Shown: positions 1 to 64,000, counted from the stretch's first letter. The stretch is 64,000 nucleotides of DNA from Ruditapes philippinarum (GCF_026571515.1 NW_026858658.1:62001-126000), one strand, 5' to 3'. Numbers and translations: made by a program. Notes: generated by a model not told the origin, from the letters alone.

Positions 1-32
1 GAGGGTCGTGGGTTCGAGTCCCCCGTTGGGCG
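1..32 (+). tRNA. 3' half of a tRNA-Lys(CTT)-like gene (or tRNA-derived element), truncated by the window edge
   Basis: GAGGGTCGTGGGTTCGAGTCCCCCGTTGGGCG closely resembles the 3' half of metazoan tRNA-Lys(CTT) (…AGGGTCGTGGGTTCGAGCCCCACGTTGGGCG). It has the B-box GTTCGA and is followed by a T-run (Pol III terminator-like). The anticodon lies outside the window. Confidence 0.65.
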
Positions 33-1520
33 TATATTTTTAAGGGGAGGACCCTAGATAATGTTGGTATAACTTTTGCATGTATATTATATCTATGCTT
101 CACTTAATGATGTTAGATTGTATAAATTGATCATGTACAAAGTGTACAATTAAATATTATCAAACTAAAAAGTCATAAGTCATACAAAATAGTAAAAAAT
201 AATTAAACACGGTAAAAAAAAACACATATTCAAAAACATGATAGGGTATTTGTGCCTGTAATAAATCAGCCGAGAAGGGTTGCAGCGAAGTTTTAAACAA
301 TTAGAAATTAGAACCAATCTTCTCAGTTTGCATGTCAAAGGTCAGGACTCACCCTTGCACTTTAGAAACGTTCAAATTCACATCAAATAATGATTTTCTT
401 ATAGCTGACTCAGATCCTTTTAGACTTTAGTAAAATATCGAATATGTATTTAATTATAAACATCTTGAACTTGCTTTTAAACCATTTAAACTTTGCCTAT
501 TAATACTGAGCCTACTTTTCCGTAAATACTCACTGAACGTGGTCAACTATCTCCTTGGTTATTATTTTAATAGATCAGGATTTCCGGGCAGTATCATCGC
601 CCCTATTGTTCTGTACGATTCATCTCGTCCGAATTCAATACCCGTCCGATTACTACTTCAAAATTACCCGATACCAGCGCGTTTGATCTTTTCCCGTATA
701 ATAGTAGCTTTATGATTGCGTTTCGGATTTAATTCTATCATAAACTCGCTGTTATCGTTTAGCAGCATAGTATTATTAGTAATTTAAATATAGCAACAGC
801 GATATGAGGATTACTCGTGCCGACTTTCACTACCGTTGCGGCGAGCATTTCAATACGTGTTCCGTTGTTAAAAGATTGCCGTATCATATCTTTAGCTTAA
901 AATTGACGAAAATCGGTTTGATTTATATTACGCGCGAGTTTTAATCAAATTTCACTGGTAAAGTTTGTTTAGATTAAGGCTAATACTTCTGTAACGTAAT
1001 TTTGTCACCTTTTGAAAGGGACAGGGTGGGAAAAGGTCAAACAACAAACTGACCTCTGGCCAAAGTAAACTATTAACAGCTTTTCTGGACTTATCCTTTG
1101 ACATCTATCGTTGAAATATGCTGGTATTTTTCTTAAATCCTGAATTTTGGAATATTTCCTTTTTTATGTTTCTTCATAGTTTCAAAAATTCTTTGAGATT
1201 TGTAAAATGTTCAGTAATTTTGTTGCTGATGTTTGTTGTAATTGTCTTATAAGTTTTTGGATTTTATCAAAAATTAAAATCTTTTTTTCCTTATTATACC
1301 AGTCATACATAACATTCAAGAGCAAGTACTTTAAATTTAAAACTTCCGTATATCTCGGAGACTGAAATAAAATAACGATTCTGCAAAGACGTTGTCTTTC
1401 ATTTCGGGTCATTTAAAAATGTTTCATAGGTTAAAAAATCAAACGTTTTATGATTTCAAAAGGCCAATAATTGCCTTGTTTTCAATAGTGAGATTTATAT
1501 ATGTACATATTCTACTGCAA

Positions 1521-1575
1521 TTGATGTTGTTGTTGTTGCTGTTGCTGCTGCTGCTGTTGCTGTTGCTGCTGTTGT
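1521..1575. repeat. (TGT/TGC)n trinucleotide microsatellite
   Basis: ttgatgttgttgttgttgctgttgctgctgctg…; it accounts for the poly-L and poly-S/N ORFs at 1392-1636. Confidence 0.9.
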
Positions 1576-2289
1576 CATAAGTGTTTCTGTCGTCATACTT
1601 GCAGTTAATTTTCGTAGCAAAAGAATGTATATACATGAAACAAGGTTAGTTATGACACATACATCTTTCTACACTAAGGGTTTCAGATATTATACGATAA
1701 TTGAAAATCATAAAAAACATCTATTACAATACTGTGAAGGGAGAAAAAAGTGTTTGTAATACAACGTTTATTAGCCATTCTCACCATAATTGTGTTTTAG
1801 TGCAATATTTATGACCACATGTTGGGCAGGCGACATTTATTATATACTATTTTATTCAATTTTCTCCCCAGTCAAGATCGTAAAAACATTATTCTACGTG
1901 TTAAATGACGCAATTATTAACGCTATATAAAAACGTTTAAGAAAAAAAAGAGATGCTACCGAACACTAAACAAGATGCCTATCGTTTTATTTTATTAATA
2001 TCAAAATCATATCAGGTAATAAATCACGGTGTAGAAGCTACTTTGTCAATATCTCAGCATATGACAAGGTTCATGATTTATCCATTGCCTATTATTTACG
2101 ATGTGAACTTTTAACTTTAATAAAATTTATAGTTTGTAGAGACCACATTTCATAAATGTATATATTCTAAATTTACGTTACATAACATATTCGTTTAACC
2201 AGAAAAACGTTAATATCAATAAATCACGGGTACATGTACGTTATGTTTTTATTTGGATACAATGCATGTTAGTTTTGTAATATATACAA

Positions 2290-2500
2290 CCTTTACCCGT
2301 TATATATACGAGTATATGCGTTAAATGAACATCTTCATTTTTCGATCTGGACATTTTCGTCATTTTTAGCGAAAATTCCAAAATTAGCTCTAATTCAATA
2401 GCGAGCTCTGCAGACCATAATCAGGCGACTTGGATGTGCCGGCAAATCTTGGTCTGCACTGGTCTCATGGGTAAATACAGTGGTCACCAGCATTATTAGA
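2290..2500. mobile_element. Degenerate non-autonomous dispersed repeat remnant
   Basis: The motif TGCAGACC-ATAATCAG…GGATGTGCCGGC…TGGTCTGCA forms a short internal inverted repeat reminiscent of the MITE arms at 29982 and 48842. A similar decayed copy lies at about 50210-50380. Confidence 0.4.
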
Positions 2501-4467
2501 GTGAAATGATTGAAACCTTGATTGAGGAAAGTTGCAAAGTAGATTCATTCCAGTCTATACTTTCTTGTGAGAAGTCGAATTTGCAGTCGAATTATCTGTA
2601 TTCTATTTGCAAAATTCTTCCTTCTTAGACAGTATAAATGTCAAAGAGTCTTAGTAAAAAGTAAAAAGTGTACCGATATGACTTCTTCATTCAACACAAT
2701 AGTATAAAGCTATAAATAAACATGTATATTATTGCGGTATGTTTGATAAAAAAGTGTTGTTTTTTTCAAATGTGTACTCCAAATGATAACAACTTTACTG
2801 CTTTGCGAAACAGAGCCTACAAAGCCATCAGTCGCTAAATTGATTTTCTTCCACTCCGAATAGAATAACATACAGTTTTTTTAGGATAAAACCATGAGGC
2901 TAAGGAACCAAATAGAAATGTCAAAGCTGTCGATATGAAAGTGATATTTATTGAAATCGGGTAACATCGGCAGTTGTCGTATCTGATACAAAAGTGGAAA
3001 GCATTGCATTCACAAGATCGGTCGCAGCTCCGGGTCAATTCGACGCTCGAAAAATAACTATAATGTACGGAATGTTGCGAAATTTGCCGAACCTGCACGA
3101 ATGCTTGTATACTGACTATAAACATGATTTATTTCATTGCGGTCAATTCTTATGTTTTATTAACATCATTATACTTGTAATTAAATGTTGAACATGGGTA
3201 ATAAAAGAAATAGACAAAGAATATAAATCACAATCAATTAAAAAAAAAACAACAAAAAACTATATTGAATTCCTTAAGACAAAGCTGACCCTCGATTTAT
3301 ATTAGTAATTGAGGGATGTGAATCTTTTATGGGAGAATAACAAACAAGATGCTATCATATCTTTTAGATATTTTAGTTGTTTTAAAAGATTGTGAGCAAA
3401 CACTATGTATTTGAGGGAATTAGATTCTGGATTAAGATAAGAGGCTGCTTAAGACATTTATGTGTTCCCGAATTAAACTTCAAAATTATATATACTTTTT
3501 TTTCAATAGCAGATAGATGTATGATAAGTTTATACTATATCAAGAGAGTTGTTATAATTTATAATTAGTTAATTCAAAGAATCCTGTTTCACACGTTGTT
3601 ATACTGTTGGAAATTGAAACGTATTGGTACTTTAAACTTGACCAGTAAAGTTCTTGAGTATTTGAAATATCTAAGTAATTAAACGAATGGTAGTAAACCG
3701 TTCGTGATGCTTTGAAAATATTGAAGTATTTTCCCATTATTGGATACTTATTTTCATTGTAATTTCTGTCTTTATCAGTGCAGTATGCTTAAGTTGTTAA
3801 ACTGTTTCATCTCCATTTGTATGGAATGTATGGGGGCATATTCATGTCATGTAAACTGTTGTAGTTATTTAGGGAGAAAAGTCTATAAGGCTCTTATTGT
3901 CCACCAAAAATAATTAGAGTGATGACCCCATTTTGAGCCCGGTCTTCGTTATATACGATATTTTTTTGAATATTAAAGTATAAATCTACTCAGATTACCA
4001 AAAATGGAGCCTGACTCCATACAAGCGGAAATAGCCGATTATAACCGAAGTGAGCAATTGCGTTTCGGGTAATAAATTCTGATAATATTCAATTATATCC
4101 GCTACTTTTCAGGTACGGTTCCTTTAAACGAGGCCATACCTTTTGACATGTGTCTGCAATCGTTCAATTAAACGTAACCTCATTTGCCAGTGCATTAAGT
4201 TTTATGCATGGAATGGATACATATAAATGGAATTTTATTACTCCAAAATTTGATTAATAGTAACAATTTAAAATGTTGTGTCATTTTATAACCAGATATA
4301 GTAATATTATACTCTCTTCATACATTAGTTTTTTATTAAATAAATGTATATCATATTTTATGTTATCAATCTTAAAAATGTATTGTGTTTTAATATTACT
4401 ACTCTCACTTACATGTATGAGCATAAACATGTTATCCGAGAATATTTTTACGATTAATATAAAGTTT

Positions 4468-5000
4468 ACACTGCTTCCATACCATTTAGCCATCTTTCTA
4501 TAATATTTTTATCAGATTTGTGTTGAACCGTTTTCTTGCAATGATATTCTTTTATACCTTCTAGCCAACTTCGTACACTGCTTCCATACCATTTAGCCAT
4601 CTTTCTATAATACTTTTATAACTGTTGAACCGTTTTCTTACAACCCCTTGATACCTTTTAGCCATCTTCGGGCAATGTTTCTGTACCATTTAGCCATCTT
4701 TCTATAGTACTTTTATAACTGTTGAACCGTTTTTATTTTTGCTTATCAATCTTCGTGAAAAACTTCCATATCTTTTGGCCATCTCTCTTATTGCAGTTGT
4801 TTTCTCTATCATTTAGCTGCCTGTATTTTTTGTAATACTTACTTAACATTTAAATTTTTTTTGTTATACTCCAATATCTTGCAGCCATCTCTTTACTTCA
4901 ATACTTACATAATTATACTAGTAACTAAGCAACTTTCCTGTACTTACATAAAATTCAGCCATCTTTCTGCAATACTTTGGTAAAATTCAGTCATCTTCAA
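4468..5000. repeat. Degenerate tandem repeat (core CCATTTAGCCATCTTTCT)
   Basis: Recurring cttccataccatttagccatctttctataata at about 4474, 4581 and 4683, followed by decayed agccatct copies. Confidence 0.75.
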
Positions 5001-8000
5001 CACATTTGTTCCTTATGAGCATTTTTCAAAAGGGAAAAGGGAAATAAAGTGGGTTTTTTGTTTTGTTGTTGTTGTTCAAAATTAGATTTTAGTTCTACAA
5101 TAACATAAAATTTATCTTAAAATCTTGTTCCATAATTCTATTAAATCGATTTCAAGTAAAAGCGGTTGTTAAAATTTAGAATTTCTAAATTCTGTATTCT
5201 GTGGGTGTGTGGTCGCTGCTGGTGGCAAGATTAGTGCTTCCGTATTTAACATTGACTCCAATTATTTTTGTCAAGAAAGTGATATGTCTTCCTTGTTGAA
5301 CGGGAATGTGATACAATATTAAATATCTAAGTTTCTGCGAAAACTGAAAGGTGCCATGTTTACGATATCTCATCTTATCAAAAAGCCATGAATTTTCTCT
5401 GAAAACTTCCAAAAAAATACTGTTTTGCGGTTAGATTTTAATTCTTATCTCAACCCTAGAAAACGTAAAAAAATTCTTTTTTATATCCAAATTTTCGAGC
5501 TGTGGGAAAAAGTTGAGGATATGTTGTAACTTGAAGCATACACGTAAATTTCAATTAGTTGTCACGCTGAAAAATAAATGAAAACGTCTATTTCTATAAA
5601 ATACCATTTTTCACAACAAGTGGAAATTTTACGACATTTGACATTTTGTGACAATACTAATGTTACGTTACTCGGTTAATAATTATTAGTTTGTCTCGCG
5701 TGTAACCATTGAAAGAAGTCCGTGTATACCGTCAAACCATAACTGTCAAAAACATGCGACTAGGTACAAGTGTTGACAGGCCTCGTTTGTTCTAACAAGA
5801 AAATCTAGTAAAGTGAGTCTCTGTTATGTCAACTGGAGGTTGAAACCTATCTTTTAATATACCGTGATACTCTGTGTATCCGTGAAAAATGACCATGACC
5901 GTTTTGTCTAAAATACGTTGTAAGTTAATCCCTATCTAAAACCCGTCCGTTTTTCTATAGAAAAAAAATTGAATTTTTACATTGTGTATATTTATTTTTG
6001 CAGCTCTCAGGATGTATTGTATATATTAAAGAATGGATAACATTGGTTAGTTGATAGACTTTAAGCATGTTGATATTAATTAGCACTGGTAAACGTATAA
6101 TTGCATTTAATTTAAGAAAGAATCTTATAAGTATTAGTATTAGTATAAGTTTAATTCGCATGCAGTGTCAGGAATAGTCTAAAATAAGTTTCTAAAATTC
6201 ATTTCATGTAGGTCTAGACCAATAACTGTATGCAAAAGTTCGGATCATTCTTAATTGTGAAAAACGTTAACAAAATTAAAAAGCGTTGCAACGCTTCTCA
6301 CTCACACTGGCTAAGAATAGCACAAAATACGATTTTCAATATATTTTTTATTATATTTCTCAATAATCCTTTGCGTTTTTTTTCTGTTTTTAGTGCCAAA
6401 GTTGTTCAATGTATGAATTTCATTTTTTTTTGAAAATATGAATATGAAAAGTTTATTTCTTTATACATGAATTGATTCTGCATGTAGCTATATTATATAT
6501 CAATATTTGATTGTAATGACGCGAAAACGTGATAACGTCAAAACTGACACTTAAATTTCAACAGAGATGTATATACGTTTACATATCTATTAAACTAGGT
6601 CTTATTCAATTAAGACTTTTTTACAATGCCCTAATCATGATTAAGATATCAGTTTCATAATAAAACTAAGACTTTTTTATTGTCTTTGCCTTCTGTAAAT
6701 ATGTCAACGTACCGTGTTACGTAATCAGGGCCATTAACGTTGTTTATTTTGACGGATGATGAAGCATAATGAGGAACGCTAGCGACACCGATCTCACGTG
6801 ATCTCGTTCTAATCTCTAGCACGTAATGACAGGTGTAAACAAAAGTGAAATATACATCATAATTACAGTTATCAGCATGTACAAATATTTGATTTGAATA
6901 TTAATGTGAAAAAAACGAACATAAATCATCCAGATTATGATTTAAGTTGCGACAATGTTTACATTGTTTTATGTAAGACAGAAAAGTTCGATAATCTTTA
7001 TCTTTCGAAAAAAATCAATAATTTATATAAAGACGTGCGTTTCTCAAATGATTGTGTGAATTTTTTCTTTATTTCTATTTTTCTTACTGCACACTAAATG
7101 TCTGCTTTCTGTTTATTTTCTCTGTTAATATTCTTCTTAAGTAACAACATGTATACACTCGACAAACTTAAACTATAGTGAAGTAACTAAGTTCCAAAAA
7201 TGTTAGCATTTGACCTCTTGATCGAAAAGTCAATTTATTAGGGTCTTTCCCTTTTAAAACGAAAACATCTGAGAACTGTTCCGCTCATTGGATTTTCTGC
7301 TAATTTAGGAAGACTCCTCGGAGCTAATTATCTCATCACGAAAATTAATCCCTTTTTGATTGGCCCCGTTCAACACAAGCATTGTGCTGTCGATGTGAAT
7401 TACTTCCCCTTGAACTGGTTAACAGAATGGACATATGGCTCGGACAGCGTGTTCTGTAACTTTTCACCTTGCTCTGCCATAGAGAAAGTGATATTGGTCA
7501 AATGACAAAAATGGGGAAAATGCCATATTCGCCTGAGATGTATAGTAACTTATTTTCTGATATTTGATTATTTGTATATTTATTGTCAGTTAGCTTCATT
7601 TAAAATACGTTTTTTGAGAGCTCATTTATTAATAAATTAAGTTTCTCACTTTCTGCATGGCGACATTATAAAATTGCAATTTCATCTCACATCATTAAAA
7701 CCAAGATGAAATACTTCATTTTGAATTCAGGTTCATTTGATTTATTTAATTTAAATGTATCTGAGAGGAATCTTAATGAAATATATTATATATATATATC
7801 CCCTGATTATGATTGATCTATGGGAAATGATTTAATATCAATTCTAATGACACGGTTAATCAATATGGAGTGGAGGGGGCTGGTCATATATTTTCGGTTG
7901 TAAAAATAATGTTTTAGGTAAAAAACAAAAAACAACAACAACAAAAAATTAGCCTAAATTTCACAAATGTAACAAAAACACAATCGAAGAGAAACTTCAG

Positions 8001-8669
8001 AAAAGTTGAAAGCTATAGATGTAACATTTTTGCGATTTGATTGTATTTTAATTATACAATTGGGTTATAATTTTCAACGTAGCGATTATAGCTTTTTTGC
8101 ATTGTCTTTATTTTATTATATTTAAAAAAAAAATTTGGTTATTTTTGATAACAGTTTTATTATATTTTATAATACTACACTCGTTTATTTCTATGAAGAA
8201 AGTCATGTAATAAACTTATTAATAATATTATAATACAGTATTATGATAAAGACGAATTGATTGATAGTCAATACTTAACAGAATTTTATCTAACAAAAAT
8301 CATAACATCTTTCTTACTTTTATCGACACAAGGTCTCAGTATCATACATCATTTCTTTACTTGTTAAACAAACATTTTTTCATCGCAGAAGAAAAATTTG
8401 TAATTGAAAACAAACACGCCTGCCATACGGCTGTCAATTTACCCTTTGATGAAATTTCACTATCTTCAATTCTTTACTATTTGATATTGATCAGTGGTTT
8501 TTGATCAAAATGGAAAATCAGTGAATATAAAAAAATCTAAATTATTAAAAAGTAAATAAATATACATGATAACGATGACAGCCTTTGACAGGCGAAATAT
8601 CGGTTTATAATTTTCGTCAAATGTAGCGTATCGATTCTTATGTCAACAGTAGAGAAAACTCCCGATATC

Positions 8670-8700
8670 TTACTGGCTGACGAAGACGGTGGGCGGAGCT
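8670..8700 (+). promoter_or_regulatory. Candidate proximal promoter of the protocadherin (GC box)
   Basis: GGTGGGCGGAGC (Sp1-type GC box at 8691-8696) in a locally CpG-rich patch about 600 bp upstream of the ATG. A pyrimidine-rich acceptor (…tatattgcag, 9067) suggests a 5'-UTR intron. Confidence 0.35.
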
Positions 8701-9305
8701 TAGTACGCGATACGGATCTCCGCTCAACGAAATATTATTATCGGCAAAGCAAAATTCTCACATTTTTACAACTACTGGTTTTAAAGTGAGCGCATGTTTA
8801 CATTTGGATTAAACATTTAGATCTTGACATTTTCATTATTTCGAATGGACTGGAAGTGTGAAAACGTAAAAGAAAAATAGAAAAAGGTGTGCTTGAAATA
8901 CTATTTGGATTTGATCTTATACTTTGTAAAATATTGGTGTTAATGTTATGTTTACTTTGCGCAATGTTGTTTTTTGAGCATCATTAATATTTTTCATACG
9001 ACTTGCGTTACTTACACAGATTAACCCTTTACGAAAATATTTTACATCTTTTATTTGTATATTGCAGGACTTATACAGTGAAAAAAAGGAATGCAGATTT
9101 TAAGAAAAAAGTTTATTTAGTACAAATTGAAATAGTCAATATTGTCATTGTGCACGGAGAATTTTTGGATGTGCTGTGTGTATCGATACATCATGTAATT
9201 TCGCGATCAACAGGTGTCAACACTTGCAGTAAGGCACAGTGATAAACAACAAGGGGTTTTATTTCTTCATGGATATATATTAGAAACGTATTCGCACTCT
9301 ATAAA

Positions 9306-12002
9306 ATGGCATGGGGAGGGCGTGAGCGCTCGAACATGGAGTTTACGACCACCGTGGGAAGAGGTTTATTGCTAATGATTCTGGTGTTAATTATGGATCT
9401 TAGAGTTAGTGCCGAGGTGACATATTCAGTGGAGGAGGAACAGGGGTCAAAGTTAATTGGCAATGTTGGTGAGGATTATGACCTGCGATCTACCATGACA
9501 CAAGAGGAGTATTCGAACCTAGCCTACAAGATTCTGTCTAGTGGTAACAGTTTAGCTCATTTCTTTCAAATTGACTCATCCGGACAGCTTTTTACGAAAG
9601 AGCCTATAGATCGAGAACAGCTTACACATTGCTCAAGGGAACTGACGTGTGTGATATCTCTAGATATTGCCGTCAAAGCGACGATAGGTGCGTTCTTCCG
9701 TAAAATTAACGTAAAAATTGAAGTTATAGATATAAACGACAATAGCCCGGTCTTTCTTAAAGGAATTGATAGCGCTTCATTTCTAGAAAATTCAGAGGGT
9801 GCTATAGCTTCTATTGATGGGGCTGAAGATAATGACGCCGGGAATAACACGGTAGTTAGATATTACGTAGACACCCCAGACGTTCCATTTGACGTCATGT
9901 TAGAAAAAATGGAGGACGGTAGTTCAACTGTAAAAATAATCGTAAATGGAAAATTAGACCGCGAAGAAAAAGAGTTCTATCAAATAAGAATTGTGGCAGA
10001 AGATGGGGGTACGCCAAAGAAAACAGGGGCAATAGTTGTAGATATCACTGTACAAGACATGAACGATAATTCGCCAAAGTTTGACCGTCCATTCTACAAC
10101 GTTACGTTGAATGAAGACACGGCTATTAACACGGTGTTTGAGACAATATCAGCCACGGACGCAGATGCTGGTGAAAACGGTCGAGTTGAGTACAGCCTAA
10201 GTGCTAATCAAGATGAATCAATTCTTAATACGTACGCTATTAATCCTACTACAGGTGAGCTTAGCGTCATCAGTCAGTTAGTTTACGTAGCAAATGAGCA
10301 GACGTTAATATTTGTAGAGGCCACTGACAAAGGTCCTCAACCAAGGCCCCAGCAAATTCGAGTTTACGTTAATATAATAGACCTTAGTAATAATCCGCCA
10401 GAAATTAATGTAAACATTCTCCAAGGAGACATCAATGCACGAATCTCGGAATATGCCAACGTTGGTGCACCCGTTGCTCATATTGCCGTCATTGACAGTG
10501 ACACAGGACGTAACGGCAAAGTTGAATGTATTGGGATAAGTGATAATTTCGGATTAGAAAGATATGAAACAAATGAATATAAAGCAGTTGTTACAAAACC
10601 TTTGAATAGGGAACTTGTGGAGACACATGAGGTCACTATAATCTGTAGAGACAGTGGATCGCCGCCGTTAAATACGACAACCAGTTTTATTGTAGTTGTA
10701 GTTGACCAGAATGACAATGCTCCGAGATTTTCACAAGGGACTTACTTTGCAAAAGCTGAAGAAAATAACCTCGTTGGTGACGTAGTAGCTAAAGTATCAG
10801 CCACGGATATTGATTCAGGGAACAATTCTAAAATTGAATATAAGCTCGTAAGCACGAGTGGATATAGCTTCTGGATCGACCCTGACCTTGGCGAAATTCG
10901 AGCCAATTTTAGACTAGACAGAGAAAATGTGTCACAACTAGAAATCGTTGTCGAGGCAGAAGATCATGGGGACCCGAAGATGTCAGCTACATCGACCGTT
11001 ATTCTTTCAGTCACTGATCAAAACGATAATTATCCAATCTTTTCGCAACCTAATTACGAGTTCTTTGTTTTAGAAGGTGTTCCGCACAATACCACCGTAG
11101 ATCAGTTAACAGCCACGGATAAAGATTACAGGGAGAACGGCACGGTTTCTTTCTCTTTTAACACACCGCCTCCATCTAGCTTCCCATTCATCCTGTATTC
11201 GGACGGGACAATTAAGATGATACGGACTTTAGACAGAGAGAAGCAAGGGACATATAAGTTCACGGTCGTCGCCTCGGATCAGAGCGCTAAACCTCTGAGC
11301 AGCTCGGTTACTGTAACAGTGATTGTTCTCGATGTCAATGATAATGCACCAGTGTTTATCTTCCCTGATAAAGATAACAACACAGTTACGATTCCGCTTT
11401 CAAGTACACCTGAATCGGTCTCAATTGTTGTCGAAGCAACTGATATCGATGCCGATAGTAACGGAGAAGTGTCTTATTCAATACTAGATAATAATGTGAC
11501 AAGTTTGTTTTATATTGAAAGTGCAAACGGCGTAGGAAATGTAAAACTACGCCGCTTACCCAGTTCATCAGAACCGCTAGAGTATGCGTTTATAATTAAA
11601 GCAGTAGACAACGGTAGGCCAAGCCAATATTCTTTGCAACTTTTGTCTGTATCGTTTACAAAAGACGCTGAAGCGCCAGTGAATAGACAAAATTTTCTAA
11701 TTGCTATATCATTGGGCTGTGTTACAGTAGTTTTATCAATTGCAATAGTCTTAACTATATACCTCATCCGTCGTCATGATAGACTCCAGTTAAAGTCAAG
11801 TGCTGCTCAATATGACGACAGGGCAGACATGGAAATCGTCCCTGGTGATATGAAGCACAGGGAAGAACTTGGCAGTACTTCCTCTGGAAGCAAAGAAAGT
11901 TTAAAGAAAGTTAGCTTTTCAACGGACCATAACTCGAGTCTTGAGTCCGAGCCCAACCGGGACGTGTCCCAGTCTCCATTGGTGAACCTCGATAACATGA
12001 AG
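9306..12002 (+). CDS. Protocadherin (7 cadherin repeats, delta1-like), coding exon 1: signal peptide, EC1-EC7, TM and start of the cytoplasmic tail
   Basis: 919-aa ORF with Ca-binding linkers DINDNSP, DMNDNSP, DLSNNPP, DQNDNAP, DQNDNYP, DVNDNAP; DRE and AxDxG motifs; the protocadherin EC1 C-x5-C (CSRELTC); TM FLIAISLGCVTVVLSIAIVLTIYLI; KKVSF motif. Donor AAG|gtaagg at 12003 (phase 0), so the last ~20 aa of the ORF are intronic. Confidence 0.95.
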
Positions 12003-15000
12003 GTAAGGATATCGTTACATTACAGACCTCTTTTTTTCCTTCCCTTTGCCTTACATTTATGTTGATCTTTTGTTTGAAAGACCAAACACACAGTGACCAG
12101 TGTGATTATGCTTTTTGCTGAAAATTTAAGAATTGTTAGAAAACTCTTTTACTTATTAATTGACGAAAACTAGTGTAATGCATTTACTATTCACAGCAAC
12201 TGTTACTTACGTGTAAAGCTTTGTATGATTTGGGAATGCGGAGATAGAAAGTTCATATTTGCATAAGTCTAGCAGGTTAAGGGTTCAAGTACTTTTAGGA
12301 TCACATATCATGTTATAGGAAAGTTTCGTATCGATACTGTTTTTGATATGCTCCCATAAAGATATATTCTCATATAAGTCATATTGGTATATATATTTAA
12401 CAGAAGAACTTAAATTTGAGTAAGGAATATTATTGAAATATTTATTAATCCAGGAACATAAAGTTTTATACTTAATGTATAAATAGTTAATATTTAAATA
12501 TGAATAATTGTACATGTATATTTTATTTTATTTTATTGTCGTAGAATATTCAGTTTTAATACCGTTTTCCTGCGTTTAATGTCCCTACTTGAATAATTAA
12601 TGAAATTTTACTACGTGTTCTAATGTGTATCAATTTTAAGAAAATTTGAGTTATTTAACAGGTTTATGTGGGTTTTCCGTATAATTTAAAAACTTGCATA
12701 CGTTCAGTTCGCGAATTAGTTTTAACAGCATGTCATACAATTACTTAATTATTGCACAGTTGTGTTCACATGTTGAAAAAAAAGTTTATTTAAAAAGAAA
12801 GAAGAAAAAATAGGCCATAGTCACGGCATTTATTTCTATTAAAACCACATTTACATGCCATGGAACATTTCACAGCGACGCTGGTGACACTAATTTTTAG
12901 TGAAATGAAATTAAAATTTAGCGTGACCATACCTATTCTATCATAACGTAGTATTTGTATTTCGCGCTGAATGTACTTGAGTTAAAAATATTCGAACCTT
13001 GAGTTTAGTAAGGGTAGAAGTATAAGTAGGGTCATACGTCTTCCATTGAGTGGTCACATTTTTATACAAAAAATGGAATGGATGTCAAAATATGTATTTG
13101 TCATAAGGGGAGCGAACATTTAAGGAAATTCGATCGCCGGTTAAGATTGTGTGAAGTATGCATCGTATCTGATACAGTGTTATCATATTTCATGATATTT
13201 AAAAAAAGCCACGACAATAATATCTTTGTGAATGCATGCCCGAATATATATGTATATAATTTATCTAGGCTAGTTCATGTATATGTTTGTTTTATGATGA
13301 GGGTTGGTCGGCGTGGGGTGGGGTGAAAAAAGTCGTTCTGATGCTGACACAAAATATTGTAGAAACACTGAACAGCAATACATATCTATGAGACATGTAT
13401 ATCTGTTATCAAAGATCTCTAATGTTAGCTTAAATATTTCTTTAAGATTACCACTTAAAGCATTTTGTACCTAAGGTTTTATCATTTTATCATTATCATC
13501 ATCATCATTATTATTATTATTATTATTATTAAATCATATTTAAATATGGTTCAATATTAAGTTATAACTCATATACATTGAAAATTCATTGTATATTTTA
13601 GCATTAATCATGTTGTCATTGGTAATAAAATATAATTGTTTCTTTCAACATGTCGGTGCACATATGCGTTAATGAATATATAATATTATTTTAAAAGTTG
13701 TAACATCGGCTGCATACATAATCTAAGGAGGGCAAATTTGGTCGACGTTTATCCGTAGCATTCATGAATTTTTAATTTACACTTGTTGAACAGACATCAC
13801 ACATTGTCACCGTATTTAAGTTCGTTTTAAAGTAGAAATTCAAATGTTTAATGATACCTTAAAGGAAGTTTTTGAAGGACTCTTGTTCCTTAAGCTCGGT
13901 ACTTCACGTGCACACCGTTCATTTTTAACAATCACTGTTTCTAAAGCTTATTTGACTTTTGGCTACTTCATGTTTGACTAGTTTTAACAGATTAATATAA
14001 CTCGGACGCAGTTTAGTGTATGATTTTTTCAACAGAAATTTATTTAGCAATGAAAATATTTAAACATAACAATTGTATAGAATAGATATATTCAATTCAA
14101 ATGGATCAGTCATTCGCAGCAATAAGAAATACTGTCGCGAGCCACCGAGGTTTAACTTAGACCGAAGTGAAGCCGAAAGTCCGATTATGACAAATATTTT
14201 ATTTCCTAAATAAAACATCGTAAATCGATCTTTGATTTGTTTATTTTTTAGTAATTGAAAATGACCAGAAAGTCGCGACATTTCTTTTCTAACCTCGCGT
14301 TCAACTAAATAACGCTAGACCTAACGCAACCACGGCTCGAGCAAATTGAAAGGCACGAGTTAATCATGCGGTCATGATAAATGGCAGGGATGGCAGTACG
14401 GATAAATCAAATTGTGGACAAAATAACTTTAAGTTACTCTATTGTTACAAAGTATAATAGATTGTAATGAGTAATTTTTAGTCAACTTTAGTCACAATGA
14501 AGAGATCTGTAATGCATACATGTTTATTTTATACAGTTGGATATCATTAAAGTACCCTACCCACATAGCTGTGCCTAAGTTTTAAATATATTAGTACATT
14601 TTAGTGAAAGTTTTGAAAGGTCCTGACAAACAAATATAAATAATGTTTTAACTGTCCGGCTTTGGCATTAACTTAAAACAGGCTTTTATCTTTGACTTAA
14701 TGCTCCGTTCCCTTAACTGTGATAATGCGTGTTTTCTATTAGAATCAAGATAAATGCAATAAATATAGCGACGAATTGGTTTTAATATTAAAACAATAAT
14801 ACTTTGTTGAGATTTAAAATCTTGAGCGAATTTTTGTAGAACTTGATAAAAACTATCACAGCAAATGGTGGCGAGTATAACCCGGCTTAATTCCACACTG
14901 ACGAATTAATGAACACGAAACAATGCAACAAATGTTAAAAACCATTTACTTTTTCTTATAAATTGACTGCGTTCCAAAAACACGTGGGACAAATTTTAAT

Positions 15001-18000
15001 ACAAAATTTTTTACCGAAGAAAACATTTTAAAAGGTTTCAACAAAGATGATGGTTTTATGGTTCACGATGTCCTTTCTTACACGTTTTCCGTATGAAAAC
15101 AGATAAAATGTTATAAAGGTGTCATCATGTTGTCTACATAATCCTTATTGTAATGGGCACGCGGAGAGATACAATAAAACTCTTTTTTTGCATAATCATT
15201 GGAGATGTTATCACAATACTTCTATTCTTTAATCTTTTAAAATATCTACTTGTTTCCTGTCAGGAATATACATTTTGTAACATGTTTTACTTTTATTAGC
15301 ACGGCCTTTGGGCTTTATTCTTTTTTAAGAATTTATCTTGTCAAGTGTAAAACAGCCACCATCCAAGTGTACAATTTTTGACCGCCTCGGGTGAAATCAG
15401 CGTCATGCGCTATTCTCTGTAATGAAAATATTGCTTAATTTGAACAAATATAAAAGATTCCATTTACACCTTTCAAAATATGAAGAGATGCTTTCATTTT
15501 TCGCATCAGTTTCTTCATCTCCGCGGAACAATACAGCCATCTACGTGTTTCCTTTTAACCCCTTCCGGCAATAAAATCGCTATAATAAGTAGTTCGTTTT
15601 CAATTCTTACGAATTGTAAGTCTTAACGGTTATCTAAACAGTGAAATTGAATTAAATATATTTCCATTTTAGCTTGACCTGTTAGTATCAATAATGACAA
15701 AACGATGAAAAGAGGGTCATCGGACTGTATATGTTATTTTTGAATTAAGGTCTTATTACGGTATCAGTGCCAGATTTTAGAAAATAAAAATAAATCCATT
15801 AAAAGTGTGACTCGGTGGCTCTTTCACGTACAAATAATAAAACCGGTGCAAAATAGACAATAAAGAGAGATGTTTATTTTTAACAAGATTTGTTGCAACA
15901 ATGGCCTGTAATTCTTTAAGACCTTTTTTAAAGTGCAAAGTGTGGCAATTTCTCTCGTTTGACTCATATAAGTTAGAATTATTCCATGGTCAAGGAGACT
16001 CTTTAGCCTCCATTGTTCATATACCTTCTACGTAATCTCAAAGAATAACATACAAGTCAATGTAACCTGGATTTCGTTAATATCTTAATATTTTTATGAT
16101 TTATATTTATATTAAATGAATAATACATTCAACGCTATGGTTTTTTCTCATAGTCAACTTTCAACTTGGTGTAAACAACTTGTCAATCTTGAAATGTTCA
16201 TAAATAACGAGAAAACTGTGAAAAACCCGGAATGACATGGTGTATTTATTACAATTAAGTCTGTTTATACCACAGTGTACCACAGTGTGTAAGGGGAGGT
16301 TTTTGCCACTCTTAATTTTATATCGTGATACAAAACGCTAGGGGTCTTTCAGCTGAAACACTTGTTGGAATCGAAACGTCTGGCAACAATTTAATAGTCA
16401 TAGGGGAAAAAAAGACGGTAACAAGGGTCTTCTGTGTATTTCAAGTTTCCTCTTCTAGTACTTAAAATATTTCTCACGTACTTTTATTCTTGGCAAGGAA
16501 TTTCTTATACCGCCTTCTCGGTTTCAGCATAGAAATGTGTCTAAATTTAGAAAACATACAATAATTTTCTGCTGGTTTATAAAAAAAAATGTACAAAACG
16601 CCATTTTTCAGCATTTTTGGTTCTATTTCAAAATTTATTTAAGTCGAAACTTAACAAATTTTAGGTTTGAATTAAAAACTTACCACGTGCTTATTTGTGG
16701 CAAAATAATAAACTGACATGTATGTATACGCAGTAGGTAAATGCAGAAATCTGCTACTGTATAGTAATCAGGTGGTATTGATTTTAACCATCGATTTTTC
16801 CTCTCTCAGCTTTGTTTTATTATGGCTTTGTTGAATTTACACTAAACAATCACTCTAAATTAGTTTGATATTAAGACTGTTTAATTCAAATCAATTCACT
16901 TAATGGACCAGTAAATTATAATGTGGAGCAAAGCTTAGCTCATAAATATTTCAATCCTCTGAAAACACCTTGGACAAAAGAAACTGCCATATGAGGCGTT
17001 TTGAAAAATCGTCAGCTTTGGAAACGCGTTATTTCTTATTTCATTTGTATAGCATTTGTTTTAATAATAAATTATTCTTGATTATTCTCGAATTAGATGG
17101 GATGGGTTGATTAGTAATTCGTTTGTTTTTTTTTTACAAAAAAAGGGAAAACAACATCAATAAATTATGGTAATTGTTGGCATTGGAAAATATACAATTT
17201 ATCCAAGGACAGTGTTTAATACGAGACTTACTTATACATGTACATGTATATAAAGCTGTTAGTTTCTGTAGCAGACGACAATTTTACGACAAAAGAAGTC
17301 AATCGCTGAGGGTTAGTTTCTATAGAATTTTTTTCACACATTTATTCGTTAATACATTTTCTATCTAAAATAAAACAACAAGTTTCTTTATTGTACCGTA
17401 CATACAGATTATTGCGTTATGCGAACACGACGAATGCTAAATGGTTACAGAAAAGACTCAAGCGTCAAACAATGTTAATATATATTTTATTCCGTTCCAA
17501 GCTTTTGTTGAGCCTGATTGAAACTGTTGTTTATTCCTGTAAGTTATTTGATGAACACATGGTTTTAGTTTCCGACGCCATCACAAAAACTACTTTCACT
17601 CAAGTACATCGTCTTGTTTTCCGCCAAATTATGTTTGATTCGTTTTATGTTCAATAGAAGCGACGTGAGCACGAGCGCGACTTTGAAGAATGAATTATAC
17701 GAAGGGATAATCAAATGGCACGAGATTTACGTGCCCTACACTTTGGCACTGTGACTAGTACCTCTTAGGATTGGAAACCAATCAAAGCAGCAAAGTGCTT
17801 CACAGTTAACAACATTTTCCTCAGAATCGCGTCACACTAACGAAAACTAATCAAATCACATATACATTATTTCTTGTAACTTCGCGATTTAAGCATCCAA
17901 AGTAGTAAAGTATATATTTCAGTGAACATGAAATGTCATATCTTTGAAGTTTTCAGCGAAAGTTTTATTCGGTGAATGAGCCTTTTCAATATACATGATT

Positions 18001-20004
18001 TATATGTAGCCATATGTCGTATTTTATTATATTATACAATTTTATATAAGTTTATTCATATGTAGGTTATTCCCCTTTGAAGATTTCGTTTGATATGCTA
18101 TTTTAGATCCATTACCGACGAAAGTTATAGTAATTAATGTTAAGTTGAGAAATGTATTGGCTCATACTTTAAATGAAAACGTCACCAATTATAGAAAATA
18201 TTCCAATATCTCCTACGAATTATACATTAGCATGACAATGGGCGTTAATTTGGGCGCAGCCGATGAGCAAAAATGACCAACTTTTATAGGCATTGGCAAT
18301 GATTAACGGATAAAAGAACCCAACGAGACTCTATGATTCCCATTATGAGCAAAATGAGCGGAAAGCCATATTAATACGTTAATGGGACTTAGCAGTATTC
18401 ATTATAATGAGTTTGAAGCCACGTTATGACAGTGGATCAGCGTTTCTCTTGACATGTAAATCTTTCCTAAAAATCCCATAACAAGACTCGAGTGTATCTC
18501 GGAAACCCCACTCCTTAATGAAAGAAATTAATTGGAAATTTTACGTCCTTAAAGCCCCCCTATATCACTAGCAGTAATCCCTACCACTTTGTATAAGGAG
18601 TGAAATCGAAAATTTTCGAAAATTATCATGGGTTGGTATTAGTATACGTCAAATAACGTCCTTGTTGCGATGAGATAAGACGAAAGTTTTATTGCGTTAA
18701 AATCTACGGGATTTAGAAAAGGAACAACTGAACAAGATTCTCCTGTTAAAGAAAATCTGTTTTGTGCTTGAAAGTGTCATCTAATGTAGTTTTAAATGCT
18801 ATACGTATTCAGATATGAGACAAAAACATTTTAATTTGTCACCGTAACAAGTGCTGTGCAAATAGAATAAACAGAAATAATGTTTACATTATCTCAGAAA
18901 AGTTCCGTGAACCCGAGAATCTCTGCAAATTAACAAAAACAAACAAGTAGCATGAGCAAATAATAAAGTTAATTTTGTAAATTAGTGAAGAGCTGTTTTA
19001 TAAATAAGTTAATTTGTGATAGGAAATTGCATGATTTTATAACAAATTCTTAATGGACTTCTTTTAGCAGTGCGCATGCGCATTGAATGTCTTTCACAAA
19101 CATTTTCGCCTAAAAAGGTATAGAAAAAAAGTAGAATAGATATAAAAATGACTTAGAATAGAACACCTACATTAAAAAATATCGGCTGAAGGATGTCATT
19201 TGTCACAACACACAAATATTTTCCAATTACCATCGTCAATAGCGGGTAAAGTGGCCCTGAATAACTACAAAATCTTTAGACACGGACTGAGTTTTGATTA
19301 TTTATTTTAAAATTGAATATATATAAAAACCGAGGTGCGTTTAGTGTCACGCATTATAATGGGTTAAGCAAATAGTTGGGTTATTTGATATAATGGGTTA
19401 AATTTCTAACGATAAGGACGTGTAATTAAGTTATCTAATGGCTGTTTATTTGATAAATCAAGACATCTACCGTTTGACAGATACTATTAGTCGAGCGTTT
19501 AAATAGAAAATTAATTTTTGAAGATGTCTAATGTTTCTATCTTAGTCATTTTCGTCAGTTTCATACATTTAACCCCAATGCCTAATGGGTTGATAATTTC
19601 ACTCACAGCGCGTTTTTATGTCTCGCTCGCATGTATTGAAGTTTTGTTAACACTTTTTTTCTTTCGTAAAAGAACTACTTAAAATATTTTGAAATGCCAC
19701 TTCCTGCGTTTTAATTGCTTTAAGATGATTTTTTTATTATTTCAAAATATCGGAGACATTTCGTGTTTTGATAATAAGAAATAAGCTTTTATTTTGTCAC
19801 TTAAAGTCAAGCCTCTAGTCTCTGCGACCATCAAGTTCAGGTTGATATCATAGAAAAAAGTACTTAATTTCTTACACGAGTAAAGTTTGTTTACTTAAAT
19901 ACCTTAACTGTTTTTAGGATGAAGGAATCATAAAAGAGTGAAAATTCCTTTTAGATACTTTATATATTTATATTTATATATATTCGCTATTTTTCCGTTT
20001 CTAG

Positions 20005-20181
20005 AATACAATGGTTGAGAATGGGCGTGTTCCTAGTTCAGCATCAAGTCCTCGTAGTTATTCTTCTAGTCACCCAGATCCTGATATGCAGAGGCTTGAT
20101 CCAGCCACAGTTCTACAAATTCATAGGTCACTTTTACAGTCACATGATCAGTTATGGACCAATCACAGAGACGGACACACA
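20005..20181 (+). CDS. Protocadherin cytoplasmic exon 2
   Basis: Acceptor ttttccgtttctag|AAT and donor ACA|gtgagt; 177 nt, phase 0-0, in frame with exon 1; encodes NTMVENGRVPSSASSPRSYSSSHPDPDMQRLDPATVLQIHRSLLQSHDQLWTNHRDGHT. Confidence 0.85.
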
Positions 20182-23100
20182 GTGAGTATTTGTTTTCGAC
20201 TAATGACCATCCTTTCTGCTTCCCTTCTTGTCAATCTTCTGTAGAACCCTGATAGCCTATTTTAAATACCCGGATGTGATGAGTCTGACGTAAGAAGCCC
20301 AATATATCAATGTGCACACGGAATAAAAAAATGTAAGAACACTTACTTTCAATACACCAAATGCAACATAAAAAAGATTTGTTGAAAAAGTAATTATAAA
20401 TATTTAATGACTCGTGCTATTGTTTCTTTCACTGACTCATTGCGAAATCGGGTTCAGGCTCAATATACTTAAATGTTATTTTAAAGTTGTCTCCCCTGTT
20501 GTTGTTTGAAGTAGTTTCTGGTTAAGGGTGGCACATCTTTTCCCGTTGTTGTCATTCTTATCACACATGTGTGAATCTTTCCCACTCATATACCGTACCT
20601 TTCTCACTGTTTTAGAGTAAAATAGAAATGCTATTTTTTACGAAATATTTGTTTGTTAAAGACATTTCTTTACTATTCTTTTTGGACGCTTACATCATAA
20701 CAGAACTTCATGTGAAATTGGATGAATTTTAAAGTAAAGTAGACATAGAAACAATGAAATATTAATAAATTCTAAATACCTATAAGGCCCCTTTGAGTGT
20801 GATTGACTGGTTCCAGGGTTTAAGATATACGTTAATAACGGAAAACGGACTTGGCTTCTATGTGTTGCTTGCTCTTGCTTACATATTTTATACTTCTATT
20901 ACATCAGACATTTCATCATCACTTTTCTTTATGACGTCACATATAACAAAGGACCATCATATCAGAAAACAAAATAAACCGTATAAATAATACGAATATA
21001 AATACACAGTGATATTTGTCATTCGACAATATTATTTTAATTAAGATTATGAAAAGTGTTCAAAATAATATTAATTATAATATGCTTTCAAACTTTAACG
21101 TCGATTTTAAAATAATGACGGTCCTTTTGCGTGACAATTAAATACTGAATATTCTATTTAAGTCATTTTTGTTATATAATGTCATATTCTTAAAATATCA
21201 GAAAATGTTTAAGGTTTTGTCGTAAAAATAGAAATACTAATTTACTGATCTGTATCATCTGTTACAACAAACAAACATAAAAATAAAGAATGCATTAAAT
21301 AGTTGGTCACAAATACCTAACAAAACGAAATTGCTCAGTGATACACCGTTTCTTTTTATTTTAATCATTTCAAATTAATCAAGCCTTTGGTCGATCCATA
21401 TCGTGGGCATACTGTTTTATTCGAGGCGATGATGAATTAGATAATAAAATTGACAAACAGTTTCGTGTAGTAGACAGTATATTCAGTCAGTAACATTCGT
21501 GCGGGCCGTAAAACCATCAATAATTATGTCATCGCCGATCTTATAATTGATAAAATATTGATTTGAACATGAGTTTCTGTGTATGCAAGACTAGATAATC
21601 TAATGTAAATATCATTGCAATTATGCTATCTCTATACGAGCCTCTAGGAAATATGAAGCCGGACTTACAAATGATGACGTTATAATAATACAAGTTAATT
21701 GATTATGTTTGAGACAATGTAAGGTCGACACGTTAACCTGAATATGCTTTATATGTTGACTGAGAAAGTCGGGTATTCATTAATAATTCATTCAAACAGA
21801 CTGAAATAAAAAAAGCAACGCTGCATTTAATATATGGTTAATTTTGTAGTGCTCAAGAAAAAAGAGAACACTGATAAAGGCTAGAAATGAGCAGTTTGCG
21901 ATAATAAAAAATTTGGAACTCCATTGCGTGTCGATGGATAGTTGATCTAACGGATGCGGTACGGCTGGGTACGGAAACGAGCGTTGTCGCTCGTGCGTCG
22001 CGCAGTAACCCACATTGCATACATGGACGCGTAATATCGACGATTTATCAACCGTGGTATCGATATGTCAATTATTGACAGAGATAATCGTGCAATCTTT
22101 AATTTTCAGCCTGCACCCAGATAAGGCAATTTGAATAATTAGAACAAAGGGACTTGTGACATTTAGTAGGATATTCCTCTTTACAGTAATTAGGTGGCAT
22201 TGATTTTGTTTATTGACATTTAATCTTTCTAAGTGGTGGGCATTAAATGCCAGTCTTCTGAAATCAAAGTTTATTGATTGTTTTTATCAACATCTTTTTC
22301 CTAAATTGCTATTACTGTTCATATACAAAAATATATTTTCTTTCCAACTTTGAAAAATTAAGTGCAATAGATATATTATTGAAAATATTCTTTGGTGAAG
22401 ACATTTTCATATAATTTAATGAAAAATATAATTGTATATATTTAACAATTTCAAACATATATTTGGCGGGGTATTATATGCGATACTTGAGCAAATATTT
22501 AAAAAGATTTTTTATTCAGCGAAAAGCAAAAAGTTACTTAGACATCCGAATTGATATGTTTCAGTTTGAATGTAATCGTTATTTAATCAAAGAACGATTC
22601 ACTGCACTTTAAAAAAGCAAAAGACAAACTTTTTAATGCATTTTATTTTTTTCTTTCCTGTTTTCATGGTTGTTATTGCATTGATAGTGTAGGCCTATAC
22701 AGGGCGTTATGTAGATGCAAATCGTTTTAGCGGGCAATTTGTTAAATATAAAGACTTAAAACGGAAAAAAAACATTTAAAATTACACATCATTATCGTTG
22801 TAAAACGATATTATTTAGAATTAAGTGTCAAGGTTCAAGAGACGGCTTATCCGTGTTTGTATCTCGTGCGATCGTCCTATTATTCAAATTGCCATGTTGT
22901 ACAATCAATACCTATTTAACAATCTCTTAGACAGATAAATACGATCTTTCTTTCTATGCTTTGATAAGACTGCGTTTGTAAAGCCCAGAATGCAAATATT
23001 TGCACATTTGTATCATTCAAGTTTGAATGTTTCTTTTATTTAAAATGCTGTATCAGTTTCATCTAACTTGATGTTTTTTCCTACTTCTAATGAATAAATA

Positions 23101-24777
23101 TTTGATCAAACTAACAAAATTAAAGAAGTTATTAGGATTTTTTTCTATATTTTGAAATCATAAAAGTTTTTGCCTGCTTGAAAGGAAAGGAATTTATTGT
23201 AAAGATTCTGTTTTGATAGACACTTCTTCAAGCCTTATCAGGTGTTACTTTTGTAATAAATCTTGTGGACTTGGACTTTTTTTCAACAAATAAAACTGAA
23301 TTTGTATTTTAGGGAGTAACAAATTAGCACAACTAGGTTGTCCTTGAAAAAGGATGTTTTGAAATAATTCAAGCTTTCTTAATTATAGTATTTGTAAGGT
23401 TCAAAGTCGGCCATATCTTGGCCTTGTCTTTCATTATACCCGCTAACACTAGTCAGTACTTTCTGCCTTACTGGACGCTTGATGGACAGCTCCCGTAGAC
23501 GCTTGCATTTAATGACCAGCTGCATGGCCAGCAAATTAGTGGTTTCGGTTAAATTAGGTACTAAACGGTAGAGATTTTTAAGGTCAGTGAAATATTTTTA
23601 AACATGTCCACACCTTTCGGTCTTGATTTAATCATGAATGCATTCCAGGGGAGTCTGATAAAAAAATCTGTGTACCTTGACCTTACATAATTTACTCTCG
23701 TCTGCCTGCTTTTATCATTATCGAAGATGTGACTTTATTCCCGACGCTCTTCTCTCTCATTAATTCATTTTTGCGGACATCCTACATTTTACGAGATGAT
23801 ATTTTGTCTTATTTATTACACAACATAGATTTGAAAATCGCGTGACATACCGGACTATTCAGTAAAGCTACCATTAACGGACATTTAGTGGCATTTTACC
23901 GCATCTAGGTTCTGCAGACGCTCGGAATAAGAGATATCATAATTACGCAAATACAGAAATTCAAGTCAACCTAAATGAGTCAGGGACACGATGTTTACCA
24001 AAAGTAAAACCAAAAAGCGGCCAGAAGACAGAATTTTGTTTTCCCTTTTTATAAATTTCATTACAAAAAACAAACTTCAATTTAAAATTTTGTGAATCGA
24101 GTTCGAATTTTTATTTTCAAATTCTGGTAGTTGGTTTTGTAAATTAAAGTTTTGCTTCTCATTTCCGAGTACCTCTTTGAAACATTTTAAATTAAAAACT
24201 CAAGAATGAAAATAAATTTAAATTTTATTTAAAGGGGCCCTTTTTCACTTAAAACCCTTTTCAAGGGCCCTTTAAAGTTGCCTATCCTTTTTAAAAAAAG
24301 AGCAAAAAAATTTTTTTCATATAATTGTTTTAAAAACAGTTTATTTGTTAGTAAAATTTAAAATTTTGGGAAAGAATTTTTGTTCTTAAACTGCAAAAAA
24401 ATGTTTTTCAAAAAAGTTAGTGCTTTTTTTAAAACAGTTTTTATTTTGTTTCATAGCTTTAACATTTTCTTATTTTTTAAAATTAAACCCAATAAGTGTT
24501 CCCTTTTTATTCCCTCAAATTTTAGTTGGTCTTTTTTTTAGTTTGTCAAAATTTTTTTTCTTTGAAATTTTTAAAAAGTTGACGGGGTTTTTTTAAAAAA
24601 AAAAGGTTTTTTGGAAAAAAAAAGACCATTTTGAAATCCAAACGTAACCAAATTTTCCAGGGGCTTTCACTTTTCCTTTTTAAATTAAAATAAACAAAAA
24701 AAAAAATTTTTGCGGTCAAATTTTCTTGATGTAATCTGCCCTTTCTTTTTTTCCGTTTTGATTATTTTTGTCTTAAG

Positions 24778-24895
24778 CCCCTTAACCCAAAAACCCTTTT
24801 AAAACACCCAACGAAAGATAACGGGGTTTAGCCCCGGGGGAAAAGGCCACAAGAAAAGGGGGGGAGGGGTACGAGTCCCATATTCAAAAGTCTAT
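24778..24895 (+). other. Probable protocadherin cytoplasmic exon 3, corrupted in this assembly
   Basis: Acceptor tttttgtcttaag| and donor |gtaagt (24896). Its 118 nt give exactly the phase 0 to 1 shift needed between exon 2 and the last coding exon. It reads PLNPKTLLKHPTKDNGV*PRGKRPQEKGGRGTSPIFKSL, with one in-frame TAG, inside a homopolymer-inflated region. Confidence 0.5.
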
Positions 24896-25705
24896 GTAAG
24901 TACATGCCAAAGGGAAGTAAAGAGTCATTAAAAAGGCCCCCCCTCATTTTAGAAGAAATTTTAATTTTAAATTTTTTTTTGCATTTGAATTTGATTAAAC
25001 GCCAGATTTTTTTTCAGTAAAATTTTGAATTTAAAAAAATTTAAAAATTTTAAACAAATTTTGGTTAATATACTTATTTGGAAAAAAAAATCTTGGCGGT
25101 TCTTTTCTCGCGTGAAAAACCCCTAGGGTTTTTAAAAAGCCCCCATTAAAGTTTTTAACCAGGGGTAGTTGTTTTGTTTGTTTTGAAAATAAAAAAAAGA
25201 GTACAAGTTGTTAGGCGGATAAAAAGATAAACAAAGAACTTTTTATGGGGGAAATTTTGGGGGGGAAGTAAAAGCGTTTTTTTTTTCTTTCTCTTTAAAA
25301 GTGGCGTTAAAAATTTTGGCACCTGAATTTTTTAGAAAAAATTCCAAAATTGACACATTTTTTTACTTCATTACTGTTTCCGTTTTTTGGGTTTAGTGTC
25401 GGGAAAACAATTTTAACGTATTTTATGTTAAATTTTTTTGGGAAAAAAATTGAAAACTATTTTTTCTCTCTCTCTCTCTCCGTAGATAGAGTATACATCA
25501 GATTCTGTTTAAATGACTGCTCACTTATTTTTTTATTTTTTTTCTCATATCAAAAATTGGCTACTTAAGATGTGAGAATTTTTTTATCATCCATTATTAA
25601 GACATTGTTAAATAATCGAGTTTTACTTGCCAATGTTTTGCACAAAATATTCATAAAAAGGCCATATTATAATAAATATATGTTTTTCTTTCTTATTTTT
25701 TTCAG

Positions 25706-26109
25706 ATCATATAAAGACAGTTACATTTGCCAATAAACCTATGCTGCATCATTTTGCTAAAGACAATCAATGGCGGGATGCCACTAACTTTCCATATAAC
25801 AGTAATTCTTCTCATCATTTAAAGTATGCGCATCCTCCTCCAAAACCTCCGCACAATAAACCCGTGTTACCAATGAGGGACTATGTGAGGTCACCCTCAA
25901 CGTCATCTAGTCATTCTCAACAAAGTGTGCCCAAGTATGGGAACAAACTTTCACCAATCAACGACGCATCAAGTCATATGACGTCTTATGATGAAGATGA
26001 CGAAACGACTACGTCAGGAAGCTATACAATCGATAATGATCATGATTGGATGAATGATTCACAGCCTCCAAGGTCATACTTCCTGTCCCACAACGAGGCT
26101 TACTGCTAA
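25706..26109 (+). CDS. Protocadherin last coding exon
   Basis: Strong acceptor ttattttttttcag| (phase 1). Encodes HIKTVTFANKPMLHH…DEDDETTTSGSYTIDND…EAYC*; TTTSGSY resembles a motif of lophotrochozoan protocadherin tails. Confidence 0.8.
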
Positions 26110-26626
26110 CTGTGATAAATAGTAAGTATTTTATTAGATCTTCCAGAATATTACAGAATATGAACATAATTAACCTTTGTAAAATAGACTTGTCCATGTT
26201 TTGAATTCGAAACATTGTTAGTTTTAGAAATTTCAATAACAAAAAGCTAGAATTTGTAATAGAATCTATATAAAGTAGCAAACTGTATATTGTACGGTCA
26301 GTGGTGTAGAGGCTTGCATCTTACCACTGTCACACAAAGCGTTAATGACCAACTTTTTTATCTGGTCAAGATTAGATCAGTTATTTTTAAAATAGATCTA
26401 CTAGATCTACATTAATATGAAAAGGGGTAAAAAAGTGGTCAGTTTCGTGAAAAGGCATTCTTGAATATTATGAATAAGAATTTAGATTTCTAAATACTAT
26501 TCTTTAGAATAAGCAAACTCGACGAGTTGAGAGCTTATTAGAAAGCGTATTATTCTTCTAGGAAAAAGGTACAAGTTATATATGCATGCAACGAATTAAC
26601 AGTGTTTTTTTTCTCTCTGCTTGCAG

Positions 26627-26700
26627 GATTTATTTTGTATCCAAACCATGTGCAATATGAACTGATATGTGACGAACAGATAGGCCAGTCTAAAATAATT
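26627..26700 (+). other. Putative non-coding 3'-UTR exon of the protocadherin
   Basis: Donor gtaagt at 26122 (12 nt after the stop); acceptor ttttctctctgcttgcag| at 26626; donor gtgagt at 26701; further acceptor ttttctattttcag| at 27413. Confidence 0.55.
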
Positions 26701-27749
26701 GTGAGTATTTTTTAAACTTTTATTTCAATTTTGTTTTAAAATAAATGTAGTCTAGATGAAATAGTGCTGTACAATCAGTTATTAGGACTAAGGATGACTC
26801 AAATATTTATGTATATATAGTTCCTAAAATAATATTTTTTTGGCTTTAGTTTTATTTTAATTTCTGTGTATTTTAATTATTTTGGAACCTATATTATATT
26901 ATTAATTGTTTTCGTAAGGGTAATGAAGAAATGTTGCAAATTGAATGTGCATGAAACTTTGTAATTATAATATATTTATTACATGTAGATCTAACACGAG
27001 TTGCTATATCATATAAATATTAAATTAAAAGTTTAAGAAATTATTAAAACCATAAAACGAGCCTCTGGACAAATTCAATAAAAGTTATCTTGTGTGACAA
27101 TTATATGAGATTCCACATGACTAAATGCATTGAGAAGTTAAGGAAAATAAAAGTGTTATATGGCGTTTTATACACTCCGCTTTCTCAGGACTACCCATAT
27201 AATGAATAAAAGTATTACAAGGAAAATAAATGACGGGATATATATGATAATATTACGTAATTCATTCCAGATACTTGTATAAAAGTTAATAAATTAACAA
27301 CTGTAAGATAGGCAAAAAATGGTAAAATAGTAAGCCTTACATCAAAACTGAATATAAATATTACTTTTACTATTATTCTTTAAATTATATTTTCATTTAT
27401 TTTCTATTTTCAGATACTTCCTGTGACAAAATGGTCGTGGATTAATTCCAGTGTTGGTACTTTAGCTACATGTCGTGTCTTCCATTTTGATTGTTGTTAT
27501 TGTTGTTTATTCCTTCTTTGTGAAATCCATTGTTCCATAATGATCTATAAGATCGAATTATATGTAATACATTATATGATCTCACTACTAAAATGTTTTG
27601 CTAAAAGTATGTACAATGTACATGTAATATGAATGTTGAGTGACAAATTAGTATTGTGACGTAATGAAAGTATTGTTTAAAACTTGCTATAGATATATAA
27701 CTATGTTGATCAAATTTGGATACTTGAAAATTTTATCCTAATTTTATCG

Positions 27750-28025
27750 TTGTGCAGACGATAAAATTGAGTTGCAGACGATTATATATATACGGTTGCT
27801 GCAGATTTTTTTAAAAATTAAGCTGTAGATGTTAAATAATTTGTGCTACTGATGAAATAAATTTGCAGACGATAAAATTCATATATGCAGCAGACGACAC
27901 AATTAAGTGTTGAATATGAATGATGCAGGTGATGCAATAAAATTGCAAAATTAGCAAATGAATTTATGCTGGCCGGCAAACGACAATGTAAATGTGCACA
28001 GTTAAATTACAGACGACAATTATAA
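27750..28025. repeat. Degenerate short tandem repeat (core TGCAGACGATAAAATT)
   Basis: About 10 decayed copies of gcagacgat/gcagat…aaatt. Confidence 0.65.
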
Positions 28026-29981
28026 GATGCACTTGACATAAAAAATATCGCCGTATATTAAAAAATTGACACCAAGTTTAGTGTACGTGAACATGTCACC
28101 AATTAGAGCTAGAACAGAATGCTAACTGTACGTCTATGAAATTAATGATATTTTTATTTCACTGAAACTTTATATTTTGAACAAGTGCGGTATATAATCA
28201 AATCTCTTAATAATTTGTCATGTTAAAAGGTATAAATAGAAAATGTTTTAACTGGTGCAATTGTACATGATTGTGTAATTGACTTAAACTGTCTTTATAT
28301 TTTCGTATACCAGTTGTCAGATATTATTCCCATGCATTCGCAGACGGACTGTATTTAACCATGTATAAAATGTGATATTTGAAATAATTGATTTATATAT
28401 ATGTATGAAATATAAATACAGCATTAAGGTGCTATTTTATTATAAAATATAAAACAATGAAATGAAACAAAATATGTTGTTGTTGTAAGTGTATTTAATA
28501 TTTTTTGGTTTGATATTGGACACCGAATAGTCAACAAGATATGAATATCATATTCTATTATAAAACAATTTGGAGAAAAAGTGATCCCTCGGAAGCAATA
28601 AATCACAACAAAATTACATGAAAATTGCAGACTCAGTTTGATTGAGTCTGTGCATATTGTATTATTAAAAGTACAACATTCATCACACACACCCCCAGCA
28701 CCGGCATGAGCGGTAGTCAGTTTTGAACACTTGAAAATGCTGGAATCAACGATCCCGAAGAATCAGAAATAGTTTGAAATACGTAATAAGATTTCCTGAC
28801 ACTGTCAAATATCAAAGTGCAATATCATTGCTTAACTGGTGGCTGAACATTTCAAATGCGTTTATATGCAATATTTCAGACAATAAAAACGTCTATGTTC
28901 CTTATGGGATTCGAACTCAACCAGTGACCTTAATCAGTAGTTAAATGGCCCGTTTGTCCTTTGACAAACATATAAACTAGAGAACCACTACATTGGCAGT
29001 TTGTTTAACCAATAGAAAGAAAAATCTATGAAACTATGAACAAGCTCAATTCGTTTTTAAGATTAAAAAACAACAACAAAGTTTAACCGGCGAAAAGCTC
29101 CAAAAAATCAATGAGTGAAGTGAACTTCAACATGTCTTACAAGCCCTTTACGAGCACCTGCTATTTCCGGTCACTGTACTTTTCTTGTGAGCCTAGATAT
29201 ATTAACTTTCTCTTCCAATAACCGGAAGTGGATTAGTTTATACACTTAGATAAAAGTTTTAAATATTGCGCGTGGTTTTTCGTATTCTTGTGTTTTAAAC
29301 AAAAGACTTGTATGTTATATAAAGGCACATTACCCCTCAGAAGCAAATAAACTTTTACTTCTTTATATAGGGTAAACATGTTTGGAGAAATGTTAGATGC
29401 TTGTTACCTGCAAAAGTAGCGATGAATGTGAGATAATGTGTCATAAAAGTAAACAAATTAGTATTTTGACTTCCATACAAAATACTAATTCACTATAACA
29501 AAAAACAACAGATGAACAAGATGGTTCCGGTAATTGGCCAATGATTAACTTTTTGGATACTTTGGGAGTAGACCAAAATTTTAAAAAAGCTTTTGAGAAA
29601 TAAAAAAGCATATCTGAGGCATGGCCTTTGAAACAGAATAAAACGTCCCCCGACTGTTAGAGATCTGATAGCACGATGATTTCGTTCGTGCACCACCAAG
29701 TTTATCGGAAATCTATCAACATTATACTTTCAATTTAGATATTTATTATGAGTATGAAGATACTAATATTTGATATTCTACCTTTAAAAACCCAAGATTA
29801 TACCATTTAAAGTGAATTGGTCTATAAAAGAAGGACTAAAATACAATGAATAATCACATTGATAGTATTAAGTATTAGACATAAAAACAATCCACGAAAA
29901 CAAAATTCATGGACGTTTTTGGCAATTTTAAGATATATGATCCGATATTACATATATTTATATAGGAGAGAATAAAAAATT

Positions 29982-30218
29982 TGAGCCGTGTCATGACAAA
30001 ACCAACATAATGGGTTTGCGACCAGCAGGGATCCAGACCAGCCTGCGCATCCGCGCAGTCTGGTCAGGATCCATGCTGTTCGCTTACAAACCCTATTACA
30101 AGTAGAGAAACTGAAAGCGAACAGCATGGATCCTGATCAGACTGCGCGGATGCGCAGGCTGGTCTGGATCCATGCTGGTCGCAAACCCATTATGTTGGTT
30201 TTGTCATGACACGGCTCA
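29982..30218. mobile_element. Palindromic MITE (237 bp), copy 1
   Basis: About 100-bp near-perfect inverted arms TGAGCCGTGTCATGACAAAACCAACATAATGGG…CCCATTATGTTGGTTTTGTCATGACACGGCTCA; a highly similar copy lies at 48842-49078. Confidence 0.9.
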
Positions 30219-30415
30219 TTAATGTGTCCTAGAGTTAAAGTATTATTATTCATCATATAAATGGTCATTCTAAATCATTTAGTCATTTATCAACATTTTT
30301 AAGAAAATCTAAATGATAATTTTCTATTATTATTTTTTATCAGTATTTGAAATACTAATGGAAAATGTGCCCATTGTAGACATTTACTCTTTAAGCTATT
30401 TGTTATAAAAAGAAA

Positions 30416-30446
<31 letters not shown>

Positions 30447-30904
30447 CCAAGGACAACAAAAACAACAAGAAACTTTTGAAGGCATCACTTCGCCCATATT
30501 ATCACATCTGTAGACATTATACAGCCTGGCAAGGCTATAAACCCCTGGTATAGTTGTTACCCTTTTTATGGTAAGTTCATAAAATAGTCAATACAGGTTT
30601 TAAATTCAAAACTTATAAGGAAAAAGGATAATTATACAAATTTTTAAGCCCAATGACGCATTTTTTCTTAACAAAGGTCAACGAATATGTATAAAGTATA
30701 CGCAAAAGTCATCTAAATATGCAATTCACATCTTTGGCTCAAATTTGGTATTTGAAAATATTGACAATTGCTACACAGTGTTTTTATAAATTAAAGAGTT
30801 TTGTCGGTAAAGGGAAGCTACACAATAAAACAACTAACGATTTCTCGGTTAAGAGTTACTTCCCTGATGTAACTTCCAAGGCTGGCGTTTTGCAATCGTG
30901 AGAA

Positions 30905-31072
30905 CTCGTGTAGTTAAAGTGTGAAGTTGCGGCATGGCGTCGGACTAGTAATCTAATGATCGCTAGTCGTTGTTTCGTTCAGCAAGAAACTCAGTACTGG
31001 TTATGTCCAGGAACGGATTCGAAAGTGTGTCTAGACACAATCAAACTAAAACAAATTCTGTATAAACCAAAA
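30905..31072 (+). mobile_element. Degenerate CORE-type SINE remnant
   Basis: …cagcaagaaactcagtactggttatgtccaggaacggattcgaaag…; homologous to 62700-62897 (shared gtcggact..taatctaatgatcgct and ttctgtataaaccaa). Confidence 0.6.
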
Positions 31073-32177
31073 TGTGTCCACCGTGTTTCTTTTTAGAAAT
31101 TTCTTACCGAGCAATGCTGATTGAAAAGTTCAAGATTATAGATAGAAAATTCCAAGGTTAATTGCAAATAAACTATGGAACGGCATACTAAGATAGAAAG
31201 TGACGTGCTACCAGTTGTATAGAAAGTTAGGTCCTTCCAGATGGATAGACAGTGAAGACTTTTGTGCTATCAGATTTTACAAAATGTGTTCGGGAAATCA
31301 CATACAGACTTTAGATACATTCTAAGTATTCTGGGTGGCTAGAAAGTGACTGCGGAAACATTAAACTTTAAGCATCGCTATGTTGTTAGGAAGCAGTTAT
31401 GAAGTCGAGTGACAAGAAATCAAGTAACAAGAATTTGGAAATCTGTATCCGGATAAAATTTTCCCTCGATACAGATTACCTACAGATAGCAAGCCATTTT
31501 TTATTAAGAACATGTATAATGCAAGATTTGAAAAAAAAAATGGTCTCCTTGATTCCAAGGTTTTACATAGCACACCTGGCTTACTTGCACAGTTAAACGC
31601 TAAATACAGCACTGTCATCTTAATAACTGATTTGAAGTAAATAAAAAGTCTGCTTACATACAGTAAAACAATATGCAAAATATAAATATCGCGTTGTTTT
31701 ATTATCACATTTTGCAAGGCCAGGGGGAGGAAATAAGAGACATGTCTATAGAACTGTTATACTAGTTACCTCCCTTTAATAATTTTGCTTTTCAAACTAT
31801 AGGTGAATTTAAAAAAAAAGAACAACAAGAAGCCCCGCCCATTTCATTGGTATAAAGGTCGCGTCATTTTATTGTCATATTTTGCAAGGCCAATGAAAGG
31901 AAATGAGAAATGTCTATAGAACTGTTATACTTATTACCTCCCTTCTATATGTTTTTTAATGTTTTTATTCGATAAGAGGCAAGCATACCATATGTGAATT
32001 AATATAAAAACAAAATTAAGTCCCAATCATTTCGATGGGTCATACCATGATATGTATTATAAGCGTATATTCAAGTGATATATAATATCTGGGACTTAAT
32101 ATTTTGTCCCTGATAATACATCATAATATAGTTAGGAAATAGATATCAATTCTGAGTGCATTGTTGTAGAATAAGTA

Positions 32178-32323
32178 ATAGTTACCGTACGAGGAATAGG
32201 TCTGCATAGTATTTACAGACCCGGGTGGCGATTTGAAGACCGAGAGAGCGTAGCGATCGAGGTTTTTTAAAGGCCACCGGGTCTGTAAATACTATGCAGA
32301 CCTATTCCGAGTGCAGTAACTAT
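32178..32323. mobile_element. Long internal hairpin of a non-autonomous DNA element
   Basis: Arms GGAATAGGTCTGCATAGTATTTACAGACCCGG / CCGGGTCTGTAAATACTATGCAGACCTATTCC around a CCGAGAGAGCGTAGCGATCGAGG centre. Confidence 0.75.
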
Positions 32324-33736
32324 CTTACCTACATGCTCTTTTGTTTTTCTATCCATACATCAGTTTTTAGCTTATTATTTATTAACATTACTCACAAGAA
32401 ACATAATTATTATTTATGTACTTTATCATGTTTAAAAAAGCATTCCAAAGCCAAGCAAAGATACTATCCGCTACGCTCTTGTAATTCATTCGTTCACAAA
32501 TCAGGTGTTATTTGAATATTCTCGTGATTTTCGTGGGGTTTCATTATGTAATTAGGTCAGGTAATGTACTTGTTGCATTGAGTTGTGAGAAAATGAAAAC
32601 AGAACTTGTCGAGTAGGGAAAGGTAAGATCATTTTTTTTGATATATGAATACATAACATATTAATGATATAAACAAATACTGAGGAAGATAAAAATGTTT
32701 TCTAATCATAAAAACGGAACACTTTATCTTTATATATAATAAATTTCATACTAAATAAATGTTCAGGCTATTTCTTATATAATTAAAATATACGATTTTT
32801 TCAAAGGAAAGTAAAAGACGGGGTTCTATGAATAAATATTAGTAATACATGTAGTTACACCGTTATTTACGTTGGGTTTCGTTGTTGTTTTTTATGATGG
32901 CTGATTTTAAAGGTTCTTAGAATTTCACCCATGTTTGGAAGAATTTTCTTTCCGCGTATTCTTAATTAGCATCATCCGTTATAAGACCGCATGTAACCAC
33001 GCGGTCTAGAATGGAAGCGCAAGTCGTAATCTTGGTACTGGTATACAAAATCCAAATTGTAATGTAAAAATAACTGGGAAAAAATGAGAAAAACGGTCTT
33101 ATACTTAAGATGAACTATACTCTCACTGAAAGTAATATTTTGGGAAAGATGCAGAAATTGACTTTGATTCGATATGCACCAATAATATAATCGTCGTATG
33201 TATCCCATAATGCAGAATTGTTAAAATAATGCAGGATTGTGTAAATTCAGACATAGCTGTGGAAATAAATACCGAAAATTAGTATCTTATGAAGCTATAT
33301 AGTTCGGCAAATGTGTTAGGTATACCGAAAAGCAAACTTTAAAGAAAGGCTTAATGTGCGTTTTTATACTCATTAATATCGGCGAAACACAAAACTTCAA
33401 CGCCAGAACAGTAGCCAGTTCGTTTTTCTCACAAATAATCTGGAATATAAGTTATGAGGGTCCTTACAGCCGTATGCGCTAATTTATTTCGATTTATCTT
33501 TAAAATATATATCGACCCTTTTTCCTATTCAAAGTGGTCATTATCCCCCCCTCCCCCATAATTCAGCGTTCTTTCACGATGAATATTGTGTACTGTAATG
33601 CACGAGTTTCTCGACTTCACATATTTTCTATTGTATAGAGAACAATAGAACAATAACCGGTCGGTATCTATTTGCAGACCTGTTAACCGGTCGGTAAGTG
33701 ATTTACTAGACCGCTTTTAACAAAGGAGCCGGTAGG

Positions 33737-33835
33737 TAATGCACGGTTTGAGTTCAAATGCGTAGTAATATAATCACGAAGGCCGATAGGCCTGAGTGAT
33801 TAATTACAACGCATTTGAACGAAAAACGTGCATTA
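33737..33835. mobile_element. Long hairpin element
   Basis: TAATGCACG…TTCAAATGCGT.GTAAT.TAATCAC-GAAGGCCGATAGGCCTGA-GTGATTAATTACAACGCATTTGAA…CGTGCATTA. Confidence 0.75.
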
Positions 33836-34228
33836 TTATACATTATTATATGATCTAAATATAGCTGCAATCTCATTGGTCCAAACAGTAGTCAACAGAA
33901 CTTTTTATAAAATCATATTTACTGGGTGTAGTATCATATTCACTGGCTGAATTGGATTTTCCCAGTCAAAAAATAGATTGAGACTCATATTCAATGATCA
34001 TACACCGTAGACTGTTAAATACGCGTGTTACTTAAAAAATAATTGTTGCTTTTTGTTCTTTATGGCATATTTCTCGATTAAAATATCAATACATTACCAT
34101 TTTACTTAAAGGCTACACCGCAATGATGAGTATAAACTTGAATTACTTTTGTATGCGCAGCATTTGCGAAGTCGTTGCACGCCTAACACGTGCGTCTTTT
34201 TTCCCGCGCTTCAACGAGGCAAAATTTG

Positions 34229-34317
34229 TATGATGTGATATTCACCGGCAGAAAGTCATATTGACCTCGGCTATCGCCTCGGTCAATATGTCATCTGCCG
34301 GTGAATATCACATCATA
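34229..34317. mobile_element. Long hairpin element
   Basis: TATGATGTGATATTCACCGGCAGA…CATATTGACC-TCGGCTATCGCCTC-GGTCAATATG…TCTGCCGGTGAATATCACATCATA. Confidence 0.75.
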
Positions 34318-34945
34318 TTCAATGGCTCACTAGTCAATAATTGTATAATAATGCACAAAGGAATTATATCTATTTCCATTCTAACACGTCAAGAAAAAGT
34401 ATAATTATTATTATAAAGTTGGACTTTATGTTTGGTGGATAAATCTGTTTTCGCCTAAGAGTTTCCAATAGAAACGTTCTTTAAAGGCTGTTCCAGTGGA
34501 TTGAAAAAAACTGTCGTTAAATCTACTGTGTGTAGAAACATTTTGAGAATAACGAATTTTGAAAACGTTGATAAAACTTTGTTTGCTCATATTATTTCAC
34601 TCCATAAGTTTTCAAGCGAAATACAAATTATTAAAAGTGAAATAAATGTTAAACCTAACTCGTCTGCGATATTAAAATAACGTACTTGATTTGATTGTTT
34701 TGCACGTGCTGTTTGGCGCAACATTGTGACGTCACGTAAACAACACTTTAAACGTCTGTACAGCGTTAACGACTAAAATTAAAGATATTGGTGTTCGATT
34801 TCATTTTCTTAGTTAGACCATTTTCTATCATTCTAGGTAGTTTTCACAACAAAATTCGACAAAAATTGTTTTTATTTATCAGATTTTTAAACAAAATGGC
34901 GGCCTCAATGTGAAAATATACAGGGAGATAATAAGAACGGCGAGT

Positions 34946-35226
34946 TTTGTTTGTTTGTTTGTTTTGGGTTTTACGTCACATCGACACATTATAGGTCATA
35001 TCGCGACGTTCCAGCTTTCCTGGTGGAGGAAGACCTCAGGTGCCCTTCCGTGCATTATTTCAGGCACGAACGGGCACCTGAGTAGAACCACCGACGTTCC
35101 GTAAGCTAGCTGGATAGCTTCCTCACATGAAAGAATCCAAAGTCCCTGTCGGGATTCGAACCCACAGCGGTGAGGGGCAAGTGGTTTGAAGTCAACGACC
35201 TTAACCACTCGGCCACGGACGCCCCC
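34946..35226 (-). mobile_element. tRNA-derived SINE (Ser-like head, probably Meta-domain family), full length with 13-bp TSD
   Basis: Minus strand: head GGGGGCGTCCGTGGCCGAGTGGTTAAGG (A box) … GGGTTCGAATCCC (B box), and a (CAAA)n tail. Exact direct repeat AAGAACGGCGAGT at 34933-34945 and 35227-35239. Confidence 0.92.
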
Positions 35227-35959
35227 AAGAACGGCGAGTGCATTGTTGTAGAATAATGCATGCTTCCGACCTTCTTTGTCTATATAGGAAAATTTCCGAT
35301 AGTGTTAGAATGATATATAGAATATAATAATATATAAGACTTTAGTAATAATATAATCTTGTAGCTTTCTTCGAGTTATTCGCCAAACGAGGTTCGTTTA
35401 AGTACACCTCGTTAACAAATTGTTTTAACAAGTTCTGCGACTACCTCCTCTAGCATCTGCTAGATAAAAACAATGTCGGCACAAATTCAGTCATCGTTAA
35501 CAAAATACAATCACAGTAATTCAATGAAAATGAAACTGTTCATTATTGCATAAAAAGTAAAGTGTCAACTTTGCTCTCAATATATACTTTCTCAAAATGC
35601 AAACGTGTCATGTTGTATTTAAGTTAAGCTAATATATGCAGCAAAACTGGAACAAACGACAGCACGAGCACACCAAGTACTATTTTATTGAAGAATAAAT
35701 AATTTGCATTAATTTAATATTGACACGTAAACAGAGGCGATAACTGTAGCAAACTGTCCTTATTTTCGACTAGTGTACATAACCAAAAGCTTACATAAGA
35801 AGTTATCTTTGTAAACCAATTGCATACAAAGTTCCCCTGTCGATTGGGCACAGAAATATTCTTGACTTCTTATCAACCCAATTCAGTGATATCACACTTA
35901 CAATATATTGTTCATGAGTATTGACCCATGGGCGATTTAGTACATGCAAGCCTGTGTCA

Positions 35960-35966
35960 TATAAAA
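35960..35966 (+). promoter_or_regulatory. TATA box of C1q gene 1
   Basis: TATAAAA 78 bp upstream of ATG 36038; similar spacing is seen at the paralog (40170). Confidence 0.6.
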
Positions 35967-36037
35967 GGAGATACAACCAAGGGTTGTGAGGGTTAGAGAA
36001 ATCAGCTTCTCAAACATAAAGTTATACGAATACAAGA

Positions 36038-36880
36038 ATGATGCGACTAACTTTCACAGTATACGTTACATTTGTGACAATTTGCATCGTGAGGTCATCG
36101 AGAATTCACGAGACAACCGATAATGAACTTAATGAAAAAGTGAGGAATATAATTGAAAATATTCTTCAAGAAAAGCAAATAACAAATGGAGGAGAAAAAA
36201 GTGGCAGAAATGTGGACATGAAAGTTGAATATCTTGAAAATAAATTCAAAGAAATGGAATCTAAGCTCGCGGAGCAAGAAAAAACTATCGCCAGTCTGAA
36301 GAATGTGATAAAAAAGATGGAGCAAGAAAAGGACAAAGATATCATAATAAAAGACTCAAATGGAAGCAAACGTAATAGCAGTAACATTGTTGTCGAAGAA
36401 GAAGACACACGAGACGTAGACGTTAGTCAACTTATTGCACCGGAAAGAAGAGCGAAGAGGGCAACAACAAATATTGCTTTTTCAGCTTACTTGACCCATA
36501 CGAATTCTCATACAGTTATTGGACAACCAATAAAATTTGACCACGTGCTTATCAATGATGGACAAGGCTATAACAATTATACGGGCTCGTTCACCGCGCC
36601 TGTTGCCGGTGTTTATTTATTCACGTTCTCAATCGACTCCGGAAAGACGACATTTGTTAAACTTGTTGTTAATGGCGTGAACCAAGTCGATGTTATTGCA
36701 AACCCTCACACAAACGTTGCTGACAAACGTCTCTCGCATTCGATGGGCGGAAATACCGCCATCGTGCGTGTGGCCCAAGGTGATGCGGTATTGGTGGAAA
36801 CATATGAAACTGCAGACGGTCAGGTCTCATCTAGTGATACGTTCAGGCTCTGTACGTTTTCTGGCGTACTCCTCTACTAA
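36038..36880 (+). CDS. Secreted C1q-domain-containing protein (signal peptide, coiled coil, RRAKR, gC1q); intronless CDS
   Basis: 280-aa ORF with hydrophobic N-terminus, heptad-rich VEYLENKFKEMESKLAEQEKTIASLK, and gC1q motifs IAFSAYL, IKFDHVLINDGQGYNNYTGSFTAPVAGVYLFTF and TFSGVLLY. Confidence 0.95.
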   Translation: MMRLTFTVYVTFVTICIVRSSRIHETTDNELNEKVRNIIENILQEKQITNGGEKSGRNVDMKVEYLENKFKEMESKLAEQEKTIASLKNVIKKMEQEKDKDIIIKDSNGSKRNSSNIVVEEEDTRDVDVSQLIAPERRAKRATTNIAFSAYLTHTNSHTVIGQPIKFDHVLINDGQGYNNYTGSFTAPVAGVYLFTFSIDSGKTTFVKLVVNGVNQVDVIANPHTNVADKRLSHSMGGNTAIVRVAQGDAVLVETYETADGQVSSSDTFRLCTFSGVLLY

Positions 36881-38297
36881 CTTTGACTTCTTGGGGGTAG
36901 AAAAGTTTATCATGTTCATTTTGAGGCGGAGATAAAACAATAGAAAATACTATTTTGAAAGTTAGCCTTTTTACAATCGATTGACAGATCAAATAGTATG
37001 AATATCATTTGTATTTTAATGGATTCCTTACATTAAAGATGATTAAACAAGATAATATAAATCAATAAACTTGTTATACTTGTTTTGTTTTGGCATTTAA
37101 CGCACATTTAAAAATAATGCGAAGACATTGTATGTTTAACGAGTTAACATTGATATGAAGTTGCTCCTTTTGTCTTATTAGATAAACCATGATTGTAATT
37201 TTATAATTATATACATATGTCTCCGCAAGACCTTTTGTATGGAAGTCATTCCGAATGTATAATAATTATTTTACAATCCATGTTTAAAATCATTCTGACC
37301 AGTATTAAAAATGGTAATTTACCTTCAAGAGGGCCTACAGTCAATAGCATACAAATGAATTTTGATTGCATTTGATACGTAACATTTCCTAATAAATATA
37401 GGATGATATAATCATAAGTTAGAGAACTGTCATAAGTCAGCGTTTAGACTGACATGTATATATGAGTAAACATTTCAAAATTTCAAAGGATTCAAGGGAA
37501 GACTATCTGACGTGAAAATGTTATATAAGTGATCTCCCTTTAATAAATGTTCTAGGCAGATAAATACATTAACATATATTTTTAAATAAAAATAATAAAA
37601 GGGGCGATTCCCAGGATTAAGTGCAACATCTCTCTTTGACGCCCTGAGCCCCGGATCAAGCGGTATTCAGTCTTTAAAGGGAGACACAGGCAAACTTTTC
37701 ATCTCTTAGTTTTGGATTTTTCATTCATTATTCTATTATTGCCCCCAAAGTGAATACATTAGACAGTCAAAAGAACAAAACTTTTCTCTGTATAAAAAAT
37801 AAAATGGTGGTTTCCTAACTTGACCCGCGTGGGTCAGGTTAGAGCACTAGGATTTCACAAAAGTTGTCACGGTGAACTCTGGAAACGTTAAAGAACATGT
37901 CAAATGAATGACTTAGACTTGTTTCAATCCTACAATATCCACAATATCTTTTATTGTAACTTCAAGGGTTTATTCAAGTGACATGACTTGTTTTAAAACT
38001 ATTCGGTGATTTTATTGGCGTCTAAATTTTGTTCAATAAAATATATATATTTATGCTTCAAACCCAAAATATGTAGAATTTAAACAGAAATTCATGGTGG
38101 AACTTTAAGAAATGTCATTTTAGCGTGATTTGAGTACATAAGATCATTTTGATAGTTTTGTCATTATTTTGCCTGAATATCACTAACATGCTTAAATACA
38201 AGAATGATTCACAATGAAGAAGCAACAAGACACAGCCATATCTTATTAAGTGGTTACATTTTTAACCCTGAAGGCTCCGTTATGGAGCTCTCCATTT

Positions 38298-38362
38298 TTG
38301 GACTTTTGATGAATCAACTTTGAGGGTGAAATACCCTCTAAGTTGATTCATCAAAAGTCCAA
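38298..38362. repeat. 65-bp near-perfect palindrome
   Basis: TTGGACTTTTGATGAATCAACTTTGAGGGT-gaaat-ACCCTCTAAGTTGATTCATCAAAAGTCCAA. Confidence 0.85.
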
Positions 38363-38744
38363 GAACATGTTTGATATTGCCTTTAGTGTTTAAGATTTGT
38401 AAATTTGAAAATATCACACAACAACTGAACGTTAAAGCATACAATTAAAATAGTTTATTCAAATGATGTACAATAAGTAAATAATTCCAGTGAAAAAAAG
38501 TATCCGTATGAAATTTTATTGTGAAGACATTAAAATATCTATTACTGAGAGAAACAAGCGTATTGCCATTATAACTACAGAAATGATATCAAACAGACAA
38601 TAAATCAGAAGTAAGTAATAATACTCTGATATGTAGTTCATCAAATAAACACTTTTATTGAAAGAAATAAAAACAACAACAAAAGTACATTATTTTTTAA
38701 AACCTTAAAAATTCAATATTTTTTTGCAAATTGTAAAGTTTTTT

Positions 38745-39611
38745 CTAGTGATGAATTTCAGGGTATAACAACGTCCCACAGAATGTACTAAGACGGTATT
38801 TATCACTAGACGCCACCTCCCCACTGACGTCATAAACTTCGACAAGGACTGATTGGCCAACTCCAACATGTATTATCGCAGAATTACCACTCATGTTCTC
38901 TCTATCCTGTGTATTAACATGAGGGTTTGTGACGGCATCCACGACATTCCTACCATCAACGTTCAGACGGACAAACGTATGAACACGAGAGTCGAATTGA
39001 AACATGAATAGGTAAGTTCCGGATATAGGTGCAGTAAATGCGCCAGTGTATGAATTGTAGCCGGCACCGTCATTCAGATGAACTCTGTCGTACTTGATAG
39101 CTTGTCCTGGAGACATATGCGAATTTGTGCTCGAAAGATAGGCTGAAAACGCTATATTTGGTATTGTAGCTGCTTGAGTCGGTACAATTTGTCTTTTTCT
39201 CCTCATTGTATTGTGGTAGTTCACAAAATCTTCATTCTTGATGTCCTTGCATTTCTGGTATAGAAATTCAATAGGATTAATTAGAGAATCGTTACGAGCT
39301 TTATTGTCGTCAGTTAATTTCTCAAGTAAACCATTCGTTTGGTTATTCAAAAAGCAGATAATCAGATCCATGTCGGCATTTTCCTGCTCTAGAAATTCAA
39401 TCCTTTCCTCCATCCGAGTATTTAGTTCTTTTAGCGCCTTAATTTCCTTCAATATTGTCTCAGTTCTTTCACTTTCCTTACTCCTTTCTTCTTTGAGAAT
39501 GTCGGTTACCTTCTTTGTTATCAATGCTTCAATCTCACTTATGTCTGATTTAACGGAGGCACCAAGAGACATTGTTATTACACAAAGCACAGCGAGGCTT
39601 TTGACTAACAT
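38745..39611 (-). CDS. Secreted C1q-domain-containing protein (signal peptide, coiled coil, RRKR, gC1q); intronless CDS
   Basis: 288-aa ORF with signal MLVKSLAVLCVITMSLGA, a coiled coil, and gC1q motifs NIAFSAYL, YNSYTGAFTAPISGTYLFMF and STFCGTLLY. TATAAAT at 39729-39723 and AATAAA at 38659-38654 on the minus strand. Confidence 0.95.
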   Translation of the reverse strand: MLVKSLAVLCVITMSLGASVKSDISEIEALITKKVTDILKEERSKESERTETILKEIKALKELNTRMEERIEFLEQENADMDLIICFLNNQTNGLLEKLTDDNKARNDSLINPIEFLYQKCKDIKNEDFVNYHNTMRRKRQIVPTQAATIPNIAFSAYLSSTNSHMSPGQAIKYDRVHLNDGAGYNSYTGAFTAPISGTYLFMFQFDSRVHTFVRLNVDGRNVVDAVTNPHVNTQDRENMSGNSAIIHVGVGQSVLVEVYDVSGEVASSDKYRLSTFCGTLLYPEIHH

Positions 39612-40169
39612 TCTTTTAATTATTAATATGAGAAATTAAAATGATAAAACAAGTACCGTCAATAGATGTACGATAGGTACACAACTTCAGTCTTTAATGT
39701 GTCTAAATAGGTACATGTGTGTATTTATAACATCACAGTTAAGACATGTGATATTGTACTTGTGATAAAATCATAACACAAGGTACATTTAAATTGGAAC
39801 ACACGTTGGTACACATTTACGTATATATTTAAAGATTAGCCATTCCTTAAAGTGTGTTTTGAACTGACAAAAAGTTTAAATGTACAAACTAAAATAAAGC
39901 CATTTTATTAAAATAAACTGTTATAAAACTGTCCTATTTTAACCTGGGATAAATAAACACGCAAACTTCGGTAGCTAATTTTGTCATGTGACAACGTATA
40001 AAGTTCTCGTCTAGTTACCAAAATATGTCCTAGTTCATCTATCAATAATGCTGATAATAAGGTCACAACAGTTTACATCCACGAGTTTGAAACTCAACGT
40101 TGTTCTATATAGTGTATTAAATAAGATTCATGAAGTATTATTAAAAGTTAAGTGTATCTACGTATGCAG

Positions 40170-40176
40170 TATAAAA
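40170..40176 (+). promoter_or_regulatory. TATA box of C1q gene 3
   Basis: TATAAAA 83 bp upstream of ATG 40253. Confidence 0.6.
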
Positions 40177-40252
40177 AGAAATTACAGTTGACCACTACTA
40201 ATAAATATTTTGACCTTAGAGAATACAGCTACTTAAAGCTACGGATTTAACA

Positions 40253-41086
40253 ATGATTCGAATAATGTTATCATTTTATGTTGCATTGTTAACGAGTTGC
40301 ATCGTGTCATCATCAGTAATTCATGAAACAAATTATGATTCGGAACTAAATGAAAAAGTAAGGACTATTGTTGAAAATTTTCTTCAGGAAAAATTAAATG
40401 TTAAGGGAGAAATAAGTAACGGACACGTAGAAAAGAAAATTGAACACCTTGAAAATAAACTTAAGCAAATGGAAATAAAGATAGCAGAACAAGACAAAAC
40501 TATAGCCGATCTGAAAAGTGTTATAACCAATATGGAACCAGCAAACGATAAAATAATTGAAACGTTTTTAAACAGCTCAAATGAAAACAAACATAATAGT
40601 AGTAAAATTGATGAAGCCGAAGATATGGACGTTGGTAAATTGATTGCCCCTGGACGAAGAGTAAAACGGGCAGTTGGAAATATTGCTTTTTCAGCTTACC
40701 TGACCCAAACGAATTCTCATACAATTGTTGGACAACCAATTAAATTTGATCAAGTGCTGCTAAATGATGGACAAGGGTATAATAAATATACGGGGGCCTT
40801 CACTGCACCTTTGTCCGGTGTTTACTTATTCACATATGCGATTGACACTAGAAAATTGACATTTGTTCGACTGGTTATAAATGGTGTAAATCAAGTCGAT
40901 GCCGTCGCAAATGTTCACACGAATGCTGAGAGTCGTCATTCACAATCAATGGGTGGCAATACCGCCATTGTGCATGTTGGACACGGTCAATCGGTGCTAG
41001 TGGAAACATACGAAATACCAGACGCCGAGACTGCATCGAGTAATACTTTTAGACTTTGCACGTTTTCTGGTGTACTATTGTACTGA
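40253..41086 (+). CDS. Secreted C1q-domain-containing protein (signal peptide, coiled coil, RRVKR, gC1q); intronless CDS; close paralog of 36038-36880
   Basis: 277-aa ORF that aligns by eye over its full length with gene 1 (ELNEKVR, KIAEQDKTIA, LIAP, NIAFSAYLT, TFRLCTFSGVLLY*). Confidence 0.95.
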   Translation: MIRIMLSFYVALLTSCIVSSSVIHETNYDSELNEKVRTIVENFLQEKLNVKGEISNGHVEKKIEHLENKLKQMEIKIAEQDKTIADLKSVITNMEPANDKIIETFLNSSNENKHNSSKIDEAEDMDVGKLIAPGRRVKRAVGNIAFSAYLTQTNSHTIVGQPIKFDQVLLNDGQGYNKYTGAFTAPLSGVYLFTYAIDTRKLTFVRLVINGVNQVDAVANVHTNAESRHSQSMGGNTAIVHVGHGQSVLVETYEIPDAETASSNTFRLCTFSGVLLY

Positions 41087-41820
41087 ATGTGACTTCTTGA
41101 AAGTAAATGATTTTATTTACATGTGTGTTAATAGGTCTGTAAAATTAATTTAGATATTTTACAAATGATTGTCTAATTGATGCATGTATTATGTTCATTT
41201 GATATTTTGTCTTACATTTTACAAATAACCAAGATGATATATGTAACATTATATGTTTATACTTTTACAGACTGATTTATAATATATTCATCAAATGGTT
41301 ATGTGATTAAATTCTGCTTAAAAGAGTTGTTTATATTTATTTTGTCTTAAATCCAAGAACCGATGTGAAATGCCATAGGTAAAGTAATTATTTTAGCAAT
41401 TCACTGGCTTGCAATGACAAATTTAAGTCTTGTTTATTGAAAGCCAGCTCATAATTATCTTATTATTTCTTCTGATGTAATGATGTGTATTTGTTATACC
41501 TAATTTTTGTCTGCAATGATAACTTCATTTTATATAATGGCTCTTTAATAAACCCATTCTTCAGGAATTGGAAGCCGCTGGTAAAACGTTATTGATAAAC
41601 CATGGAAGGCAGAAATGATTTACATAGGACATGAGACATAAATGCCTTGAATTTGCATGATCTGTTAAGGCCTTATTGGATCAAGTTCAATGTCGGTCAC
41701 ATTTCGTCAGTATGAAATTCAAAAATAATATCAATACCTTTACCGTTTTGAAATAGTTTGTAGTAACTTAAAGTACTTTTTGTGTAGAAATATCTATAAA
41801 AACGGAAGCATTATTAAAAG

Positions 41821-41931
41821 AAATTACATGAAAATTGCAGACTCGGTTTGATTGAGTCTGATCTTGAGGGATAATGGAAAATATCAACATCCCTCACGTC
41901 CCCTAGTACCGGCAATCGGTATTCATTTGAA
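41821..41931 (+). repeat. Short dispersed repeat shared with 28610-28727
   Basis: aaattacatgaaaattgcagactc(a/g)gtttgattgagtctg…cccc(t)ag(c/t)accggca occurs at both places. Confidence 0.7.
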
Positions 41932-43857
41932 GCTTGGGTCAAAGATTCAATTTTGATGTCAGCATATGTGAAAAGTCAACACTTTGTCGTATATATGCTC
42001 AGCGGGACACAAAGCAAAAACACGATAATACGTTAAAATCGCCAATCTGCCGTATCTTTGTGTTTTCTTCTTTCGCTTTGCGAGGCGCCAGAAGAAAAGA
42101 CGAAATTTACAACATTATCATGAAGCGATAAAGTGTTCACTTTGTCGTGTTTTTGTGTTTTCGTCTGGCGCCCCACGGAGCGAAAATACGACATGACACC
42201 AACCCCCTCCCCCCCCCCAAAAAAAAAAACACCCCCAAAAAACAACAAGGTTTTCAAGATTTGCAACAGGGAACGGTACTATTGATTAATATTCGAGAAT
42301 TTGGTACAAACACATGTCACTATAGACAACAGACATAAAGTTGGAGAAGACCAACAAAAATAATTACGTGACCGCAATGATTATCATGCATTTTCTGGGC
42401 AATCACGTAGTGGTAAAATTAATTAAGAAATCCTTTAATTTGATAGTCAAAACAAATCGAATTGAAAGCACCATTGAAAGAGGTGAAACGGCAAGTATAA
42501 ATATATTTAAATTGCTTCTGTAATTGGAAATCTCTCCCATATGAGTCGTTCATATTGTATATTTCTGGCTATTTTACTTTGATGTATCATATCCAATTCT
42601 CAAAGCATCAATTTCGCATCCTATTATATGTATTATATTAAATGTTTATGAATACCCCTTGCTTAGTTTTCCTCGTTGATATCCGTATCCAACTATCTGT
42701 GAACATTTTTTTAATTTGTTTTGTTCCTCAGTGCTGTTGCAACATGCTTTTTTATTTTGTTGTGTTATAATTATGTCCAAAACTGTATATTTTACAAGAT
42801 TAATAAATTGTACAGAATACATAAATGTAGGCAATTATCGAGGAGAATTTTACTTCACAGTCAGCAATACATTAAATTAAACAAATTTGGGGTAGTCTCG
42901 AAAAAAACACGGCTATTAAAAGATGCTTAATGAAGAAGAACTTCACTTGTGTATGTCTTCCTTTCTCAACATCACAGTAAAGTTTATTTCAATCGAAATC
43001 ACCTTAGATCTATCTAAAAATAGTTACATCCAGAAAATAAATCGGCTACCTTTTTACTTTCTTGTTTTGTTCGTTGGTAGTAATAATACTTTCAAACATT
43101 TGGTGATCTTTTATGAATCGAACAAACTATAGAAGTGTCATTATGGAAAAGTCATTTTGACCAGAGCAGAGTAGTGTTGAAACACACTATTAATGTGTAT
43201 TGCTTTGTTTCATGAGTCGAAAAAAATGATATTCAAAAACCTTGTTCTCAAAAGAGTTATTAATATGTTTGAAATAATTTAGCAAGTTTCAATTTCATTT
43301 TCAGTTCAATACTTACACAACTTTCGGTCCTTAACTAATATGAAAAGGCATGCAGGGAAACTATGATTACTTTTTGCCATTTTTGTACAGTTATTTAAAA
43401 ACGAACCATATATTTCATTAAAGTTAATCAATCGATATATTTTAGTGTTATTTGTTATATCCATTAGAAACAAGTTTTATTCAACGTCATTATTGAATCG
43501 GTTGTTTTTCCTTATAACGAATATATATGTGTATCGTATTTCTCTGAAATTACCGTAATTTCATAGCTATTCATTACGTAATGTAATGATTTATTGTTCT
43601 CACATTTTTCTTGTACTGCAAGTCTGAATTTAGTTCATTGTTTATTCTACCTGAAATGTTGGTTACCTTGCTTTTACTCATGTTAAACTATAAATGAGTA
43701 ATTTTGAAAGATCAAGTGCTTAAACGTTGTTTAACCAGCCTATTGAAAAGTAGCTGTAATATTATAGTAATTTGTAGCTATTTTCTGCAAACGTAGACAT
43801 TTGCTTTCAAATCTTTGGTCTGGCGTTAACCAACTTTATTGATAACAAATTTTTGGT

Positions 43858-44692
43858 ATATATTAGAAGCAATGTATTGACAATAACAACATCAATTACT
43901 GGCGTCAATGTAGAATCAGCATGATTTAACAGTGACTAGGACATTAAAATGATAGATGACCACGTTATGTATGAGCTATAGAAAAATAAAATACTTTTAT
44001 ATTAATAAAAATACATTTGGAAATACATTAAACAGCATGGGACTCTCTGTTGATATTGATTTCTTGATTGCCAGGGACTCTCAAATTAGTGCCTTATTGT
44101 CCTTGTTTTAAATGCAAAAAATGACGATTGATTATCTTATTTTCCATCAATGCCTTTTTAAACATTATATGAAAATCTACGTTGCCAGTAATCACAGAAA
44201 TAGTTTTAATATCATTAATCCCCTTTTTTAATGTTTTCTGCGTGTTGTTCGTAATGTGTGTGTTGTCCTCGAAAATAGCATTATAAAATGCTGTTATAGC
44301 AATCTATTGTGACCGGGGCGTCCGTGGCCGAGTGGTTAATGTCGTTGACTTCAAACTACTTGCCCCTCAACGCTGTGGGTTCGAATCCTGACAGGGACTT
44401 TTGATTCTTTTATGTGAGGAAGCTATCCAGCTAGCTTACGGAACGTCAGTGGTTCTTCACAGGTGCCCGTTCGTGCGTGAAATAATTCACGGAAGGGTAC
44501 CTGAGGTCTTCCTCCACCGGTAAAGCTTGGATGTCACCATATGACCAATACTGTGTCGGTGTGACGTAAAACCCAATCAAACAAACAATCTATTACCACC
44601 ATTTATTTATCATTTGCAGTGTATGTGACGCTTTTGAAAACCACGTAACTTCATTTAGTTTTCTATGAACAACAGCAATGAAAGCAAAACAA
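43858..44692 (+). repeat. Duplicated segment, copy A (SINE-filled); paralog at 59377-59961
   Basis: Long shared tracts, e.g. ttagaagcaatgtattgacaataacaac, tactggcgtcaatgtagaa and cattaaacagcatgggactctctgttgatattgatttcttgattgccagg. Confidence 0.85.
44315..44585 (+). mobile_element. tRNA-derived SINE, same family as 34946-35226
   Basis: GGGGCGTCCGTGGCCGAGTGGTTAA…GGGTTCGAATCCTGAC…GAAGCTATCCAGCTAGCTTACGGAACGTC…GTGACGTAAAACCCAA(CAAA)n; CAATCTATT occurs at 44300 and 44586 (partial TSD). Confidence 0.9.
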
Positions 44693-44988
44693 TCTAATTA
44701 TTGTCCAACAAACATTGACCTGGTACTCTTGCATTTGACCCTGTAGTCGGTTTATTTCGTAAATGTTATTACGATCTACTTGTAAATCGATATAAATGTA
44801 ATTATCCAATTGTTAAAATGGTGTTAATTAAAAATCCCTCTCAGCGCATTTTGTAAAGGGGTTTCGCTTGAACAATGTAGAAGATTTTATCCCGTTTCAT
44901 TGATTTATTTTTAATTTTATTTTTAAACAATGCCATTCTCTTACAACTATTGCAAACCGTTTTTGTTGTGTGTTCAATCTGTGTAGCA

Positions 44989-45570
44989 TTTTTATGCCCC
45001 CGGACATATAGTAATTGAACCGTCCGTCCGTCCGTCTGTCTGTCCGTCCGTTCGTCTGTCCGTACGAGGTAAACCTAGAACGGCAAGTTGGATTTTTCTT
45101 AAAGTCTACCTGTACCAATGGCTTCTTAGTTTACACACTAACTTATCAATACAAAGTACATGATCTGGGCAAGTAACATAACTCTGGCTTTCATTTTTAC
45201 CAAGTTATTGCCCTTTTCAGCACTTAGAAAATGAATAATGGTTAACCTAAAACGGCAAGTTGGAAATATCTTAAGTTCTATCTGAACTAATGGCTTTATA
45301 ATTTCCACACTTACTTATCAATACAAAGTACATGATATTGCCAAGTTATATAACTGTGTCATCCATATTTCCCAGTTATTTCCCTTTTTTCACTTTGAAA
45401 ATAGGGCCTTGTCTGGTTAACCTATTTCGGCAAGTTGGATTTATCTTAAATTTCTCATAATTGCTTAATTTCTTTAATGATATCTTTCATATTTAGTAGG
45501 TGGATACCTTTGATGGTTCTCTAATTTTTTGTGGAGTAAGCGTTCTCTAGGGTCAAGGTCACTGGTTAAA
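44989..45570 (+). mobile_element. Helentron-associated non-autonomous element (HINE / pearl-CvA-like) with internal tandem repeats, 3' end unclear
   Basis: TTTTTATGCCCCC start, a (CCGT/CTGT)n microsatellite, then about 2.5 copies of a ~170-bp unit (ggt.aaccta.aacggcaagttgga…acttatcaatacaaagtacatgat…gttatt.ccctttt). Confidence 0.75.
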
Positions 45571-46592
45571 AAAATAAATATAAACATTTTTGCTCATACA
45601 GCCTTTATTTTTTAGTTGATGTTTAATTTCATTAGGGCTTTAAGAAATGTCCATCATAGAGTCTCCCTTGGTCGGTCAGAAGTAATCAAAAGAGGAAAGT
45701 GTAGTGTCTAACTGTAAAAGGGTTGAACACTAAGCATGCAGTATGTCTTAAAATAGTAGGGTCATAAGACACTTTAGTACTTTGAGGGCAATCTCTTGTT
45801 CAAATGTTGTTAATTTATCAAAATATTGGACTCTGTCATTCAAATAGCGTCATATTTGGTACGTACATGTTCTTATGGTTATCTAATAATTGAAAACAAG
45901 TTTCGTGCCAGTAGACGGGACAAGAGCGCAATTAACAACAGAATGATTGCGATTACGTTAGGTAGTATTTTCATTTTTTGTTGTTTGTAGTTGTTTTTTG
46001 TTATTGTTGTTCTAGGTTTTTGTGTTTTTATAGCTGTTTTATGAATTTACGAAAGTGAAAATAGCAAATCACTCGTTAAAATGGACATAAAATATTTTAA
46101 ACATAGCTTTCTACAATGGTAAATATGACAAAAACGCACTGACAATTTGGCAACAAAAGTTTTTTTAAAAGAAAACGCTATCTATATAAGTGTTTTTATT
46201 AAGGTTGAAAATAACTTATAAAGTACAATATCTGCAGAGCAAAGCCCAATTGAAAGACAAAGAAATGGAAATAATACTCTTACATGTCGTCTATGCTGTA
46301 TGTCAGGTACCAGTCCGAATTTCAAAACCTTATCAGTCAGTCAAGCTCGTCCGAAATTTATGATCTTTTATTTTGGCAGCAACTCCTTGTTTTCCTCGTG
46401 ATGTGTACAATGATCGCAATATGTATCTGACATAATATTTAATTCTGTTCAAGTTAACGCTTTACTGAGTGCATGGGTCTGCAATTAAAGTCACCTTTAG
46501 CTGCTACTTATTTAATACGCTATAAAGAAAAATAATTCGCTTGTCATTACACAAATATATTTGTACGTACTTTTCCTTCAACAGAATGTAAA

Positions 46593-46668
46593 ATGACCGA
46601 AATTACATTACAAATTGTATATTTTAGGTTTTTGATATGCCTGCTGCATTCCTTTCCAAAGACATCTG
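46593..46668 (+). CDS. Signal-peptide exon of a putative Ly6/three-finger-like Cys-rich secreted protein
   Basis: Acceptor ttttccttcaacag| at 46584 and ATG at 46593; encodes MTEITLQIVYFRFLICLLHSFPKTS followed by G|gtaagc (phase 1). Confidence 0.6.
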
Positions 46669-46934
46669 GTAAGCATTAAATACATGGTTGTATCACTTTC
46701 GGTCCCAAAACAAAGAACCGTATATTGCTCAGATTACGTGGTAAAATGAGAACCTGTTTGCTGGACTACTTTTTATCTAGCGTCACTTTTTACAGTTTTT
46801 TTTAACTTTAAGCAGAACGCTAGGTAATAATAGAAATGAAGCTGAACTTTACTATGACGATAACACAGTAGCATATGATAAAACAATCTAAAATATTTTA
46901 TTCATTGTACTTCTTTATAAAACATTTACTTTAG

Positions 46935-47014
46935 ACGCCTTGCAGTGTTACAATTGTACCGACATTGCTGACGTTGATGAATGTCTCACAGTGACAGAAT
47001 GCCATGCCGGTCAG
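46935..47014 (+). CDS. Second coding exon of the Ly6/three-finger-like protein
   Basis: Acceptor atttactttag| (phase 1); encodes (D)ALQCYNCTDIADVDECLTVTECHAGQ, then |gtaaat. The ALxCYxC start and Cys spacing are typical of LU/three-finger-like domains. Confidence 0.7.
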
Positions 47015-47952
47015 GTAAATATCTAATTGTATTATAATGTTATATTGGTCAAAGAAATGTTCTACCACAAATTCGCATAATATAATACTATTCTGATAAA
47101 TATTGACACGTTTTTGAATTTAATAATGTTAAAGTAAATATTGACGAATGAGTGTCAGGTTATTGTCAAAGAGAGAAAAATGATATATAAATAGTCAGGA
47201 AGATACCTTTAGTATGACAATAAAATTCCATGCCGGGCAGATACAGGATTCAAAGTTACAAAGACATTTCAGAACTCGGGTATTCATTGACATTATTTTA
47301 ATAAAAGTGTTGAAATTTCGAAACGCATAACCCAACAATGTATAAGTGACAACATATACATGTACCAAGACATTTTTATTGTTGTTGCTTTTCTTGTTTT
47401 TTGTTGTTGTTTTTTTTTTGGGGGGGGGATGGGGGGTTTGTTGTTGTTGTAATCCTGTCATTTAATAGAACAATGCAAACGTATGTATTCTTTTATCTTT
47501 ATTTGATCTGATGAAACAATCTATTATTGTTACGGCAAAACAAGAACAAAAGAAGTGGATAAGCAAAGTAATATTGGTAATGTTATATACAGTACTGCTG
47601 ACATTATTCTCTTTTTTTCCGTTATCAAGATTAGCTTAATAAGTTATTAAATTCAAATGATTGGCTATCATTATAATAGTCATTGATAAAAAAATTTGAT
47701 AAAATAATGGTTTATAAATAATGGTAATAAAAAAATCAAAATTGCCTAAAATGTAAAAAAAGACTGTCCCACTTTTTTATAAATCGAACGTTACTGGATA
47801 TTAATGTAATATTTCGCGAGTCATGTAGGTTATTGATTAATCCGCCAAATAGAATACAAAAGTATGGCAAAAAAATAAAGTTTTTTTTTTTACTTTCACA
47901 TGTGCACTCACTATTAATTTTACTCTACGATGGGCATAATGTCGGCGTTCAA

Positions 47953-48476
47953 TCAAATTTCCGGTAAAGGATTTCTCTCACATATTTGTATTAAACTTCT
48001 GTTACAATCATCATATTGCCATTCTTGAGAAAAGTACCCGAGACGCCTACAATATAAATTTAAAGCCCCATTCTTCACTCCCTTCATTGCTGCACTCGCG
48101 CCTTGATTAACTGGTGATTTGGTTGTCTGTGTTTTGTCGCTGTCTGGCTCTAGTCTACCATCTTCTAATTCTGTATTGCTATGAACTGTTGGTTGATGGT
48201 AAGTAGGGGTGGAATTTTCGTCTACGGCTTCCGTTACAGTGCCATGCTGGTGTCCGGCGCCTAACCAAAATCCGTAACCGGAAGTCGGAGTAGGCAAAGA
48301 GTTACTGATCGACGCCATCTTTGTGTCAGTATTTTTAGTTGTGTGTGGCAGCGAATGCATTTCATGTTCTTCTATCTCTGGATTAATGAAGAACCCCCTA
48401 CCGGATTTTAACGCTAGCTGTGTAACACCATCTGTACTGGACTTGTCGTCTGCAAGACTGTTTACAGTAGTCAAGG
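47953..48476 (-). CDS. Type II membrane C-type-lectin-like protein, coding exon 6 (last): insertion, FWLG, insertion, C…W..DDC…ICE
   Basis: Acceptor ttgttttaatgtag|CC (phase 1) leads into the 173-aa ORF, which contains GFWLGA and LYCRRLGYFSQEWQYDDCNRSLIQICER. Confidence 0.85.
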
Positions 48477-48841
48477 CTACATTAAAACAAAGTTGTTAAT
48501 TAGTTTGAATCATCATACCATCGTGAAACAGCAAATCAGAATCCCTAAAGACAGTCCAAAACGGCAAATTTGAAAATAATGAAGGTTCGGTTTGATTGAG
48601 CCTATTCATGGACAGAAATGAAAGATGCAAGTTACCGTCTACGTCCTTAGTACTGGCTTAAAATAAAAAAAGTATGGTAAAGTATTGAACTTAGAAACAT
48701 CTGCAATTGTGTTCATGCGGCAGTTACCATTGTAACTTCAATGTGACAAATTCGTACCTTCCAGGAAAAGCGGCGTATGGCCACAAAGAATTTGAATTCG
48801 TGTGTCCTAAATGAGAAAACAATAGGCGGAATGAAATAAAA

Positions 48842-49078
48842 TGAGCCGCGTCACGACAAAACCAACATAATGGGTTTGCGACCAGCATGGATCCAGACCA
48901 GCCTGCGCATCCGCGCAGTCTGATCAGGATCCATGCTGTTCGCTTACCAACTCTATTACATGTAGAGAACCTGATAGCGAACAGCATGGATCCTGATCAG
49001 ACTGTGCGGATGCACAGGCTGGTCTGGATCCATGCTGGTCGCAAACCCATTATGTTGGTTTTGTCATGGCACGGCTCA
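48842..49078. mobile_element. Palindromic MITE (237 bp), copy 2, in the last intron of the lectin-like gene
   Basis: Same arms and length as 29982-30218. Confidence 0.9.
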
Positions 49079-49821
49079 AATGATATCTTAAAAGAGGATC
49101 AGATGTTTAGAAGCTTGTATGAATTTAAGAATATAAAAATACATCAGAAAAAAAAAGTTAAATATTGTAGAACTTACAATGTGGCGTTTGGTCAGTATGC
49201 TCATTTTGCCCATCCTCTAAAGCGTCCTTAATAAAGCCCAAGTCGTGAGCAAGCATTTTATGTTCAGCAATACAACATCCTGTCAAAAGTAAAATCTACC
49301 AAATTATAAATTTCAGACTTTTAAAATAATTCTATCTTGCATTTGGTGGTACATGAAAAACTTTTGCTCAACTTTTCGCTGTTGAAAATGTTCACAATTT
49401 CTCTCATATATTCCATATTCACTAAAAATACTTTCTTTTTTTCCATTATTCAGCGAATGAATAGGCTTAAACAACATTAATTCAAGGTCAATTATTGTGA
49501 AAGATTATAGCTTGGACCACCCTTAGTAGATTCGAAAGCACGACCCGTATCGCAGAAAAGTTAACATTAAGTAATTCATTTCCACAATGTCTGTATTTTA
49601 AACTACCAAAGTTTTTTATTCCAAAGTACCAACAATTGTTTTCCATTCCGACAAGCTATCTATTCTTAACTACCAATTATTGTAATTCATTTTCATAAGT
49701 TATTTTATTCTAAACTACGAATTATTGTTTTTCATTTAGACAAGTTTTTATTTAAAAAAAACCAACAAAAATACAAAAAGGGTCATTCATTTTCACTTCC
49801 TTAAAACATTTAATAACCTAC

Positions 49822-49921
49822 CTATATATCTGTTTATTTGAGTATTCATGAATTCTTGAACCTTTTTCGCCTCCTTGGTATCATTAACAAGGGGCACTGC
49901 TTCTATACTCGCGCAATATTC
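49822..49921 (-). CDS. C-type-lectin-like protein, coding exon 5 (helix alpha1 Cys to alpha2)
   Basis: tatttacag|GAA…ATAG|gtaggt; 100 nt, phase 0-1; EYCASIEAVPLVNDTKEAKKVQEFMNTQINRYI. Confidence 0.85.
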
Positions 49922-50389
49922 CTGTAAATAAAGAAAAATAAATTAAAATAAAGATAACACATAATTATGAGTCGTCTCCCTTTTTCTTACTCAAGAACCG
50001 CGTTACCAGGGATACGAGATCAATGTCACGTGGGTAGAAGCCCTTTGCTTTGACAAAGACAAGATATGCAAATCCTTACATATCGGACTGGTGTTAAAAC
50101 CTGTGTCGGAAACTTCATCTGGCAACGGAAAGCCAAGATCAGACCGGGTATCGTGATCCGAGCCGCAACGTATAACATATATTATAAATATATCACATGA
50201 CATGGCTTCTATTAACCCTAAACCTGTTGAATGTGTGGTATTGATTTTTCCTGTTTTGAATCTGGAACATTCCATTCAATGTTTATTTCAATATAGAAAT
50301 AAAAAAAAAACTACCAAACAGTATAGAGCTTATAAAGGCCGCGCTTTACGTACAAAATTTGCCTGGCTTTATACTCGTGGTAAACGTAC

Positions 50390-50475
50390 CTCTGCGTCTG
50401 AACTATGCACTGGCGTGGAACTGTACATGTAGCACTTCCGGTTATAATATGTCCAGTTGGCAGGGCAATCAGTCT
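50390..50475 (-). CDS. C-type-lectin-like protein, coding exon 4 (CTLD N-terminus)
   Basis: tttcattcttag|AG…GAG|gtacgt; 86 nt, phase 1-0; (E)TDCPANWTYYNRKCYMYSSTPVHSSDAE is the canonical CPxxWxxxxxxCY long-form CTLD start. Confidence 0.9.
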
Positions 50476-50592
50476 CTAAGAATGAAAGAAAATAAATATA
50501 TACATGAAGTAGTATAACTATTTTGAAACTACACACATTTAATTTTGTGCGTAAAATGTCAAAACAAGTTCATTTTCAATACTTTCAATGTG

Positions 50593-51381
50593 TTTACTCA
50601 TGTGATAAAACAATATGCTTAGTCATGTGATAAAACCAATGTGTTTAGTCATGTGATAAAACTAATGCGTTTAGTCATGTAATAAAACAATGAACTTGGT
50701 TATGTGACAAACCAATGCGCCTAGTCATTTTATAAAACAATGCACTTAGTCATATTATAAAACAATGTGCTTAGTTGTGTGATGAAACAATGTATTTAGT
50801 CATATTATAAAACAATGCGTTTAGTCATGTGATAAAACAATGCATTTAGTCAGGTGATAAACCAAATGCGTTTAGTCATGTCATAAACAGTGCGATTAGT
50901 AATGTGATAAAACAGTGCGTTAAGTAATGTGATAAAATATTGCGTTTAGTCAAGTGATAAAACAATACATTTAATCATGTGATGAACCAATGCACTTAGT
51001 CATGTGATAAAACAATGCGTTTAGTCATGTGATAAAACAATGTATTTAGTCATGTGATACAACAATGCACTTAGTCAACTAATAAAACAGTGCGTTTAGT
51101 AATGTGATAAAACATTGCGTTTAGTCATGTGATAGAACAATGCATTTAGTCATGTGATGAACCAATGCACTAAGTCATGTTATAAAACAATGCATTTAGT
51201 CATGCGATAAACAAATGCGTTTAGTCATGTGATAAAACAATGTATTTAGTCATGTGTTAAAACAATGTGTTTAGTCATGTTATAAAACAATCTTTTTAGT
51301 CATGTGATAAAACAATGCGTTTAGTCATGTGGTAAAACAATGATTAAAGTCATGTGGTAAAACAATGAGCGTCATCATGTA
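50593..51381. repeat. 25-bp minisatellite (about 31 copies), intronic
   Basis: Consensus TTAGTCATGTGATAAAACAATGCGT, head-to-tail with scattered substitutions and no unique spacers. Confidence 0.95.
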
Positions 51382-51510
51382 ATCTCACACTCGTTGCCAT
51401 ATAATACAACACAAAAAGACCTTTCATTAAAAAGTTTAAAGAATTGAAAGAGCTCAAACATTTTATATTAAAGCATATTTGAAATATTCTGATATATCTA
51501 AGTTTTTTAC

Positions 51511-51603
51511 CTTTGACAGAAGCTTGGCTGGGTACATTTTCTTGTTCTGGAAAAGTGGAATTCTCCTCTAAGGAAGGCAATAGCTGTTCTCGTGTCATGA
51601 ACA
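51511..51603 (-). CDS. C-type-lectin-like protein, coding exon 3 (stalk)
   Basis: aatattccag|TG…AAAG|gtaaaa; 93 nt, phase 1-1; (V)FMTREQLLPSLEENSTFPEQENVPSQASVK. Confidence 0.8.
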
Positions 51604-51820
51604 CTGGAATATTGTGTGAATAATTTTGTTTAGAAATGAACGATGGTGATAAGATTCACACAGAAATGTTTCAAATAGGTAAAAGTAATAGGTTATAGTA
51701 AAATTGATTAACAGAAGTAATTCTTTTCATCTCATTACAATTTGCCGGGCAAAAAAGATTGGAACCGCGGCACCCACGAGGACTACCTAAATAGACAACG
51801 TAATGTCATTTATCACTTAC

Positions 51821-51997
51821 CTGTTAAATACAAGGTGATGCCGCCTGTTGCCAGAAGGACGAACGAGCTGACAATGATGAAATACCGTATAAAAGACCAG
51901 CCAGATTTGTTGATGTCCTCGTTGTCAGTATCGTCTCTCTGATCATCTGACGTCACGTTTTCTTCTACGTCAATAATAGATTCTTCACGCAGGGATT
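51821..51997 (-). CDS. C-type-lectin-like protein, coding exon 2 (acidic cytoplasmic tail and signal-anchor TM)
   Basis: atataatatag|AA…ACAG|gtaagt; 177 nt, phase 1-1; (E)SLREESIIDVEENVTSDDQRDDTDNEDINKSGWSFIRYFIIVSSFVLLATGGITLYLT. Confidence 0.85.
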
Positions 51998-52559
51998 CTA
52001 TATTATATAAATGAGTAATAAAAGAAATCCTTGACTGAAAACTTTTACTAAAAGCTGTTCATTATTATTTTAATAAAATGACTGGTTAAATTTGAGTGAA
52101 GTTGTAACATATTTAGTAAAACAGTGCACCAGAGATACATTTATATACTAGTAAACACATCAGAGATAACGTAACACTGTTACACACTCGTATAAATACG
52201 GAATTCTGTTAATTCTGTAAATTCCCTTTGAATATATTTGATAAGAAATCATTTGATGTTACAATGCAGTAGACGTGATCTTAGCACACTATTGTAAGGA
52301 ACGCCGTGACTGACTTATGTGATCAAGCAAGCATTGATAAGAGAATCACGGCGTTCCATAGAAACACATTAAACATCATACTGCCCCGTTTCAACATGGT
52401 ACTGTCGCGTTATAAACTTCGTAATATCGCGTTGTCACCGTGTTTTCGCAATTTTGTTCTCGAAAACTGGCAAGTTAACATAAATTTGCTATGTATTAAT
52501 TTAAATGTGACAAAGGTAGCACATGCCAGGTCTTACTGAAACATATCATAAACACATAC

Positions 52560-52599
52560 CCTTCGTGCTGTCTGCTTCAGTGTCACTTTGTTTAGACAT
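52560..52599 (-). CDS. C-type-lectin-like protein, coding exon 1 (start)
   Basis: Acceptor attatttcag| with the exon starting at 52615, an in-frame upstream TAG, and ATG at 52599; encodes MSKQSDTEADSTK followed by G|gtatgt (phase 1). Confidence 0.7.
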
Positions 52600-54166
52600 T
52601 TCCTCGATATTCTACCTGAAATAATATTTAAGTAAGCTTTTGTTTTGCTGTGCAGTGAAAAAAGGAAAAAAATAAAATTAAAGAACGTCAACACCAACTG
52701 CTTTATATCCCTAGTGGCAAGCATTTTCATTGAGACCTCCTTCAAAATACGATTGGACAATATCCGAAAGGAGTGACCAAGGTGTCTCCTCTTATCCGAT
52801 TGACAGGAATAGACACGTGACACGCGCCTGCTCAGGAAATGCGATTCAATTTTGTCGGTGGAAAATACGGGGGCAAAAAGGTGCCACATGCTCGATTAAG
52901 TTTTTTTGTTTTGTTCGTTTTTTGTTTGTTTGTTTGTTTTTTGTTTGTTTGTTTGTTTGTTTGTTTTCATTTTTATTCAAAGTTCGAAACATCAACAAAA
53001 AAGAAGAGTACTAGAGAATAGTGCACATCGAATAATCAAAGATACGAAAAAAACAAACAATTTTTTAAGTAAAATTTTGAAATGCATGGTACAAGAGAAG
53101 CTTTGTAGTATGACAACATCATTAAACTACGTAACGTTTTATTTATTGAAACGAGTAAATACGTAAAATACTTGGATTATTGATAACATTAAATGGTACT
53201 TACCGAATACAGTATACAATACCTAAAAATATTAGCACTTCTTATTATGTTGTAGCAATTGTACAAAAAAGTCACAAAGTGGCGGTTTATATATTTGTTT
53301 GAAATATATTAAGACGAAATGTAAATAATTCAATGTTACATGACCATGTCAGTCGTGTTTTAAAATGGAGTTAAAATAATTATATATATTAATATCTATG
53401 CGTGAATGTTTTTAGATTTTGTAAAACGATGGATATTATTAATAAAGAACATAAAAATATAACATATGCTGCAGTTTGTAATTCCATTTTTTTTTTTTCA
53501 AATATGGTGGTCAATTTGATACTTTGTAGTGGTTGTTAGAAATTAACACTTAAGGATACACAGGTGTCATTATGCAATAAGCTTTGTGAAATTAAATTAA
53601 CATTTTGAAGTAGAATCTACAAAATTAATGCCAAATGAAAAACAAAATCAGCAAGTAGTTTATCTTTAAACATTTATCATGTGCTATGTAAAACACTTTT
53701 TAAACATGTGCTTGGCCTTATTTACATAGCTGGGTAAGTGTCTCGTTCTATAATACTTCGCAGCTCCCACCTCCCACCGGATGTGTTCCGTGAATGCCTT
53801 GCCGATCTTCAAGACAACTTTTGTCGTATCTCACACCTATAAAATAGTGGTTATTTCAACGAACTGGCCAGGTGTAATACAAATGTTGCGATTGAAGCGG
53901 TGCTGCTAAAAAAATATTACGCGTTCTTATCAAAGTGTGTGAACATTTCGCGCCAAAATTGATATTCTTGCAGATGTTTGTTTTTATATTTGTAAACATC
54001 AATTGAGAATTAAATTGATTGATAAGAAGCGTGAATTCCTAGAGAATAACATCCTTTATATTTTCGATATATAATTTTCTCACCAGCCAGTATGATTCTA
54101 ATTCACTTGCTTTGCTGACACCTATTTATATCATACAGTTTCACACTGATGTATTTTTGTTAGTAA

Positions 54167-54226
54167 GTGAGTGATGAGTGAGTGAGTGAGTGAGTGAGTG
54201 AGTGAGTGAGTGAGTGAGTGAGTGAG
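54167..54226. repeat. (GTGA)n microsatellite
   Basis: Direct observation. Confidence 0.95.
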
Positions 54227-55418
54227 CAGTTTATTATAGTGGCATGTGCATTTCTTATAAAACAAAATAAATATTAAAGTTAAATTAGCCTTTGGGCAAA
54301 ATATTCATTCCTGAACATATTGATCTTTAAGTCTTTGAGTCTTATCAAAGACGTAAAATGGCATTATAAGTTCACATTCTTTATAAAGAAAAAAAGCTGT
54401 TATTTTCATTAATGTCCACAAACAACTTTTTTATCAATGCAAATAATAAGAAGGCGTTTTAAGCTATAATAATAAAAGGCCGGAGGCTTTTATTTACATA
54501 TAATTGTTGGATTGAATAAGTATAGCATATATTCCGGCTGTCTGTTTTAAAAGGTGTCGGCCAATTATATTACTGACTAACAAGAATCCTTAAGAGCAGT
54601 GTTGTCCAAGTAATTGTCTGTTTCTACTAGCAGTACGAAAAGCATCAAAATAATTGAAAATATAAATATTAACAACGTGATCAACCATAAGTTTCTCACT
54701 GTTCCGACATAAAGGAAGATAATTTTGTATATTTTTGAAGTATATTTTGAACAAACTTGTCTCCCTTGTCCCAAAAAAACGCATTTCAACTACGCCTTTT
54801 TGACTTTGGGCTCTGTACAATATGTTGTTTTTTTTAAACAGGAAACGTTATCTATAGGACATTTTCAGAAATCAAAAACAACTATAATCAGCTTGCAAAA
54901 TACAACTTGACAAATGTATGATTGCGTTCAAATGCAAAGATAATGCGCATTATTTGAGAAATGTTGCTACTAGCCAATACCTTTGGCAGGTTGCTGAAAT
55001 ATCACAGTTGAAAATGAGGATTTTTACAAGCATAACGAAATTACAAAGACAATGTTGGCCCATCGTCGGATACCCAAATAAAATTATTAACGTTTCAATT
55101 GGTTTTAATTACCTCATGAAATCGTGAGGCAACCGATGAAATTGTTGTCTTTGACACACCTCTAATCAACTGAATATCGGAATAAAATCCCACGGCTGAT
55201 AAATGTTGATGGTTCGGCTGTTGATGATGATGATGATGTTGGTAAAATTCTTCAAGCGATTGTAAAATAATTACTTGTTGATTTGAAATATTGCAAATAG
55301 CAAGTTATAAAAGTGGGTATTTGTTGGAAGCTAATCCCTAAAATCCTCAGAGCATGAGCACCATTTAGTGGCTTTTGTCAATGTAGTTTTATACCCCAGA
55401 TTCATGTAACTGTTGCAG

Positions 55419-55673
55419 GTAGTTGTGGTGGTGGTGGTAGTTTTCATTCCGGATCACGGCAGTAAGCCACACTGAATTCACCAGTTCAACCACCGCATCG
55501 TTCCTTGGCAGGCTGTCAAGCAGTTTACCAGTTCTAGTTGCCTTCACTTTCGCAAGGAACTGAAACTTCTGCACTTGCCACAGCAGAGGTGCAGTGCGAA
55601 TGACCGTAGAATCGAATCCGGGTCGCCCGTTTCACAGTCCAACGCTCCACCTATTGAGCTAACCGGACGGCTG
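55419..55673 (-). mobile_element. tRNA-derived SINE with a Nin/Deu-like central domain and 14-bp TSD
   Basis: Minus strand: head GCCGTCCGGTTAGCTCAATAGG…GGATTCGATTC, body CAGTTCCTTGCGAAAG…ACTGGTAAACTGCTTG…AGCCTGCCAAGGAA, and a (CCA)n tail. Exact direct repeat TGTAACTGTTGCAG at 55405-55418 and 55674-55687. Confidence 0.88.
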
Positions 55674-57020
55674 TGTAACTGTTGCAGAAGCAATACAGTA
55701 TATTTATACCTGAGAACTCAAATGGTAACAAGAAGAAATTTGTAAGAAAAGGTTGATAGTGCTTGCACACACAGCCGTATATAAAATATGAGAAGTTGGA
55801 ACCTTAAAATTGGAACCTGAAAGTTGGAACCTGAAAGAGGGACACACGAACAAAGTACATGTAACAAAGAAATCCAAGAAATGGTAGATTCAGTAACACC
55901 TATAATAATATTTGATCAAGCTTTGCAAAACGTTATTGCAGAAGAATAAACTGTACGCCAGTAAATGAACATATCTATCACCCGATCTCAACCTGAAGAA
56001 AAGTGTACCAATCTTTACAAAGAACAGTGTTCTGGTAATAGTTATGTTGGCATTCCGATGCATGAAAAGAATTTATGTTATAACTAGAACTATTTCTTTA
56101 AAAAAAAACATGTCCAGAAAAAAAGATTCTTGAAATAAATGATGAAAGAAACAACAAATAAAACTACTTATGCTAAGTGAAACTGAAAAGCAAAATGAAG
56201 AAGAAAAGAAAGAAACAAAGCAATAGTAGGAAGTACAGGCACGTGGAATTCTTAAGTCTGATCAAATTGCAGTCAAAACAAATACTAAGCATGTAACAGT
56301 CACATTCGTTCTTCAACAAAGATTGCCAATCAATATTATACATGTATCAATTTTCGAGCGTTCGCAACTACGTGAGGCTATAATATGGGTTTATCTTTTT
56401 ATTTGGGCCATATGCAGCTTTTCATGGAATGACAGGAACGTATCACATTGAAAGCATATCATTATGATCACAGCTGTATGGGCATAATTATCTGCAGAAG
56501 TTTCAAAATTCAAATCTTACCATATTAACTACCGTCCCTAAAGAGGTTTAATCAAGGATGCATTTTTTTTAATTTTGCCGTTGTTGCGTTTCTTTAGGGA
56601 TTCTGTATTTTACACTATTTTATCACCTAAGGCTACATGCATACCATAGGGATTGTGTTTATGCGGCTTGGTCCGTGGGTCAAGAGGGTTTTCCTGTTTC
56701 AAATACATGTATTCAAAAAGAATTTTATAAAATTATAGTATAAGTCTTACATTTTACTTGTCTGGAAATGGTTTAAAAACAAGTTTCACCATAAAGATGG
56801 ATGCCCCATCTGTGTTAAAATGTTTTTTTTATTGATATTTGACGGAGACGGGTCCGACCCCAAGTGTCTGTTGGTCCAGGAACTTTTGGACTACACTTCG
56901 TACATGTTTCAAAAAGCACGTTTATATTATTAGTTATAAAAATGTCAGGGTTTTATGACCCTATATAACCGGTTGTTTGCATATATAACCCAAGCCGCTA
57001 TGTGACTTGACTACATATTT

Positions 57021-58440
57021 AACAAGAGCCATGTTAACATGGCCATCCCCCGCCGAATGGGTTTGTTGATAGGGAGAATGTATATGTAGTAGAGCAGAAT
57101 AATTCAATTTAAAGAGGTCTTTCGGTAACGAAAAATGATGGCTGAAGTGATTAAAGATTTGAAACCAATGTGAATACTGATGGCTGAAAATAACAAAGGA
57201 AATAACTGCAAAATAATGCAGGGTAGGTTATCATTATTGTGTGCGTGCTGCACACGTCCTCAATGAGATCTATCCACCTATGAAGTTTCAAGTTGATACC
57301 TCAAACACTTTTTGAGATAAGCTCCGGACAAAAAGTATGAAAAATAACAAAGGGCAATAACTCAAAAGTTATAAAGGATAGAGTTATCATTCTTGCACAC
57401 AGCATTCCTCCTCAATTAGATCTATCCACCTGTGAAGTTTCATGTTGACATCATAAAGACTTTTTGTGTTATGCTCCACTCAGGTGAAAAATTAAGTATG
57501 AAAAATAACAAAGGGCAATAACTCAAAAGTAATAAAGGGTAGAGTTATTATTCTTGCACACAGCATTCCTCCTCAATTAGATCTATTTACCTGTGAAGTT
57601 TCATGTTGACATCTCAAAGACTTTTTGAGTTATGCTCCACTCAGGTGAAAAATTAAGTATGAAAAATAACAAAGGGCAATAACTGAAAAATTATGAATAG
57701 TAGAGTTATCATTCTTGTGCACTGCACACCTCCTGAGTGAGATCTATCCAACCATGAAGTTTCATGTTGATATCTCAAAGGCTTTTTGAGTTATGCTCTG
57801 AACAAATATTAAATATGGAAAAAAACAAAGGGCAATCACTGAAAAATAATGCAGTGTAGGTTATCATTCTTGTGTGCTGCACTCCTCCTCAATGGGACTA
57901 TCCACCTGAAGTTGCAAGTTGATATCTCTAACACTTTTTGAGATAAGCTCCGGACAAAAAGTATAAAAATAACAAAGGGCAATGACTCAAAAGTTATATA
58001 CTTTTTGAGTTATTCTCCACTCAGGTGAAAAATTATATATGAAAAAAATAACAAAGGGCAACATCTCAAAAATTATGAATGGTAGAGTTATCATTCTTAT
58101 GCACTGCACACCTCCTGAGTGAGATCTATCCAGTCATGAAGTTTCACGTTGATATCTCAAAGGCTTTTTGAGTTATGCTCTGAAAATAATTAAGTTTGAA
58201 AAATAACAAATTTTAAGGGCAATAACTGAAAAATTATACAGAGTAGAGTTATCATTCTTGTGCACTGCACTTTTCCTCAATATGATATATCCACTTATGA
58301 AGTTTCAAGTTGATACCTCAAATACCTTTTGAGATATGCTCAGGGCAAAAATGTCGTACGGAAGGACGGATGGATGGATGGACGGACGGACGGACGGAAA
58401 CCATTTCTTTATCCCTCGCTGACTGTCGGCGGGGGATAAA
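57021..58440 (-). mobile_element. Helentron-associated non-autonomous element (HINE) carrying a ~160-bp tandem array
   Basis: AACAAGAG end with palindrome GCCATGTTAACATGGC; subterminal inverted repeat ATCCCCCGCCGA (57045) / TCGGCGGGGGAT (58426); about 7 units of aaaataacaaagggcaataact…gaagtttca.gttga; (GACG/GATG)n microsatellite at about 58360-58398. Confidence 0.88.
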
Positions 58441-59376
58441 AAAAAGAAAAAAAATACAACGATTCTGGATTACTGGCACCGGAAACAATACTAAATGTGG
58501 TGCTTGAATATATGCCACCACACTGACCAATAGTAATGTATTGACATCTTCTATAAAAAAAATGTACCTGAGGTTGAATGTCAGCACAATATTTCCTGAT
58601 CTGCGATCAAAAAATACAAAAAGATAATGTGATGGGTTGCAGGAAAAATAGATTAAGTTTGAGGAGCAATTCTGACACTGGTAAGATTGTATATATTTGC
58701 AAAACTTCTCTTACCTACTGAATTTGTAAAATTTCTTACATTTTTTTTGTTTATTTTTTTTAATAAAAATAATACTTTATAACATGTAGTAATGCAAAAT
58801 TGTATATCTTCTATAGTTGTCATGTTAGGAAAAGTGATCGTGAAATGATCGTGAGACAGAAAGTTCTTAAACCAACTATCACCAAGTTCAGGGATTGGAC
58901 TCAAAAGTAATACCAATTGATATAAGATAAAAATAACCTGTTTTCAAAACGACGTAATTGATTTGAAATAATTAAGTATCAACATCAGTTTCTTATGCAC
59001 TCACACATTAAACCTTTGGTCATATATTGATATGAAAAGGGCAAATAGAATAACTGTTAAACATTTTACGATCAGTCAGTCAACAGTCTGGTGTTATTTG
59101 ACAATTAGTTTACATTATATTATTGAATCGGTTGTTTTCCCCATTATGTGGACAAACTGGCATATAAAGAATGGCTCTAGAATAAATAAGATGTATTGCC
59201 ATTCATTGATGTTATTATTTTTCAAGTCTTACTTTAGTTTATTGTTCAGCTAATTGTGCCTGTCTAAATTTTTCATTTAATTTCGCATGTAACACAGGAA
59301 GAAGTGAGTACAATATGTAGCTATATTCTGGCAGACATTTACTAAAACATATCTTATTGATAAGAATTATATGATA

Positions 59377-59961
59377 TATATTAGAAGCAATGTATTGACA
59401 ATAACAACTACTATTACTGGCGTCAATGTAGAACCAGCATGATCTAACAGCGACCGGGGTATTAAAATGATAGATGACCGCTGTATGAGCTATAGAAAAA
59501 TATACAACTTTTATATGAGTAAAATACGTTTGAAAATACATTAAACAGCATGGGACTCTCTGTTGATATTGATTTCTTGATTGCCAGGAACTCTCATATT
59601 AGTGTCGTATTGTCCTTGTTTTTAATGTAAAAAAAAACCTGACAATTAATTGTCTTATTTTCCACAAATGTTTTTTTTATCATTATGAAAAGCTACGTTG
59701 GCAGGAATCACAGAATATTTTCAATCTTATTAAACCCCATTTTTAATGAATCTGCGTGATATTCGTAATCACATATAAGATATTGCGTGTAAGTAGCACT
59801 ATAGCAGGCTGTTTTTGCAATCTATTGTTGTTCTTCGTCACCACCATATATGTATTGATCTTTCTTCGTTTGTTTTCATTTTATATGACGACGAGTCTAA
59901 ATCGTATAAAATTCATTCAATTAAGTTTCCGATGTAAACAACAACAATGACAGCAAAACAA
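59377..59961 (+). repeat. Duplicated segment, copy B (no SINE)
   Basis: Collinear with 43858-44692 but has a single CAATCTATT (59818) and lacks the 270-bp insert. Confidence 0.85.
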
Positions 59962-60751
59962 AAACAAACAGTTTCAAAATGTTCTATTATAGGTAATATT
60001 TGTATTGATAGATAAAATGTAATAAGTAACTCTTAATAGATAATTTTGTCAATATTTTAGCTCTTTTTTATGGAAATCTGTATAAGCTTCATTGAACAAA
60101 GGAAGACAAATGAAATTAGAAAGGGTTATACATATAATGTGAATGAATTAAACATCAGAACATTCATTTGAATGAAGACAGATAATGAAGAAAGGCATTT
60201 GATCTGGAGCTTAATTGATACATACAGAGCATTTACTGCAGATTGAATTTATTCGATCGCAAACATGCATGTTTATCTTTCCATAAAGCAAAAGAAAGCA
60301 AATGAATGGTTTAGAACCGTAGAAAACCCATGGGTGGAGTCATTTTACATGATTATTTGAGATAACGATCTTTAACTTTGTGTCAAAATCATCTCAATTT
60401 TAAGTTTTCATTTAGACTTGACTTGTGACCATACATGTTATATATAGATAGAAAATACAAGTAATTTGTGTATATTTATGTTTTTTATTGCACTCTTTGT
60501 GGATAAATCAATAAGTTCTAGTCTAAATATTGTTTCATAAGTCACCAAGACTAATTTTTGACACTATAGCTTAGGTCAATGAACACAGATCAATAATTGT
60601 GTTGGTGGCATGAACGAAGTTTGGACCAAAGGAAATGTTCTCCGTAAATATTTACGTCACCAAATCAGATTTGACAAGAAATATTCCGACGTTGTCTTTG
60701 ACCTTTAAAAGGACTATTTAACGAACATAAGTGGAACTTAAATAATATGTT

Positions 60752-60752
60752 T

Positions 60753-60832
<80 letters not shown>

Positions 60833-60833
60833 T
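60752..60833. repeat. (TTTA)n microsatellite
   Basis: About 20 perfect copies. Confidence 0.95.
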
Positions 60834-61652
60834 TGTTCATAACAACACCATTAACTTTACTGCAATGTCTTTGCGGAATTTGTAAGCTAGGTCAACGAGA
60901 GCAGATCGATAATTGATATGTTCATATTGGAAGCACAAACGATTTTGACAAAAGAAAAATATTCTCCGTGAATAATTTATTCATAAAAGCATGTCTAAAA
61001 AGAATAGAAATGCACCGGCGTGCCGTTGGACTTTGAAAAGATGCTTGATATATTAGTATTGAGCGGTTTAAATGTTATGTACTCTTGCAAGTTGAATTGT
61101 CATTTCAACAGCAACGATTTCTTCACAAAACAGGCAGCATTGGCAATTTAATCTCTTTAAACCTTTAAATAATAAAACAAACAAAAAACAAAAAAAAATT
61201 ATCGCAAGGATATTGTTTCAAAAATGAAACAGTTGTATTGGCATTAAATACAACAAAAGAATTTTAAAAATAAGTTAACATTTATTTTAAACAAATCATT
61301 GCTAATCGTTATTGCATTGTATTCGACCCCCGTTGTTTGTTTTTGTTGTTATTACTTTTTTGTCCAAATATGACAAGGGAAATGTCTGCCTTAATGAAGC
61401 TTTTGTGTTAACCTATTTTAACTCTTTGAGATAAATGCCATGACAAAATTTAAAAAAAAACATTAGAAAGGAGAGACATGAGGTAGAATGCAACATGCAT
61501 ATGAAAGAACAATTGATTGAAATGAAGTTTTGTCGAATATTGTCGAAAACTCAGAGAATTGAAATCTGACGGAGGTCGATACAAGATGTATATACATGTA
61601 TATATAGTATGTACATGATTCATTACAAAGTTATTCCGGATGATATTATAAT

Positions 61653-61792
61653 GTTAATAATTAAGTGTTTTCAAAATTGCCTTGTTTTTGGTGTGAGGAC
61701 TGTCATATTAGCCTGAGGCCAAAGGTCGAAGGCTAATATGACAGTCTAAAGCCAAATAACAAAGGGCATTATGAAATCACTTAATTATTGAC
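61653..61792. mobile_element. Long hairpin element (same architecture as those at 32-34 kb)
   Basis: AATAATTAAGTG.TTTCA…GACTGTCATATTAGCCT-GAGGCCAAAGGTCGA-AGGCTAATATGACAGTC…TGAAATCACTTAATTATT; the arm motif CATATTAGCCT recurs at about 62071. Confidence 0.75.
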
Positions 61793-62699
61793 AATTTTAT
61801 TAATTAATTAATTACACATAAACTAAAAAAAGTTAATAGGTTAGTGAACAAAAAATAACTAATGTGAAATTCCGTTGTTGTGAGGTAATGCAAATGAGAT
61901 TTATGTTTTAAAAATGTTTCGGAAACCTACATTGCAGCGATTCAAAATGGCGACTTTTTTCAATAAAAAAAATCAAAATTCTCAAAATTTATAATAGCCG
62001 AGTTCTCACATATAGGCCGTACTTTATGCATGATGGCCTTGTTTTATGTTCATAATGTCGTGTTGAACTTCATATTAGCCTTACATTTGAAGTGGAAACG
62101 TGCCTTATATTGAAAAGTTAGTTAATAAAATAATATAATTTTAGATAAACAAAGTAATATCTGTTTTGATAATTGACTTGTAAAAAATACATCTCAAAAG
62201 GACAAAGCAACAATATTCCATTATTTGTTAAATATCATAATTTTAAATTACCGTGGTATTTATATATTATTTATGAAACTTTAAGTATGTGTCAGTGGTG
62301 TTAATGCAAATATCTATTAGTTAGAGATGTTAACAAATTAAATAATATTTCGCTTCAGTTAGATGCAAGGCTTATTGCTTGAGCGTGAATGATTGAAAAA
62401 TGACAAAATCGATAAATTACAATGAAATGATGATCGACGTATGAAAAATAATATTTTAGATCAATTACAGATTTAAATTATTTACACGTTAATCTTCCAT
62501 TACATTCTGTATCCAGAATGATATGAGCTATTCTTTGAAAATTGAGGCATAGTATTTCAAAGGCTATATTTCAACATAAAAGAAAAGTGTTCTGCTAGAA
62601 TTATATTCTTTATTGGAATCTATTTCATGGGAATCCAGTGTCTTTACACATTCTTTATTTCTAAAGAAAAAAATCAATGAATGATAAACTGTCCGTCAT

Positions 62700-62897
62700 G
62701 CAACTTAGCATGGTTAAGTTGTCTACGTGTCGGACTTATAATCTAATGATCGCTCAAACCCGGTCAGGAGCAAGTCGTGTTACCTTGATCAAGAATCTTG
62801 ACACTCATTGCTCGGTACTGGTTATTTCCAGGAACGGGTTCGAAAGTCTGTATAACTTCTTACACAATAGAACTAAATTATATTCTGTATAAACCAA
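62700..62897 (+). mobile_element. Degenerate CORE-type SINE
   Basis: gtgttaccttgatcaagaatcttgacactcattgctcggtactggttatttccaggaacgggttcga resembles the CORE-SINE body; homologous to 30905-31072. Confidence 0.65.
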
Positions 62898-63437
62898 CAT
62901 GGACATGAAATAAACAAATGTTGATACTGTTTTAAGCAATTCAACGATACTATTGGCATTAATAAATCTTTGTATAAAAATGTTTTATTTATTTTGAATT
63001 GCTATTGTATTGCATTTAGGTGATTCGACCTTTTTAGTCCTAAAACATTGCGTAAAAGATATAATTGTCTGATTTCACTTTTTGATGTGCGTTTTGTTTG
63101 GGCAATACATTTTTTTACCTTAAATTCTTAAATTGTTAAAAAAAGTATCTTTACTTACTTATTTACATTATTACATTTTGTTATGTTAACTGTCCCTGCG
63201 CTCTATATTACTTTAAGTTATTACATCCTTAAATATTTAATAGGATAGTTAGGCATACAGATAAGATTCCCATGTTAAAACAAAACGTTATCTAAAATGG
63301 TTTGTTTTAAATCATTCAAAACAAACATGCTTTTCGCGTGCGTTATTGTGATTGATCGTTCTGTTCTATTTTTAGAAATACAAACAACACATTACGTGAC
63401 ATTCACTGGTAATCATATGGAATGATATTGAAGTAAA

Positions 63438-64000
63438 AATTACACAATGCCTGCTTGCACTTTCATCACGCTTGTTGACAATTACACACTGCCTGCTTAC
63501 TGTTACAATTTACTCATTGACACTGCTATTGTGCTTATTAGTACAGTCACTATGCATGCTTGCACTTTCATCACGCTTGTTGACAATTACACACTGCCTG
63601 CTTACTGTTACAATTTACTCATTGACACTGCTATTGTGCTTATTGGTACAGTCACTATGCATGCTTGCACTTTCATCACGCTTGTTGACAATTACACACT
63701 GCCTGCTTACTGTTACAATTTACTCATTGACACTGCTATTGTGCTTATTGGTACAGTCACTATGCATGCTTGCACTTTCATCAAGCTTGTTGACAATTAC
63801 ACACTGCCTGCTTACTGTTACAATTTACTCATTGACACTGCTATTGTGCTTATTGGTACAGTCACTATGCATGCTTGCACTTTCATCACGCTTGTTGACA
63901 ATTACACACTGCCTGCTTACTGTTACAATTTACTCATTGACACTGCTATTGTGCTTATTGGTACAGTCACTATGCATGCTTGCACTTTCATCACGCTTGT
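63438..64000. repeat. 105-bp tandem repeat, more than 5 near-identical copies, runs off the window
   Basis: CACTTTCATCA at 63458, 63563, 63668, 63773, 63878 and 63983 (period 105). Confidence 0.95.

What the first reader, a model, noticed from the sequence alone, without database searches (positions are those of the whole stretch)
47953..52599. Hidden type II membrane receptor with a C-type lectin fold split by two long disordered segments
Seen: six minus-strand exons join through canonical GT-AG sites with matching phases (1,1,1,0,1) into a ~339-aa protein that the ORF track does not show. It has an acidic N-terminal tail, one TM helix, a short stalk, and all landmarks of a long-form CTLD (CPANW…KCY, EYC, alpha2, FWLG, LYC, W..DDC, ICE; six Cys). 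About 68 Ser/Thr/His/acidic residues lie between alpha2 and FWLG, and about 69 lie between FWLG and the next Cys. Established: the first linker is normally a few residues and the second (long loop) roughly 30. The EPN/QPD and WND calcium/sugar motifs are absent here (WQY replaces WND). Inference: a non-carbohydrate-binding, NK-receptor-like CTLD scaffold displaying two large, possibly O-glycosylated or variable loops, which domain searches would likely miss or fragment.
Basis: partly seen in the sequence, partly recalled or inferred. Interest (0 to 1): 0.8.

Follow-up and report, generated by a model that had tools for sequence, protein, structure and literature searches.

The report
Clam membrane protein with split lectin-like domain
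This is a real, transcribed Manila clam gene for a membrane-anchored protein whose C-type-lectin-like domain is broken up by long, fast-evolving spacer segments.

Summary
The gene is real, lies on the minus strand and is expressed. They also keep the whole last exon unspliced, so the "inserted" segments are in the mRNA.

One junction is wrong. The transcript carries an extra in-frame 102-nt exon (49279-49178), so by exon arithmetic the protein is 373 aa, not 339. The first insert is then about 100 aa, not 68.

The organism is Ruditapes philippinarum. NCBI annotates only a 200-aa N-truncated model (LOC132753876).

The only full-length relative found is Mercenaria mercenaria LOC123542072 (435 aa). 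It has the same landmarks in the same order and longer inserts.

- **N-terminal half of the domain:** significantly like a C-type lectin-like domain (CTLD); E 6e-6 against solved structures, hhalign 89%.
- **C-terminal piece:** weak but collinear.
- **Pfam:** every match is below threshold.
- **AlphaFold2 on the Mercenaria protein:** assembles only the N-half plus the last strand. ESMFold's nearest neighbours are CTLDs.

The inserts evolve neutrally (omega about 1) and the core is weakly constrained. Several paralogs are pseudogenes.

Verdict: a venerid-clam-specific, highly derived CTLD membrane protein. It is a new variant of a known kind, and its fold and function are unproven.

The parts
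52560..52599 (-). Coding part of the ATG exon (MSKQSDTEADSTK plus 1 nt). The exon runs 5' to about 52615-52618, behind a cag| acceptor. A further 5'UTR exon lies upstream of 53200 and was not located.
   Evidence: Sequence reading. In one search, X1 and X7 contigs extend 58-59 nt beyond exon 2 into bin 52422-52618, and about 105 nt more of the X1 contig do not lie within 52619-53200.
51821..51997 (-). Exon 2: acidic cytoplasmic tail and the single TM helix (FIRYFIIVSSFVLLATGGITLYLT).
   Evidence: Translation. Splice sites. Spliced contigs X1 rec1, X7 rec16 and X2 rec10. 88-90% identical in paralogs. The TM codons have omega about 0.2.
51511..51603 (-). Exon 3: extracellular stalk (FMTREQLLPSLEENSTFPEQENVPSQASVK).
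   Evidence: It evolves fast between paralogs: 63-73% identity and dN above dS.
50390..50475 (-). Exon 4: CTLD strands beta0/beta1 with cysteines C0 and C0' (DCPANWTYYNRKCY...).
   Evidence: 67% identical to the Mercenaria protein P0006. It lies in the region that matches CTLDs.
49822..49921 (-). Exon 5: CTLD helices alpha1 and alpha2 with cysteine C1 (EYCAS...KKVQEFMNTQINRYI).
   Evidence: It aligns to P0006 150-181 and to alpha1/alpha2 of clam CTLDs.
49178..49279 (-). It is 102 nt, in frame, and encodes G-CCIAEHKMLAHDLGFIKDALEDGQNEHTDQTPH. It completes the conserved 'YIGCC' and forms the start of insert 1.
   Evidence: X1 contig pieces 49920-49821 / 49278-49178 / 48476-47525. AG and GTAAGT borders. 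NCBI model P0001 begins at its internal Met and crosses into exon 6. Conserved in L008, L009, L010 and L012.
47953..48476 (-). Exon 6 (coding part, stop included). It holds the rest of insert 1 (about 66 aa), the conserved PTSGYGFWLGAGHQHG motif, insert 2 (about 66 aa) and the CTLD C-terminus (LYC...EWQYDDC...IQICERNP).
   Evidence: ORF. Covered without any internal splice by X1 rec1, X2 rec5 (47956-48474) and X7 rec12. 99% identical to P0001. The C-terminus aligns to CTLD beta4/beta5.
47525..47952 (-). 3'UTR, at least to 47525. An AATAAA lies at 47503-47498.
   Evidence: X1 rec1 reaches 47525 and X2 rec4 and X7 rec11 lie within it. Sequence.

Best explanation
The locus is an expressed seven-coding-exon gene of the Manila clam. 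It encodes a roughly 373-aa single-pass type II membrane protein.

**Architecture.**
- A short, very acidic cytoplasmic tail without tyrosine.
- One TM helix.
- A stalk of about 30 aa.
- An ectodomain that descends from a long-form C-type lectin-like domain.

**What is conserved.** Three blocks are conserved and collinear:
- beta0-beta1-alpha1-alpha2, carrying C0, C0' and C1;
- a PTSxYGFWLGAGHxHxHG motif, taken as the WIGL/beta2 strand;
- beta3-beta5, carrying C2, C3 and C4.

**The two inserts.** Two lineage-variable, probably unstructured segments separate the blocks.
- Insert 1 (about 100 aa) lies where split clam CTLD genes have an intron, just upstream of WIGL. It is partly encoded by its own small exon, so it may have arisen by exonisation of intron sequence (inferred).
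- Insert 2 (45 to about 150 aa among relatives) replaces the Ca2+/sugar-binding long-loop region.

**Function (inferred).** The protein cannot be a classical Ca2+-dependent lectin. Most likely it is a cell-surface protein that presents Thr/Ser/Pro-rich loops and a His-rich motif on a disulfide-stapled CTLD remnant.

**Family.** It belongs to a small family known only from venerid clams. The family is turning over by duplication and pseudogenisation under weak constraint.

**Shown:** gene structure, expression, family membership, homology of the N-half to CTLDs, absence of the sugar motifs, and conserved insert positions.

**Inferred:** full fold, topology, glycosylation, ligand and origin of the inserts.
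For: **Transcription and gene model.**
- Spliced contigs from three studies, and an unspliced last exon.
- NCBI partial model P0001, 99% identical.

**Family.**
- Paralogs in the same genome with the same exon set.
- An exhaustive HMMER search of 1.84e9 representatives gives five hits at E 0.001 or better. Four are genuine: P0001, P0005, P0006 and P0007. The fifth, P0008, is spurious.
- P0006 is a 435-aa Mercenaria protein with the identical order of landmarks.

**CTLD homology.**
- The family profile against solved structures gives 89 matches. The 60 listed are all CTLDs, with ASGR1 at E 6.2e-6.
- hhalign against 13 canonical clam CTLDs: probability 88.7%, E 2.6e-6, for the N-half.
- The C-terminal 46-aa profile hits langerin CTLD C-termini first, E 0.14-1.4. 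hhalign places it at the right end of the domain, E 0.003-0.004. Pfam Lectin_C positions 72-107 match at E 0.19.
- A clam-CTLD HMM places YGFWLGAG at the WIGL position.

**Fold.**
- ESM Atlas on P0006: all ten best family-bearing feature hits are in the CTLD clan. The structure neighbours are all Lectin_C, with TM 0.53 by target and 113 residues aligned across 115-435.
- AlphaFold2 was given alignment rows only for the N-half. It still places the last strand 429-433; the last residue block (431-435) averages pLDDT 87.
- That model matches 40 CTLD chains first. Z reaches 8.0, with 64-73 residues aligned and model range 121/123..435.

**Evolution.** Core omega is 0.52-0.65, TM about 0.2 and inserts 0.93-0.99.

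**Intron position.** In split clam CTLD genes the intron lies 2-3 aa before WIGL.
Against: - No Pfam family reaches its threshold: Lectin_C 12.9 against 22.6 bits, UL45 19.7 against 27.
- Both AlphaFold2 runs leave beta2-beta4 and both inserts below pLDDT 50. The first run modelled the C-terminus as helices.
- The WIGL assignment rests on scores of -2.4 to 1.5 bits.
- Overall omega between paralogs is 0.69-0.90. RNA-contig variants are 21 nonsynonymous to 7 synonymous, about the neutral ratio.
- At least three paralogs carry stops or frameshifts.
- The fold evidence comes from the Mercenaria protein, not from the window's own joined product, which I did not build.
- Two conserved extra cysteines ('CC') have no partner in the canonical disulfide scheme.
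Confidence: 0.55

Rival explanations
1. The gene and its CTLD ancestry are the same, but the topology differs. Strand beta2 (WIGL) would be the conserved 'YIG-C' formed across the exon 5/5b junction, right after alpha2. The domain would then carry ONE giant replacement of the long-loop region (about 170 aa here, about 220 in Mercenaria). The conserved YGFWLGAGHxHxHG motif would be a functional element inside that loop, for example a His-rich metal site, and not a core strand.
For: - 'YIGCC'/'FIGCC' is invariant in all paralogs and in Mercenaria, and follows alpha2 by 2-3 residues.
- The DC-SIGN/DC-SIGNR matches of the family profile run on to profile position 192, past FIGCC.
- In vertebrate AFP and group VII/XII CTLD genes, introns lie upstream of C1 and downstream of WIGL (PMC514892). 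That fits the exon 4/5 and 5/5b introns here.
- The ASGR1 loop 'YGHGLGGGEDC' aligns to the motif, but only as a 3.8-bit stretch.
Against: - The clam-CTLD HMM puts the WIGL position on GFWLGAG, not on YIGCC.
- GFWLGAG closely resembles the real clam forms GFWVGATD and GFLIGGSD.
- AlphaFold2 models FIGCC as a continuation of helix alpha2, at pLDDT 73-79.
- In clam CTLD genes the intron lies before WIGL, not inside it.
Confidence: 0.25
2. The family is a decaying relic. A CTLD gene lost its long-loop region and its fold, and is still transcribed. It makes a mostly disordered, perhaps unstable, product with no conserved binding function. The remaining landmarks would simply not have eroded yet.
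For: - Omega is 0.69-0.90 between paralogs and cannot be told from 1.
- RNA-contig variants are 21 nonsynonymous to 7 synonymous.
- Pseudogenised copies sit on C14568, C3604 and C1850, and the C5545 copy has a stop three codons early.
- Depth in the RNA data is low: 5-27 in contigs, and almost nothing in the one raw RNA run sampled.
- The structure models are low-confidence.
Against: - The window copy keeps an open 373-codon frame across seven exons with intact splice sites.
- All six canonical cysteines, the CC pair, the FWLG motif, the TM helix and the ICERNP end are conserved between Ruditapes and Mercenaria. Meanwhile the inserts have diverged beyond alignment. This is the pattern of long-term purifying selection on the core.
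- Core and TM codons show lower omega than the inserts.
Confidence: 0.15

Closest known systems
Type II transmembrane CTLD receptors of vertebrates: group II (ASGR1/2, CD23, DC-SIGN, langerin) and group V (CLEC-2, LOX-1, NKR-P1, CLEC5A)
   Same: - The layout is the same: N-terminal cytoplasmic tail, one TM helix, a neck and a single C-terminal long-form CTLD with the extra C0-C0' hairpin.
- They are the best sequence and model matches: ASGR1 E 6.2e-6 and CLEC-2 E 7e-5, CLEC5A Z 8.0.
- As in group V, the EPN/QPD and WND Ca2+/sugar residues are absent.
   Different: - Only the N-half aligns significantly.
- About 100 aa lie between alpha2 and the FWLG motif, where these receptors have under 10.
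- An unrelated 45-150 aa segment stands in place of the long-loop region.
- An extra conserved CC pair is present.
- The tail has no ITIM, hemITAM or any tyrosine.
- No orthology is implied, because the family is seen only in venerid clams.
Canonical bivalve C-type lectins (the expanded CTL repertoire; for example the single-exon and two-exon Lectin_C genes of this same genome, and SPL-1/2 of Saxidomus)
   Same: - Same superfamily.
- Similar beta2 wording: GFWVGATD and GFLIGGSD against GFWLGAGH.
- Insert 1 sits where split clam CTLD genes have their intron.
- SPL-2 is among the top model matches, Z 7.5.
   Different: - The canonical genes pass Pfam at 52-77 bits. This family does not.
- The canonical genes keep W.W.DG / NW..GEPN / WND and a loop of about 35-40 aa.
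- The thirteen I read show no such inserts.
Viral CTLD-like type II envelope proteins (herpesvirus UL45, poxvirus A33R / OPG161-162)
   Same: - Best Pfam match of the Mercenaria homolog: UL45, E 7e-4, sub-threshold.
- Best ESM-feature neighbours, 0.85-0.87.
- These are also short type II proteins with degenerate, non-sugar-binding CTLDs that profile searches detect poorly.
   Different: - The scores are below any threshold and count only as leads.
- These viral proteins are short (168-187 aa in the neighbouring Atlas clusters), so they have no room for inserts of this size.
- There is no sign of viral origin. The gene has seven coding exons, and its paralogs share them.

Membership tests
Pfam Lectin_C (PF00059) / classical C-type lectin CRD | Score at or above the curated gathering threshold (22.6 bits) | tested here: not met
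   Window exon 6 alone scores 12.9 bits, E 0.19, covering profile positions 72-107 only. Exons 4, 5 and 5b have no Lectin_C match. The full-length Mercenaria homolog P0006 has no Lectin_C match and only UL45 at 19.7 against 27 bits. The joined window protein was not scanned.
Pfam Lectin_C (PF00059) / classical C-type lectin CRD | Ca2+-site-2 / sugar-binding residues: EPN or QPD before C2, and WND in beta4 | tested here: not met
   Read directly: WQY stands in place of WND, and paralogs have WQYVG or WHDVG. There is no EPN or QPD. A lone 'EPD' lies 31 aa before C2 and is 'EQD' in the paralogs.
CTLD superfamily (long-form C-type lectin-like fold) | Significant profile similarity of beta0-beta1-alpha1-alpha2 | tested here: met
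   Family profile A6 against solved structures gives 89 matches. The 60 listed are all CTLDs, the best at E 6.2e-6, covering profile positions 121-192. hhalign against 13 clam CTLDs: probability 88.7%, E 2.6e-6. Window exon 4 alone scores E 1.1e-5 against the clam-CTLD HMM with Z=1.
CTLD superfamily (long-form C-type lectin-like fold) | Six cysteines in the canonical order (C0, C0', C1, C2, C3, C4) | tested here: met
   DCP, KCY, EYC, LYC, DDC and ICE are present in the window exons. All six are kept in P0006, and the last three in P0005 and P0007. The actual disulfide pairing was not tested.
CTLD superfamily (long-form C-type lectin-like fold) | WIGL motif (beta2) shortly after alpha2 | tested here: inconclusive
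   There are two conserved candidates. GFWLGAG lies about 100 aa after alpha2; the HMM places it at the WIGL position but with scores of -2.4 to 1.5 bits. YIG-C lies at the exon 5/5b junction.
CTLD superfamily (long-form C-type lectin-like fold) | C-terminal beta3-beta4-beta5 block (C..., W.D..C, ..(I/V)C(E/K)) | tested here: inconclusive
   The block is collinear and correctly placed, but weak on its own. hhalign gives E 0.0034-0.0044 with probability under 10%. The best solved-structure hits are langerin C-termini at E 0.14-1.4.
CTLD superfamily (long-form C-type lectin-like fold) | The pieces assemble into one CTLD in three dimensions | tested here: inconclusive
   Tested on the Mercenaria homolog only. 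The first AlphaFold2 run gave pLDDT 49.6 with no assembly. The second run gave a confident N-half plus beta5, while beta2-beta4 stayed below 50. VIA-align listed 40 CTLDs first, Z 4.9-8.0, with 59-84 residues aligned. The ESMFold model in the Atlas has all CTLD neighbours, TM 0.53 by target.
Vertebrate group V (NK-cell-receptor-like) CTLD receptors | Type II single-CTLD receptor with a short long-loop region and a signalling motif (ITIM/hemITAM tyrosine, or a charged TM residue for adaptor pairing) | tested here: not met
   The type II layout and the loss of Ca2+ residues fit. The loop is not short but 66 aa or more. The 48-aa tail has no tyrosine, and the TM helix has no internal charge. The resemblance is functional analogy at most.

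The most novel reading that the evidence does not exclude
A venerid-specific class of surface receptor uses a CTLD core only as a disulfide-stapled scaffold. One insert of about 100 aa was created by exonisation of the ancestral intron just upstream of the WIGL exon. The Ca2+/sugar loop was replaced by a length-variable, mucin-like segment. The invariant GHxHxHG motif beside beta2 forms a new metal- or ligand-binding site. The freely evolving inserts would then give a rapidly diversifying recognition surface in an animal without adaptive immunity.
Probability: 0.12. Interest if true: 0.7.

Novelty: new variant of a known kind. Interest (0 to 1): 0.42.

Why it matters
**If the core folds.** This family would show that a metazoan CTLD tolerates insertions of about 100 aa at two defined sites: the alpha2/beta2 junction and the long-loop region. 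It would give a natural example of loop display on this scaffold. It might also document insert birth at an intron position.

**For annotation.** Profile-based counts of the very large bivalve C-type lectin repertoire miss members of this kind. The public model of this gene is N-truncated: 200 aa against 373.

**Limits.** The family is small, restricted to venerid clams in present data, and weakly constrained. No function is attached to it.

Tried and rejected
- I did not build the spliced protein. Fold work used the stored full-length Mercenaria protein P0006 as a proxy.
Most of the 223 joints were not listed.

**Searches that gave nothing useful**
- Exon-6 profile A1 against solved structures: no match.
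- The alpha1-alpha2-FIGCC stretch of P0006 alone against solved structures: only a chance ubiquitin match at E 1.2.
- Word-index searches with P0006 and with alignment A4: no further full-length relatives.
- ESM Atlas on the truncated P0001: no usable hit.
- The search of earlier findings: nothing by place or by words.
- Two literature searches: no description of this family or of such inserts.

**Rejected results**
- P0008 (2061 aa, E 2.5e-5) is a repeat protein that I take to be bacterial from its look (no source record was checked). A chance 'SISNSKLTPGDEYRLAVGAF' repeat adds up over nine copies, so I rejected it as a relative.
- MAFFT alignments that mixed fragments (A3, A5, A9, A10) misplaced rows, and I did not use them for folding.
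- I did not feed whole canonical CTLDs into the AlphaFold2 alignment, because that would make the fold test circular. Only their N-halves were used (A11).
- The N-half match of that second model (Foldseek probability 1.00) is therefore expected and carries no weight. Only the placement of beta5 does.

Full report
**1. What is in the sequence**

Exon-wise translations give:
- exon 1: MSKQSDTEADSTK;
- exon 2: an acidic tail and a 24-residue hydrophobic helix;
- exon 3: a 30-aa stalk;
- exon 4: TDCPANWTYYNRKCYMYSSTPVHSSDAE;
- exon 5: EYCASIEAVPLVNDTKEAKKVQEFMNTQINRYI;
- last exon: a 173-aa open frame.

The last exon contains ...PTPTSGYGFWLGAGHQHG..., then about 66 residues, then LYCRRLGYFSQEWQYDDCNRSLIQICERNPLPEI.

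Residue counts for the whole product come from exon arithmetic.

**2. Transcript evidence**

One read-laying run on 5,901 bases used four runs chosen.
- X1 contig record 1 (1,678 nt, depth 27) lies on 51996-51823, 51604-51511, 50475-50389, 49920-49821, 49278-49178 and 48476-47525.
- X7 comes from a declared RNA-Seq library. Its record 16 joins exons 4, 3 and 2 and runs 59 nt further, into exon 1.
- X2 record 10 joins exons 3 and 2.

The last junction, 49822/48476, is not seen. The X1 transcript passes through an extra exon whose true borders are 49279-49178 (tgacag|G ... ATT|gtaagt). It is 102 nt long, so phase 1 is kept. It encodes G-CCIAEHKMLAHDLGFIKDALEDGQNEHTDQTPH-(S).

The coding sequence is then 1,122 nt, or 373 aa.

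The last exon is covered without internal splicing by X1 record 1, X2 record 5 (47956-48474) and X7 record 12 (48029-48362). The 'inserted' segments are therefore part of the mRNA.

Other points from the same call:
- The 3'UTR runs at least to 47525. An AATAAA lies at 47503-47498.
- About 105 nt at the 5' end of the X1 contig do not lie within 52619-53200, so a 5'UTR exon lies further upstream.
- I could not test whether an isoform skipping exon 5b also exists.

**3. Identity and public annotation**

The last exon is 99% identical to NCBI XP_060600400.1, 'uncharacterized protein LOC132753876 [Ruditapes philippinarum]', 200 aa. That model starts at the internal Met of exon 5b and runs across the 5b/6 junction.
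- This confirms the extra exon independently.
- It also shows that the public model lacks the tail, the TM helix, the stalk and the first half of the domain.

**4. The family**

The same genome has further copies. All exons, including 5b, recur on C5545, C9488 and C14568.

| Contig | State of the copy |
|---|---|
| C9488 | Intact as far as its contig goes |
| C5545 | Stop three codons before the end |
| C14568 | Stops in exons 3 and 6, and Cys to Trp in exon 4 |
| C3604 | Frameshifted |
| C1850 | About 30% identical, full of stops |

An exhaustive HMMER search of 1.84 billion representatives found five proteins:
- P0001;
- P0005 (153 aa, Logan/ENA assembly);
- P0006 (435 aa, Mercenaria mercenaria LOC123542072);
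- P0007 (316 aa, Logan assembly);
- P0008, a repeat protein matched by chance.

Word searches found no other full-length member. In present data the family is known only from venerid clams.

P0006 has the same order of landmarks:
- acidic tail;
- TM helix;
- stalk;
- DCPGNWTYYNKKCY;
- EHC;
- EFM...KFIGCC;
- about 106 aa;
- TPTSPYGFLLGGGHQHNH;
- about 108 aa;
- FCRRYEPHLPEWRETGCLGSYVQICERNP.

Identity to the window is 67% in exon 4, 39% in exon 5 and about 55% in the last 30 residues. The inserts hardly align.

Insert 2 length varies between relatives:

| Protein | Approximate length of insert 2 |
|---|---|
| P0005 | 48 aa |
| Window gene | 66 aa |
| P0006 | 108 aa |
| P0007 | 150 aa |

**5. 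Is it a C-type lectin-like domain?**

*By curated thresholds, no.* Exon 6 scores 12.9 bits on Lectin_C (threshold 22.6), and P0006 only 19.7 bits on UL45 (threshold 27).

*By profile evidence, the N-terminal half is.*
- The family profile against all solved structures returns 89 matches. The 60 listed are all CTLDs. The best are ASGR1 (E 6.2e-6), CLEC-2 (7e-5) and botrocetin (1.4e-4), covering beta0 to alpha2.
- Against a profile of 13 canonical CTLDs taken from this clam's own genome, hhalign gives 88.7% probability and E 2.6e-6.

*The C-terminal block is weak alone but always lands at the right place.*
- hhalign E 0.003-0.004 on the last 24-26 columns.
- The nine best solved-structure matches are langerin C-termini, E 0.14-1.4.
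- All six canonical cysteines are in order and conserved across the two genera.
- The EPN/QPD and WND residues are absent.

**6. Fold tests (on the Mercenaria homolog)**

- **ESM Atlas.** Its own ESMFold model of P0006 has low overall confidence. Its nearest structures are all Lectin_C clusters (ASGR2-like, TM 0.53 by target, 113 residues aligned across 115-435). All ten best family-bearing feature hits are in the CTLD clan. The tool rates these as leads only.
- **AlphaFold2, first run, shallow family alignment.** It did not assemble the domain: mean pLDDT 49.6, with the C-terminus modelled as helices. Foldseek matches were CTLDs but at E 0.5-2 over about 45 columns.
- **AlphaFold2, second run.** I gave alignment rows only for the N-half (A11). 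These included N-halves of canonical clam CTLDs, so nothing informed the C-terminal pieces.
  - The N-half came out at pLDDT 86-92, which is expected.
  - The last strand 429-433 (VQICE) was placed as a strand. The last residue block (431-435) averages pLDDT 87. This was not imposed by the alignment.
  - Beta2-beta4 and both inserts stayed below 50.
  - The 40 best of 48,161 representative chains are all CTLDs. Z is 4.9-8.0, with 59-84 residues aligned and model range 121/123..435.

This neither confirms nor refutes a complete CTLD.

**7. Which motif is beta2?**

- It is the best-conserved stretch of the family.
- It resembles real clam forms such as GFWVGATD.
- The clam-CTLD HMM places it at the WIGL position, but with negligible scores.

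*For 'YIG-C' (the extra exon creates this second candidate):*
- It follows alpha2 directly and is equally conserved (FIGCC in Mercenaria).
- Its intron lies where some vertebrate CTLD genes have one, 'downstream of the WIGL motif' (PMC514892).

In split clam CTLD genes the intron lies instead 2-3 codons before WIGL. That fits FWLG if the upstream 66 codons of exon 6 and all of exon 5b are exonised intron sequence. I favour FWLG roughly 2:1 and give the other reading as a rival.

**8. Evolutionary constraint**

- Window against paralogs: omega is 0.69-0.90 overall.
- Partitioned: inserts and stalk 0.93-0.99, CTLD core blocks 0.52-0.65 (p = 0.04 and 0.24 for fewer replacements than neutral), TM helix about 0.2. 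The core-versus-insert difference is not significant.
- Variants between the window and the RNA contigs are 21 nonsynonymous and 7 synonymous, about the neutral ratio.

Over the short term the family is close to neutral. Over the Ruditapes-Mercenaria distance the landmarks are clearly retained while the inserts are not. The data do not separate diversifying selection from lack of constraint in the inserts.

**9. Reading**

The best-supported account is a lineage-restricted type II membrane protein built on a strongly derived CTLD. Its sugar-binding loop has been replaced, and a second long segment sits between alpha2 and the FWLG motif.
- A classical lectin function is excluded by the missing residues.
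- A surface-display or adhesion role, glycosylation of the Thr/Ser/Pro-rich inserts and a role for the His-rich motif are all inferences.
- 'NK-receptor-like' holds only as a description of layout.

**10. Limits**

- The joined window protein was neither searched nor folded.
- Run identities and tissues are coded, so I cannot say where the gene is expressed.

Noticed in passing
window 48833-49087 (intron between exon 5b and exon 6): A MITE-like element with 112-nt inverted arms, 92% complementary. Summed contig depth is 10^4-10^5, and raw RNA read depth is 5,000-10,000 per strand. Many reads break at its ends. It is a very abundant, transcribed repeat family of this genome.
   Followed up: partly
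window 50586-51367 (intron between exon 3 and exon 4): A tandem array of a 25-bp unit (CAATGCGTTTAGTCATGTGATAAAA), 31 copies, 81% matches. No RNA depth lies on it.
   Followed up: no
window 36038-36880 (+), 38745-39611 (-), 40253-41086 (+): Three single-exon genes for secreted proteins with a heptad-like region (by eye) and a C1q domain (Pfam C1q, E 2e-16 to 7e-21). They lie 7-12 kb from the CTLD-like gene. This is a small cluster of a gene type usually linked to bivalve immunity.
   Followed up: partly
window 9306-12065 (+): A 919-aa single open frame with six cadherin repeats and a C-terminal TM segment. It looks like a protocadherin (Pfam Cadherin, E 4e-86).
   Followed up: partly
window 48241-48255 (exon 6, motif GAGHQHG): The window allele has GHQHG where every paralog and the Mercenaria and Logan relatives have GHxHxHG, a 2-aa shorter His motif. 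The RNA contigs show no indel there, so it is not an assembly slip.
   Followed up: partly
L010 (G000:C14568), L006 (G000:C3604), L012 (G000:C1850): These are pseudogenised copies of the family. L010 has stops in exons 3 and 6 and Cys to Trp at C0'. L006 has frameshifts in exon 6. L012 is an old copy, about 30% identical, with several stops.
   Followed up: partly
window 52900-52966 and 54170-54225: Microsatellites lie upstream of the ATG exon: (GTTT)n and a (CACT)n-type run.
   Followed up: no
G000, many contigs: At least 94 Lectin_C matches pass E 1e-10 among 150 scored of 1,112 candidates. Many start at profile positions 37-42, which means a last exon beginning 2-3 codons before WIGL. This recurrent intron position in clam CTLD genes bears on the origin of insert 1.
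   Followed up: partly
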